From Rhynchopus sp. YZ270_cl-10 (Eukaryota), in contig OZ037837.1 of the NCBI GenBank assembly GCA_964035575.1, positions 930,001 through 994,000 of the forward strand: DNA of 64,000 bases. Reading direction: 5' to 3'. The position numbers and the translations under genes are program-made. Under the pieces are notes generated by a model. That model had not been told where the DNA came from. It worked only from the letters and a program-made list of their open reading frames with translations, and did not search any database. Numbering within the stretch: position 1 is the first letter of the stretch; every line of letters starts with the position of its first letter. Positions 1 to 64,000 of the stretch are shown here, one piece after another.

Positions 1-75
1 ACAGTACAGTACAGTACAGTACAGTACAGTACAGTACAGTACAGTACAGTACAGTACAGTACAGTACAGTACAGT
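1..75. repeat. (ACAGT)n microsatellite, truncated by window edge
   Basis: Perfect 5-bp tandem repeat seen directly. Confidence 0.97.
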
Positions 76-1538
76 AACTAGCGATTCACATATCAGCCAA
101 AATCTCGTTAAGCGTATACTTCTGGTCCTCGTTCTCTTAATAAACCACAGATGCAATTTTTTGAGCCTGTGACCCCACATTTAACTCATTTCGATCCGCT
201 GATTTCAATCCCAAAAAAATTCAAAACAATGTTTGTTGAAATTTTCTGGCTTTTCTGAACTTTTTCGCTCCTTTTCTGGTCGAGCAGCCATTTTCACTTT
301 TCTGGTGTAGGGGTAGGTTTTCTGGGTGGTACAGTGGTGTGTCTGGGCACCTGGGTGCTGGTGTATTTTCGGCCCAGGTACCCAGACCCATGCAGTGGCA
401 CATGACCTCTAGTGTGAGTGACCCACGCAGGAGGGAATGTATACAGGTACACAGGTAAAACCCGTTAAAATTGTGTGTAAAAGTTCCTCAAAGCCAAAAA
501 AGTTCAACAAAGCCCTGTTTTCACCTCCCAAAAAGTCGTTTTCTCTTGATTCGTGATTTCTGAGTGTGCACTCAGAAATCACTTATCAAGAAAACGACTT
601 TTCTGGTCGATAAAAATAGCTATTTGTGAAATAGTGTCGGCAGGTTTTTTCACTTTTTGATCTCCGACGCCTGAGGTGAAGTTGTCTTCCAAACACCCCG
701 AAAATAGGCGTATATCACTGTGTTAAACCCAAGGAGGAAATTTCCTCACCGTACATGGCACTGTGCAGTGCTCAGTACATAGTACCCATTCTCCCGCCGT
801 CCACTCGCTCGCCCCAGATGCATATTTCTGAGCGTCCGACCGGAATTAAACGTTTTCGCACCCTATCTTTCCAAGAATATTTTTTTTTCAGAATGTGCCC
901 GGGCCATAAAATCGATAAATTCTACGGGTTCACAGTCTAGTACGCTTGAGGCAGGGGGTGTAATATTTTCATTTAATTCACAAAACCATGTGGCTGACGA
1001 CCCCAAAATAGCACAGTGTGACAGAGTCAGAACAGCATTGGTTCACTCCAAACGCGTCAGCATCGGGGGAGGTGTTGGCGACATACGACCTGCACACCAC
1101 ACACGACACTGCTGTAGTGCACATTCTGCACAACTAATCTACGGCGAGGTCGTTGCGAAGCAGTACTGGGTGCAAGGCGCAGCGGTACAGCACAGGCAAA
1201 GTTCCACGGGGAGTCCGGCATTGCGACTATGAAGGAAGCTTACCCTGAAGTTGCATAGGGGGGTCTGGGTGGCATATACTTTACCCCCCCCCCCCCACAC
1301 GACGGTGAAGAATGGTACATCACAAGTGAAGTCAAGTTACTCTTAACGTCACAAGTGAAAAATGGGTACAAATGTCACTAATAACGTTACAAGTGCCACA
1401 CGTATGTGGGAGGAGCCGTTTACATGTACCCGGATTAGTACGACACATTGCGCGCGGGCGCTGCGAGCGAAGCCTTTGCGCGAAGCGCAAAGGCGAGCGA
1501 GCCGGGGGGGTCTGGGGGGGCGGAGCCCCCCCAGAAAA

Positions 1539-2110
1539 ATTTTAGGGTGTTGTTTTGGCTCTAATTGCCCAAAATTGTGTTTTTCGAACCGAATGACCCC
1601 CTCCTCTGAGTTCACCATATTTTTGCTCGATTTATTTAGTGGAGTAGAACCCCCCTAAACGGCTATTTAAACCCAAAAACACACATTCAAAATAAATAGT
1701 GTTAGAGATTTGCCGTACAAATATGGCTGTAGAAATAGGCCAATTTTTTTTGTGAAAATGGGGGTCGGGGACCTTGTATTTAGAAAAATTGCTGGGTAAT
1801 TTTTTTCCAAAAAAAATGACGTATTTGGACGTTTTCGCGCTCGATCTTCCCAATCAAAAAAAAACCAATAGCTATTTTTCACAACCTGGTCTGGTTACTT
1901 TACCCACTCAGCCAAAAAGTGGGATTTTCCAAAACTGATTCTTGTATTTTAGGGTGTTGTTTTGGCTCTAATTGCCCAAAATTGTGTTTTTCGAACCGAA
2001 TGACCCCCTCCTCTGAGTTCACCATATTTTTGCTCGATTTATTTAGTGGAGTAGAACCCCCCTAAACGGCTATTTAAACCCAAAAACACACATTCAAAAT
2101 AAATAGTGTT
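1539..2110. repeat. 165-bp direct repeat pair (1539-1703 and 1946-2110)
   Basis: Both copies read attttagggtgttgttttggctc...aaataaatagtgtt and appear identical. Confidence 0.9.
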
Positions 2111-2507
2111 GAAAAATAAAATAAAAAAACTAAAAAAAAACTTCGAAACAAAACTGAAGAACAGCTCAAAAAAAAATAATGAAAAACAATAGAAGAATAA
2201 TCATAAACTTTTGTAAGATGGATGGAGAAAGAGGGAATCCCTGAGATGAATGTGCCTCTCATGCACACACATTTCAAGGGGGGAATGAGAAGAGAGAAAT
2301 AAAAAGTGATTTTTGGGGAAGGATAAAAGAAAGCAAAAGAGAGAGAGAGAGAGAGAGAAAGGGAAAAGGAATTTCAACATAATGCAATCACAATAAATTG
2401 GAAGCATAGGTATAGGGATTCAACAATTGTTTCATATACTAACTATTCTACTGAATAGATGGTATAATAGGGTGCACTAAATGTACCCAAACTTTTTTTT
2501 TACTTTA

Positions 2508-3708
2508 GGGTACTCTCACTTTTTCTTTTGTTTCCTGTCCCCGCCCGCTCGGATTTTTCAGGGAGAAAAAAAAAAAAAAGTGGGCAAAAAAAAAAAGTGT
2601 ACAGGGTTTCCACCAAGGTGGACCGGGGTGGGACCATGCCCACCCCACTATTTTTTCCAGAAAAATCCGGATTTTCACAGGGTTCGGGGGTACATGGTGA
2701 CCCCCGAGAAAAATGGGGTTTGGAGGTTGTAGATGACCCCCCGTGGTCATGCGACCAGAGCATTTGGCACGTTGTGCCGGGCAAGTAGTGGAGTTCATCC
2801 TCGGGTGTCTACACTAACACAACCAAGTTTTCAAAAAAGAAAAAAAGTAGCGTACCGTGCGCCTGCGGCGCTGTGTTGCTGACTACTGCAACATCCCCAC
2901 AAGGCAGAGAACTGCACGCTCCAATCTGAGCCCCACGGTGGAGAGCAATCGGCTCGTGCAATCAAAAGAAAATGGCACGAGTAAAAAAAGTTGGTAACGT
3001 GCGCCTGCGGCGCTGCCTGTTTTCTACCAGTTGTACAGGCGAACACTTGGCCCCCCTTTACCTTACACTGACGGGTTTTGACCAAAACCAAAAACTTGTC
3101 CATTTTGGAAAATTGACCCCACCACAGAACGGACGGATTCCGGAAATGCAAATGCCGGTGTTTTCGGGCACTTTCGTGTTTTCAGACGTCAGGATCAGGA
3201 AGAGAAAATCTGGATTTGGGATTTCCCTACATGGATTTTGACCAAAACCAAGAATTTGGCCATTTCGGTAAAGTGACCCCACCCTGGCCACCACAGCGCG
3301 GACGGGTTCCGGAAATGCCACCCGTGGTACGTTTTGGGGCTGAAAACCCACTTTTTTCAGGGGAAAAAATTGCTTCCAAATGTCGGAATTTTCCGAATTT
3401 TCCGGAAAATTTCCAGAATTAGACTGAAAATGACCCTTGTTTACGAGTATGGGTTCATATTTTGCGAAAATTTAAGTCACTGAAATTTTGTCCATTTTTC
3501 CGAATATCCCCCACCACAAGCCGGGATTGGCTCGGAACTGCAACAAAACGCCCTCTTGGGCGGAAAAATACCGCACAGGGTTTTTTTCCCCCTTCACTTT
3601 TTTTTTTTCTCCACTTTTTTTTTTTGCTTCACTTTTTTTTTCCCGCCCGCCCGCTCGGATTTTTGGGAAGCCCAAGGACAAGAAACAAAAGAAAAAGTGT
3701 GAGTACCC
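2508..3708. mobile_element. PIF/Harbinger (Tourist)-like non-autonomous DNA transposon, ~1.2 kb
   Basis: ~33-bp terminal inverted repeats (GGGTACTCTCACTTTTTCTTTTGTTTCCTGTCC ... GGACAAGAAACAAAAGAAAAAGTGTGAGTACCC) flanked on both sides by TTA. GGG-start TIRs with a TWA TSD are the established PIF/Harbinger signature. No transposase ORF. Confidence 0.75.
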
Positions 3709-4200
3709 TTATGTGGATTGTTTGTTATAGGGGATTCAACAATAAATGTTCCCAACTTTCTTGATAAATTGTTGGAGTAGTGTAGTTGCCTCGGTTGTGT
3801 TGCCACAGTTGTGCAATCTCCACTGTCCCCTTCTTTTTATGTGGTATGTTTTGCAAGAAAAAAAAAAAGCAAAAGGAAAATTTTGCGGGTTTTAAAACCA
3901 GGGTGGGGGAAATTCCTGTGCGGAACATTACCCATTTCAGTGCTAAGTCACAAAAAATTGCAACTGAGACTGACCTTTTTTTAAAATTTCCCCAGACGCG
4001 AGCCTCAAAATGGACCCCTCGCTGGGCACGATTCCATCTGTAATAAATAAATACAAAAAGATGCAATCGCAACAACACTTCTCAAAGAAGTCAACAGCAC
4101 CCCTGAGCCTCACGGGGTCCTTTTTATTCTGTTTTTTTTTTTCTCCTCTTCTTTCTACACTGTGTTTTTTTTTTTAGCAGATCCACCTTCTTCTTTGACT

Positions 4201-7200
4201 TCAAACATGCGTAATCTGGTTGCTCTCTTCAAGACTCTCCCCTCCTGGGGTGCTTCCACTTCCCGCAAACACGCCACTACGCGACATATGCCTGCCACCT
4301 CTTGCAAATCTCGTTGAGTTCGACATTGAACGAGATCCAAATGCATTTTGCTTGAGTGGCGTCACTGGCGACGACGGAGACTCCGACGCCGTCCTGAGCG
4401 TATCACCTGTGTACGACGCTTTGTGCGAGAGCCTCACCGGCAGACGTGCCCCCCTTCCCGCAACCCCAGGCGAACCCGGTGCACTCAACAGACTCTGATC
4501 CAAGGTAATATGAGAGCCATCCATGCTGCTTTCCCTTTCCCTCTGCATAGGAAGCAACAAGGTCTCTGCCAGGTCCACCTCGACCTCGTTAGTGGTGGAT
4601 GACATATCGCTTGGAACGGATTTGGCTTCGCGAGAGAAGACACCTTCCTGGAGACGTGCTCGGGTGCGTGTCATCAGAACGTAAAGCTCGCAGCCAACGT
4701 CGAGGAGCACTTTAAGCAGAATCAAGACAGCGCAGACAATAAGAAACAATGTAGCCATGTCAAAGACAGCCCCCTTCTCGGTTTCCTGGTAGTACCCGAT
4801 GGCCATGAGGACGCAGGCAACCATCTGTGTGGATTTGATGAGGACGTCCATCAGCAGGTCGCGCATTCTGCAGAAGGGGCGCAGCACGGCGTCCATGACG
4901 AGAAGGGCGAGAAGAACTAATGTCATGGCGATGCGTACGTGCCCGCACCCGACGTATGAGTCTGTGTCAATCGCAGCAGCAGCGGAAAGTGCAAGGCTTG
5001 CGCAGAAAGTTGGAAACAAGAAGTAGACCTGAGGGGTGTCGTATGGAGTTATTATTGGGGAGTAATTCTCTTCATGAGGGGTTTTAGTAAAAAATTGTGT
5101 GTCATGGAAGAAGAAGAAGAAGAAGGAAAAAAAACTGTAAATAATAAGATGCTTTGAAGAGAACCGAGGAGGAGGTTTTCTAAATTTAGAGAAAAAAATC
5201 AAAGAATTTTTTTTTTGGACGTCCTTTTCAAATACCCCCTAAACCACACACCCCTTCTAAGCACAGAGCCACATACCTCCTTCTGCGTAAAGGACCGCAG
5301 TGCACACGTAAACCGCAATGCAAAGTGGTAGCTGGGACGTCTGCTCACCCACTCCCCTGGACCCAAGAGGAACGTGGCAACGGTGCTATCTTCACGGTCC
5401 GGCACAGGCTCGTAGAAGGCTTCTGTGGGAACATTTTTCTTGACGAGCACCAGCATATAGCATGGAAGCGCAAAGCAGATGACAGTGGTGCTGGCACCAA
5501 GGAGGAAGAGTCCTAAGGTAGGCGGGTGTGCTGTGAGGACCATGCCTGCAAGCGCAAGACCCTGGTACAGCACGATGAAGACGAACAGCGGGGCAGAGGG
5601 AAAGCGAAGCAGGCCATACGCGTCCTCAGTGTTGAAGACGCTCTGCACGGCCCCGGTCGTCTTGAACAACGCCGCCAGCGTGACGCAAAGGATTGCGGCC
5701 ACTGCAGTGATAAGCAGATTCCCCACAATGGCTCCGGCCGCCATGCTCCCAGACACCTCGAAACGCAGGGGGTGGAAGTACCACGGAAACTCCTTCTCCA
5801 CGCCGCACCCCATAGCGATCAGGGCAAGGTGCATCCCAGGTGCGCCAAGGATGCCGCCAATCGCTCCGATGGTTGTGACCATGGCAGGCCCCTCGTATGG
5901 CTCGCGTCGTGCCATCTCCAATTCAGGCTCGGATGTGTTGCGCATGCTTGCGTGTCTGCCGGGGGCCTCGCTCACAGGTGCCAGAGTAGGTGACGAGGTT
6001 GTGACCTGAGCGGGTGACACAGTCCGCGCAGGTGTGGCTGTGTTCGGCGCAAGCGAAGGGATCGGCGCAAACGTCGCGCTAATCAGAGGTGCGTTCGTGC
6101 GTGGCGTGCGCGGTGCAAACGTGAACGTCCTCCGCGGCGCAAACGTCACCGGTGCCCGTGTCGCAGGTGCTGCCGTCACTGGTGGCCTAGTCGGGGGTGC
6201 CAAAGTAGGTGGCGGAAGTGTAACCGGTGGCCGAGTGGGTGGTGCCTGCGTATCAGGTGGTAGTGTGCGTGGTGCCATGGTGCGTGGTGCTGTGGTGGCT
6301 GGGGGCTGTGTTGGTGGCGCTCTCGTTGCCGGTGCGTCCGTTGGTGGTGATGGAGTTGCAGGTGCAGGGGTTGGTGGTGATGGCGTTAGTGGTGCGGGTG
6401 TGGGTGGTGACGGAGAAAGCGGTGCAGGTGTTGGCGGTGCTGGGGTTGGTGGGGACGGCGTTGCTGGTGCCGGTGTCGGTGGTGACGGTGTCGGTGGGGA
6501 AACGGTTGGCGGTGCCGGTGTTGGTGGTGCTGGGGAAATTGGTGCAGGTGTTGGTGGTGCTGGTGTCGGTGGCGAAGCCGTCAGTGGTGCAGGTGTGGGT
6601 GGTGACGGTGTCGGTGGCGATGGAGTTGGTGGTGAAGGTGTCGGAGGACTCGGAGTCGGTGGTGACGGTGTGGGTGGCGCCGGCGTGGGTGGGGATGGTG
6701 TCGGAGGACTGGGTGTTGGTGGTGACGGTGTGGGTGGGGATGGTGTTGGCGGTGCAGGTGTCGGCGGGGAAGGCGTCGGTGGTGACGGTGTCGGTGGACT
6801 GGGTGTCGGTGGTGACGGTGTTGGTGGTGATGGAGTAGGTGGGGAAGGTGTCGGCGGACTCGGTGTCGGTGGCGATGGAGTTGGCGGTGACGGTGTCGGC
6901 GGGGCAGGTGTTGGGGGTGACGGTGTCGGTGGACTAGGTGTCGGTGGCGACGGAGTTGGTGGCGCTGGAGTTGGCGGCGACGGTGTCGGGGGACTCGGTG
7001 TCGGTGGTGACGGTGTCGGAGGTGACGGTGTCGGCGGCGACGGTGTGGGTGGGGATGGAGTTGGGGGCGACGGTGTCGGGGGACTCGGTGTCGGTGGTGA
7101 CGGTGTCGGTGGCGCTGGAGTTGGCGGCGACGGTGTGGGTGGGGAAGGTGTCGGTGGTGACGGTGTCGGGGGACTCGGAGTCGGTGGCGAAGGAGTCGGA

Positions 7201-7865
7201 GGACTAGGAGTCGGCGGTGCCGGTGTGGGTGGCGATGGAGTTGGCGGCGACGGTGTCGGCGGGGCAGGTGTTGGGGGTGACGGAGTCGGTGGACTGGGTG
7301 TCGGTGGTGCCGGCGTTGGTGGCGACCGTGTCGGTGTGGCAGTGGGCGGCGCCTGCGTGGGCGGCGCTGGTGTTGGGGGCGCAGGTGTGATGACTTCGAA
7401 GTCCACCTCCACTACGTACGCTTGGTAGAAGGTGTACCTGTTTGTGATGAAGAAACGCCAGTAGCGCGACACCACACCGTTGAACGTTGTGGACTGCTGA
7501 CCGTTTGTCACGCCGCCTACACCCGACGCAACCTGTGTCCAGGGACCACTGGGCAGCGGCGCCGTGTCCAGATGCCAATCCTTGGGGTCGTGGGTACGAT
7601 CCCCCGAAGCCCAGAACGAGAATGTGTTCCAGTGGTAGCTTGTGCCAAAGTCGAATATGACCCAGTTCACCTTCCCCCACCCGATGATGTGCCCAGCATC
7701 CCACTTCCCTGTTGACAGCGAGCCGTCAACAATCTTCTCGATGGGCCCACGTTGCGGGTGGTGGTCGCTGTAGTCGTTCACAATGGGCTTGATGCTGTGC
7801 ACCACACCCACGCAAGCACAGAGGAGCAGTGCCTTCAGCATTATGTCCGCAGGTTTGTTGTTCAT
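4201..7865 (-). CDS. Surface/membrane protein: signal peptide, F5/8 type C (discoidin-like) domain, ([10 protein letters not shown])n stalk, ~7-8 TM helices, Ser-rich tail; exons 7865-5277 and 5028-4201 (~1138 aa)
   Basis: Signal-like [16 protein letters not shown]. Discoidin-like motifs (IVDG...[23 protein letters not shown]...VVEVDF). Phase-0 GT-AG intron 5029-5276 (gag|gtatgt ... ctcag|gtctac) joins the 915-aa and 333-aa ORFs in frame (FTQKE|VYFLF). Confidence 0.82.
6200..7385 (-). repeat. Coding 15-bp tandem repeat encoding [10 protein letters not shown]
   Basis: Variation is mostly at third codon positions on the minus strand, consistent with a coding Pro/Thr stalk. Confidence 0.9.
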
Positions 7866-7919
7866 AGCTGGAGGGACGTGGAAAGGGGAGGGAGGAGGGG
7901 AAGGGAGAGGGGGAGGAGA

Positions 7920-8162
7920 CACGACGGGACCAGGGACAAGTGACAAGTGAAAATGACAAGTGCTTTAATTTTCCTTCCTTCAAAACTACACAACGCTTTT
8001 TGGTTTTTGGGAGACACACAAGGTGCCAGGTTATATGACATGCACGGAACCACCCTGCACCTGTTTGTCATATCGTTTCCCGTGCAATACATGAAGAAAC
8101 GTTTCGCACTCGAAACTAGGGTGACTTATTTGTCATTTCGCTTGTCACTGGGTCCCGTCGTG
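7920..8162. mobile_element. MITE with CAC...GTG termini (CMC/CACTA-like?)
   Basis: TIRs CACGACGGGACC...GGTCCCGTCGTG with subterminal TGACAA motifs and GA on both flanks. The interior recurs at ~56755-56911. Confidence 0.6.
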
Positions 8163-8403
8163 GAGGGAAGGCACAGTAGGTGAGGGGGCGGTATCGTTCA
8201 TAAATAAAAACATTCTCAAAAAAAAGGAGACGCCACGTGCAGTGCGTGGGGTTCACGACGACCAAAGGGGTTGAACCCGACGCCTTCTTTTGCATCTGTC
8301 AGCATTGCTTCGTTGCTCGCTTCCATCCATCCTTACAGCAGGGATGGTGTCGTTGTGAGTGTCTCGAGTTGTGGGCTTGCTAGGGGGGTTAGTCTGCAGT
8401 TTT

Positions 8404-9381
8404 CTAAGGGTCGTCCACCACAAGCTCCTTCAGAGGCCCGTTCCTAACGTCGTGCGAGACAACACTGCTGCAGCCAGAGAGTGCAATGCTCTTCAACGAA
8501 GTGCAGCCCACAGCAAAGTGGCTGCCAAGTGCTGTCACACTGCGCAACGGCGACAAGTCTAGTGTTGCTAAGGCTTCGCAGCAGTGAAGAAAGTGTTTGT
8601 CTACATGCAATACGCTTCTGAATGGTGACAAGTCGAGTCTTTCAATGCTTTTGCAGTAGGAGAGAAAGTTGCAGCCAATATGCTTGACGTAGACGAATGC
8701 TGATAAATCAAGCGCCGTTAAGCTGTGGCAGTTGTAGAGAAACTGGTCAGTAATGTGCGTAATTCTGAGCAACGGTGGCAGGGCGAGCTCTGTTAGATTT
8801 GCGCAGTTGAACAAAAAACCGCTGGCAACGTGCATCAGACTGCCTAGTGGCGCCAAATCAAGTGTTGTCAGCATGGTGCAGTTGTTCAGAAAGTCATAAC
8901 CGACCTGGCGCAGCTTGCTCAACCCAGAGAGGTCGATTCTTGTCAACGAGGTGCAGTCCATCAGAAAATCGTCACCAATTTCCGTGACACACGAAACAGC
9001 ACTCAGATCAAGTGTTGTCAACGCTGAGCAGAAGAAAAAGAACTTCGGAATGACCGTCGCAACCTCCGCCTGCAGAAGCAAACACGCCACCACAGGATCC
9101 TCCACAGTCACCAGCCTCTCTGCAGTGATATCGGTCTCACCCAACGCATGAAGCTCTGCAAGGGCTTCGTACTTCTTCGTCTTCGTCAGCACGACTGTGT
9201 CTCCAGCACTCAGCTGCGTGATGTCCTCTCCTTCCTGCTTCCCTCCGAAGCCCATGTGGAAGCTGTCCTCAGCCAACCCTGCTGCAGTCGCCACCTTCTG
9301 CCGCATCGTCTCTGTTGTGTCATCCACACCCACCTCGATCACGCATTCCTTCTCATCAAAGCACTTCACTGAGACCTGCAT
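8404..9381 (-). CDS. Ubiquitin-like domain + 24-aa BspA-like leucine-rich repeat protein (~325 aa)
   Basis: N-terminal MQVSVKCFDEKECVIEVGVDDTTETMRQKV...FGGK...LSAGDTVVL resembles a beta-grasp UBL. It is followed by LxxLDLSxxxxVxxIGxxFLxxC repeats. Paralogues occur in the window. Confidence 0.85.
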   Translation of the reverse strand: MQVSVKCFDEKECVIEVGVDDTTETMRQKVATAAGLAEDSFHMGFGGKQEGEDITQLSAGDTVVLTKTKKYEALAELHALGETDITAERLVTVEDPVVACLLLQAEVATVIPKFFFFCSALTTLDLSAVSCVTEIGDDFLMDCTSLTRIDLSGLSKLRQVGYDFLNNCTMLTTLDLAPLGSLMHVASGFLFNCANLTELALPPLLRITHITDQFLYNCHSLTALDLSAFVYVKHIGCNFLSYCKSIERLDLSPFRSVLHVDKHFLHCCEALATLDLSPLRSVTALGSHFAVGCTSLKSIALSGCSSVVSHDVRNGPLKELVVDDP

Positions 9382-9671
9382 GGTTACTGCTATTGTTCTC
9401 TGTGCGTGTAATATACTAGGGATATTGTTCGGTAGTGAGGGTGGGGGAACACAACGTAGACTCATAGACTAGTTGGGATTGGCCCTTTTTTCGGATCCCA
9501 AAAATTCGTGGGCCACATTCGGATCTTGTTCGACAGAAATGTGTCAGTTTTGATGGCACCGTTTGTGCGTGTAAATGTCGTAGGAAAAAAAAATCATTCG
9601 GGTAGAGGCAGATAGCGCTCTTCGTCTCTGTGAGACAATACAAAAGACTAAACTACCGTCGCTCCTAATGT

Positions 9672-9780
9672 GGTGTGGCCGAAAAATGTACATTTTTTGT
9701 GGAATTCTAGTGGACTTTGTAGTGGAGGAGACTTAAAGCGTGGGTACAGTGCAGGGAAAATAGCTGGTTTCAGCCACACC
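9672..9780. mobile_element. Short TIR element (GGTGTGGCYGA family)
   Basis: GGTGTGGCCGAAA ... TTTCAGCCACACC. The same termini occur at 18643/26704 and 59603-59664. No clean TSD. Confidence 0.45.
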
Positions 9781-10023
9781 AGACTAATATTAAAAAAGTG
9801 TAACATTGTGTATTCAGTGAAGACTTTGCTTCTTGGTTGGAAAACGGAGAAAGATCAAAACACTGATGCGGGTAAATATAACAAAACAAAAGCAAAAAAA
9901 ATAAACACAGCGAAACACTGAGTTGTGCCTCGCGAATATTGGGACGTTAGCCCTGATTGCGTTTTCTTAGCATTTGAACGATTCTCAACATGTTTTACGG
10001 AAACGGTAACAAGACCCTCCACG

Positions 10024-13000
10024 CTAGCCACGTCCGTTCAGTGCAGCTGCGCTATCGTCTCCTCCACTGCAACGCGAAGCCCGCAACGGCCGATTCATCC
10101 GTCTTCCAACTGCAGCGAAGTCTTCATCACCTTCATCGGTAACGGAGCTGGTGTCTTCGTTGCTGTTCAATGCAGAAAAGTCGAGGTTAAGTGCGTTCTT
10201 CGAAATGTTGTAGTTCATCAGCGCACCTGTCGATGTGGCCGCCAAGTCTTCAACGTCACAATAGGAGCCACACCTCCCTTCCTCCCAAAACATGCCGTGC
10301 TGTCCCTGCAGCAGTGCCTGCGATTCAGATGGGGACAAAAGCGAAGGTGATTTCTTCAGCTGCGCGAGGCGTACTGCAAGAAACTTCGCGTCTTTCTTGT
10401 GCAAAACGATGTTGCACCTCAAATACAACCCCTGTGCCTCGTTGTTGTAGTCGCCACACTCGTGCAGTCCTTTCTTCAAGATGCGGCGTGCCATATCGGT
10501 GTCATCCTGAGCCCTCAACCAGTACTGTTGTGCGGTGATTTAAAGGTAATGTGAAAGAGGAACACAATAAAGTCTTTGAAAGAAATATGGGGTTTTGGGT
10601 TTCTGCTGCTATTGTTTTCTTGTTCTTGATAATCTGTTGCTTTAGTGTGGCCGCCATTCAGACAGCTTCACTGTCCTCCTTCTTAGTTGCAGGAGGGGAG
10701 GACAGTATCGCATACATGAAAGAGCAAGAAGTGAGACAAAACAAGACAAAGAGCATGCATACGTTTTCAAAACCCCAATCCTGTTCTGCAAGGAGTTCGA
10801 ACTGCGCACGCAAGTACATTTCTGCAACTTGAAGTTTCAGCTCCCCTCCAAGGTTCCATAAGTAATTAGCAAGATACACAGGGGTGGCACACATGTTCCG
10901 CACACGCTGTTTCCTTGCGGATTCGAAGATGCATGTGTACAGCACCTTCAGACGGTCCACAAATTCACGTTCCTTCCCTTCTTGGAAGTAGGTCCAGCCC
11001 TCGTGTGCCTTTGTTCCTTCACATGGTATTCTCACGAAGTACTTTGGTGCCACACGCAGGGTGGGCAGCGCGGAACAGAAGTTCATCCCAACGGCTACAA
11101 GGATGGCGATGCTGTGGTGCGTCTTCTCACAGAGCTGGCTGTGCTCACCGTCCGTGCCGGAGGTGAAGGAGAAGCCCTGCTGCGAGACGCACATTTCTGT
11201 GCTCAGTTCGATCAGCGACTTCGCCAACGTCTGTCTCGCATGTTCCTTTGAGGTGAAGCCGTACTGTGCAGGTTCCGCCTGTACGGTGGCCATCCACGAT
11301 GTGAACTTGTCACGGGTGACTTCAATAGGCTCTGCACCGTCGTCATCAAACTTGCCGTCCACATACTTAAGTAGATGTTGGGATACTTTTTGCACAACGT
11401 AATAATACTCTGAGGCATCGCCATCCGTGTCCAGGGCACGCTGTGCACTGTCCTGGGATGCTTCCATCTGTTCAGCCCCACTTTGCACCCCCTCTCTTTT
11501 CATCCGTTTCTCACGTTCCCAATCTTCTTCGATGCTGATGCTGAGCAGCGGTGTTGAACGGAATAAGAAGAAGAACAGCAGACGCTGTTTCGCAGACGTG
11601 AACGAGCCGATCAGACACTGCACAAAACGCAGTGGGAGGGACGGCGACGTGACTATCGTGGTTGTCTTCAGCAGCTGCTGCACCTCCCCGACAGTGATGC
11701 GGAACTCCTTCCCTCCGTACACATCGCTCACAGGCGGGGGGCACTCCTCAGGTGTGTCACGCGCATGTTTGACTATCGTCTTGAAGAACGCGTCTTCGTC
11801 TGTGTGCTCGTCGTGGTAGGCCTGGATGGATGTTCCCGAAACAGTGACCACATCGTTCACATCCATATCCTTCTCCCAATCCTCCGCGAGTTCCACGTGC
11901 GGGATGTTTGCAAGTTCGTCACCGTGTCGTCTTGGCATGCCTTCTGCAGTGTGATCCCCTTCAGGACGCTTCTTGCGGTTCAACCCACTCAAAAACGTCT
12001 TCCCTGGGCGGTACGTAGTGGGCACAGCCCACGTCAGGTTGCACGCAGCATGGTGCCACGCCCATCTGCTTGCACCCAGTATCATTAAATTTGCACTGTC
12101 ACTCACAGGTCTGACAGTGTCCATCAGATCGTGCAACATCGCCCGCCGTTCCGTTCCGTGGAGCATCTGAGACTTGCGGCTGAAGAACACGTCACACTCG
12201 TCTGTGCACAAGAAGCTCTGCCTGTCCAATGTATCGTCCTTTGCTGTCTTGCTCTCAGGACGCAAACACTCATCCGCAGCACCGTTCTTGCCCCAAACAG
12301 AACACAGGCCAGTCAGCTGTATGCCAGAGCACCAGGCACGGAGCTCTTTGTCCGTGCGCAGCAGCGAGCCACGTGAGATGAGGCTGACATGGAGGCACGC
12401 GCCACGTGCCTGAACATCCTCCACAACAAACATCTCAAGCGCAGGGAGGAGGAAGTCGTGTCCGTCGCTCAGCAGCCCCACACACTCGCCGTGCATCTTC
12501 CCGTGCGCGCTGAAGAGAATCGTTGTCATGCTGCTGCTGCTCTTCTTGCGTGTCTCCACCTCAACTTGCTCGCCAGGGACGTGTGTCAGGAAAGGGTCCT
12601 CAGGCTTCGCATCTTCCCATCTGAGTAACGTGTTCAGATCAAACCCCACGTCCTCCCCTCTTTCCTTGCGTGCCTGCTTGTGTGCCTGCATGCATTTGTC
12701 TTTGAACTCATGTTCGTAGCAAAGCTCGCCTTCATACGCAGCCTCCTCGCCACCCCTCCCTGTCCATCTGCGCTCTGACGCCTTCCAGAGTCTTCCAGAG
12801 TTGTCGTTGAAGTCAGACGTGAAGTCCACCTTCGTCCTTGCTTCCTGTGTCTCGCTTCTGCTGTCCTTCTCGTGCTTCACAGCACGGTTTCTGTAGCGGC
12901 GCTCCACATCCCAGAGAGTGATGTCGGGCTGGCAGTACAGCTCACCACGCTTCAGGTGGAGGTGGTGGATCAGCACAGTGTCCGTCACGTTCTCCACCTT

Positions 13001-16000
13001 GCGGAAAAGCACCCGCTCCTTCTCCACGCTTGTCACCAGCACAGCGTTCACAGCACCCCACAGCCTGGACCACGTGTGCAGCTGAGCCCTGCTCTCCTCC
13101 GTTTCAATGCGGCTCCCAAACACTGTTGGGTCGTACAGGTTGAGAGAGGGCTGCCGCAACTGCTCCACAAGCGTCGGCAGTGTCTCCTTCTTCCCGTCCT
13201 CCCAGGCACCACCCTCCACGGCTTCATCCCAGTCGTGTTTGAAGACAAAGTAGCCGCCAGCGTTCTGCCTGCGTATCTGCTTCGGCTCCACCTCGGCTGT
13301 GCTCCACACCGTGTCCAGATACTGCTGCTTTGTAACGTAGCTGCCTTCGTACATTCTGCGCTTCGTGCTGCACACGTCTGCCTCTTGCATATCTGACCAT
13401 GGTTCCGTGTCCTGCAAAGCAACTTCGTGCTCGAAGTAGCGGATTCCGTTCTTGTCCATTCTGCGTGGAAGTTCCTCCTCCTCAGCAAGAGCCTTCCACT
13501 TGTCCTGTCTGAAACCATTTGAAGGATTGCACAATTGTGCGTAACTCTGGAAATCATCATCACCTTGACACTTCCTACGCCCCGTGCTGCGCATATCGGT
13601 CATTGCACGCATCTCGTCTGTTGCATCCACAAGGGGAAAGAGCTCGTTCCCACGCGAGCAAAGCACCTTGAGACAGAAGAGGCTTGCTTCCAGACGGCCA
13701 AGAGGGCACTGCAGCACATTCAGCACGGAGCACGTCTTGCACAGCCCCATGATGGTCTGCATCATGCGCTCCACGTGCACGGCGTACTCAGATGCGCACA
13801 GCGCAGCAGGCTCGTTCCCAAAGAAGGCTTCGTAGCGGGCACGCACGTTGCGGATCAGCTCAGCTGCGAGAGAGATGTGTTCACGGTCGTCTGCCATCCG
13901 CATCACCTCCAGCGCAAAGTTCTTCACCTTCCACAGCGGCTCGTCGTACCGGAGCACTGCAGGCTGGAGCCTGTCCAGACACACGTGAAGGCGCTGCGCC
14001 AGGTCTTGCGAGCGATCACAGGCATCAAGATAGTTCTCTGTGCCTCTGTTTTGACGGCGCGACATCTTCAGTTGTGGTGTTTCGCCAAACGCGTCCGTCT
14101 CGCAGGCGTCGCATTGCATGTCCAGAAGCAACGTCATCACCGACGCGTCGCACCAACGCGCAGCAGCAACAAGCGCGCCGGGGAGCTTTGGGTACGTCCT
14201 GTTCGAAGCAAGCTCCCGTTGTGCTGAGTGCTGCTGTGCGTCAACCGCCTTCTGCAGGAGTTCGATGAAGAGAACAGCCTCACGCTGGCGGCTGTCGAAC
14301 AGGTCCGAGAAGGCCATGTCCACCACGTCCACGTCGTACAGCGCTTCCGTGGCGCACTGCGGCCAGGTGTCACCCAGGTCGGAGAACGTGCTTGACACAA
14401 GGGTGCCTCTGTTGTGCGCACACCTGATGTTGATGACCTGCTGGATGTGCATCATGCGCTGTGCCGCAACCTCCCCCAGGTGTGGATCGTCCCCGTCCTC
14501 TGCGTCGCATGTGTGTGTGTCACGCACCTGCAGAGGCCTTTGCTTTTGCTTTTGCTTTTGGTTTTGGTTTTGCTGCTCAGTGTCGCAGATGCTGAGCTGC
14601 ACAACATGCCTGTTGACACGCAGCGCTTGCAGAAGGAGCTCCGCACCCTCGACACCGACACCATTGTTGCGGATGTCAACCCGCACCAGGTGCACCTGCT
14701 TCGCGATGATCTGGTGCAGCAGTACAGCACCTGCATCGAGAAAAGCAAGCCCCTCCTGGCCATCCTCACGCCGCATCTCGATGCTCACCTCCCACTGCTC
14801 CGTCGGGTTCATCGCCTTCAGCTGGTAGTAGCCCGAGCTTGCGTTCTCTTCCTCCTGCAGGCTGCGGGCGTCCTTCGCCTTCGAGGGCTTCAGGTGGCAC
14901 GTCACCTCAACAAACGTGAGCGCTTTCGAGTGGCGCAGGCCGAGAACCAAAGACACTGCGTTGAGCACCTGCCGCCCCTCCTCCGAGGACTGGTCAAAGA
15001 TCACACAGGGGTGCTCGTGGGTGAAGCGGTTCAGCTTGTGGGCATCGGACAGGAAACTGTTCCAGCTGTCGGCCACGTTGCCAGTGCAAAGCTTCGTGCT
15101 GTTGCTTGTCATCACAGGCGACAGCTGGAGTGCGTCGAAGTTCACCACAACTGTGTACACCCACTTCGCATCCACACAGCCTTCGCTTGCGCTCTTCAGG
15201 GAAAGGTCGAGAACACCGTTCCCAGAGTCCACTGCAGACACTGCTGAGAAGACCACACGCGCGACCTCCTTCGTCTGTGCGCTTGCCAGGGAGCAGCGGA
15301 TGCGGATCTTCTCCATCGACAGCTCGTCGACCTCAGAAATCTCGAAGAGCTGGAAGTCTTTCTTCCCGAGAATCGACTGCTGGTCCTCCGTCAGCATCGA
15401 GTCCACCTTGAACATTGAGTTCAGTGGGAACAGCCACTCCTCTTCACGGCCGAACCTGCTCCAGGGTGCGATCAGCCTGCAAGACGACCCTGTCACAATG
15501 AAGACCGACGCCGTCATCCCGCTCGCGGAGCTGGCGTAGAACTGCGAGATGCCCTGGTCCGTCGACGTCGACGAGAACGCAGACCACACCACCACGTTCC
15601 CCGTTGCGTAGAGCTCAGGGGGCAGGCGTGCGTTCCCAAGCCCGCGGTAGCACTTCTGCTCTGTCTCCGGCGCACACCGCCACCCCCGGTACGACAGCAC
15701 AGGCGACATCTCCTTCATTGCCTCGTTCACGTAGAACAGCAGCGGCCGCACCTGCCCCGACACCCAGTCCCCCATTTGCACCTTCACCGTGTTTGGTTCC
15801 ATGTACTCCGGTGCCTCCTTGTCGTACCGTGCCGTGTACCGGTAGTAGCCAAGCCCGCTGTAGTGCACAGGGTCCAGGTAGTCCTCGTCGCTGAGCGGCA
15901 GGGTGTCGTCCTTCTTCTTATCCTCGATGATGTCGCGTGACGTGTACCAGAGCGACGTCCCGCTCGTCTCGGATTCGAAGCACGTCTGGTGCGACAGCCT

Positions 16001-18253
16001 CATCAAGTCTCTGAGGCAGGTCCTCAGGGTCGCGTGCTTGCGTGCCACCTCGCGGAGCGTGCCCATACCCTTCCCAAGCGACGCGACGCTGCGTGCACAG
16101 AAGACCTCGCTCGTCTTGTCCTTGCGCGTCACAGTGATCTGCGTCTTGTGTGCCTTGTTCTGCGCATCACGCATCGACGCGTTCAAGACGTAGTACGGCT
16201 GGTCCGCAAACTCGCAGCAGGATTTATACAGCACACACGGTGGCACGTCTGCTCCAGGTACGGCGATGAACTTGTTCTTCCCAGACAGCGAAGCGTGCAG
16301 GGGTTCAACGTGTGCCCAGTCTGCCACGCCTGCCGAGGACCAGTACACGGCCTGGATGTCGAGAGCGTGCAGGATCGTCAGCGGCGTCGGTGCCTGGCCT
16401 TCGGGGGCCTCACGCACGGCGATGGCGACCTTGTGTGCCACGAGCGCTTGGAACGGGCTGTAGTCTTGTTTGTGCTCGGTACTCAGTGCGTCGAGGTCTT
16501 CCTTGCAGCCTTTGGCGTACTGCTGCTGGTTCTTCTCGCGCACGCAACGGTCCTTCAGCGCACCCACCGCACAGAAGAAGCAGCAGCTGTCGTCACAGCG
16601 GACGTACGCTGTCTCTGTCCCCGCCACCTTGTCCTTCCTCCCCGCAAGCAGCACCTTCTCCTCACGCGCACGGCACGCAAACGCGTCCTCGGAACGCAGA
16701 TAGTGCAGACCACCCTCGGCAATCTCAAGGTGCTCACAGGTGCGTCTGCTTTGCAAGTACTCCAGCACACCGGGTGGGGGCAGTCGTGCGAGAGACAGAG
16801 ACATCGTCTGTGTGTGCTGCACGTCCGCCGTCGCAGTGTGGAGGCCTTCAAAGATGCAGGACGGGGCCGGAAGCCACGCAACCGAGTCCGAGTACGGGTG
16901 CAGCGCAACACGTTTCTTCAGGCTCGCGAGTGTCTCCGCATCTGCTGTGCCTTGCGTGTGTGCAGCCTCGTACTCTGCCCTCACGTCTGCCAGTTTGTAC
17001 CGTGCTATGTAGAACTCCTTTGCCACGTCCTTGGTCGTGTCCGTGGTGGCAGTAGCAGGGGCAGTGTCCGTGGTGTTGGTGGTGGTAGTGGTGTCACCAC
17101 GACATTTGCAACCCTCAAAGAAGGGCGTGCTCACAAAGACCGTGAGCCCCTCCCAGCCCGCAAACACCCCACCAACCTTCCCTGCAAAGCCACGCACCCG
17201 TTCGTCCCCCTCGCTGCTGCTGCCGCCCACCATGCGCCCGTCGCAGAACACCACCTGCATCTGCGTGGGCAGCTCGAAGGCGGCACTGGCCGGCTGCCTG
17301 CTGGGGGTGGTGCCCGCACCCCTCGTGTCCTCCGCAACCCTTGCAAGCGCACGCCTTGCCTCTGTGATGGTGTCGTTCAGTGGTGCGAGCGGCAGCTCCC
17401 GTGGACGTGTCAGGTCTTCGTCCTCCCCACACAGGGGTGCCCCGTCCTTCGTGCAGTGCGCAAGGAAGTCCTTCTCCAGCACAACTGCGTGCGCCGACGA
17501 GAACGGCGTCCACCGTCCGTGCCCATCCGAGGAGACCCAGAAGGCCCACGTGTACTCCGTCATGACCGCAGTCGAGTAGATGAAGAGCGGCACCACCACC
17601 TCCGCCACCTCCCCGTAGTTGTGCTTGTGCTGCATGAAGGTGCAGTTGTGCTTCACCCTGTCCACAGCACTCCGCGGCCACAGCTTCCGTCCAGGTCCGA
17701 ACCAGTCTGCAAGCCCGTCGACCACCTCCGACACACTCTGTGTGGGTCTGTACTCGGCGCTGTAGGGGTCCACCAGCTGCTCACTTTGTCCCGCATTTGC
17801 TTGCGTCACGTCTGCTGAGGCGTCGAACTTCAGTTGTGTCTGCACAGGTGTGTCCTTTGCCTCCTGTCCCTTCGCCTTCCCGGCCTTCGCGAAGACTGTC
17901 GCAAGCACATCTCGAAGGCCCTGCGAAACGTCCTTCTCGAAACGCTCCTTGAACGTCGCGTGGTTGGGTCTGCACGCGTCCCAGAGTGTCCCCAGCGCCG
18001 CTTCGAGCGATGATGATGTGCTCGAGGGGTGCGACACCTCTGCGCACGCCGCAGTGCTGCCTTCTGCCGCAAGCTTGTTCTTCTCCACGTCCGTCGCAGG
18101 CGCTGCCCCACGCAGGCCGTCGATGTAGCACGCCAGGTGCGCCAACGGGTCGCACGGCATGCGGCGAAGCAGCTCGTTCACAAGCTCGTCGACCAGCTTC
18201 AGGATGCCGTGCTCCTTCTCGTATTCTTTCACCTTCTTGCGTGGGCCGGACAT
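10024..18253 (-). CDS. Giant multidomain ADP-ribosylation protein: RIIa/Dpy-30-like D/D, WWE-like, R-S-E ART, RI-like LRR, ankyrin, degenerate second ART, C-terminal macrodomain/PARG-like region; exons 18253-10763 and 10524-10024 (~2663 aa)
   Basis: 2554-aa ORF. ART motifs CYRG...WSAFSSTS...FGREEEWLFP (~15400-15660). N-terminal YEKEHGILKLVDELVNELLRRMPCDPLAHLACYI. Phase-0 GT-AG intron 10525-10762 (aac|gtatgc ... caacag|tactgg) joins the 164-aa ORF in frame. Confidence 0.85.
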
Positions 18254-18920
18254 GGTGGTGTGCTGCTTCCTGCAAGGTGTGTGGTGTGAGGAGGGTGTGT
18301 GGGTGCATGCTTCTGAAGCCACATCCCAGAAGATGATGTGGAGAAGGTGAAGAAGTGTTGGGAAAATGGAGCTTCTGGGCGGGCAAAAGAGTTGCGGACA
18401 CGTTTGGTGTTTAGGTTGAATGAAACGCGACGCAAAACAAGTTTGTTGATTTGTAACTACTGTTCGAGGCAGTAGATATGTTATTGTTACTATTTTTATT
18501 TAGTATTTAGTATTCACTCTCGTCACTTTAGCGTTGCCAAGGCAGTGTGACTGCTTTTATCTGTTTTGCAACGTTGAAAATTATGTTGAAAATTACAGAT
18601 TCATCTTCCTTCAATCCAAGAATTTTTTTGAAAAAAGGTGATGGTGTGGCTGAAACCAGCAAATTTCACTGCTAAAGAACTGCTAACAAACTGCTAAATA
18701 ATACCCTTTTTTTAGGGGTGGTGTATAAAAACATTTTTTTACCTTGGTTTTTCCACTCCCCCTGTTGGCGCGCCTCCACTCTTGCATACCCATGTGTGAC
18801 CCCACCGTTGAACGCAATCGACTCGCTGAGTCAAAAGAACGCACAGAACGGGGCTGGAAAGAATCACGAAAAACGCGTACCGTGCGCCTGCGGCGCCCAC
18901 AAAGTGAGTTTTCCCCCTGA

Positions 18921-19162
18921 GTATACTGTGTATACTGTGTATACTGTGTATACTGTGTATACTGTGTATACTGTGTATACTGTGTATACTGTGTATACTG
19001 TGTATACTGTGTATACTGTGTATACTGTGTATACTGTGTATACTGTGTATACTGTGTATACTGTGTATACTGTGTATACTGTGTATACTGTGTATACTGT
19101 GTATACTGTGTATACTGTGTATACTGTGTATACTGTGTATACTGTGTATACTGTGTATACTG
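18921..19162. repeat. (TATACTGTG)n 9-bp satellite, ~27 copies
   Basis: Perfect tandem array. Confidence 0.97.
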
Positions 19163-20252
19163 CGGAAATTGACCAAAAACGAGAACTTGTCCATTTCGGC
19201 GAATTGACCCCACCACTGGCCGGACGGATTCCGAAAATGCAAATGCCGGCGTTAAAAAGCTCACCAACGGAAAAAAAAATTTTTTTTTCCAACACCCGTG
19301 GGGAATAGCTATTTATTAACAACAAATAATGGGTCATAATTTCACTCGAGAATCGGTGAGTGCTCCTCGAGTGCCCGAAGGGCACGAGAGGGGCACGAAC
19401 CGATTCGAGAGTGAAATTATGGCCCAATTTGGAGTTGATAAGGTAGTTTTATTGCCCGTGGTGAAAATTTTGAGCACTCTTGATTTTTGGAGTTAAATAA
19501 AGTGGCTTTATGGGGTGTATCTTCACTTTATGGGGTGTATTTTCACTTTGTGGCCCAAAAACAGGGGTTTTTTGTGTTTTTCTGACTGAAAAACACCACA
19601 AACAGGCAAAAAAAGGGTGACAGGAGGGGATGGGAGTGTAACATCGGGGGCGAAGTGTAAAAGAATCAGAAAAAAAGTGAAATTCCGGGGGTGTCACTGC
19701 AAAAGCAACCCAGCAATGCTCAGTTTACCGCAGCATAGTAGTAGCATCCCAGGGGGAGTACTGAACGGGATACAACCCGAACTCAAACAGAAAAATTATG
19801 CTCACATCGGGTCGTTCTTCCTCTTCGGGAACATTTTTTGTGTTGTGGTGTGTGATTTTTTCGCATTTTCTCTGGGGAAATGGTATAGGTGGCGTTATTT
19901 ATTGGGTCGAGATAGGGGAAATCAAGCCTCAAGTAAAATACACCCCCACAAACCACTATAGTAACCCCAAATTGGGCCAAAATTTCACTCGAGAATCCGT
20001 TGTGCCCCCTCTCGTGCCCTTCGGGCACTCGAAGAGCACTCACCGATTCGAGAGTGAAATTATTTGCACCACAGCATTGTATATGGGGGGAATTTTTTTG
20101 GAAACTCAAAACCGCGTTTTAGACCCCCACAGAGGCTCAAAAGTGTCAAATTCTGGTTTTAATGGCCTCAAATCGTCGAAATTAGCCCTTTTTAGGCGAA
20201 AAAAATTTTTTGCAGAGTCCCTTTCTATGGGGCACAATAGCTGGAAATGGGT

Positions 20253-20348
20253 CACTTTATGGAGTGAAAAAATCACTTTATGGAGTAAAAAAACCACTTT
20301 ATGGAGTAAAAAATCACTTTATGGAGTAAAAATTTACTTTATGGAGTG
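20253..20348. repeat. ~21-bp tandem repeat CACTTTATGGAGTAAAAAAAT, ~5 copies
   Basis: Seen directly; likely subterminal repeats of the surrounding foldback-like element. Confidence 0.8.
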
Positions 20349-20694
20349 ACCATAAAGTGAGTAGAGTTGTATAAAGTGGGGGTGGAGGGTACATAATAGA
20401 GTGCAAAAAATTTTCACCAGGGCAATAAAAATTTTTTTATACACCACCCCCCCAAAAATGCATGCTAACAAAGTGCTAACAAACTGCTAAATTGGTGTGA
20501 TTTTCCTAAAAATTAGGTGTAAATTGGGTACTTCTTGGGTCCTTCTAGGGTATAGTGATTTTCCTTAGGGCACTTCCTTAAGGAAAACGTGATCTTTTTC
20601 CCGAGCTTTCCCTGTGGTTAGTAGCCTTCAAGTTGGTACATCCGAGAGCCCCACGTGTTCGGTGGTGGAAATTTTCACAAAATCCGGGGTTGGC

Positions 20695-21443
20695 ACCCAG
20701 TACCCAGTACCCAGTACCCAGTACCCAGTACCCAGTACCCAGTACCCAGTACCCAGTACCCAGTACCCAGTACCCAGTACCCAGTACCCAGTACCCAGTA
20801 CCCAGTACCCAGTACCCAGTACCCAGTACCCAGTACCCAGTACCCAGTACCCAGTACCCAGTACCCAGTACCCAGTACCCAGTACCCAGTACCCAGTACC
20901 CAGTACCCAGTACCCAGTACCCAGTACCCAGTACCCAGTACCCAGTACCCAGTACCCAGTACCCAGTACCCAGTACCCAGTACCCAGTACCCAGTACCCA
21001 GTACCCAGTACCCAGTACCCAGTACCCAGTACCCAGTACCCAGTACCCAGTACCCAGTACCCAGTACCCAGTACCCAGTACCCAGTACCCAGTACCCAGT
21101 ACCCAGTACCCAGTACCCAGTACCCAGTACCCAGTACCCAGTACCCAGTACCCAGTACCCAGTACCCAGTACCCAGTACCCAGTACCCAGTACCCAGTAC
21201 CCAGTACCCAGTACCCAGTACCCAGTACCCAGTACCCAGTACCCAGTACCCAGTACCCAGTACCCAGTACCCAGTACCCAGTACCCAGTACCCAGTACCC
21301 AGTACCCAGTACCCAGTACCCAGTACCCAGTACCCAGTACCCAGTACCCAGTACCCAGTACCCAGTACCCAGTACCCAGTACCCAGTACCCAGTACCCAG
21401 TACCCAGTACCTAGTACCTAGTACCTAGTACCTAGTACCTAGT
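20695..21443. repeat. (ACCCAGT)n 7-bp satellite, ~107 copies, ending in ACCTAGT variants
   Basis: Perfect tandem array; the last ~5 units share a C>T variant. Confidence 0.98.
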
Positions 21444-21933
21444 GCCCACCAGTCCCCTAGTGCATTTTACCTGTCATGACCAGACCTGACGCTAACTTTT
21501 GGGTTTTTGGGAAATCGTGGGATGATGGTCGAATATGGGGGGGTCCGAGACGACAGTGGCTTGCGACGACCACTACCAGGTGTTCAGGTTGCTGCAACCA
21601 AACTATGTCATGGGTGGGGTGGGTTGCAAAGCTTGCGCCGCAGGCGCACGGTACGCTACTTTTATTCTTTCGACGTATCTTTTTCTCACTCCTCGTTGGG
21701 TTCTACGAGGTCCTACCGTCAAATTGTGGGGGTCACAACGCGCAGCAAAGTTCGCAGCTATGCAAACTGCCCCCACGTTTACTTTGCACTTTACCCTCAG
21801 TGGTCAAGTACTTACCATATATTACACACAAAACCTGAAAGGGTTAAATCCGGTGGTACCCATTTTCCTAGTACCCATTTTCGTTAATACCCATTTTTCA
21901 AAAGTGGGTACTAACGAAAATAAAAAGTGGGTA

Positions 21934-22627
21934 CCTACCCTCCCCCGTGCATAAGTCCGACCCCCATTACCCGTGCATAAGTCCGATGACCCGTGTATAA
22001 GTCCGGGCAGATTTGGGCTCAGGATCGGACTTATGCACAGGCCGACTTATACACCGGTTCTGTGTACTGGTGGTGGGGAGATTTTTTTTTGGGGCGTTTT
22101 CCCGCTCGCGAAGCGAGCGGGGGACAATTTTTGGGGTGTTTTTCCGCGAGCGAAGCGAGCGCAATTTTATTTTTATTGGCGGTGTGTTCACCAGGGATCA
22201 TCTTCGCGCTTCTCATGTCAAAACATCATCCTCACAATTCTCAAAGATGTGAACCTATTACTGCAACATTGTAGAAAACTTTGCACCCCAAACAGTCTCA
22301 ACAGCCAAAAGGTGCCCCTTGTTGCTGGGAGTTGGTTCTCATGTTTGATACCTGCACAGCAGGCGTTCCTCTGAGTCAAACGCTGTTTTGCCTGCCTGCG
22401 GCGTTGAAAACGGTCGTTAAATTTTGCGGTGTCACATTCCCTCATGTGTGGGTCATTCACACTGAGGTCACGTGACACTGCGTGGGTCTGGGTACCTGGG
22501 TGCACAAAACCGGTGTATAAGTCCGATACCCGTGCATAAGTCCGAAACCCCGTGTATAAGTCCGGAGGCCCTCAGCCCCCCCAAAAATCGGACTTATACG
22601 CAGACTTATGCACGGGGGGGGGGTAGG
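21934..22627. mobile_element. Tc1/mariner-type (Stowaway-like) MITE, 694 bp, TA TSD
   Basis: TIRs CCTACCCTCCCCCGTGCATAAGTC...GACTTATGCACGGGGGGGGGGTAGG with TA on both sides. The empty site (agtgggTAttaaagaaaag) is preserved in the inverted arm at ~26275-26295. Subterminal ATAAGTCCG repeats. Confidence 0.85.
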
Positions 22628-22701
22628 TATTAAAGAAAAGAAAAAATGGGTATTATCGAAAATATTTTGGGTACCTGGGTACTGGGTACTGGGTACCCAG
22701 G

Positions 22702-23156
22702 TACCCAGATACCCAGATACCCAGATACCCAGATACCCAGATACCCAGATACCCAGATACCCAGATACCCAGATACCCAGATACCCAGATACCCAGATAC
22801 CCAGATACCCAGATACCCAGATACCCAGATACCCAGATACCCAGATACCCAGATACCCAGATACCCAGATACCCAGATACCCAGATACCCAGATACCCAG
22901 ATACCCAGATACCCAGATACCCAGATACCCAGATACCCAGATACCCAGATACCCAGATACCCAGATACCCAGATACCCAGATACCCAGATACCCAGATAC
23001 CCAGATACCCAGATACCCAGATACCCAGATACCCAGATACCCAGATACCCAGATACCCAGATACCCAGATACCCAGATACCCAGATACCCAGATACCCAG
23101 ATACCCAGATACCCAGATACCCAGATACCCAGATACCCAGATACCCAGATACCCAG
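22702..23156. repeat. (TACCCAGA)n 8-bp satellite, ~56 copies
   Basis: Perfect tandem array. Confidence 0.98.
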
Positions 23157-24774
23157 GTCCAGGTCCAGGTACCCAGGAACAGGAAAAAAGTCGTGAAAGA
23201 GCAACCACAGCTCCACATGACAAACACAAAAGTGTCCAGTCACGTGGGGCATTCATGCACTGAGGAGATAATGATCCAACAATTTACAAGAAAGATTACT
23301 TAACCTACTGCTGGAAATTGCCAGGTCGTAGTAACACACAAAGTGTGCCTCCGTTCGGGAAGACCGGATATTCTAGAGACCAAAAAGGCCTCAAGAATAT
23401 CTTCCGGTAGTCAAGGTAGAACCGAATGAACGGCCCAAGACCCCCGTGGAGAAGTTAAATGTTGTAATGCTATCAAGTAGAAACTGCGACCACTGTCTTA
23501 CCCTCCTCAATGCATGATGGAAGATGTCTTTCACAACAAATATCCTGTACCCAGGTACCCAGGCTCCCAGACCCGCGCAGTACCACGTCGCAGTACTACG
23601 CAAAATTTACCACCAGACCCTGTCTTCGTGCACCTGAAGTACAACGCCGCAGACAGGCCAAACGTGCGTTGGACTCAGAGGAATGCCCGCTGTGCAGGTA
23701 TCATGAGAACCAACTCCCAGCAACAAGGGGCGCCTTTTGGCGGGCGTTGTTGAGGGTGTTTGGGGTGCAAAGTTTTCCACAATTTTGATGCGCGGGTACA
23801 GAAGTGTTGTCTTGTTCTTTCATCTCTAGGAATGTAAATGTCAATCGCGTTTAACTACCACTAGGGCTTGTTCAGTGAACCCACAAGGGGTCGAAGGGGG
23901 TTGGTTATCCCATATCTATCAAAGGTTGTGTCGACCAGGCGAAACCACTATGTTACGCTGTACGTTGTTAAATCCGAAGAAATAACACTTTAGCAGCCGC
24001 AGGAAGTTTGCTAAAAAGAGTGCCTCACGCTACACAAACCACCACCCGCGATTGACTTAGATGTTATAACAAAGAGAATTCAGAACAAAACAACACCCTG
24101 CCCCATACACACTAAATTGTCATGCTTCAAGAGCATGCCTGGGCCAAAATTACTATGACGAAAAGGCAACAAGACCACCCACAAGGAGTGTGAATTGTGC
24201 ACTGGTTTTCTGGGGGAACAAACAATATTTTCTTGTGTCTAGTCCTCCGGGGAGCAGAGGACAGACTTTCCGGAAGGTTTCCAAAGTCGAATTTCTTGCA
24301 CTAGCTATACTCCCTGGGTTAATGGCTATAGCAGTGACTGACAAAGTGTTCCCACCCCCTTTTCACCGTAGATATTCCCGAGATTGATGCCGGTGAACGC
24401 CCTTTGAATTTTGAGTTCCTGAATGTCGGAGAGCGGCGAAGGTTCAATATGTTCGCAATATAAATGTCCAATATGTTCGCTCGTTCTGCGCAGTTGGTTC
24501 TCGATGTTGCACTCGCGATACCTGTTTAAAAGTGAAGTTGTGAGTGGTGGGGAAATTAAAGAAGGTGACTTCTTAAAAAAATAAGTGCATCATAGTAACT
24601 GCAAATGAGAGAATGACGAGGTGGGACGATGGGGAGTGAGAGGTGGAGTGAAAGTGAACATTGAAATCATTTGAGTAAAAAGGTGGGTATGTAGGTTGTT
24701 GAATATTCACCAGTAAACATATTTACATACCTTGTCTTGCGCCTTCGCTGCTGTCAAGGTGCCTTCTCTGGGTG

Positions 24775-26247
24775 CCCAGTACCCAGTACCCAGTACCCAG
24801 TACCCAGTACCCAGTACCCAGTACCCAGTACCCAGTACCCAGTACCCAGTACCCAGTACCCAGTACCCAGTACCCAGTACCCAGTACCCAGTACCCAGTA
24901 CCCAGTACCCAGTACCCAGTACCCAGTACCCAGTACCCAGTACCCAGTACCCAGTACCCAGTACCCAGTACCCAGTACCCAGTACCCAGTACCCAGTACC
25001 CAGTACCCAGTACCCAGTACCCAGTACCCAGTACCCAGTACCCAGTACCCAGTACCCAGTACCCAGTACCCAGTACCCAGTACCCAGTACCCAGTACCCA
25101 GTACCCAGTACCCAGTACCCAGTACCCAGTACCCAGTACCCAGTACCCAGTACCCAGTACCCAGTACCCAGTACCCAGTACCCAGTACCCAGTACCCAGT
25201 ACCCAGTACCCAGTACCCAGTACCCAGTACCCAGTACCCAGTACCCAGTACCCAGTACCCAGTACCCAGTACCCAGTACCCAGTACCCAGTACCCAGTAC
25301 CCAGTACCCAGTACCCAGTACCCAGTACCCAGTACCCAGTACCCAGTACCCAGTACCCAGTACCCAGTACCCAGTACCCAGTACCCAGTACCCAGTACCC
25401 AGTACCCAGTACCCAGTACCCAGTACCCAGTACCCAGTACCCAGTACCCAGTACCCAGTACCCAGTACCCAGTACCCAGTACCCAGTACCCAGTACCCAG
25501 TACCCAGTACCCAGTACCCAGTACCCAGTACCCAGTACCCAGTACCCAGTACCCAGTACCCAGTACCCAGTACCCAGTACCCAGTACCCAGTACCCAGTA
25601 CCCAGTACCCAGTACCCAGTACCCAGTACCCAGTACCCAGTACCCAGTACCCAGTACCCAGTACCCAGTACCCAGTACCCAGTACCCAGTACCCAGTACC
25701 CAGTACCCAGTACCCAGTACCCAGTACCCAGTACCCAGTACCCAGTACCCAGTACCCAGTACCCAGTACCCAGTACCCAGTACCCAGTACCCAGTACCCA
25801 GTACCCAGTACCCAGTACCCAGTACCCAGTACCCAGTACCCAGTACCCAGTACCCAGTACCCAGTACCCAGTACCCAGTACCCAGTACCCAGTACCCAGT
25901 ACCCAGTACCCAGTACCCAGTACCCAGTACCCAGTACCCAGTACCCAGTACCCAGTACCCAGTACCCAGTACCCAGTACCCAGTACCCAGTACCCAGTAC
26001 CCAGTACCCAGTACCCAGTACCCAGTACCCAGTACCCAGTACCCAGTACCCAGTACCCAGTACCCAGTACCCAGTACCCAGTACCCAGTACCCAGTACCC
26101 AGTACCCAGTACCCAGTACCCAGTACCCAGTACCCAGTACCCAGTACCCAGTACCCAGTACCCAGTACCCAGTACCCAGTACCCAGTACCCAGTACCCAG
26201 TACCCAGTACCCAGTACCCAGTACCCAGTACCCAGTACCCAGTACCC
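24775..26247. repeat. (CCCAGTA)n 7-bp satellite, ~210 copies
   Basis: Perfect tandem array with the same unit as 20695-21443. Confidence 0.98.
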
Positions 26248-26718
26248 AAAATAATTTCGATAATACCCATTTTTTCTTTTCTTTAATACCCACTTTTTAT
26301 TTTCGTTAGTACCCACTTTTGAAAATGGGTATTAACGAAAATGGGTACTAGGAAAATGGGTATTAAAGAGAAAAACCCAACCTGAAAATGGCTGTAAAAA
26401 CTGATACATGCATTTTAGGTCAAAAATACTCAGTTCTGAGCGCAAAGTGACCCCATCACAGCACGCAGAGGCTCCGGAGCACTGAAATATTTTTTTATTT
26501 TTTTTTATTTTTTGGGGTGAAAATTTCTGGGGGGAAATTTCTGGCCACAAAAAACCACCAAAAAAAAATACACAAAATAATTTTTGCACCCCCCTTAAAA
26601 TTAGGGGTAAATTGGGTACTTCTTGGGTCTTTCTAGGGTATACACCCTAGCCCTATACAGCCACACCATTAAATAATACCCTTTTTTTTGGGTTCAGCCA
26701 CACCAAGGTGTCGTTGAG

Positions 26719-27238
26719 AAATCTTAACGTACACTCTCTGTTGATTCTAAAACGGGGGAGGGTAAAAAAGGCGTGAAAGGTAAATTGGGGAAGAGGTTGA
26801 AAAGTTGGAACGCTTCCTCACCCCAGATCACACTACAATACAAAGGTTTGGGTTTGAATAGGGTGGGTTCTTCTGACGATGAAACCTACTCCCTTCTAAA
26901 CTTTCTTTTTTTTTTTTTTTTTTTTTTTTGAAAAATAAATAAAACTCCTCTCGAAATTGTTCAAGATTGAACTGAGAGAAAGAAGAAACCCCAAACCCTC
27001 CCAGACCAAACGGTCTAACCTGTTGTATTGACATAGTGTGTGGGGAGAATGAGGAGCACAAGAATCGTCTTCGCGCATACTAAAAGATTTCCTACGATAT
27101 GTCACAAGTGTCATGTCACCGAAAAATCTTAACGTACACTCTCTGTTGATTCTAAAACGGGGGAGGGTAAAAAAGGCGTGAAAGGTAAATTGGGGAAGAG
27201 GTTGAAAAGTTGGAACGCTTCCTCACCCCAGATCACAC
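26719..27238. repeat. ~115-bp direct repeat pair (26719-26833 and ~27124-27238) bracketing a SINE-like copy
   Basis: aaatcttaacgtacactctc...ccccagatcacac occurs twice. Confidence 0.85.
26906..27126 (-). mobile_element. Poly(A)-tailed SINE-like retroposon, copy 1
   Basis: ~195-bp body apparently identical to 31583-31777, with the same 5' end and a long poly(T) on the + strand. Diverged partial copy at ~57331-57440. Confidence 0.7.
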
Positions 27239-27299
27239 CCAGGACCCTTGGGACCCTCAAGGGACGCTACGCGAAAAAACTTCTTCAGCGAAACGGGAT

Positions 27300-30250
27300 G
27301 ATCCATCCAGGAGCGCGGGAGGAGCTCTGGCCCGAAATTGTTCTGTGTGGCTGCAAATAAATAGAGTAACTGCGTAAGGCACGTAATGCAGGGATTGAGA
27401 TAAAAATGATATATGATGGCCCGAAGTCTCGCGTGCTTCGTCACTTTCCTTAGATACGTTCTTGCAACGCAGCAGCTGCGTAGGATACCACAAAGGCATT
27501 GTTCCGATGATGAAAATCCCCCAACAGTAATTTAGGCACGCACGTTGTAGTGTTCACGTAATGAGCATGGTGTAGACCGGGTGCGTGAGAGATTGGACGA
27601 TGGTCGTATTCACGAGTCTGGGTGCGGCAAAAGGATCGGCCCTGCAAAACAAGTGAACTTCTAACGGTCACCAGTTGTCTCTCTTGGAAAACAACAGTCC
27701 AGGTTGCCTCAACATCGCTAGCTGTGGTTTAGAAGCTTGCCTATATTTTGCAATCGGCGTCGAGTAATCGCTGTCGTGCGTCGGAAATCGCTTCGTCTAC
27801 TATTTCGATGTTCCTGCACAACGGAGCGGAGGCTCTCTCGACTTCTTGTTGCTGCCTGCTCATCTTTGGTGTTGTACAGTGTCGGGGCACTCCGCGAAAA
27901 CGCCAGCTTCGACATCTACTACGATGCATGACGTTATTCCTGGTGTGGACTTGCGATTTCGTGTCCATGAAAATGCGGCTGTACAAGGTCACCCCACGCG
28001 TTGTACCCTCTGATTTCGTCAGTTTTGTCGAACTTGGTCGCTTGCTCCCAAGGAAGCTTGTTGTATGCCCGCACGTAGTATTTCCACGTGTCATCTCCCA
28101 TCACGAGGGCCGGCTGAATCGGTAACGCCCGTGTTTCTGAGAAGTGAAAACTGCCCAGGTGTTCTCTGCAGCATCAACGTCCATTGTTCTTTGTTCTGTT
28201 GTCTTCCACCTCACCATGCGTATCAATCTTCAGGGCTTCAGCAATGGAGACCTCTCTCGGAGGGCTTACAGTAAACTTTGCTGAGTACTTCACCTCTTAA
28301 ACGAGAACCCTCAAAAGTTGCCTACTCCGGAGGACTTCGGTCGACAAAAGGTTTCCTCATCTTGAGGACTGCCGAATAGTGGCCTCCTCTAGGGGATTTC
28401 AGTCAAACAAAATACAGCATCGGCAGTAAGGTCACCACAAGTAAGTACTCCGCATTTCATGTAAACGAACTTGTATCCTCACGGGGAAGTCCTCGAAGGC
28501 GTCGGTCGTGGTCGCGAGCAGGTTGACGTCTCTTTGAAGCAGGTGGGCTTCTGTGGAGCTGTTGCTGCTGGTATGCACGGAAGCAGATAAGCGGCCCCCG
28601 CAGCTGGGTGGGAAGGTGTAGTGCCTGGTAAGTTCTTGTTGCAGACATCCTTCGGAGTGCTCACCCCGTCGTCCGTGAGTCTGTGTAGTAATGGTAGTAG
28701 TTGTCTCCAAGGAGCGCTCCCCTGCAGAAAAGATGGGTGTGCTTGTTCGTCAGACACTTCGGTGATGGTCTCACGAAACGACGCAACGGCTCGTAGATCT
28801 TCCACTTGACACAGTCATGTAGTCCTCCTGAAGATTCTTCAGACAGATATCAAAGCGAAGCTCTCCCGCTCCGGCGATGGTGTGTTCTCCCGACTCCTCA
28901 ATCGAGCACTGCATAAGCGGGTCGGACTTCGGCAGACACTTCAGTCCCTCAACAAGCTTGGGTAGGTCGGCGGGGGAGGAGCACTCCACAGCGACACGCA
29001 CAGCGGGCGATACAGTGTACTTCATGTCCTTCAGGGGGTAGCACTCGCTCTCCTTCTCGTCGGTTGGTCGCAGTCTTCACAAATGTTACCACAGGGCACG
29101 TCCTCAACACGGCCTCCTGGTAACGCTCCATTCTGAGCAGGGTACAATCGCTGCGGCGCTGGATGTTCTTCACAGCCATGTCCTTCTTGGTTTCGGATTT
29201 GTAGTTGGGACCCCTGGTGCGTGCCTTCTGTCCGTCCTTGATCTTCCCAGAGAAAGACACGACCGAAACGCGGTGAAATGTGTCTTGTCTGCCGCGGAAA
29301 CATCTTCGACACGTACATGAATAGGGCGGAGGGTGATCAGTGCGACGGGGTCGTAGTTCTGCAGTCCCTGGAAATAGTTGACTGCACGGTAGCAGAAACT
29401 TTTCGACATCCGCACACCCCTTTTGGACTTCGGTGCATGTGGCACAGGCTCCAAAAAACCGCTTGCCATCATAGTTGAAAGTATGATGAGGCACACTGTC
29501 TCGTGAAGTCGATGTTGTAGTTTGGCAGGAAACGTAACTTTTTTGAATCCTGTCGTCTGTGTCGAGGACCTTAATCGACGGTACGAAGGAAAATGCCTGG
29601 ACATCCTTGTGTTGAAACCATCTGGGCAGTAAAGCCTGTTGATGTCTGACACCGGTGGCCACGCAGGGCAGTCTGAGAGGATGCCGCCTTGGAAGTCGAG
29701 GGCGGTTCCTTCACAGGTCGCCGTTTGCGAGTGTCGCGCTCTGTGCACTTGAGTGGGCTTGGGTGGTCAGATGGGGTGGTCGGAGAAGGGAGCTGGCTGC
29801 CACCTCTAGGTACTGCGAGACAAACTTCTCTGGGGTGCGGGTGATTGTAAATGTACTGTGTCCGTGTTGGCAGATCTGGACAGCACATCCGGGAATCTCC
29901 ACGTAACTGCTGTCCTCTGTGTATATCCCAGCATTTGAAGGCCTTTCGAAATTAATGCCAAACCCCGTAGGCCGGATGATGTCGTCAAAAAACGCTGACT
30001 GAACCCCTAAGGCTGACTCTGGGCTGCGCGCAAAACAGCGTCGTAGAGCACGTTTTTCGCATACGCAGCGCGTGTGGGTGTTGTAACTGGCAGCATCTTC
30101 ACAGACCAAAACTCCAAAGGGTGCCCTTCTTATAGGGACTTGAAACCCAAGTCAGCAGAGTGACCTTCCTTTTAGGGACTAGAACACGGCAGACCGGCGA
30201 GGGGTGCCCTTCTTATAGGGACATTTGTCGGAGCGGCGAAAGAGTGTAGA
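27300..30250 (-). mobile_element. Heavily decayed coding-like region, possibly a DIRS/TATE-type retroelement remnant
   Basis: Broken frames with faint RT-like (MMASGFLEPVP...) and RNase H-like (HYVNTTT...NP) similarity by eye. Weak. Confidence 0.25.
28740..29320 (-). pseudogene. eEF2: Eukaryotic elongation factor 2 pseudogene fragment
   Basis: Frameshifted pieces MYVSKM..., SGKIKDGQKAR..GPNY...[45 protein letters not shown]...EESGEH.IAGAGEL, SFRETI match conserved eEF2 sequence. Confidence 0.9.
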
Positions 30251-30306
30251 ATCAGGGGTTCCGCTACCGTATAAGATTCAATTTGGTTGAGGGTCGAAGG
30301 TGTGGA

Positions 30307-31496
30307 AATAAACAACAAATGGTTCTTATACCAAAGTTGTTGTGGCGGCGTAAGTGTATAAAATAAACAACAAGAGGTTCTTATACCTAGTTGTTGTGGC
30401 GGCGTAAGTGTTGAAAATAAACAACAAGAGGTTCTTATACCTAGTTGTTGTAGCGGTGCATGTGTATAAAATAAACAACAAGAGGTTCTTATACCTAGTT
30501 GTTGTGGCGGCGTAAGTGTATAAAATAAACAACAAGAGGTTCTTATACCAAAGTTGTTGTGGCGGCGTAAGTGTTGAAAATAAACAACAAGAGGTTCTTA
30601 TACCAAAGTTGTTGTGGCGGCGTAAGTGTATAAAATAGACAACAAGAGGTTCTTATACCTAGTTGTTGTAGCGGCGTAAGTGTTGAAAATAAACAACAAG
30701 AGGTTCTTATACCAAAGTTGTTGTGGCGGCGTAAGTGTATAAAATAAACAACAAGAGGTTCTTATACCTAGTTGTTGTAGCGGCGTAAGTGTTGAAAATA
30801 AACAACAAGAGGTTCTTATACCTAGTTGTTGTAGCGGTGCATGTGTATAAAATAAACAACAAGAGGTTCTTATACCTAGTTGTTGTGGCGGCGTAAGTGT
30901 TGAAAATAAACAACAAGAGGTTCTTATACCTAGTTGTTGTAGCGGCGTAAGTGTTGAAAATAAACAACAAGAGGTTCTTATACCTAGTTGTTGTAGCGGT
31001 GCATGTGTATAAAATAAACAACAAGAGGTTCTTATACCTAGTTGTTGTGGCGGCGTAAGTGTTGAAAATAAACAACAAGAGGTTCTTATACCTAGTTGTT
31101 GTGGCGGCGTAGGTGTAGACAATAAACAACAAGAGGTTCTTATACCAAAGTTGTTGTGGCGGCGTAAGTGTATAAAATAAACAACAAGAGGTTCTTATAC
31201 CTAGTTGTTGTGGCGGCGTAAGTGTATAAAATAAACAACAAGAGGTTCTTATACCTAGTTGTTGTGGCGGCGTAAGTGTTGAAAATAAACAACAAGAGGT
31301 TCTTATACCTAGTTGTTGTGGCGGCGTAAGTGTATAAAATAAACAACAAGAGGTTCTTATACCAAAGTTGTTGTGGCGGCGTAAGTGTATAAAATAGACA
31401 ACAAGAGGTTCTTATACCTAGTTGTTGTGGCGGCGTAGGTGTAGAAAATAAACAACAAATGGTTCTTATGCCAAAGTTGTTGTGGCGGCGCAGGTG
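30307..31496. repeat. 54/55-bp minisatellite, ~22 copies with interspersed variants
   Basis: Unit AAATAAACAACAAGAGGTTCTTATACCTAGTTGTTGTGGCGGCGTAAGTG(TATA/TTGA); no unique spacers. Confidence 0.95.
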
Positions 31497-31563
31497 TCCT
31501 CGTACGACGGAGAAGCGTCATGACAGTGAGAATACCTCACTTGTTCACATGTTCTGTACTTCA

Positions 31564-31777
31564 TTTTTTTTTTTTTTTTTTTGAAAAATAAATAAAACTC
31601 CTCTCGAAATTGTTCAAGATTGAACTGAGAGAAAGAAGAAACCCCAAACCCTCCCAGACCAAACGGTCTAACCTGTTGTATTGACATAGTGTGTGGGGAG
31701 AATGAGGAGCACAAGAATCGTCTTCGCGCATACTAAAAGATTTCCTACGATATGTCACAAGTGTCATGTCACCGAAA
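31564..31777 (-). mobile_element. Poly(A)-tailed SINE-like retroposon, copy 2
   Basis: Matches 26930-27126 and is preceded by poly(T). Confidence 0.7.
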
Positions 31778-32146
31778 AAAACAAACAACGGACGCGCTGT
31801 GTGAAAAAACGAGTGCTTCTCTGCGCGTGATATTTTGTGGGGGAGAATAAAACATTGTGAAAAAAGCTTGTTGCATTCCCACTATCGTTTCCGCTGCGCT
31901 CTCACTAACGTTTCCACTCCATTCGGTTTTCTCTTACTTAGAAAAATAGTGTAAAAAAATGAACTGTCAATAATAAAACTACCCCAATCGCCCTAACACG
32001 CCTCCCCCCTGTAAAGGGGTTCTGTCTCTGTGGGTCTCTCTGCGACTGTCTTCCACCACACATTACCTCCAGTGCAGCACGTGCACCAATACGCTTGCTG
32101 CCGTTGCGATGACTCCAGGGCTGGGCTTCGGAGGGACACGTAGGGC

Positions 32147-35100
32147 TCACGCAGCACCATCCAAAAGAATCCGTCTTGCTAGTTCAGGCTCCACAGTGTC
32201 CCTCCCGGGGCAGCTGGATACGCGAGGAACTGTTGCAGTCGCACCGATGACTCTCTTCAGCCTCGTCTTCCCATCAATCGTGCCGTCTGCGTTGCAGATG
32301 CCCCATATGCGCACTGTGCTGTCGAGATAGCCGCAGATAACTTCACGCCCGTCAGGACTCACAGCAAGACTGCGCAATTTAGTAGACTGCTCAGCAATCA
32401 CTGCGACCTCCTTGCCAGTCGTGATGTCCCATACGTGCACGGTGCGGAAACTTCGACACGACACGACGTGAGCTCCATCAGGAGTCACTGCAACCCGTGA
32501 ACAATTCCGTGGTGTGGTGAGCACTTCCTTCCCGCTGGCCACCTCCCACACGTGGGTCCTCTGTTCGCAGCAGGACACCACATGCCGTCCGTTGGGTGTC
32601 AGCGCGATGCCCCAGACGCCAGCTTTGTGCCCATCAAACACCAGTGTCTCTTCCCCCGTGTGAAGCTTCCACATGCGCACAGCACGCTCCCCTGAGGAGC
32701 AGGACACAGCATGGCAGCCATCCGGGGTCACCGCCACACCCCTGACAGCCTCGGTGTGCCCTGCAAAGCGTGCAACCTCCTTGCCGTCGGCAATGCTCCA
32801 CACACTGACAGCTTTATCGAGCACAACATACAAGACCTGCACCCCATCCGGTGCCACTGCCACACAACGCTGGCCCTCCAGTGCACACACTTCTCCTCCC
32901 GTACGAACGTTCCACACACGCACGGTGCCATCTGCAGAGCAGGACACGACACGAGACGCATCTGGGCACAGAGCCACCTCATGCACAGTGTCTGTGTGCC
33001 CCGTGAACACGCGTGTCTGCTTGCCGGTGCACGGATCCCACATACGCAACGTGTGGTCCCCGCAGGATACGATGGTTCCGTCGGACGCCACTGCCACGCC
33101 GTTCACAGCACCGGAGTGTCGCTCTGGGCGCAGTGCCTCCTTCCCGGCAGATAGGCTCCACACACGCGCAGTGCTGTCGTCACCGCAGGACACAGCATGG
33201 CGGCCGTCTCGTGTCACTGCAACGCAGTTCGCAGAAGAAGTGTGCCCCTCCAAGCGCATGACCTCCTTCCCTGTGGATGTGCTCCACAGGTGCACAGTGC
33301 CGTTGCTCGAGCCTGCCACCACGTGTGCTGCATCAGGCGTCACTGCTACTGCGCACAGCACTGGGCCAGCCGGGAACGCCATCACTTCACTCCCGGACGA
33401 CAGACTCCACAGACATGCGGTTCCGTCTGTCGCACAAGAAACCATATGGTGCCCATCCAGCGTGACTGCCACTGAGAGCACCAGCACTCCTGTGCAGGAA
33501 TCCTTGCGACGGTACGATATGACTTCTTTCCCAGTCGCCAGATCCCATACACGCAGCGCCGGCCCTGAGCACGTCACAACTCGACTTCCATCTGGCGTGA
33601 TCGCAAGCCGGTGTGCCACTCCCTCGAGTCCAAGCACCTTCTGCTTCTTCCCTGTGGAAAGATTCCACACACGCACAGTGCTGTCTTGAGAGCACGAAAC
33701 AACTTTAGAACTGTCGGGAGTGACTGCCACATCGGTGACACGGCCACTGTGCCCTTTCAAGACACACGCTGCCTTCCCAGTACGGATAACCCACACACGA
33801 ATCGTTGTGTCCCACGAACAGGAAACTATGCGCGACCCATCCGGTGTCACTGCTACAGCAGATATGCACTTAGGGTGTGCTTTGAAGCCCAGGACCAGCT
33901 TCCCAGAAGACATGCTCCACACATGCAAGGTGCCGTCGTAAGTGGCTGTAATAACTTTAGTGCCGTCAGGTGTCACTGCTACACCTGCTACCCCAGCATC
34001 ATGACGTAGTGTGGGAAGTGGTGTGCCAAGGGAGCAGTCGGGCAGCAGCGTGCCACCCATGTCGCAGGTGTGGAACTCAGTGTGCTCCAGCCAGCAGTTC
34101 GAGAAGGAAGCGCCCGTCAGCGCCGTCTCCACAAACAGAGACCCGCGCAGGTCGCAGTTCGACACACGGATCCTCTTCAGGTCCTCACCGCTCACAGGGA
34201 TGCGTGCACGTGCCAGCAGTGCTGCTGCATTCGACCCTGCTGTCACAGCACCCTCACCTGCACTGCCACGTGTCGCCTTCACAGTCGCAAGCAGCTCTGT
34301 GCAGGCACGTTCGTACAGCACACTGTCTCCACACACCAGCGCCGCAAAGAACCCAAGCACACGCTGCGAGTCCTTGCTGAAGCTCCGCTGCACCAGCGTC
34401 CCCAGTGTCCCTGCTGGATCACGTGCAAGCCGCCGTGCTGCAAGGTGCTCCCCAAGCGACTTGTGCCGGAATGTGAACGCACTCCGCTCCTCGCCAAAGT
34501 CCTCAATCCGGAACGGCAGGCAGCGGAAGCACGCATCACGCACAGCCTCACACACACCGTGCTGCGAATCAAGAATCTGCGACGCCACACCCACAGTCCC
34601 CTGCCACTCGTTTGTCTCCAGCATCCTGCATGCAACAAGCTCCCCTGCACGCACCACATCCTCCAAAGACACATCTGCAACAGCAACTGCACCAGACGCC
34701 ATCTCCTTCTTCGTCCACGTCTCCAGGTAGGTCTCGTAGATCACCTCCTCAGAAGCCTTCCCGCTGCACTGTGCGTGGCACGCCATGTGCAACACAAATG
34801 GGTTCCGCAGCTGCACAAGTCCCTCAACGTCCTCCTCACGCACGAACACTGCTCGCACTGCTTCCTCTGATGTGCTGTCCTTCTTGTGTTCCTTCTCCCA
34901 GGCTGTGTTTGCACGCTCGATGTACGTTCTCGCATCCACCTCTGTGAACGGCTGCATGTACACAGCACGCACACTAGCTCCGCATACACCAGACGGGAAA
35001 ACATTGACGCTCTTCAGGTACTCACCACGCACAGTCACAACAACGCTGCAGTGTGCCTCCACCCACGGATGCCGGCACAGAAGGCCACCTTCAGCCACCA

Positions 35101-37195
35101 CAGCATCCACATCCTCCTGCGTCAGCCCAACCTCGTCCAGCGAGTCCAGCACCAGCACCACCTCGTACGTCTCCGCAAGGTACGCACGGTCCGCCTCCCG
35201 CAGCGCAAACGACTCCAGCACAAACCTGTCCAGTCCTCCCTTCTCAAGCAGGTGCTGCTTCACAGTTGGTAGAGCCACAAACACAGGGAAGTACGGCTTC
35301 GCATCTCCATCCTTGTTGCTCTCGCTGCTGTCCTTCTTCGCAGATGATGCAAGGTCGCTCAGAATTGCAATCGAAGCAGACGTCTTCCCACTCCCTCCTT
35401 CTCCGATCACACACAGCACACCACACGTCCCTTGTCTTTCTTCTCTAGCCTCCACATCAGGCTTGCCCTCTGTGTCCGCTTCTGCCTGTGTGCACACGGA
35501 AGACATCTGCTTCACACCTCCACGTGCATGAAGCCACATCCGCACCTCCTCCATCAGCGGACGTGCCTCCGACTCATCCACACGTGTGTCGTCCCCCACA
35601 CGCCCCTCCACGTACTGCGCAAGGTAGTCCTCGAAGAACGCGACTGTGTGTCCCATCACCTCCTGCAGCGCACCCACCTGCTCAGCTGCACTCGTCTCAC
35701 CCACACCAGAACACACCTCCTGCATCACAATCACGTCAAAGCGCAGCCCCATCATCCGCAGCAGCGTCGGCGAAAGCTTCCACTGCACCCGGTACTCGAT
35801 GTTCGCTGTGTACAGCAGCTCGTCCTCCGAAGCATACACAGACGAGAACTTCACGTCTGCAGCACCCTCCTTCGCCACCACCACAAAGAACGTGCCACCC
35901 TTCCCGTACATGAAGCTCCGAGCCACATCCCGCTTCAGTGTTGTCGACGTGAAGCAGTTCCACACAATGTGCGTCCCCAACGCGTACTTCGCAGACACGT
36001 TCACATTGATCCCACGGAACACAGTCCGCAGCTGCTTCCGACGGCTCCCAATCAGCCGGTCCAGACCACGGATCAGCGGCGCAAAGGTCGCAATCACGTG
36101 CAGCTGCGGAGGTGCAGGTGACAGCTCAAACACGTTCGGTGCTGTCTTCTCAGGTGTCCCCTTCCACTCCTTCACCGCAGGCAGCTGCCCCACAGCACGC
36201 ATCGCAGTGTTCATCGTCATGTACAGCGCAAGCGACTGTGACTCAGCAGCACTTCCGTGGTGGTCCAGCACAGCCCGCTCCGTCAGACGGATGTACCGAA
36301 GCCTCCCGTCAGTCCCTTTCGCAATCTGCGGTGTCCTGTGCTCGTCACACACAACATCCCCACCGCTGTCCAGCACATACTCCACGCAGTCGGAAGTGAA
36401 CAGGAACCCTGACAGCAGCAACTCAAACGGGTCGCGTGCCGCCATCCAGTCCTCCACCTCCACGTGCCCACCACTTGACTCTGCAGCCCCCCTCCGTCCT
36501 CTGATGTCCTCCAGCAGACGCTTGCACACCACACGGAACCCCGCCTCCATGTGCCGCACGTGTTCGTCTGTGTAGCCCAACGGCGGATCCACCTTTGGCA
36601 GACCACGCAGCCAGCACAGCAGGTCTTGACCTCCACTGCTGTTGTTGTTGTTGTCCTCCTTCTTCTGCAGCCACTCCACCTTCCGTCCATCTGTGTGCCG
36701 CAGTGCACCTGTGTCCCCGTCAAGATCGTCCTCTCCCAGCTGTCTGTCTGCAGTCGAGGTACTCGTGTCTTTCGCCGTGCCCATGTGGGGGTCAGTAAGA
36801 GGTACTGGCGTTGCATCTCCACCGCTCCGTTCCACCGTCTCACCTGTTGTTGTTGTTGTTGTCGCAACACCGTCAGTGAGGTACACCTGCACAGCATCCT
36901 CCACCTCACCAAGGATCTCTGCTGCGTGCACCCCCAGCTCCGCCTCAAGTCGCCCCCGCACATCCGCGTCCCTGTGCTGCAGTGCGTACCACAGCGGCAC
37001 CTTCCCGTCCCTGTCACGCACGTTCCCTGCACCGTTCTGCACAAGAAACCGCACTGCCTCCACATCCCCCGCAATCACAGCACTGTGCAGCATTGTCCTC
37101 CCGTCCACACTGTCCACTGCGTCCACGGGCCTCTCCTTCTCTGTGATTGCCTTTGCAATCTCGTCCTTTTCAGTCTTCGACGCTCCGGACCCCAT
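32147..37195 (-). CDS. NLR-like STAND protein 1: ankyrin - R-S-E ADP-ribosyltransferase - NACHT - pentapeptide repeat - 14 WD40 (~1682 aa)
   Basis: Start MGSGASK. ANK DGRTMLHSAVIAGDVEAVRFLVQNGA. ART VFRG...WNCFTSTT...SEDELL. Walker A GEGGSGKT, Walker B VLVLDSLDE, VVTVR, LRNPF, FTFRHKSLGEHLAA. Pentapeptide EDLKRIRVSNCDLRGSLF. 14 WD40 units counted. Confidence 0.92.
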   Translation of the reverse strand: MGSGASKTEKDEIAKAITEKERPVDAVDSVDGRTMLHSAVIAGDVEAVRFLVQNGAGNVRDRDGKVPLWYALQHRDADVRGRLEAELGVHAAEILGEVEDAVQVYLTDGVATTTTTTGETVERSGGDATPVPLTDPHMGTAKDTSTSTADRQLGEDDLDGDTGALRHTDGRKVEWLQKKEDNNNNSSGGQDLLCWLRGLPKVDPPLGYTDEHVRHMEAGFRVVCKRLLEDIRGRRGAAESSGGHVEVEDWMAARDPFELLLSGFLFTSDCVEYVLDSGGDVVCDEHRTPQIAKGTDGRLRYIRLTERAVLDHHGSAAESQSLALYMTMNTAMRAVGQLPAVKEWKGTPEKTAPNVFELSPAPPQLHVIATFAPLIRGLDRLIGSRRKQLRTVFRGINVNVSAKYALGTHIVWNCFTSTTLKRDVARSFMYGKGGTFFVVVAKEGAADVKFSSVYASEDELLYTANIEYRVQWKLSPTLLRMMGLRFDVIVMQEVCSGVGETSAAEQVGALQEVMGHTVAFFEDYLAQYVEGRVGDDTRVDESEARPLMEEVRMWLHARGGVKQMSSVCTQAEADTEGKPDVEAREERQGTCGVLCVIGEGGSGKTSASIAILSDLASSAKKDSSESNKDGDAKPYFPVFVALPTVKQHLLEKGGLDRFVLESFALREADRAYLAETYEVVLVLDSLDEVGLTQEDVDAVVAEGGLLCRHPWVEAHCSVVVTVRGEYLKSVNVFPSGVCGASVRAVYMQPFTEVDARTYIERANTAWEKEHKKDSTSEEAVRAVFVREEDVEGLVQLRNPFVLHMACHAQCSGKASEEVIYETYLETWTKKEMASGAVAVADVSLEDVVRAGELVACRMLETNEWQGTVGVASQILDSQHGVCEAVRDACFRCLPFRIEDFGEERSAFTFRHKSLGEHLAARRLARDPAGTLGTLVQRSFSKDSQRVLGFFAALVCGDSVLYERACTELLATVKATRGSAGEGAVTAGSNAAALLARARIPVSGEDLKRIRVSNCDLRGSLFVETALTGASFSNCWLEHTEFHTCDMGGTLLPDCSLGTPLPTLRHDAGVAGVAVTPDGTKVITATYDGTLHVWSMSSGKLVLGFKAHPKCISAVAVTPDGSRIVSCSWDTTIRVWVIRTGKAACVLKGHSGRVTDVAVTPDSSKVVSCSQDSTVRVWNLSTGKKQKVLGLEGVAHRLAITPDGSRVVTCSGPALRVWDLATGKEVISYRRKDSCTGVLVLSVAVTLDGHHMVSCATDGTACLWSLSSGSEVMAFPAGPVLCAVAVTPDAAHVVAGSSNGTVHLWSTSTGKEVMRLEGHTSSANCVAVTRDGRHAVSCGDDSTARVWSLSAGKEALRPERHSGAVNGVAVASDGTIVSCGDHTLRMWDPCTGKQTRVFTGHTDTVHEVALCPDASRVVSCSADGTVRVWNVRTGGEVCALEGQRCVAVAPDGVQVLYVVLDKAVSVWSIADGKEVARFAGHTEAVRGVAVTPDGCHAVSCSSGERAVRMWKLHTGEETLVFDGHKAGVWGIALTPNGRHVVSCCEQRTHVWEVASGKEVLTTPRNCSRVAVTPDGAHVVSCRSFRTVHVWDITTGKEVAVIAEQSTKLRSLAVSPDGREVICGYLDSTVRIWGICNADGTIDGKTRLKRVIGATATVPRVSSCPGRDTVEPELARRILLDGAA

Positions 37196-38930
37196 CTTCC
37201 TGATGTGTACCTTGTTTGTTTGTTCACAGGTTGGTGTGCTGTCCCTGTTTGTGTGCTGTGATGTGTTCTGGGCAGTCTTGCTGTGTCCAGCACCCAAGCA
37301 GAGTCCTGCCTCCACACACAACTCTGCACACTGTTCCCACTCACCCCACCCCACTGACAGCGACCACACAGTACCACCACAACAATACAGTACCTCCCAT
37401 AGGACACTCTCCGCTGTCTCCACCCACCCCACCCCAGCAAGAACGCCAAAGGTGCTCTCGTGCTGCAACCACAGACAAGCTGAGGTGCCAGAAAAATGCA
37501 CGAAAACTGCGTCTCCTCTGCCTCTGTCTTCTCTCTATGCAACGCAAACACCTGGTCGTCGACCGACCCAGAGCTGGACCTGCAAGCATCCTTTGTCTAA
37601 AGAAACACCACAGACGCTTTCATCACGACCCCAAGAGAGAGTGGGGTGGGCATACACACAGAGAGGTGGGGATGTGGACAGTGGGTGGGGTCATTCGACG
37701 AATCGACACTATATAAACCCGACTGCGCAGTGCCAATACCAATGACAGCAACAGAGTCATGGTTAATATACTAGATGAGGGGGTAACCCGGTGTGGTGCA
37801 AGAGACAACAAACAGTTAGGGGGGGGACTCTGGGAGAGAGGTGGGGTGGCTGTATTCCCTCACATTCGTGCGGGACGGGGTGCTCCATCGTATTTTCCAA
37901 AAACGTACACCTGGGGACTCTGGGAGAGAGGTCCTTTTGTATTGCTCTTGAAAGGTTTAGGTGTATTAGCACTGCACTGAAGCAGCGCGATATAGAAGTA
38001 CGCAATGTCTGTTTACTCCACAACGCCTGCAAGAATGGAGCCTTTCCTCAACAGACCACATCTCATCCTCAATATGGTTTTACTGTGTTTTCAGCGTTTG
38101 ACAACATAATGAAAAACACCGTCCGTCTTTTGTTTAGTTGGTACGCTACCCACATCCTACGCACTGACAGCCAGGGGGCTTTTCTGGGGTAAGTTTAGCA
38201 TTTTGTTCATATAACAAAATCCTTTTCCACCCCCAAGTCGCACAGGAAGAAAAGTTTGGCAAAGACGAAGCGAAGGCTCGCGTACTTCATCACCAAAATA
38301 GAATCTGACTATTGACTTCCGGATATGACAGATGAGTAAAAAGATTTTGTTTTGCCTATAGACTACTATCACTAGATAGCAACCACGATTTTTTCTTCAG
38401 TAAATGGAAGCAGTACTAGAACAGAAGGAGTGTAAAAAGAAAAGAAAGAAAAAAACCAAACAACTTTTTTTTCCGTTTGTCGCTCTGCAAAGTTGTTGTG
38501 TTTTTTCCTTCGCAAAGTTCTGGTATGCAAGAGACAACAAACAGATACAAGGAGAGGAGCTCTTTTGCTTTGTTTTTTTTTCAAAACTTTGTTATAGTGT
38601 GGACACCCGAGGATGAGCGCCACCATGTTTTCCTTTTGAACTTGGCCACCATCCCTTTGTTCACAACTTCTCCAAGTGGTACGACTCTTTTGCGGCAGGC
38701 AACCGTATGAAGTGTCATTTCCACTGGGCGGTAGAAGGGCGGGCATTTACGTTCTTTTTCCAGTGTTCGTTTTGAAGGGGATGTGGGAGAGTTTCTGCAG
38801 CCCTGGCCCTGTTCAAAGAGGCCCTCCGTCCGTGAACTGAAAACAGAGAGATGTCTCAAAACATCCCAAAAAAAACTGCAAAAAAAAAGAAAAAGTTTAT
38901 AATTAGGCTAGTTGACGTCACGGACATTCG

Positions 38931-39150
38931 GGTATGGGAGGGTATGGGAGGATTTGGGAGGGTATGGGACAGTATGGGACGGTATGGGACAGTATGGGAC
39001 TGTATGGGACAGTATGGGACAGTATGGGACAGTATGGGACAGTGTGGGAGGATTTGGGAGGGTATGGGACAGTATGGGAGTGGTATGGGAGGGTATGGGA
39101 GGGTATGGGCGGGTATGGGAGTGGTATGGGAGGATTTTTGGAGGTTTGGG
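38931..39150. repeat. 10-bp GGGACAGTAT/GGGAGGGTAT degenerate array
   Basis: Seen directly. Confidence 0.9.
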
Positions 39151-39717
39151 AGTGGTTTGGGGGTCGTGCGTGCACTTAGGGTAGCTCGACTTTTTTTTCG
39201 TTTCCCGCTCGCTGACCCTGAAAAAAAAATGTGCGCGCGCGCAAAAAAAAAGTTTTTCCTGAAAAAAAGTTGACAAAAAAGTTGTGGGAACAGGGTGATC
39301 CTGTGGGTTTTTTATATAAAATCGCCTCAGGGGCCCCAAAAAACGGGTGACCCAAAACACAGTTTTTTGGCATTTCCGGAATCCGTCCAGAAAGTGGTGG
39401 GGTCGATGTCGAAAATTGGACAATTTTTTGACCACTTAAATTTTTGAAAATATGAGCCCAGTCACTAATAGCTGGGGCCCATTTTCGGCCAAAAAATGCT
39501 GCTGAAAAAAAATTTCAGGTGAAAATTTTTCACCCCAAGACATACCGCGATTGGCATTTCCGGAATCTGTCCGCGCTGTGGTGGGGTCAATTTGCCGTCG
39601 TCCAGCTGCAAATTCACAAATTATGGCCTTTCCGTATACCTCAAACCCAGACCGGCCCGGTTTGCAGTTCTCGTGTACAATTCGCACGCAAAAGAGAGCA
39701 ACTCCCACACCGATTAG

Positions 39718-39921
39718 GGGGACGGTACGGGACGGTATGGGACGGTATGGGACAGTATGGGACGGTATGGGACAGTGTGGGAGGGTATGGGAGTGGTATG
39801 GGAGGTACGGGAGGGTATGGGACGGTATGGGACAGTATGGGAGGGTACGGGAGGGTATGGGAGGGTATGGGACGGTATGGGGGGATTTGGGAGCGTTCGA
39901 GGGCGGTACGGGATGGTACGG
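39718..39921. repeat. Second 10-bp GGGAC(A/G)GTAT array, same orientation
   Basis: Seen directly. Confidence 0.9.
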
Positions 39922-40441
39922 AACAGGATTTCCCAGAAAATTCCTAAACCGACCCGTGGCGTCAACTAGCCTATTATAAGATGATCCTAAGCCTCTCGTG
40001 CTTAGTCACCTTAAATAATGAATACCACCAAAATTCCCAGTGTGCCATCATGTAAAAAGCCAATAAAAGGCCATCGTATTCCCACTCCAACGTTACGCGC
40101 AATATGATCACATGGCACATAGAAAGATAAAAGATTTGAACTAAAAACTGACCAAGATACGAAGATCTAAGTCTCGGGAGCAAAGTGATACAAGAATAAA
40201 GAGCGTGGGGATCAAAGAAGCAAAAAAAAGCAGAAAAAAAAGCGAGAAAAAAAACAGAAAAAAAATACATCGACACTGAGCTGACCACAACCCTTCCGCA
40301 AGTCATGAAACAAAGTTGCATTAGTAGGAAGTCATACAAATCCTTCCTTTTGTGGGAAAGTGCAAATTCAAAAATGAATACTAAACATGCAGAAATCAAA
40401 CAAGTTGTTGCACAGCTAGCCTCTCGAAAGAGGCACGTACC

Positions 40442-41653
40442 TCACATGCAGACACAATCGCGTTTGCTCTTCTTCTTGAGGCCAAGGCTGTCCACGGCAC
40501 TGCTCGATCCGGTGATGTTGATGCTGCAGTTACGTAAGTCGCAATAGTTAAGTCCTCCTCGCCCGATATGCGTCACACTCGCCCACCCAGACCAGTCCAG
40601 TGTTCGCAACGACCTGCAGTGGGTGACGAAGTCGTCGCCAATGTGGGTGAGATTATTCCACCCAGAAAAGTTGAGTTTTTTCAGTGCGTTGCAGCCGAAG
40701 AGGAAGCGGTTGCCTATGCGCGTGACATCCTTCCACGTGGAGAGGTCCAACTCGGTCAATGCTCGGCAGCTGAAGAGGAAGTCAGCTCCAACGTGTGTCA
40801 CGTTGTGCCACCCAGATAAGTCCAGTGTCGTTAATGCGCTGCACTCGTAGAGGAAGTAGTCTGCAATGTGCGTCACATTGCTCCACCCAGAGAAGTCCAG
40901 TGCTGTCAACGAACTGCAGTTGCGGAGGAAGTGGTTGCCGAACTGCGTCACATTGTTCCACCCAGCAATGTCAAGTGTTTGCAATCCGCTGCAGTTGTAG
41001 AGAAACGAGTTCTGGATGTGCGTCACATTGTTCCACCCAGACAAGTCAAGCCCGGTCAACGCACGGCAGCTGTAGAGGAAGGCAAACGCAATGTGCGTCA
41101 CATTGCTCCACCCAGACAAGTCAAGGGTTCGCAAAGCGCTGCAGCGCAAGAGGAAGTAATCCCCGGTGTGCGTCACATTGCTCCACCCAGATAGGTCAAC
41201 AGTGTGCAATAAACTGCAGTCGTGGAGGAAGTTGTCGCGTATTGCAGTCACAGCTAACACACCACTGAGATCCAGTTCTTCGAACGTGCTGCCCCCTAAG
41301 GTGTTAGGGGGGATCTCAGTAACAACTTCCGCCTGAAGAAACAAGTGAAGCAGCTTGGGATCTGCAAGACCTTCGAACCTCTCTGGCGTCAGGATCTCAC
41401 CCAAGTCACGAAGAGCTGCAATGGCGTCGTCCTTCTGCGACTTCGTCTTCGTCAGCACAACTGTGTCCCCAGCACTCAGCTGCGTCGTGTCGTCTCCTTC
41501 TGCCATCACCTTCCCGCCAAAGCTCACGTCAAAGCCGTCTTCGCACAACGCTGCTGCAGACGCTACCTTCCGCCGTATGTCCGCAGTTGTATCATCCACA
41601 TCCACCTCGATTGTGTACTTCTCTCCGTCAAAGCTCTCCGCACATATTTCCAT
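40442..41653 (-). CDS. UBL + 24-aa LRR protein with C-terminal polybasic CaaX motif (~403 aa)
   Basis: UBL-like MEICAESFDGEKYTIEVDVDDTT...; ~11 LxxLDLSGWxNVTHIxxxFLxxC repeats; ends KKKSKRDCVCM*. Confidence 0.88.
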   Translation of the reverse strand: MEICAESFDGEKYTIEVDVDDTTADIRRKVASAAALCEDGFDVSFGGKVMAEGDDTTQLSAGDTVVLTKTKSQKDDAIAALRDLGEILTPERFEGLADPKLLHLFLQAEVVTEIPPNTLGGSTFEELDLSGVLAVTAIRDNFLHDCSLLHTVDLSGWSNVTHTGDYFLLRCSALRTLDLSGWSNVTHIAFAFLYSCRALTGLDLSGWNNVTHIQNSFLYNCSGLQTLDIAGWNNVTQFGNHFLRNCSSLTALDFSGWSNVTHIADYFLYECSALTTLDLSGWHNVTHVGADFLFSCRALTELDLSTWKDVTRIGNRFLFGCNALKKLNFSGWNNLTHIGDDFVTHCRSLRTLDWSGWASVTHIGRGGLNYCDLRNCSINITGSSSAVDSLGLKKKSKRDCVCM

Positions 41654-42145
41654 GGCTTTGTACCTCTCTATTTTGTGCAGGTGTTTTGGGTGGGGCAGGA
41701 ACAAACAACAACAGAATTCGGTTTGGGTACCTACTGACTTAGTTGCTTTGTTTTCCCACAAGACAGCCAAATCAAGGAGAACTTCGTACGTAAAGGGGGG
41801 TGTGGTGTGGTGTGCAAGAGACAACAATAGTGTACAGATGTGGAAGTGGCAGTGCGTCTCACGCTCCCTAACTCACGTGGTCAACACGAACTAACATAAA
41901 CATCCACAAAACGAATAGAACACATGTGTAATCGTAGCACATCTTGGAAAAGATGTGAACATGAACAGACAGCACACGTGGTGCACTGTCGGTGTAACAC
42001 CTGGACCAGAAGCGTCTTCTGTCCTCGCACAACGCACCCGCAGTGGCATGAGGGCACCACCGCACGAGGCAGTGTCAACACCATTCGTGCTCTGCATGCG
42101 TCTTGGAAAAGAGGCAAACACAAAGAGCAAGTACGAACAGTGCGC

Positions 42146-45100
42146 TCACTCCTTGCTGTCCAAAAGAATCCGTCTCGCAAGTTCAGGTTCCACAGCATCA
42201 GCATTGCGACAGCCTAATGCACGAGGAACTGTTGGTGGGACACCGATCACTCTCTTCAGCCGCAACCCAGCAATCGTGCCGTCTTCCCCAGTGCAGATGC
42301 TCCACACACGCACGGTCTTGTCATCGCAACTACACATTACTTCGCGTCCCTCGGGGCTCACAGCAATACTGATGAAAGAAGCACCATGCCCTTGGATCGC
42401 TGCCACCTGCTCACCAGTGGTCATGCTCCACACACGAATAGTACCGGCACAGTGCCCAACGCAGGACACCACGTGAGCTCCATCAGGTGTCACTGCCGCT
42501 CCCAACACTGGAGCAGGATGCTCCAAGGTGAAGACCTCCTTCCCGCTGCCAACATCCCACACACGCACAGTTTTGTCCTTCGAGCGTGAAACAACACGGC
42601 CTCCATCGGGAGTCACAGCCACACCTTCGGCATAAGATGTGTGTCCTTCGAACACCATCGTCTCTTCTCCAGTGTGAAGTTTCCACATGCGTACGGTCTT
42701 GTCATCGGAGCACGACACCACATGCACTCCATCAGGAGTCACCGCCACTCCTTTGACGACGTCTGTGTGCCCTGTAAATACTGCCACTTCTTTGCCGGTC
42801 AGCATGCTCCACACACGGATAGTGTCATCGTGCATACACCAAAAGCCCGTCACCACGTGAGATGCATCGGGAGACACTGCCACGCGTCTCAGACCTGGCG
42901 ACTCCTTCAAAAAAACCGCAAACTCACTAGAATCTGAGCGTAAAGTCACTTCTTTCCCCGTCGCAACGTTCCGCACATGCACACTGCTTTCGACGTCATC
43001 GGAAGAGCAATGAACCTCATGAGATCCATCTGGGAACACTGTCACAGCAATACGATTCTTTGTGTCTGGTTCAAACACCTGTGTCTGCCTGCCGGTGGAT
43101 GCGTTCCACATGTGTATCCTCTTCTCACTGCGCGAAATGATAGATCCATCAGGGGTCGCTCCCACAGAATCCACTGAGGCTGGGTGTGCTTCGAAACCTG
43201 GTGTCTCCTTCCCGGTCGTGATGTTCCACACTCGGACCGTTTGTTCGTAGCTAGCGCATGAAACCACGTGGCGTCCATCTGGTGACACTGCCACTGCCTC
43301 TACACTATCGGTATGCCCTTGCAACGTCGTCACCTCCTTCCCGGTCGAAATGCTCCAAACGTGCACCATGCCGCTGCTGGATCCAGCCACTACGTGACAT
43401 CCATCGGGAGTGACTGCCACGCAAATCAAACAGTCGTCTCCATGTAACACCGTCACCTCTGCCCCTGTTGAGAGGTTCCAGAGATGTGCGTCCTTCTCAT
43501 AGCACGAAACAACATGGCATCCGTCGGGGGTGGCTGCCAGCTGGTTCGAAGACTCCACACAGCAAGGCCACTGCCTCTCCTGCTTCCCCGTGGCCAGATC
43601 CCATACGCACAGCTCCTCCTTAGAGCATGTCACAATGTTACTTCCGTCCATCGTGACAACCATGCTGCGAGCGCCAGGCGACGTTATTGCCAGCACTTCC
43701 TTCCCCGTCGAGAGATCCCACACACGCACGCCATCTCCAAACGAAGAGGAAACAACTTTAGAACTGTCGGGAGTGACTGCCACTTTGAGCACGTGGTGCT
43801 CGTGGCCTTCCAAGACAAACAAAGTCTCCCCAGTGTGCAAATTCCACACCCGCACAGCTTCATCCTGAGAGCAGGAAACTATGCGGGTTCCGTCAGGTGT
43901 CGCTGCCACTCCCCATACGCCAGCCGAATGTCCTTCCAAGACCAATGCTTCTTTCCCAGAGGACATGCTCCACACACGTATGCTTCCATCAGAGCAACCT
44001 GTCACCATTTGCGTGACATCGGGTGTTATGGTCACGCAATACGCTGTAACATACAGTGTGGGAAGTGGTGTGCCAAGGGAGCAGTCAGGCAGCAGCGTGC
44101 CACCCATGTCGCAGGTGTGGAACTCAGTGTGCTCCAGCCAGCAGTTCGAGAAGGAAGCGCCCGTCAGCGCCGTCTCCACAAACAGAGACCCGCGCAGGTC
44201 GCAGTTCGACACACGGATGCCCTTCAGGTCCTCCCCACTCACAGGGATGCGTGCACGTGCCAGCAGTGCTGCTGCATTCGACCCTGCTGTCACAGCACCC
44301 TCACCTGCACTGCCACGTGTCGCCTTCACAGTCGCAAGTAGCTCTGTGCAGGCACGTTCGTACAGCACACTGTCTCCACACACCAGCGCCGCAAAGAACC
44401 CAAGCACACGCTGCGAGTCCTTGCTGAAGCTCCGCTGCACCAGCGTCCCCAGTGTCCCTGCTGGATCACGTGCAAGCCGCCGTGCTGCAAGGTGTTCCCC
44501 AAGCGACTTGTGCCGGAACGTGAACGCACTCCGCTCCTCCCCAAAGTCCTCAATCCGGAACGGCAGGCAGCGGAAGCACGCATCACGCACAGACTCACAT
44601 ACACCGTGCTGCGAATCAAGAATCTGCGACGCCACACCCACAGTCCCCTGCCACTCGTTTGTCTCCAGCATCCTGCATGCAACAAGCTCCCCTGCACGCA
44701 CCACATCCTCCAAAGACACATCTACAACAGCAACTGCGCCAGATGCCATCTCCTTCTTCGTCCACGTCTCCAGGTAGGTCTCGTAGATCACCTCCTCAGA
44801 AGCCTTCCCGCTGCACTGTGCGTGGCACGCCATGTGCAACACAAACGGGTTCCGCAGCTGCACAAGTCCCTCAACGTCCTCCTCACGCACGAAGACTGCT
44901 CGCACTGCTTCCTCTGATGTGCCGTCCTTCTTGTGTTCCTTCTCCCAGGCTGTGTTTGCACGCTCGATGTACGTTCTCGCATCCACCTCTGTGAACGGCT
45001 GCATGTACACAGCACGCACACTAGCTCCGCATACACCAGACGGGAAAACATTGACGCTCTTCAGGTACTCACCACGCACAGTCACAACAACGCTGCAGTG

Positions 45101-55992: not shown

Positions 55993-56629
55993 AGTGTCCT
56001 ATCCAGGAATCCAGATTTCAAAAAAAAGATCGGGGTCAGCTTGTTTTTTCGCCCAAAAATTCAGCACTGCTGACAAAGGAAGACATTGGGAGCTGTATTT
56101 TTTTTTGCGGAGCAAAAAAAATAAGATAAAATGGCGCCGCAGGCGAAAAAATTTCATGGTACGGTGTAAAAATCTAGCTTTTTACACCACGAGTCACTCA
56201 AAGAACCCCTTTTTGCGGAATACCGACTCGTTTTTTAGGATTCTTGACGACCGTGCTCTTCATGGTGGGGTCGCGTTGCTCTGGAGTCCCTTCGGGACCC
56301 CTCTTAGAGCCCTGTAAGGTAAGGTAAAAATTGCAAAAAATCCCGAAATTCTATAGTTTTTTTTTTTTTCCCCGGTTTTTTGTGGGATTTGGTCCCACAT
56401 ACAGACACCTATATACATCACTGCTTCAGTGTCTTATCCAGGAATCCAGATTTTAAGTTTGGGGGGGGTCAGTTTGTTTTTTTGCCCAAATTTTTTTTTC
56501 AGCACGACCAGGGAACATAGTGAACTGTATATTTTTTTTTTTTGCGGAGCAAAAAAAAACAAAAAAAAATGGCGCCGCAGGCGAAAAATTTTTTGGGTAC
56601 GGTGTAAATGTATAGCTTTTTACACCACG
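55993..56629. repeat. Two diverged ~200-bp direct repeats (55993-56190, 56428-56629)
   Basis: Shared agtgtc(c/t)tatccaggaatccagattt ... aaatggcgccgcaggcgaaaaa ... tagctttttacaccacg. Confidence 0.75.
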
Positions 56630-57753
56630 CCGAGGAAACACCTCAAACCCAGCTGAAAAAACTGACCCCCCCCCACCGGCCCAAATTTCCGGAGAAAATT
56701 TGGGGGGGGTCACTGACCCCCCCCAACCGGCCCAAAAAATACACTGGTTGGCTTTCATTTTTCCTTCAAAACTTCGCACACAACACTTTTGGTTTTTGGA
56801 AGACACACAAGGTGCCAGGTTCTGCAATATGCACGGAACCACCCTGCACCTGTTTGTCATATTGTTCCCCGTGCAATACATGGAGAAACGTTTCGCACTC
56901 AGAACTAGGGTGGCGAGGGGAAAGATTTTCGGAGCGTAGAAGAACAGAGAAGAATCGCACATGGAAAAAATGAGAAATAACAATTCCTACCGAAATAATA
57001 TTTTCATCGGGGGGTGTCTAAAATGGTCAAGGGTGATGGAAAAGGGGGGAAAGGGGGAAAAGGGAACTTTGAACACCCTCCATCATATGCAATCAATACA
57101 TTGATAGTACATGTATATGGTGAGGGATCAACACAAATGGTCCCATCTTTCTTTTTATGGCATTTGTTTTGCAAAACGTAGAACATAAAAGTAAAATGCT
57201 TCGTGCACAAGTTCCCGAAAAAAAATGAGTAACAATAATTCCCGAAATAAGAAAAGAAAAGTTTATAAGACGTTCCTAAGCCTCTCGTGCTTAGTCACCT
57301 TAATACACAAATAATAACATAATAATAATGCAAGATGAAACTGAGAGAAAGACGAAGAGAACCACAAACCCTCACAGACTAAATGGCTTAACCTGTTGTA
57401 TCGCTATAGTGTAGGGGAGAAGTGAGGAGCGCGAGAATCAAAACCCAAAAAATGAAAACCAATTTAGTGGACACACTTCTGATCCTAAGAAGGACCCCAC
57501 CCTCACCTTCCCTCACCCAAACCCCAAAGAAACGCTCTGTTGTTCACAACACCCAGCCAACCCTCTCAAATCCTCCCAATTGTTTCGTATGACTCATCCC
57601 AACAAACCCCACCTCACTCTGTCACCACCTCCCAAAAATAATAAAGAAGCACACCTCAGCACGTGCAGAGCAGCCGTCGTGCAGCTGACCACACAGTGCG
57701 AGGGGTGAAGATGCACAACAACAACTGCTGCAAAGTGAACGTTTTCTTGTTTC

Positions 57754-59331
57754 TCACTCGCGTAAGTGGTCTGGTAGCCTGCAGAGTACAGCATTGCTGC
57801 ACTTGTCCTTTCCATGCAAGGTCTTCAACGCTGGGCACCAGTTGAGGAAGGAGCCACCAATGGTAGTGACAGTTTGCAACCCACTTAGGTCAACTGCCAC
57901 CAACGATGTGCACCCGAAGATGAAAGATTCACCAATCATGATGACTCCTTGCAATCCACTTAGATCAACTGTCAACAATGATGTGCACCCGTAGAGGAAG
58001 TAGTCCCCAACCATGGTGACAGCGTGCAATCCACTCAGGTCTAGTTTCGTCAAAGCTGTGCAGCCACAAAGTACCTGGTTCCCAATCACAGTCACAGCAG
58101 ACGCATGACTGAGATCAATGCACGTCACTGCAGTACTCGAGGCGAAGCAGTCTGGAATCGCAGTCGCAGCTCCTGCCTGCAGGAGCAAGCAAGCCACCTT
58201 CGGATCAGTCACCTGATTTAACCTTTCTGATGTAAGTGTTGTCTCACCCAACGCACGAAGTGCTGCAATGGCATCCTGCTTCCTCCTCTGTGTATTGACT
58301 TGCGTTAGAACAACCCTGTGACCCCTCAACTGCACCACATTCTCTCCTGCTACAATCGCTGAACTTCCGAAACTCATGTCGAAGCAGCCTTCAAGCAACC
58401 CCACTGCAGACGCCACCTTCCGACGCAAGTCCCTGCCCGTGTCATCCACACTCACCTCAATCTCGTGTTCCACTCCATCCAACCCCTGCACAAGGACAGG
58501 CACAACAAGCGCAGACAACTGGGCAAGGGCGTCGTGCACGTTCGAAACAGGCAGCTTCAAGGAAAACGTTGCGTGTGGGTGTGCAGCACCCACAAGGCGG
58601 TGGCGGTCTCCACTCGCCGCCATGCTGTTGATGCTCCGCACAACGGCCTGCGACTCTGTGACCGCACGCAGCACCTGGTCGTCCCCAAGCTGGCACACCG
58701 CCTCGCACTCAGCAATCATGTGTCCTGCCTTCGCAACAAACGTCTTCAGCGCACACACCTCCCCTTCACGACTGAGTGCCTGTGTGAGGAAGCTCCGTGC
58801 CACCACCTCCTCGCACACGACTTCACTGCGCGACACATCCTCACGCATCACGAGGTGCTCGACGTGTGTCTGCAGGAGAAGGTCTTTGTATCTGCCCTCT
58901 GTGGGTGGGAGTGCCTCAAGCACACGGCACTTCTCCTCTGCAGCAGTCCGCTGTGTTGTCAGGTCTGACACGTGTGAGTGGAGGATGTCGCGCTCGTATT
59001 TCATGTAGTCCGTGATGACAACTGTCTTGTGTCCCGTATGTTCAAAGTGAGCACAGCACATGCAGATCAACGCGTCTCCACACGCAGGGTCTACACAGAC
59101 GACGCACCGCACTTGGTCGGGGTGTTGTGTACACTTCAACGACGCCCCGTACGCAGTCACAGAAGCGCGATGTGCCTCACGGTCACGTGGCCTTGGGTGG
59201 CAAGCGTCATAGCACGCAGGTGTGTCGCAGAAGAACAGATCCACGCACATCCCGCACTGCAGCTGTGCAGGCACGCCACAGTTCTCACAGCTCGGCATCT
59301 GTGGTGCGGTGGGCTGCGTGTCAGACCCCAT
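57754..59331 (-). CDS. B-box/B-box/coiled-coil - UBL - LRR protein (RING-less TRIM-like, ~525 aa)
   Basis: Zinc fingers CENC..CGMC..FFCD..C..CH..H and CTQH..CVVC..ICMCC..HTGH; helical region; UBL VLVQGLDGVEHEIEVSVDDTG...; 24-aa LRRs. Confidence 0.82.
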   Translation of the reverse strand: MGSDTQPTAPQMPSCENCGVPAQLQCGMCVDLFFCDTPACYDACHPRPRDREAHRASVTAYGASLKCTQHPDQVRCVVCVDPACGDALICMCCAHFEHTGHKTVVITDYMKYERDILHSHVSDLTTQRTAAEEKCRVLEALPPTEGRYKDLLLQTHVEHLVMREDVSRSEVVCEEVVARSFLTQALSREGEVCALKTFVAKAGHMIAECEAVCQLGDDQVLRAVTESQAVVRSINSMAASGDRHRLVGAAHPHATFSLKLPVSNVHDALAQLSALVVPVLVQGLDGVEHEIEVSVDDTGRDLRRKVASAVGLLEGCFDMSFGSSAIVAGENVVQLRGHRVVLTQVNTQRRKQDAIAALRALGETTLTSERLNQVTDPKVACLLLQAGAATAIPDCFASSTAVTCIDLSHASAVTVIGNQVLCGCTALTKLDLSGLHAVTMVGDYFLYGCTSLLTVDLSGLQGVIMIGESFIFGCTSLVAVDLSGLQTVTTIGGSFLNWCPALKTLHGKDKCSNAVLCRLPDHLRE

Positions 59332-59602
59332 GTTGTGTGTTTCGAAGAGGTGGGAGGGTGCAGGGGTGTCTGGAAGGGGTTGGGTGGGTGGCATGGGATG
59401 GAAACAGAGTGTGCGTTCAAGACTGCAGCACACAGGAAAGGTGAGTGAGAGGCTGGTGATCGTTATCAAGCTTCTGCACCACCCCGTTGCGGGTATGGGT
59501 GGAGCACAGTGCACACGGCGAGTTAGTATCACAATATGAGGGATGGAGAGGAAAACGTTTGTGGAGTGTAGTGGGTAGGGTTGGGCCGTTCTCGCATTAA
59601 TT

Positions 59603-59664
59603 GGTGTGGCCGACGACCCCAAAATAGCAGAAAGCACAAAATAGCACCCCCCTTCAGCCACACC
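59603..59664. mobile_element. 62-bp mini TIR element (GGTGTGGCYGA family)
   Basis: GGTGTGGCCGA...TCAGCCACACC flanked by ATT on both sides. The left part recurs at ~989-1013. Confidence 0.45.
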
Positions 59665-60394
59665 ATTATAATTTATTGTCTTGTTTTGTTTTGTTTTGTT
59701 TCTTTGTTGTCGACTACCCTTGCTAAACTACTAACGGTGCCCCCAAAATAATCGAGAGGCTCTTTGTTCGTTTGCTCAGAATACTGAACAACGGGGGGAA
59801 AGGGAAAATAAGGTTGCTTGTTGTTCGCTTTCACGATCTTTTGACTTGATTACAGTAAATATCGGAAATGCAAAAATGGTGAACCGCTGAGGGGGGGATT
59901 TTTCTCAGCATTTCAGCATTCTTTTTTACATTCCGGTTTTCACATTTAATGTGTTTTTTGCTGAAGTACAGAAAGTTGTCGTGCGCAAAGAGAGGGAGAA
60001 AACAAACCGGGGGAGGAGATACACAGGCGTACAACTTTTTTCACGAGGGTCTCGAACAGACACGATATCAACTAAAATAAGAGTAGATGAAACGTGCTAA
60101 CACGTCTCAGTCAAGCTCGTGCAAAGGGTGTTATGATAAAGTCCCACTCTCCTACACGGTTATCGTTTCCTCCTTAAACAGCTCCTCGCCCTTTGACCCT
60201 TGACCTGCTCTCAGACCATTTTCTCCGACACACCTGTCCCAAGACTGCTGCTCTCTGGTCTCTTGTTTGCCACCTTGTTGTGCACTCCCCACCCAACCCA
60301 TTGCTCTCCACGAATCCGTAGAGATATAAAACACCTGCTTGAAACCCACAGCAGTGTTCCAAACATCCAAAACTCAAAAAATGAAAATCAAATA

Positions 60395-60773
60395 CCGTAA
60401 TCGTAAGATTTCTGGGGCGTAAGTATTGTGGGACGTAAATATTCTGGGACGTAAAAAAACTGGGACATTTTGGATTTTTTAAAACTTGGGACATTTTTAC
60501 GTCCCAGAATTGTCTGTGTGACCTTCCCCCCTCCCTCACCCATGCACTTCGGTGCAAACCCAAACATGTCCAACAAACAAAAAAAAATATACATACTTGG
60601 GCCGGTTATGATCCCTCCGCCAACCAGCCGCACCCCACCACCCACACCCCCAAAAAATTGACAAGTACCCGGAAAACCGCCCGAACAATTCTGGGGCGTA
60701 ACAAAACTGGGACAATTGGGGGAAAATCTGAAACTTAGGACATTTTTACGCCCCAGAATTTTTACGATTACGG
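60395..60773. mobile_element. Tc1/mariner-type MITE, 379 bp, TA TSD
   Basis: TIRs CCGTAATCGTAAGATTTCTGGGGCGTAA...TTACGCCCCAGAATTTTTACGATTACGG flanked by TA. A paralogous empty site lies at ~57452-57475. Confidence 0.85.
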
Positions 60774-61750
60774 TATAATGGACACACTTCTGATCCTAAG
60801 AAGGACCCCACCCTCACCTTCCCTCACCCAAACCCCAAAGAAATGCTCTGTTGTTCACAACACCCAGCCAACCCTCTCAAATCCTCCCAACTGTTTCGTA
60901 TGACTCATCCCAACAAACCCCACCTCACTCTGTCACCACCTCCCAAAAATAATAAAGAAGCACACCTCAGCACAGTGCAGAGCAGCCGTCGTGCAGCTGA
61001 CCACACAGTGCGAGGGGTGAAGATGCAACAACAACAACTGCTGCAAAAGTGAACGCTTTCGTGCTTCTCACTGGCGTAAGTGGTCTGGTAGCACTCTGAG
61101 TACAGCATTGCTGCACTTGTCTTTTCCATGCAAGGTCTTCAACGCTGGGCACCCGTAGATGTGTAGGAAGGAGTGTCCAACCGTGGTGACAGCTCGCAAT
61201 CCACATACATCAACTGTCGACAATAATTTGCACCCCCAGAGGAACCCGTCCCCAATCCAGGTGACAGCTTGTAATGCACTCATGTCAACTGTGGACAATG
61301 ATGTGCACTCCACGAGGAACGAGTCCCCAATCGTGGTGACAGCTTGCAAGCCACTCAAATCAACTGTCGACAATGCTGTGCACCCGTAGAGGAACCCGCT
61401 CCCAATACTGGTGACAGCTTGTAATCCACTCAGGTCGAGTTTCGTCAAAGATGTGCAGTAACGAAGGAAGTCGTTCCCGATCACAGTCACAGCAGACGGA
61501 TGACTGAGATCAATGCACGTCACTGCAGTTCTCGATGCGAAGCAGTCTGGAATCGCAGTCGCAACTCCTGCCTGCAGGAGCAAGCAAGCCACCTTCGGAT
61601 CAGTCACCTGCTTCAACCTTTTTGCTGTAAGTGTTGTCTCACCCAATGCACCAAGTGCTGCAATAGCGTCATTCTTCGTCCTCTGTGTGTTGGTCTGCGC
61701 TACAACAACCCTGTGACCCCTCAGCTGCACCACGTCCTCTCCTTCTGCAA

Positions 61751-63498
61751 ATAAACGTTTTTAAAAATAGGATGGAGCACCCCGGTCCGAAAAGGAATGC
61801 AGCCACCCCTGGCTTCAGGCTCGCGAACCCAGCGTTGATGTAACACAGGGTTTCACGGGCCAAAACCAGAAAAAAATGAAAAATTGAGGGTTCAACGACT
61901 GCGCCAACTGGTCTCATGCGACGTTGAACCAACTTAAAATCTAGAATCTTGTGTCAACTTGTAAAGAAAAGCAATGAATATTAAAATTACCGGTTTCAGG
62001 CGTGGCGTACACGTCTGCTGCCATCTACGCTGGGATAGCCGTCCGGTTTGAACTTGGGGTTCAACAACAGTGCCAAATGGACTTATGCGTCGCTGTGTCA
62101 ACTGAAAAACAATGAAAAACAAGAATGTCGTTGAGGAAGATTGAAATGCATGAAAAACAAGAAGAACAAGGTAAAATATCTACAGAGGGTGCTGTCCTAG
62201 CTTGTCCTCTTTCGTTGTCTCGCCCACACTAAGCTTCTCAACGGCCGTGCAGGCGAGCTTTGTGGCGTTCACGTTGTTACTGCTGTCGATGTGCACCAAC
62301 GTGATGCTTCGGGTCGCTCTCAGCTTGTCAAGCTCACCCCGCGCCTCTTTCTGGAGGTGGGCGACTGCCGCGTATGGTCTGCAGTGCTCGTTCACCTGGT
62401 CAACCACGGTTCTACTGGATCCGTAGATGTTCAGTGGTGTGGTGTCTGTGTCGCTCTTCAGGTATTCGAGGCACATCAGCAGTCCTTCATACTCCGCGAC
62501 GTTCAGGGTTGTGTCCGCCAGGCGACTGCTGGCTGTCCACCGCACCTCGCCATCTATCTCGAGGCGTGCACCTGCGCCCGATCCCTGGCAAGTGTTTTTC
62601 TTCACCCTCGCCCCCGGCTGCCTCACGTTGCAGTATCCGCCGAAGAAGATGCGAGTGTGTCCGGTGGGTTTCTTTGGTTTTCGTCGAGCCTGCTTCTGCT
62701 GCTTCTGCTCAGCAGCCAAGCGGATGTGCTTCGCAATTCTGTCTGCTCTCTCCTGTTTGCAGTCCTCGTCTAGGGGTGGGAGCTCTGTGTTCGTCCAGGA
62801 TTTGTTCCCTTTGCAGAGGGTTGGCAGGGACCGGATCGTCTTGAGCACCTCAGCAGGTTCGGTGAGGATGGGTCGTCTCGTGATCGCTAGGGTTCCCCAC
62901 TTGATGCCTAGGTCTAATGGGGCGAACACTTTGCTCTTGGGGTAGATGGTGCCCGAGAAGAGGTACGCGTTTGCTGCCACTATCTTTGCCTTAGCCATCC
63001 AGTTGCTGAACCAGGTGATTTTGTCGGTGATCATGGAGCTCTCTCGGGAATTGGGTTCCTCTGTGGTGAGCTTTGCTCCTGTGTGCGCTTCGAAGTCCAG
63101 CGCCAGCTCCAGGTGCGAGACGTGCTGTGATTTCCCATTGGACACCGTCGGCCACTTTAGGCTTTCCAGCCACTCCTTGAGTGCGAGGTATCCTTCCGCT
63201 TTGTACGGCCACGCGTCTGGCACCTCGTCAGGAAGTACTCCTATGTAGGTCTCGTATGGGCCTTCTGGTTCCCATGTCCAGGGAAAATTGTCCATTTGGC
63301 TCGTCTTCGTTGTAGTGGTACCGCGTTTTCTCTTGTCCTCCCTCTCTAGGGCGATGTCTGAGTACATGAGAAGCAGCAGCTCTAGGGCTTCTCTGTTCGG
63401 CACTTCCGGAATCATCTGGAAGCCGGCGGGGAGAATGGCGTTGAGGCGCAGGCATTTCGGCCAGCTTTCTCTTACTGCTGGATCGGACACTCCTGCGT
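61751..63498 (-). mobile_element. 5'-truncated non-LTR-like retrotransposon, 1748 bp, with perfect 20-bp TSD
   Basis: CACGTCCTCTCCTTCTGCAA at 61731-61750 and 63499-63518. The ORF is open from the 5' junction and contains an RNase H-like domain. Confidence 0.85.
62180..63490 (-). CDS. C-terminal part of a retroelement ORF with archaeal/Actinobacterial-type RNase HI-like domain (catalytic residues substituted)
   Basis: RIFFGG...GSGAGA...TTLNVAEYEGLL...LNIYGSSRTVVDQVN...LVHIDSSNNVNATKLA aligns by eye to the RNase HI consensus FDG..GAG..TNN.AEY..GDS.LV..Q..HI....N..AD.LA. Confidence 0.75.
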   Translation of the reverse strand: MSDPAVRESWPKCLRLNAILPAGFQMIPEVPNREALELLLLMYSDIALEREDKRKRGTTTTKTSQMDNFPWTWEPEGPYETYIGVLPDEVPDAWPYKAEGYLALKEWLESLKWPTVSNGKSQHVSHLELALDFEAHTGAKLTTEEPNSRESSMITDKITWFSNWMAKAKIVAANAYLFSGTIYPKSKVFAPLDLGIKWGTLAITRRPILTEPAEVLKTIRSLPTLCKGNKSWTNTELPPLDEDCKQERADRIAKHIRLAAEQKQQKQARRKPKKPTGHTRIFFGGYCNVRQPGARVKKNTCQGSGAGARLEIDGEVRWTASSRLADTTLNVAEYEGLLMCLEYLKSDTDTTPLNIYGSSRTVVDQVNEHCRPYAAVAHLQKEARGELDKLRATRSITLVHIDSSNNVNATKLACTAVEKLSVGETTKEDKLGQHPL

Positions 63499-64000
63499 CA
63501 CGTCCTCTCCTTCTGCAATCACTTCATCTCCGAAAGTCATGTCGAAGCCGTCTTCAGGCAACCCCACTGCAGACGCCACCTTCCGAAGCAAGTTCCTGCC
63601 CGTGTCATCCACACTCACCTCAATCTCGTGTTCCACTCCATCCAACCCCTGCACAAGGACAGGCACAACAAGTGCAGACATCTGGGCAAGGGCGTCGTGC
63701 ACGTTCGAAACAGGCAGATTCAGGGAAAACGTTGCGTGTGGGTGTGCAGCACCCACAAGGCGGTGGCGGTCTCCACTCGCTGCCATGCTGTTGATGTTCC
63801 GCACGACTGCCTGCGACTCTGTGACCGCACGCAGCACCTGGCCGTCCCCAAGCTGGCACACCGCCCCGCACTCAGCAATCATGTGTCCTGCCTTCGCAAC
63901 AAACGTCTTCAGCGCACACACCTCCCCTTCACGACTGAGTGCCTGTGTGAGGAAGCTCCGTGCCACCACCTCCTCACACACGATTTCACTGCGCGACACA

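Follow-up and report, generated by a model that had tools for sequence, protein, structure and literature searches.

Two neighbouring genes on the reverse strand were found in the analyzed window, which comprises 64,000 nucleotides of a Rhynchopus contig, and their products share one domain order (table 1). In the initial annotation both had been described as intact genes of about 1680 amino acids. This was borne out, as each is a single open frame with no internal stops, coding for 1682 and 1678 amino acids. The proposed order of effector, NTPase and repeat sensor was supported by motif, profile and fold tests. The same count of 14 WD40 blades as first given was obtained in each gene, and the pentapeptide part was confirmed in gene 1 by a match above the Pfam cut-off (PF00805, 24.9 bits against 20.2, in a search of gene 1 segments). 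The ankyrin assignment was also supported by Pfam (E 8.6e-11 in gene 1), but its extent is limited to 1–2 repeats. Both proteins start with MGSGAS, a predicted myristoylation-type motif that was missing from the first reading. A similar start was found in 58 of the 60 close family members other than the two window genes.

Table 1. Features of the two ART-NACHT-WD40 genes (positions within the window).
Feature	Position	Strand	Basis
Gene 1, complete CDS, 1682 aa, Myr-Ank-ART-NACHT-pentapeptide-WD40x14	32147..37195	-	ORF and motif positions
Gene 1, N-terminal MGSGAS, predicted N-myristoylation motif	37178..37195	-	motif read in sequence
Gene 1, short ankyrin stretch, 1–2 repeats	36962..37180	-	Pfam Ank_2 2.7e-9, Ank_4 8.6e-11
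Gene 1, ART domain, helical lobe and catalytic core	35717..36628	-	motifs, Pfam, profile, fold
Gene 1, VFRG	36022-36011	-	sequence motif
Gene 1, FTSTT	35953-35939	-	sequence motif
Gene 1, SEDE	35830-35819	-	sequence motif
Gene 1, NACHT module	34250..35659	-	motifs and fold match
Gene 1, Walker A GEGGSGKT	35404	-	sequence motif
Gene 1, Walker B VLDSLDE	35152	-	sequence motif
Gene 1, sensor-1 VTVR; RNPF; FRH	35038; 34807; 34471	-	sequence motifs
Gene 1, pentapeptide repeats	34028..34183	-	Pfam PF00805 above cut-off; strand pattern in model
Gene 1, WD40 region with hypervariable top face, 14 blades predicted to form two 7-bladed propellers	32300..34009	-	
Gene 1, sharp boundary, DNA identity to gene 2 from ~98% to ~60%	34005..34012		gene-pair comparison
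Gene 2, complete CDS, 1678 aa, architecture as gene 1	42146..47182	-	ORF and motif positions
Gene 2, MGSGAS start and ankyrin stretch	46949..47182	-	aligned to gene 1
Gene 2, ART domain	45764..46675	-	VFRG 46069, FTSTT 46000, SEDE 45877
Gene 2, VFRG	46069-46058	-	sequence motif
Gene 2, FTSTT	46000-45986	-	sequence motif
Gene 2, SEDE	45877-45866	-	sequence motif
Gene 2, NACHT module	44297..45706	-	Walker motifs and comparison with gene 1
Gene 2, Walker A GEGGSGKT	45451	-	sequence motif
Gene 2, Walker B VLDSLDE	45199	-	sequence motif
Gene 2, pentapeptide repeats	44075..44230	-	aligned to gene 1
Gene 2, WD40 region, 14 blades, 52% identical to gene 1's	42300..44056	-	
Gene 2, sharp boundary, DNA identity to gene 1 from ~98% to ~60%	44056		gene-pair comparison

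The proposed catalytic triad of the ADP-ribosyltransferase (ART) domain, with R in VFRG, S-T-T in FTSTT and E-x-E in SEDE, was found at the positions given in the initial annotation. The domain is larger than the segment 35780-36250 originally assigned to the ART, with about 300 amino acids and a helical N-lobe (~36628-35717). The Pfam ART family (PF01129) matched gene 1 with 28.1 bits, against a cut-off of 22.3. Searched as a single sequence, the ART region matched HopU1 in the PDB only weakly (E 0.89), whereas the profile and fold comparisons resolved the assignment. In an alignment of 36 relatives, R213 (the R of VFRG) and S236 (the S of STT) were invariant, and E278 (the last E of SEDE) was conserved in at least 90%. 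The profile built from the ART alignment matched Vis (9.4e-15), ART2.2, HopU1, a Tre1-type toxin, SpvB, VsdC and ExoT/S in the PDB.

The AlphaFold2 model of the domain (pLDDT 86.6) gave a clear ART fold match, with HopU1 in first place (Z 15.1, rmsd 3.8, 207 residues aligned), followed by ART2.2 (14.9), ExoS (13.4), Vis (12.8), SpvB (11.6) and C2-I (10.2), and Foldseek agreed. The class originally named, cholera/C2, thus holds in the broad R-S-E sense, while the nearest folds are those of HopU1, ART2.2, Tre1 and ExoS. A close kinship with the ARTs of the cholera, heat-labile and pertussis AB toxins was ruled out by the low scores of their A subunits (Z 3.8 for the cholera-like LT and 4.6 for pertussis toxin, versus 15.1 for HopU1). 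The first E of the ExE motif is linked to arginine transfer, and the complete R-S-ExE set was kept in 75 of 95 more distant proteins with ART and NTPase. From motifs and modelled fold, the domain is an R-S-E ADP-ribosyltransferase of the arginine-type ExE branch, with predicted activity.

The NTPase of gene 1 scored 17.7 bits with the Pfam NACHT family (PF05729), below the cut-off of 26.7, so that the assignment rests on motifs and fold match; one relative, P0102, exceeded the cut-off with 26.9 bits. The Walker A pattern GxxGxGK[ST] and the Walker B pattern hhhhD[GS]hDE are matched by GEGGSGKT and VLVLDSLDE, and both motifs were present in all 60 further close members of the family. Among 30 aligned NACHT relatives R211 was invariant, and P287 and H399 were found in at least 90%; these correspond to the sensor-1 arginine, the proline of the HD1 motif and the winged-helix histidine, respectively. 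The NACHT model (pLDDT 88.2) scored equally against NOD2 (Z 18.0, rmsd 7.1, 410 aligned) and NLRP3 (Z 18.0, rmsd 4.4, 353 aligned), versus 13.0 for the NB-ARC protein NRC1 and 8.9 for Apaf-1, and its top Foldseek match was NLRC4 (E 2.6e-11). A profile search with the NACHT part gave an output dominated by WD40 matches, and a complex prediction with two NACHT copies and ATP, in which the alignment was left unused, scored 0.00, which speaks neither for nor against binding. The closer likeness to NOD2 and NLRP3 than to NB-ARC bears out the NACHT assignment, and on the modelled fold the NTPase of both genes is a NACHT.

The two genes belong to a large family of near-copies. Close members made up 62 of 76 matches (81–100% identical over the searched region, with one at 74%) and fell on contigs of 20 sizes, of which one size was shared by 27 members and that of the window contig by 4; here, equal size was assumed to indicate one contig, and all contigs were assumed to come from one assembly. 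VFRG and FTSTT were each found in all 60 close members besides the window pair. Alignment statistics were obtained from 57 sequences, leaving out short, start-less, doubled and distant ones. The median pairwise identity was 96.8% for the ART, 94.7% for the NACHT and 94.5% for the N-terminal Myr-Ank segment, but only 77.8% and 71.4% for the two halves of the WD40 region. Members on contigs of the same size were more alike than others, both in the core (96.9 vs 94.2%) and in the WD40 region (75.6 vs 69.0%), and across the family core distance correlated with WD40 distance (Spearman ~0.65). Strong splits of the core tree recurred in the WD40 trees in 0–1 of 10 cases, but the control, in which the two core halves were compared, agreed just as poorly (2/11 and 0/11), so that this test is uninformative on shuffling between core and sensor.

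Compared with each other, the two window genes form a mosaic. Their cores (1042 codons) showed dS 0.038 and dN 0.009, whereas the WD40 regions (569 codons) showed dS 1.13 and dN 0.395, and the abrupt change in identity coincides with the first WD40 blade (34009 and 44056). Some 50 substitutions (dN below dS) and one in-frame indel separate the two cores. Within the family they are mutual nearest neighbours (98.5%, vs at most 94% to others), while the two WD40 regions are about 50–52% alike and the nearest relative of gene 2's WD40 region is another family member (74.5%). From these sequence patterns, we infer that gene conversion of the core, or a swap of the sensor after duplication, may have produced this mosaic. 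The correlation of core and WD40 distances across the family speaks against extending it to the other members. The WD40 region of gene 1 was identical to contigs from runs of two studies (0 differences, over 1719 bases in X3), and an exact contig of 271 bases from run X1, which may be the source sample, bridges the core-WD junction of gene 1; this check covers gene 1, while gene 2 is known from the assembly alone.

In WD40 propellers, binding is mediated by the top-face positions R1-2, R1 and D-1, according to the available text of PMC3419727. In the family studied here, these positions averaged 2.75 bits of variation versus 0.49 at the bottom loops (38 vs 112 columns, which are not independent of each other), and the contrast was the same on two other reference rows. 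When framework and top face were compared in 741 pairs of 48 sequences, 102 pairs with a framework identity of about 94% shared just 27% of their top-face residues, whereas roughly 78% would be expected under neutrality, a value that rests on a single calibration from the window gene pair. The DNA of that pair, which is saturated, gave pN 0.65 and pS 0.84 for the top face, and 0.19 and 0.51 for the framework. Support for positive selection at the top face is only indirect and comes from the residue comparisons. Within one gene the framework identity from blade to blade had a mean of 0.49–0.51 and a maximum of 0.71.

Among 1.84 billion representatives searched, 220 matched, and 150 of these were listed. 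At least 1000 amino acids were present in 77 of 154 more distant proteins, and the ART lay directly before the NTPase in 71 of these 77, a count biased by a query that contained both domains. Many of the 31 relatives scanned with Pfam carry a C-terminal WD40, LRR or TPR part, in others this part matched no family, and the segments before the ART vary among them (RCC1, Ank, nuclease/phosphatase or none). A myristoylation-type start was found in just 8 of the 71 long, more distant ART and NTPase proteins, so that membrane tethering is not general among distant relatives.

Source names were available for 13 of 30 relatives looked up, namely Diplonema papillatum, Lacrimia lanifica (3), an 'Hpha_' transcript, which we read as Hemistasia, Namystynia karyoxenos (2), Flectonema neradi, Papus ankaliazontas, Apiculatamorpha spiralis (2), Euglena gracilis and Pigoraptor chileana. 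An ART directly before a NACHT recurs in diplonemids, prokinetoplastids and Euglena, and as 12 of the 13 named relatives come from transcriptome-type sets, relatives are transcribed. The D. papillatum member (KAJ9461234.1) is annotated only as a WD-repeat protein. In a quick ART tree of 146 columns with many open forks, one branch was used, which joins the window ART to the Lacrimia and Hpha_ proteins (SH-aLRT 98) and makes a diplonemid the most likely host. The Pigoraptor protein (P0093) was rejected as a non-euglenozoan member, as it nests among euglenozoan rows in this tree and P. chileana is a predator that is cultured with kinetoplastid prey.

No close relatives turned up in the metagenome, viral and prokaryotic genome collections, in scans that are insensitive to distant relatives, so that a bacterial or viral ART-NACHT may exist. 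The ART-NACHT core of the window genes had no match in PADLOC or NCBIfam. An uncharacterized rotifer cluster in the ESM Atlas (score 0.87) has 68 members, with NACHT in 100%, TIR_2 in 81% and ART in 79%. It shares ART and NACHT with the window genes but also carries TIR_2, and, as a lead only, it suggests that the ART-NACHT pairing is not confined to Euglenozoa. A second ESM Atlas search gave no usable match.

Several known systems resemble parts of this architecture. The HET-E and HET-D proteins of Podospora (HNWD/NWD) share the order effector-NACHT-WD40, the multigene family and the variable propeller top face, for which positive selection is reported in the available text of PMC1805685. Their effector is a HET domain, whereas here it is an ART, and Ank and ART take up the N-terminal region; the Myr-Ank end and the pentapeptide linker are additional to the HET-E/D layout. 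Moreover, the Podospora WD repeats, as described in the same text, are homogenized and up to 100% alike, whereas in the window genes the blades are about 50% alike and the core is uniform.

The closest functional precedent, as far as it is described in the accessible part of 10.64898/2026.09.21.753143, is TeTIR-NACHT-WD40 (TeTIR/NIR; TEP1, NWD1, NWD2), in which an NAD+-using enzyme also lies directly upstream of the NACHT. Like the relatives found here, these proteins carry WD40 or TPR behind the NACHT; in contrast, their enzyme has a TIR-like NADase fold instead of an ART transferase fold, and they occur in few copies (five in human) instead of dozens of diversifying ones. The anti-phage bNACHT/Avs proteins share an enzymatic effector, a STAND NTPase and a repeat sensor, with pentapeptide and beta-propeller types among the sensors, and 'ADP-ribosyl' is absent from the main text of that preprint (10.1101/2022.07.19.500537).

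HopU1, ART2.2, Tre1, ExoS and Vis (Z 12.8–15.1), together with SpvB (11.6), share with the window ART the fold with its helical N-lobe and the R-S-ExE triad. ARTs of this type act as toxins, either secreted or injected, or as enzymes on the cell surface, whereas the window ART is built into a cytosolic STAND protein. In APAF-1 and Dark, too, a STAND NTPase precedes a WD40 region whose length would allow two propellers, but they scored only Z 8.9–9.1 against the window NTPase, compared with 18.0 for NACHT proteins; they are NB-ARC proteins with a CARD adaptor and exist as a single copy. No paper on ART-NACHT receptors was found in the open full-text literature, in line with the initial annotation, which knew of no characterized example of this architecture. 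'ADP-ribos' is absent from the main text of two surveys of fungal NLRs (PMC9815663, PMC4986451), and the main text of the D. papillatum genome paper (PMC10161547) contains no NACHT, WD40, NLR or ADP-ribosyl. In the available texts, ARTs are named among cell-death effectors generally (PMC8195603) and in toxin-antitoxin systems (PMC7159879), though not in an ART-NACHT fusion, and the LRR-ART-like protein of PMC7955679 is unrelated to the family described here.

The order effector-NTPase-sensor, together with an expanded family that has a diversified ligand surface, argues for NLR-like receptors. We consider it likely, with a probability of roughly 0.6, that the ART-NACHT-WD40 proteins are intracellular euglenozoan non-self receptors, which are predicted to activate their ART on binding of a foreign ligand. 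The immune function first suggested for the two genes gains further support from the large family with its conserved core and hypervariable ligand face, and a housekeeping role fits poorly.

By analogy with NLR biology, the protein at rest would be closed and hold ADP, and its myristoyl group would probably anchor it to a membrane. A ligand would dock on the top faces of the two propellers, and nucleotide exchange would then open the NACHT and lead to oligomerization. The ART, freed or clustered, may use NAD+ to ADP-ribosylate arginine in a protein of the host or of the invader, and the outcome could be growth arrest, cell death or a disabled invader. The sequence patterns suggest that new specificities may arise by rapid change of top-face residues, while duplication and gene conversion would keep the core uniform.

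An unlikely variant keeps the same receptor logic but sees the ART mainly as an NAD+ glycohydrolase, which would deplete NAD+ or make an ADP-ribose signal, like TIR or TeTIR. Some ART2.2-type enzymes are indeed mainly NADases, and the first E of the ExE motif is replaced by Q in 9 of the 95 more distant ART and NTPase proteins. This E is nevertheless kept in 79 of the 95, the EDE is kept in 59 of the 60 further close members, and the nearest folds are mostly transferases, all of which speaks against this variant. In its favour, effectors that cleave NAD+ are an established feature of STAND proteins, TeTIR-NACHT-WD40 among them (10.64898/2026.09.21.753143).

The receptors may also sense non-self other than pathogens, such as prey, endosymbionts or conspecific genotypes, with ADP-ribosylation as a reversible signal instead of a killing reaction; to this, too, we give a small probability. 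Sensor diversification would suit any changing biotic ligand, and bacterial endosymbionts do occur in diplonemids. The variable sensor shows that the ligand changes, not that it is a pathogen, and the fungal NACHT-WD40 proteins HET-E/D, with the same variable face, serve allorecognition (PMC1805685, available text). On the other hand, the dozens of copies, in which about three positions of each blade are saturated, would suggest an arms race more than steady signalling.

It is improbable that the ART is a regulatory or bait domain, used for self-modification or for luring pathogen inhibitors, with the output delivered via the myristoylated ankyrin end or a partner. The separate Myr-Ank segment is conserved, as given above, and three relatives (P0080, P0158 and P0168) have no recognizable ART motifs or no ART at all. 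The ART is nonetheless the most conserved part of the proteins, whereas bait domains would usually be expected to vary, and its place immediately ahead of the NTPase is fixed, unlike the segments that precede it, which differ. It is very improbable that the proteins are offensive toxins for delivery to prey or host cells, in which the WD40 part would select the target. Injected bacterial effectors are among the nearest solved ART folds, but the domain layout matches cytosolic STAND receptors, the start is of the myristoylation type, no signal peptide was evident by eye in either protein, and the family has a member in Euglena, which is free-living. It is hardly credible that the near-identical cores and the high copy number stem from an assembly artefact or from neutral amplification: although none of the listed contigs spans a whole gene, the contigs of two studies match the gene 1 WD40 region and that of X1 bridges its junction, the cores differ in the manner described above, and full-length relatives exist in transcriptome sets of other species.

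Non-self reception with an ART effector, as preferred here, leads to a broader proposal, for which we see an even chance. Euglenozoa (diplonemids, free-living kinetoplastids and euglenids) would possess an old, undescribed NLR system for cell-autonomous immunity of single-celled eukaryotes, in which a fixed arginine-type ART effector is combined with interchangeable WD40, LRR or TPR sensors; at least 60 such receptors, alike in their enzyme-switch core but with many different binding faces, would be present in the organism studied here, and they would be the first NLRs to ADP-ribosylate proteins.

For the largely unexplained detection of viruses and bacteria by protists, the ART-NACHT family is a concrete candidate, which reaches D. 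papillatum, a genetically tractable species, and E. gracilis. The novelty lies in an NLR-like architecture with an effector class that was not found described, its function being predicted from sequence. If the reading is true, ARTs would join TIR, CARD, coiled-coil, HET, nuclease and sirtuin domains as effectors of NLRs, and a toxin-type enzyme would have been domesticated as a ligand-gated weapon of the host. The uniform core with divergent propellers, the reverse of what is seen in fungal HET-E, would then represent a second route to a receptor repertoire.

A second ADP-ribosyltransferase (ART) of the R-S-E catalytic triad class was detected in a predicted 2531-aa protein, in which the motifs CYRG, FSSTS and EEE are encoded at window positions 15652-15434 and the Pfam ART profile was matched with an E-value of 1.2e-4. 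Neither an NTPase nor WD40 repeats were found in this protein with the profiles used in this analysis, and the ART is its one assigned part. Among the proteins gathered here, its best match was the ART-NACHT member from Euglena gracilis.

Three relatives of the NLR-like genes 1 and 2, identified by protein searches, were atypical: P0006 (2932 aa) has about twice the WD40 content, in P0069 the WD40 region precedes ART-NACHT, and no ART was detectable in P0080.

Other features of the window.
Feature	Window positions	Strand	Remark
2531-aa protein, second R-S-E ART	10658-18253	minus	
Ubiquitin-like + BspA-type LRR family	40442-41653, 8404-9381, 53790-54932, 57754-59400, 61068-61760	minus	
Proline-rich membrane protein gene	4201-7964	minus	SPPTP repeat
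Beta-propeller proteins, two copies	50765-51877 and 48686-49759	minus	
RNase H-like (RVT_3) reading frame	62180-63523	minus	
Near-perfect satellites	20695-21448, 22694-23156, 24775-26248		7-base unit x108 and x211, 8-base unit x58
54-base tandem repeat	30306-31497		x22, immediately downstream of gene 1

The RNase H-like frame is probably a retroelement remnant. The SPPTP-repeat gene is apparently split, occupying two frames, and the N-terminus of its product looks discoidin-like by eye. Likewise by eye, the divergent beta-propeller protein (50765-51877) appears to begin with a ubiquitin-like N-terminus; its second copy (48686-49759) is an open frame lacking such a start.

One of the genes combining ubiquitin-like and BspA-type LRR regions lies between genes 1 and 2, and one has a Cys/His-rich N-terminal part. 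These genes could represent a second variable receptor family.

What the first reader, a model, noticed from the sequence alone, without database searches (positions are those of the whole stretch)
32147..44055. Sharp constant/variable boundary between the two NLR paralogues exactly at the start of the WD40 sensor
Seen: the copies are almost base-for-base identical from ~220 bp upstream of the ATG through Ank-ART-NACHT-pentapeptide, apart from scattered SNPs and one ~60-bp linker indel. Identity ends at ...LGTPLPTL (34008 vs 44055), after which they diverge heavily while both keep 14 blades. Differences cluster before strand A and in the B-C loop of each blade. Inference: gene conversion or domain swapping homogenises the signalling module while the sensor diversifies, as is established for fungal HNWD (het-e/het-d) genes.
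Basis: partly seen in the sequence, partly recalled or inferred. Interest (0 to 1): 0.85.

Follow-up and report, generated by a model that had tools for sequence, protein, structure and literature searches.

The report
Shuffled NLR-like sensors in a protist
Two neighbouring genes, likely from a diplonemid protist, share an almost identical signalling half but carry very different sensor halves, most likely because recombination copies signalling halves between about 60 related, likely immune, receptor genes while the predicted binding face of each sensor diversifies.

Summary
Genes A (32147-37195) and B (42146-47182) are 98.4% identical up to 34008/44055 and 62% after it. Synonymous divergence jumps from 0.038 to about 1.1, so protein constraint alone cannot explain the step. 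Both belong to a family of 66 retrieved Ank-ART-NACHT-pentapeptide-WD40x14 proteins; named relatives are euglenozoan. B carries A's N-module but a WD40 of another clade (AU p=6e-5). Two other members are exact two-parent mosaics, one breaking inside NACHT, so the junction is a homology edge, not a fixed swap site. The six most variable of 37 blade positions are six of the seven high-dN/dS positions listed for fungal HNWD repeats. Positive selection is likely but not formally shown. The HNWD analogy fails for conversion, because HNWD homogenises the WD repeats and here blades are 36% alike. The zebrafish NLR-B30.2 family is the closer precedent. Nine literature searches, seen mostly as listings, showed no ART-effector NACHT-WD40 family. 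Immune function is inferred only.

The parts
32147..37195 (-). Gene A (1682 aa), intronless ORF: Gly2 (myristoylation-type start, recalled motif), Ank, ART, NACHT, pentapeptide, 14 WD40, tail; WD40 of a deep-branching lineage
42146..47182 (-). Gene B (1678 aa), same architecture; N-module like A, WD40 and tail of the P0055/P0028/P0063 clade; likely the recipient of the conversion
34008..37427 (-). Homogenised tract in A (232 bp of 5' flank to Leu1063)
44055..47413 (-). Homogenised tract in B
36962..37105 (-). Ankyrin repeats (about aa 31-78 of A)
   Evidence: Pfam Ank_4 E=9e-11
36780..36839 (-). 60-bp linker segment present in A, absent in B; this linker varies in length across the family
35714..36628 (-). 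R-S-E type ADP-ribosyltransferase fold (about aa 190-494); R394, S417, E457, E459 kept in 61 of 61 aligned members
   Evidence: Z 12.9 HopU1, 12.8 ART2.2
34256..35695 (-). NACHT NTPase with helical and winged-helix domains; Walker A and B intact in 61 of 61
   Evidence: (NLRC4 E=2e-9)
34025..34195 (-). Pentapeptide beta-helix; a low-confidence hinge at aa 1058-1061 follows, just before the identity edge
32297..34006 (-). 14-blade WD40 sensor of A (predicted double propeller)
42293..44053 (-). 14-blade WD40 sensor of B (end approximate)
32150..32296 (-). C-terminal tail, more conserved again across the family (median 0.89); one strand plus a helix in the model
47414..47804 (-). About 306 bp present in B's 5' flank and absent from A's, then 86 bp of 93% similarity to A 37420-37505

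Best explanation
A and B are members of a large family of likely immune, NLR-like receptors, in which homologous recombination keeps the Ank-ART-NACHT-pentapeptide half nearly uniform while the WD40 half keeps older, divergent sequences; B most likely received a ~3.4-kb copy of A's half by gene conversion. Shown: the step in synonymous divergence, the conflicting trees, exact mosaics elsewhere in the family, variation concentrated at top-face positions, and intact catalytic motifs. Inferred: the tract stopped at Leu1063 because homology falls to about 62% there and because the next codons are the first specificity sites of blade 1, whose overwriting would be selected against; no dedicated swap site is needed. 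Inferred from established STAND biology, untested here: ligand binding in the cleft of the double propeller triggers NACHT oligomerisation and activates the N-terminal ART, which would ADP-ribosylate a target or deplete NAD as a defence or cell-death output.
For: dS 0.038 vs 1.10. Fourfold sites differ at 21 of 575 vs 90 of 188, and the 5' flank is shared too. A+B are sisters in the N tree (0.995) but apart in the WD tree; AU p=6e-5 on 18 of 61 rows. Informative sites in the trio B/A/P0055 switch from B=A to B=P0055 at aa 1063/1064. A and B share 37 residues rare in the family, from aa 19 to 1062; 15 are shared with P0006 and 8 with P0064, both deep WD lineages like A. P0057 equals P0083 across the N-module and P0015 across the WD40; P0029 equals P0051, then P0086 from inside NACHT. 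Best N partner equals best WD partner in only 7 of 63. Seven genes on one contig are more alike in N (0.969 vs 0.944; 0 of 3000 permutations) but not in WD (0.684 vs 0.689; p=0.60). Mean family identity is 0.285 at top-face sites vs 0.82 at exposed bottom loops. A/B second-codon-position differences at top sites 55 of 84 vs fourfold 77 of 162, p=0.010.
Against: DNA was available for A and B only; all family results are from proteins. Positive selection is not formally shown: pN(top) minus pS(non-top) = 0.08, 95% CI -0.006 to 0.167, near saturation, and the family estimate rests on scaling dS from one pair. Most of the family-wide step (0.95 vs 0.71-0.78) could be a rate difference alone; A/B is the extreme case (WD/N distance ratio 43, rank 1 of 1770, median 6). 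The exact mosaics could be assembly joins. B's junction is not formally bridged. Nearest WD neighbours also lie on the same contig more often than chance (29 of 60 vs 12.6), so local duplication contributes. No ligand, expression or activity data for this organism.
Confidence: 0.75

Rival explanations
1. Opposite direction: A and B arose by local duplication and one copy then had its sensor replaced by a WD40 from another paralogue (sensor import rather than N-module export).
For: Gives the same mosaic and dS step. P0057 and P0029 look like single-crossover chimeras of the unequal-crossover type.
Against: A and B differ in their 3' flanks and beyond about -310 bp, so B would need sensor, tail and both flanks replaced. 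The rare N residues point to A's deep lineage as their source.
Confidence: 0.1
2. A programmed or site-specific exchange at the pentapeptide/WD40 hinge swaps sensor cassettes.
For: The B breakpoint sits at aa 1063/1064 and P0057's lies in aa 957-1064. The edge coincides with a structural hinge.
Against: P0029 breaks inside NACHT (between aa 628 and 834) and P0039/P0087 near aa 580. Unrelated Ub-LRR genes show the same step. No recombinase was seen among the 15 ORFs scanned.
Confidence: 0.06
3. Assembly artefact: collapsed or chimeric repeats.
For: The N-module is a high-copy repeat. B's junction is not formally bridged.
Against: The N-modules differ at 54 substitutions with a purifying signature (dN/dS about 0.1 in ART, NACHT and helical domains) and about equal private changes on both copies. 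A's junction, with its A-specific base, is bridged in two runs of one study, which may be the assembly's own source.
Confidence: 0.05
4. No recombination: strong purifying selection on the N-module and relaxed selection on the WD40.
For: N-module dN/dS is low. Top-face WD40 positions are exposed and are the least constrained in any propeller.
Against: Synonymous sites and the non-coding flank show the same ~30-fold step. Trees conflict. Exposed bottom loops stay conserved.
Confidence: 0.04

Closest known systems
Fungal HNWD/NWD NLRs (Podospora het-d, het-e, het-r)
   Same: Effector-NACHT-WD40 layout. Variable sites at repeat positions 10, 11, 12, 14, 30, 32 (PMC12222747 passage), as pairs flanking a conserved site in the d-a loop and b-c turn (PMC1805685 passages).
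   Different: ART instead of HET effector; pentapeptide helix present. No high internal repeat conservation (36% vs over 80%). Blade number appears fixed at 14 in the members inspected. The homogenised part is the N-module, whereas in HNWD it is the repeats.
Zebrafish NLR-B30.2 family (PMC4852459, passages)
   Same: Large clustered family; gene conversion keeps NACHT homogeneous within groups; high dN/dS in the C-terminal recognition domain.
   Different: The sensor there is B30.2, itself converted across groups; multi-exon vertebrate genes; no ART. Here an intronless WD40 double propeller in a unicellular eukaryote.
Plant NBS-LRR clusters with sequence exchange between paralogues
   Same: Chimeric paralogues in clusters (search listing only; otherwise recalled).
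   Different: NB-ARC and LRR; not examined in detail.
Bacterial NACHT-pentapeptide(-WD40) proteins, mostly cyanobacterial
   Same: Nearest Atlas clusters carry NACHT plus pentapeptide (scores 0.83-0.86, leads only). Top propeller match is 2ymu.
   Different: No ART or Ank shown in those clusters; homology and transfer not tested.
R-S-E ADP-ribosyltransferases (ART2.2, HopU1, XopAI folds)
   Same: Fold (Z 12-13) and R / S-T-T / E-x-E motifs.
   Different: Fused in a STAND receptor; no secretion signal noted (not tested with a predictor); substrate unknown.

Membership tests
NLR-like STAND (NACHT) receptor | Central NACHT NTPase with Walker A/B and winged-helix motif | tested here: met
   Motifs in 61 of 61; fold matches NLRC4, NLRP3, NOD2; Pfam NACHT below its cut-off
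NLR-like STAND (NACHT) receptor | N-terminal effector and C-terminal superstructure repeats | tested here: met
   ART fold and 14 WD40
NLR-like STAND (NACHT) receptor | Ligand-triggered oligomerisation and an immune or death output | not testable with these tools
   No functional data
HNWD | N-terminal HET domain | tested here: not met
   Residues 1-500 are Ank, linker and ART; no HET hit
HNWD | High internal conservation of WD repeats (over 80%) | tested here: not met
   Inter-blade identity mean 0.34-0.36, maximum 0.62, in the 3 proteins tested
HNWD | Hypervariable positions 10, 11, 12, 14, 30, 32 (and 39) | tested here: met
   These six are the most variable of 37; position 39 is not (0.80). 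Numbering set from recall and checked against the spacing
HNWD | Codon-level positive selection at those sites | tested here: inconclusive
   Two sequences only; CI touches neutrality; indirect estimate above neutral
R-S-E ADP-ribosyltransferase | Fold and R, STS-type and E-x-E motifs | tested here: met
R-S-E ADP-ribosyltransferase | Enzymatic transfer of ADP-ribose | not testable with these tools
   Needs an assay
Ectopic gene conversion / recombination between paralogues | Tract with lowered synonymous divergence and discordant phylogeny | tested here: met

The most novel reading that the evidence does not exclude
A unicellular euglenozoan runs a germline-encoded, recombination-shuffled immune repertoire: 60-80 NLR-like receptors that couple interchangeable ADP-ribosyltransferase/NACHT modules to positively selected WD40 sensors which converged on the same six contact positions as fungal HNWD receptors. 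The same constant-head/variable-repeat design extends to neighbouring Ub-LRR, Ub-like-propeller and B-box-LRR genes, which would make this region an immune gene complex.
Probability: 0.45. Interest if true: 0.85.

Novelty: new variant of a known kind. Interest (0 to 1): 0.68.

Why it matters
How free-living protists sense viruses, bacteria or symbionts inside the cell is largely open. This family offers a concrete candidate: many sensors, one conserved enzymatic output, and a measurable signature of arms-race evolution. An ART as the effector of a NACHT-WD40 receptor would add a new output to the NLR list. Variation at the same propeller positions as in fungi, but with the opposite half homogenised, shows two routes to a diverse WD40 sensor pool. 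Related genes are transcribed in cultured diplonemids (EukProt hits), so the idea can be tested.

Tried and rejected
No whole genome is held, so paralogue DNA, gene order and site-wise dN/dS could not be obtained. A JGI metagenome scan gave 42 pattern matches and 0 confirmed relatives. No RNA holder was listed among 12 runs; this is no evidence on expression. B's first blades had no cover at 97% in X1-X3; a hole proves nothing. Blade-class dN/dS was mis-anchored in three blades and was redone; only the fourfold and Ub-LRR figures are used. Mosaicism inside the WD40 in the trio P0057/P0083/P0084: 28 runs vs 33 expected, p=0.13, not shown. A PDB sequence search with the ART region gave no hit under E=0.18. 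The Atlas gave only leads under 0.9. The profile search failed on size; the single-protein search gave 276 unnamed relatives, 47 at E<=1e-30, not analysed further. Three look-ups of earlier findings returned nothing. The Diplonema papillatum genome paper's main text has no mention of NACHT, WD40, ADP-ribosyl or immun- (PMC10161547, term search); its supplements were not read and may bear on novelty. No complex prediction was run.
Full report
Observation. The window holds two intronless ORFs on the minus strand, A (32147-37195, 1682 aa) and B (42146-47182, 1678 aa). They align at 94-100% per 100 columns from about 232 bp upstream of the ATG to 34008/44055, with one 60-bp in-frame indel, and at 48-75 matches per 100 columns afterwards. 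Over 1043 N-module codons nucleotide identity is 98.4%, dS 0.038, dN 0.009. Over 561 WD40 codons it is 62.2%, dS 1.10, dN 0.40. Fourfold-degenerate sites differ at 21 of 575 against 90 of 188. Each gene has 14 blades.

Assembly check. A's junction is crossed without mismatch by unitigs in X1 and X3, including a base that separates A from B. These two runs belong to one study that may be the assembly's source. B's junction is reached by one X4 unitig, 29 bases past the edge, short of the tool's 31-base rule. The N-module differences have dN/dS near 0.1 in ART, NACHT and the helical domains and split about evenly between the copies, which collapse or sequencing error would not give.

Anatomy. 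Pfam finds ankyrin repeats, an ART domain, a weak STAND/NACHT and pentapeptide repeats. AlphaFold models (pLDDT 92 and 82) match NLRC4, NLRP3 and NOD2 for the NTPase, R-S-E ADP-ribosyltransferases for aa 190-494 (HopU1 Z 12.9, rmsd 3.9, 205 aligned; ART2.2 Z 12.8, rmsd 2.7, 188 aligned), and double propellers such as 2ymu and Apaf-1 for the sensor. A low-confidence hinge at aa 1058-1061 lies just before the identity edge. ART residues R394, S417, E457, E459 and the Walker A/B residues are kept in 61 of 61 aligned members.

Family and organism. The N-module search returned 79 proteins. With cluster members I aligned 66, including A and B, on 19 contig lengths, 29 of them on one 1.54-Mb contig. 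That they come from one genome is inferred from shared contig lengths and from unitig depth about 60-80 times that of A's unique WD40 in X2 and X3; the tool warns that depth is no copy number. The named relatives are transcriptome proteins of Hemistasia (label Hpha), Lacrimia lanifica, Flectonema neradi and Apiculatamorpha spiralis at 23-37% identity, with ART and NACHT motifs largely kept. The organism is therefore likely a diplonemid; no marker gene was tested. In 57 core members (four distant and four truncated or rearranged left out), median pairwise identity is 0.95 for aa 200-1062, 0.78 and 0.71 for the two propellers, and 0.89 for the tail. Column identity falls from 0.90 at Leu1063 to 0.28 at 1064 and 0.06 at 1066.

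Recombination. A and B are sisters in the N tree, but B's WD40 groups with P0055, P0028 and P0063 (99/98) while A's branches deep. Forcing them together is rejected (AU p=6e-5; 18 of 61 rows). In the trio B/A/P0055, informative sites switch at aa 1063/1064. A and B share 37 residues found in at most 3 other members, spread from aa 19 to 1062; 15 are shared with P0006 and 8 with P0064, both deep WD lineages. Together with unrelated flanks, this makes B the likely recipient of one ~3.4-kb tract. Elsewhere P0057 has 0 substitutions to P0083 in the N-module and 0 to P0015 in the WD40, with the break in aa 957-1064. P0029 follows P0051 and then P0086, breaking inside NACHT. Best N and best WD partner coincide in 7 of 63. 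Seven genes on one contig are homogenised in N (0 of 3000 permutations) but not in WD (p=0.60). Against over-reading: A/B is the most extreme of 1770 pairs (ratio 43, median 6), WD neighbours also cluster by contig (29 of 60), and exact mosaics could be mis-joins.

Sensor variation. In 56 members the six most variable of 37 blade positions are 12, 14, 11, 30, 10 and 32 (identity 0.17-0.40). Their mean is 0.285 against 0.82 for exposed bottom-loop positions. PMC12222747 lists 10, 11, 12, 14, 30, 32 and 39 as high-dN/dS positions of HNWD repeats (passages and introduction read). PMC1805685 places two pairs of selected codons in the d-a loop and b-c turn (passages), with the same spacing as my 12/14 and 30/32; my numbering was set from recall and checked this way. 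In A vs B, top sites have pN 0.65 against pN 0.26 and pS 0.57 elsewhere. Second-position differences exceed fourfold-site differences (55 of 84 vs 77 of 162, p=0.010), but the bootstrap interval of pN minus pS includes zero. An indirect scaling suggests that close paralogues differ at top sites (0.60-0.65) more than neutral codons would (about 0.4-0.55). Positive selection is likely, not proven.

Mechanism. Shown: exchange of N-modules among paralogues, with sensors retaining old lineages. Inferred: exchange initiates and resolves anywhere in the 3.2-kb near-identical module and stops where homology ends; tracts that enter blade 1 would erase specificity residues. The same step occurs in an unrelated Ub-LRR pair in the window (99 codons at dS 0.028, then 178 at dS 0.90) and more weakly in a Ub-like-propeller pair, which favours a general process over a dedicated site. 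By analogy with STAND receptors (established knowledge, untested here), ligand binding would oligomerise the NACHT and switch on the ART.

Comparison and novelty. It works like an NLR family but is not an HNWD: no HET domain, no internal repeat conservation, and the opposite half is homogenised. The closest evolutionary precedent is zebrafish NLR-B30.2 (PMC4852459, passages). Nine searches (listings seen) and term look-ups in PMC10161547, PMC4986451, PMC3482391 and the TeTIR preprint 10.64898/2026.09.21.753143 showed no description of an ART-NACHT-WD40 family or of NLR-like expansions in diplonemids. The library lacks most subscription papers and no supplements were read, so prior mention is not excluded. 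Verdict: real, produced by recombination, a new variant of a known kind; interest 0.68.

Noticed in passing
window 8404-9465 and 53790-54842 (-); also 40442-41653 and fragment 52062-52909: Ubiquitin-like + BspA-type LRR genes; the first pair has a near-identical 99-codon head (dS 0.028) and diverged LRRs (dS 0.90), the same constant/variable design as A/B.
   Followed up: partly
window 48686-49857 and 50765-51937 (-): Pair of genes with a short, possibly ubiquitin-like head and a beta-propeller; 93-100% over the first 300 bp, then mostly 73-95%. The 48686 copy has a frameshift after the head.
   Followed up: partly
window 57754-59394; 63472-64000 with 61068-61760 (-): Gene with Cys/His-rich B-box-like motifs (judged by eye), coiled coil, Ub-like and LRR (TRIM-like layout); a second copy appears split by an insertion with an RNase H-like ORF at 62180-63415.
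   Followed up: no
window 10658-18253 (-): 2531-aa intronless ORF with a weak ART hit at aa 834-960 (E=1e-4), otherwise unannotated.
   Followed up: no
window 20695-21448, 22694-23156, 24775-26248, 30306-31497: Near-perfect 7-bp and 8-bp satellites and a 54-bp tandem array between the gene clusters.
   Followed up: no
proteins P0003 and P0089 (contig of 185,426 bp): P0003 (2932 aa) has three pentapeptide/junction copies, two nearly identical, suggesting internal duplication of the NACHT-pentapeptide unit.
   Followed up: no
proteins P0015, P0020, P0022, P0043, P0047, P0056: An alternative N-terminal 30 residues occurs in six members, P0015 as a hybrid of both types; further patchwork exchange.
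   Followed up: no
window 26911-27126 and 31564-31779: 216-bp exact duplicate, one copy just downstream of gene A.
   Followed up: no
window 5199-7865 (-): 888-aa ORF with a galactose-binding-like domain, a long Pro/Thr/Ser repeat stalk and hydrophobic C-terminal stretches.
   Followed up: no
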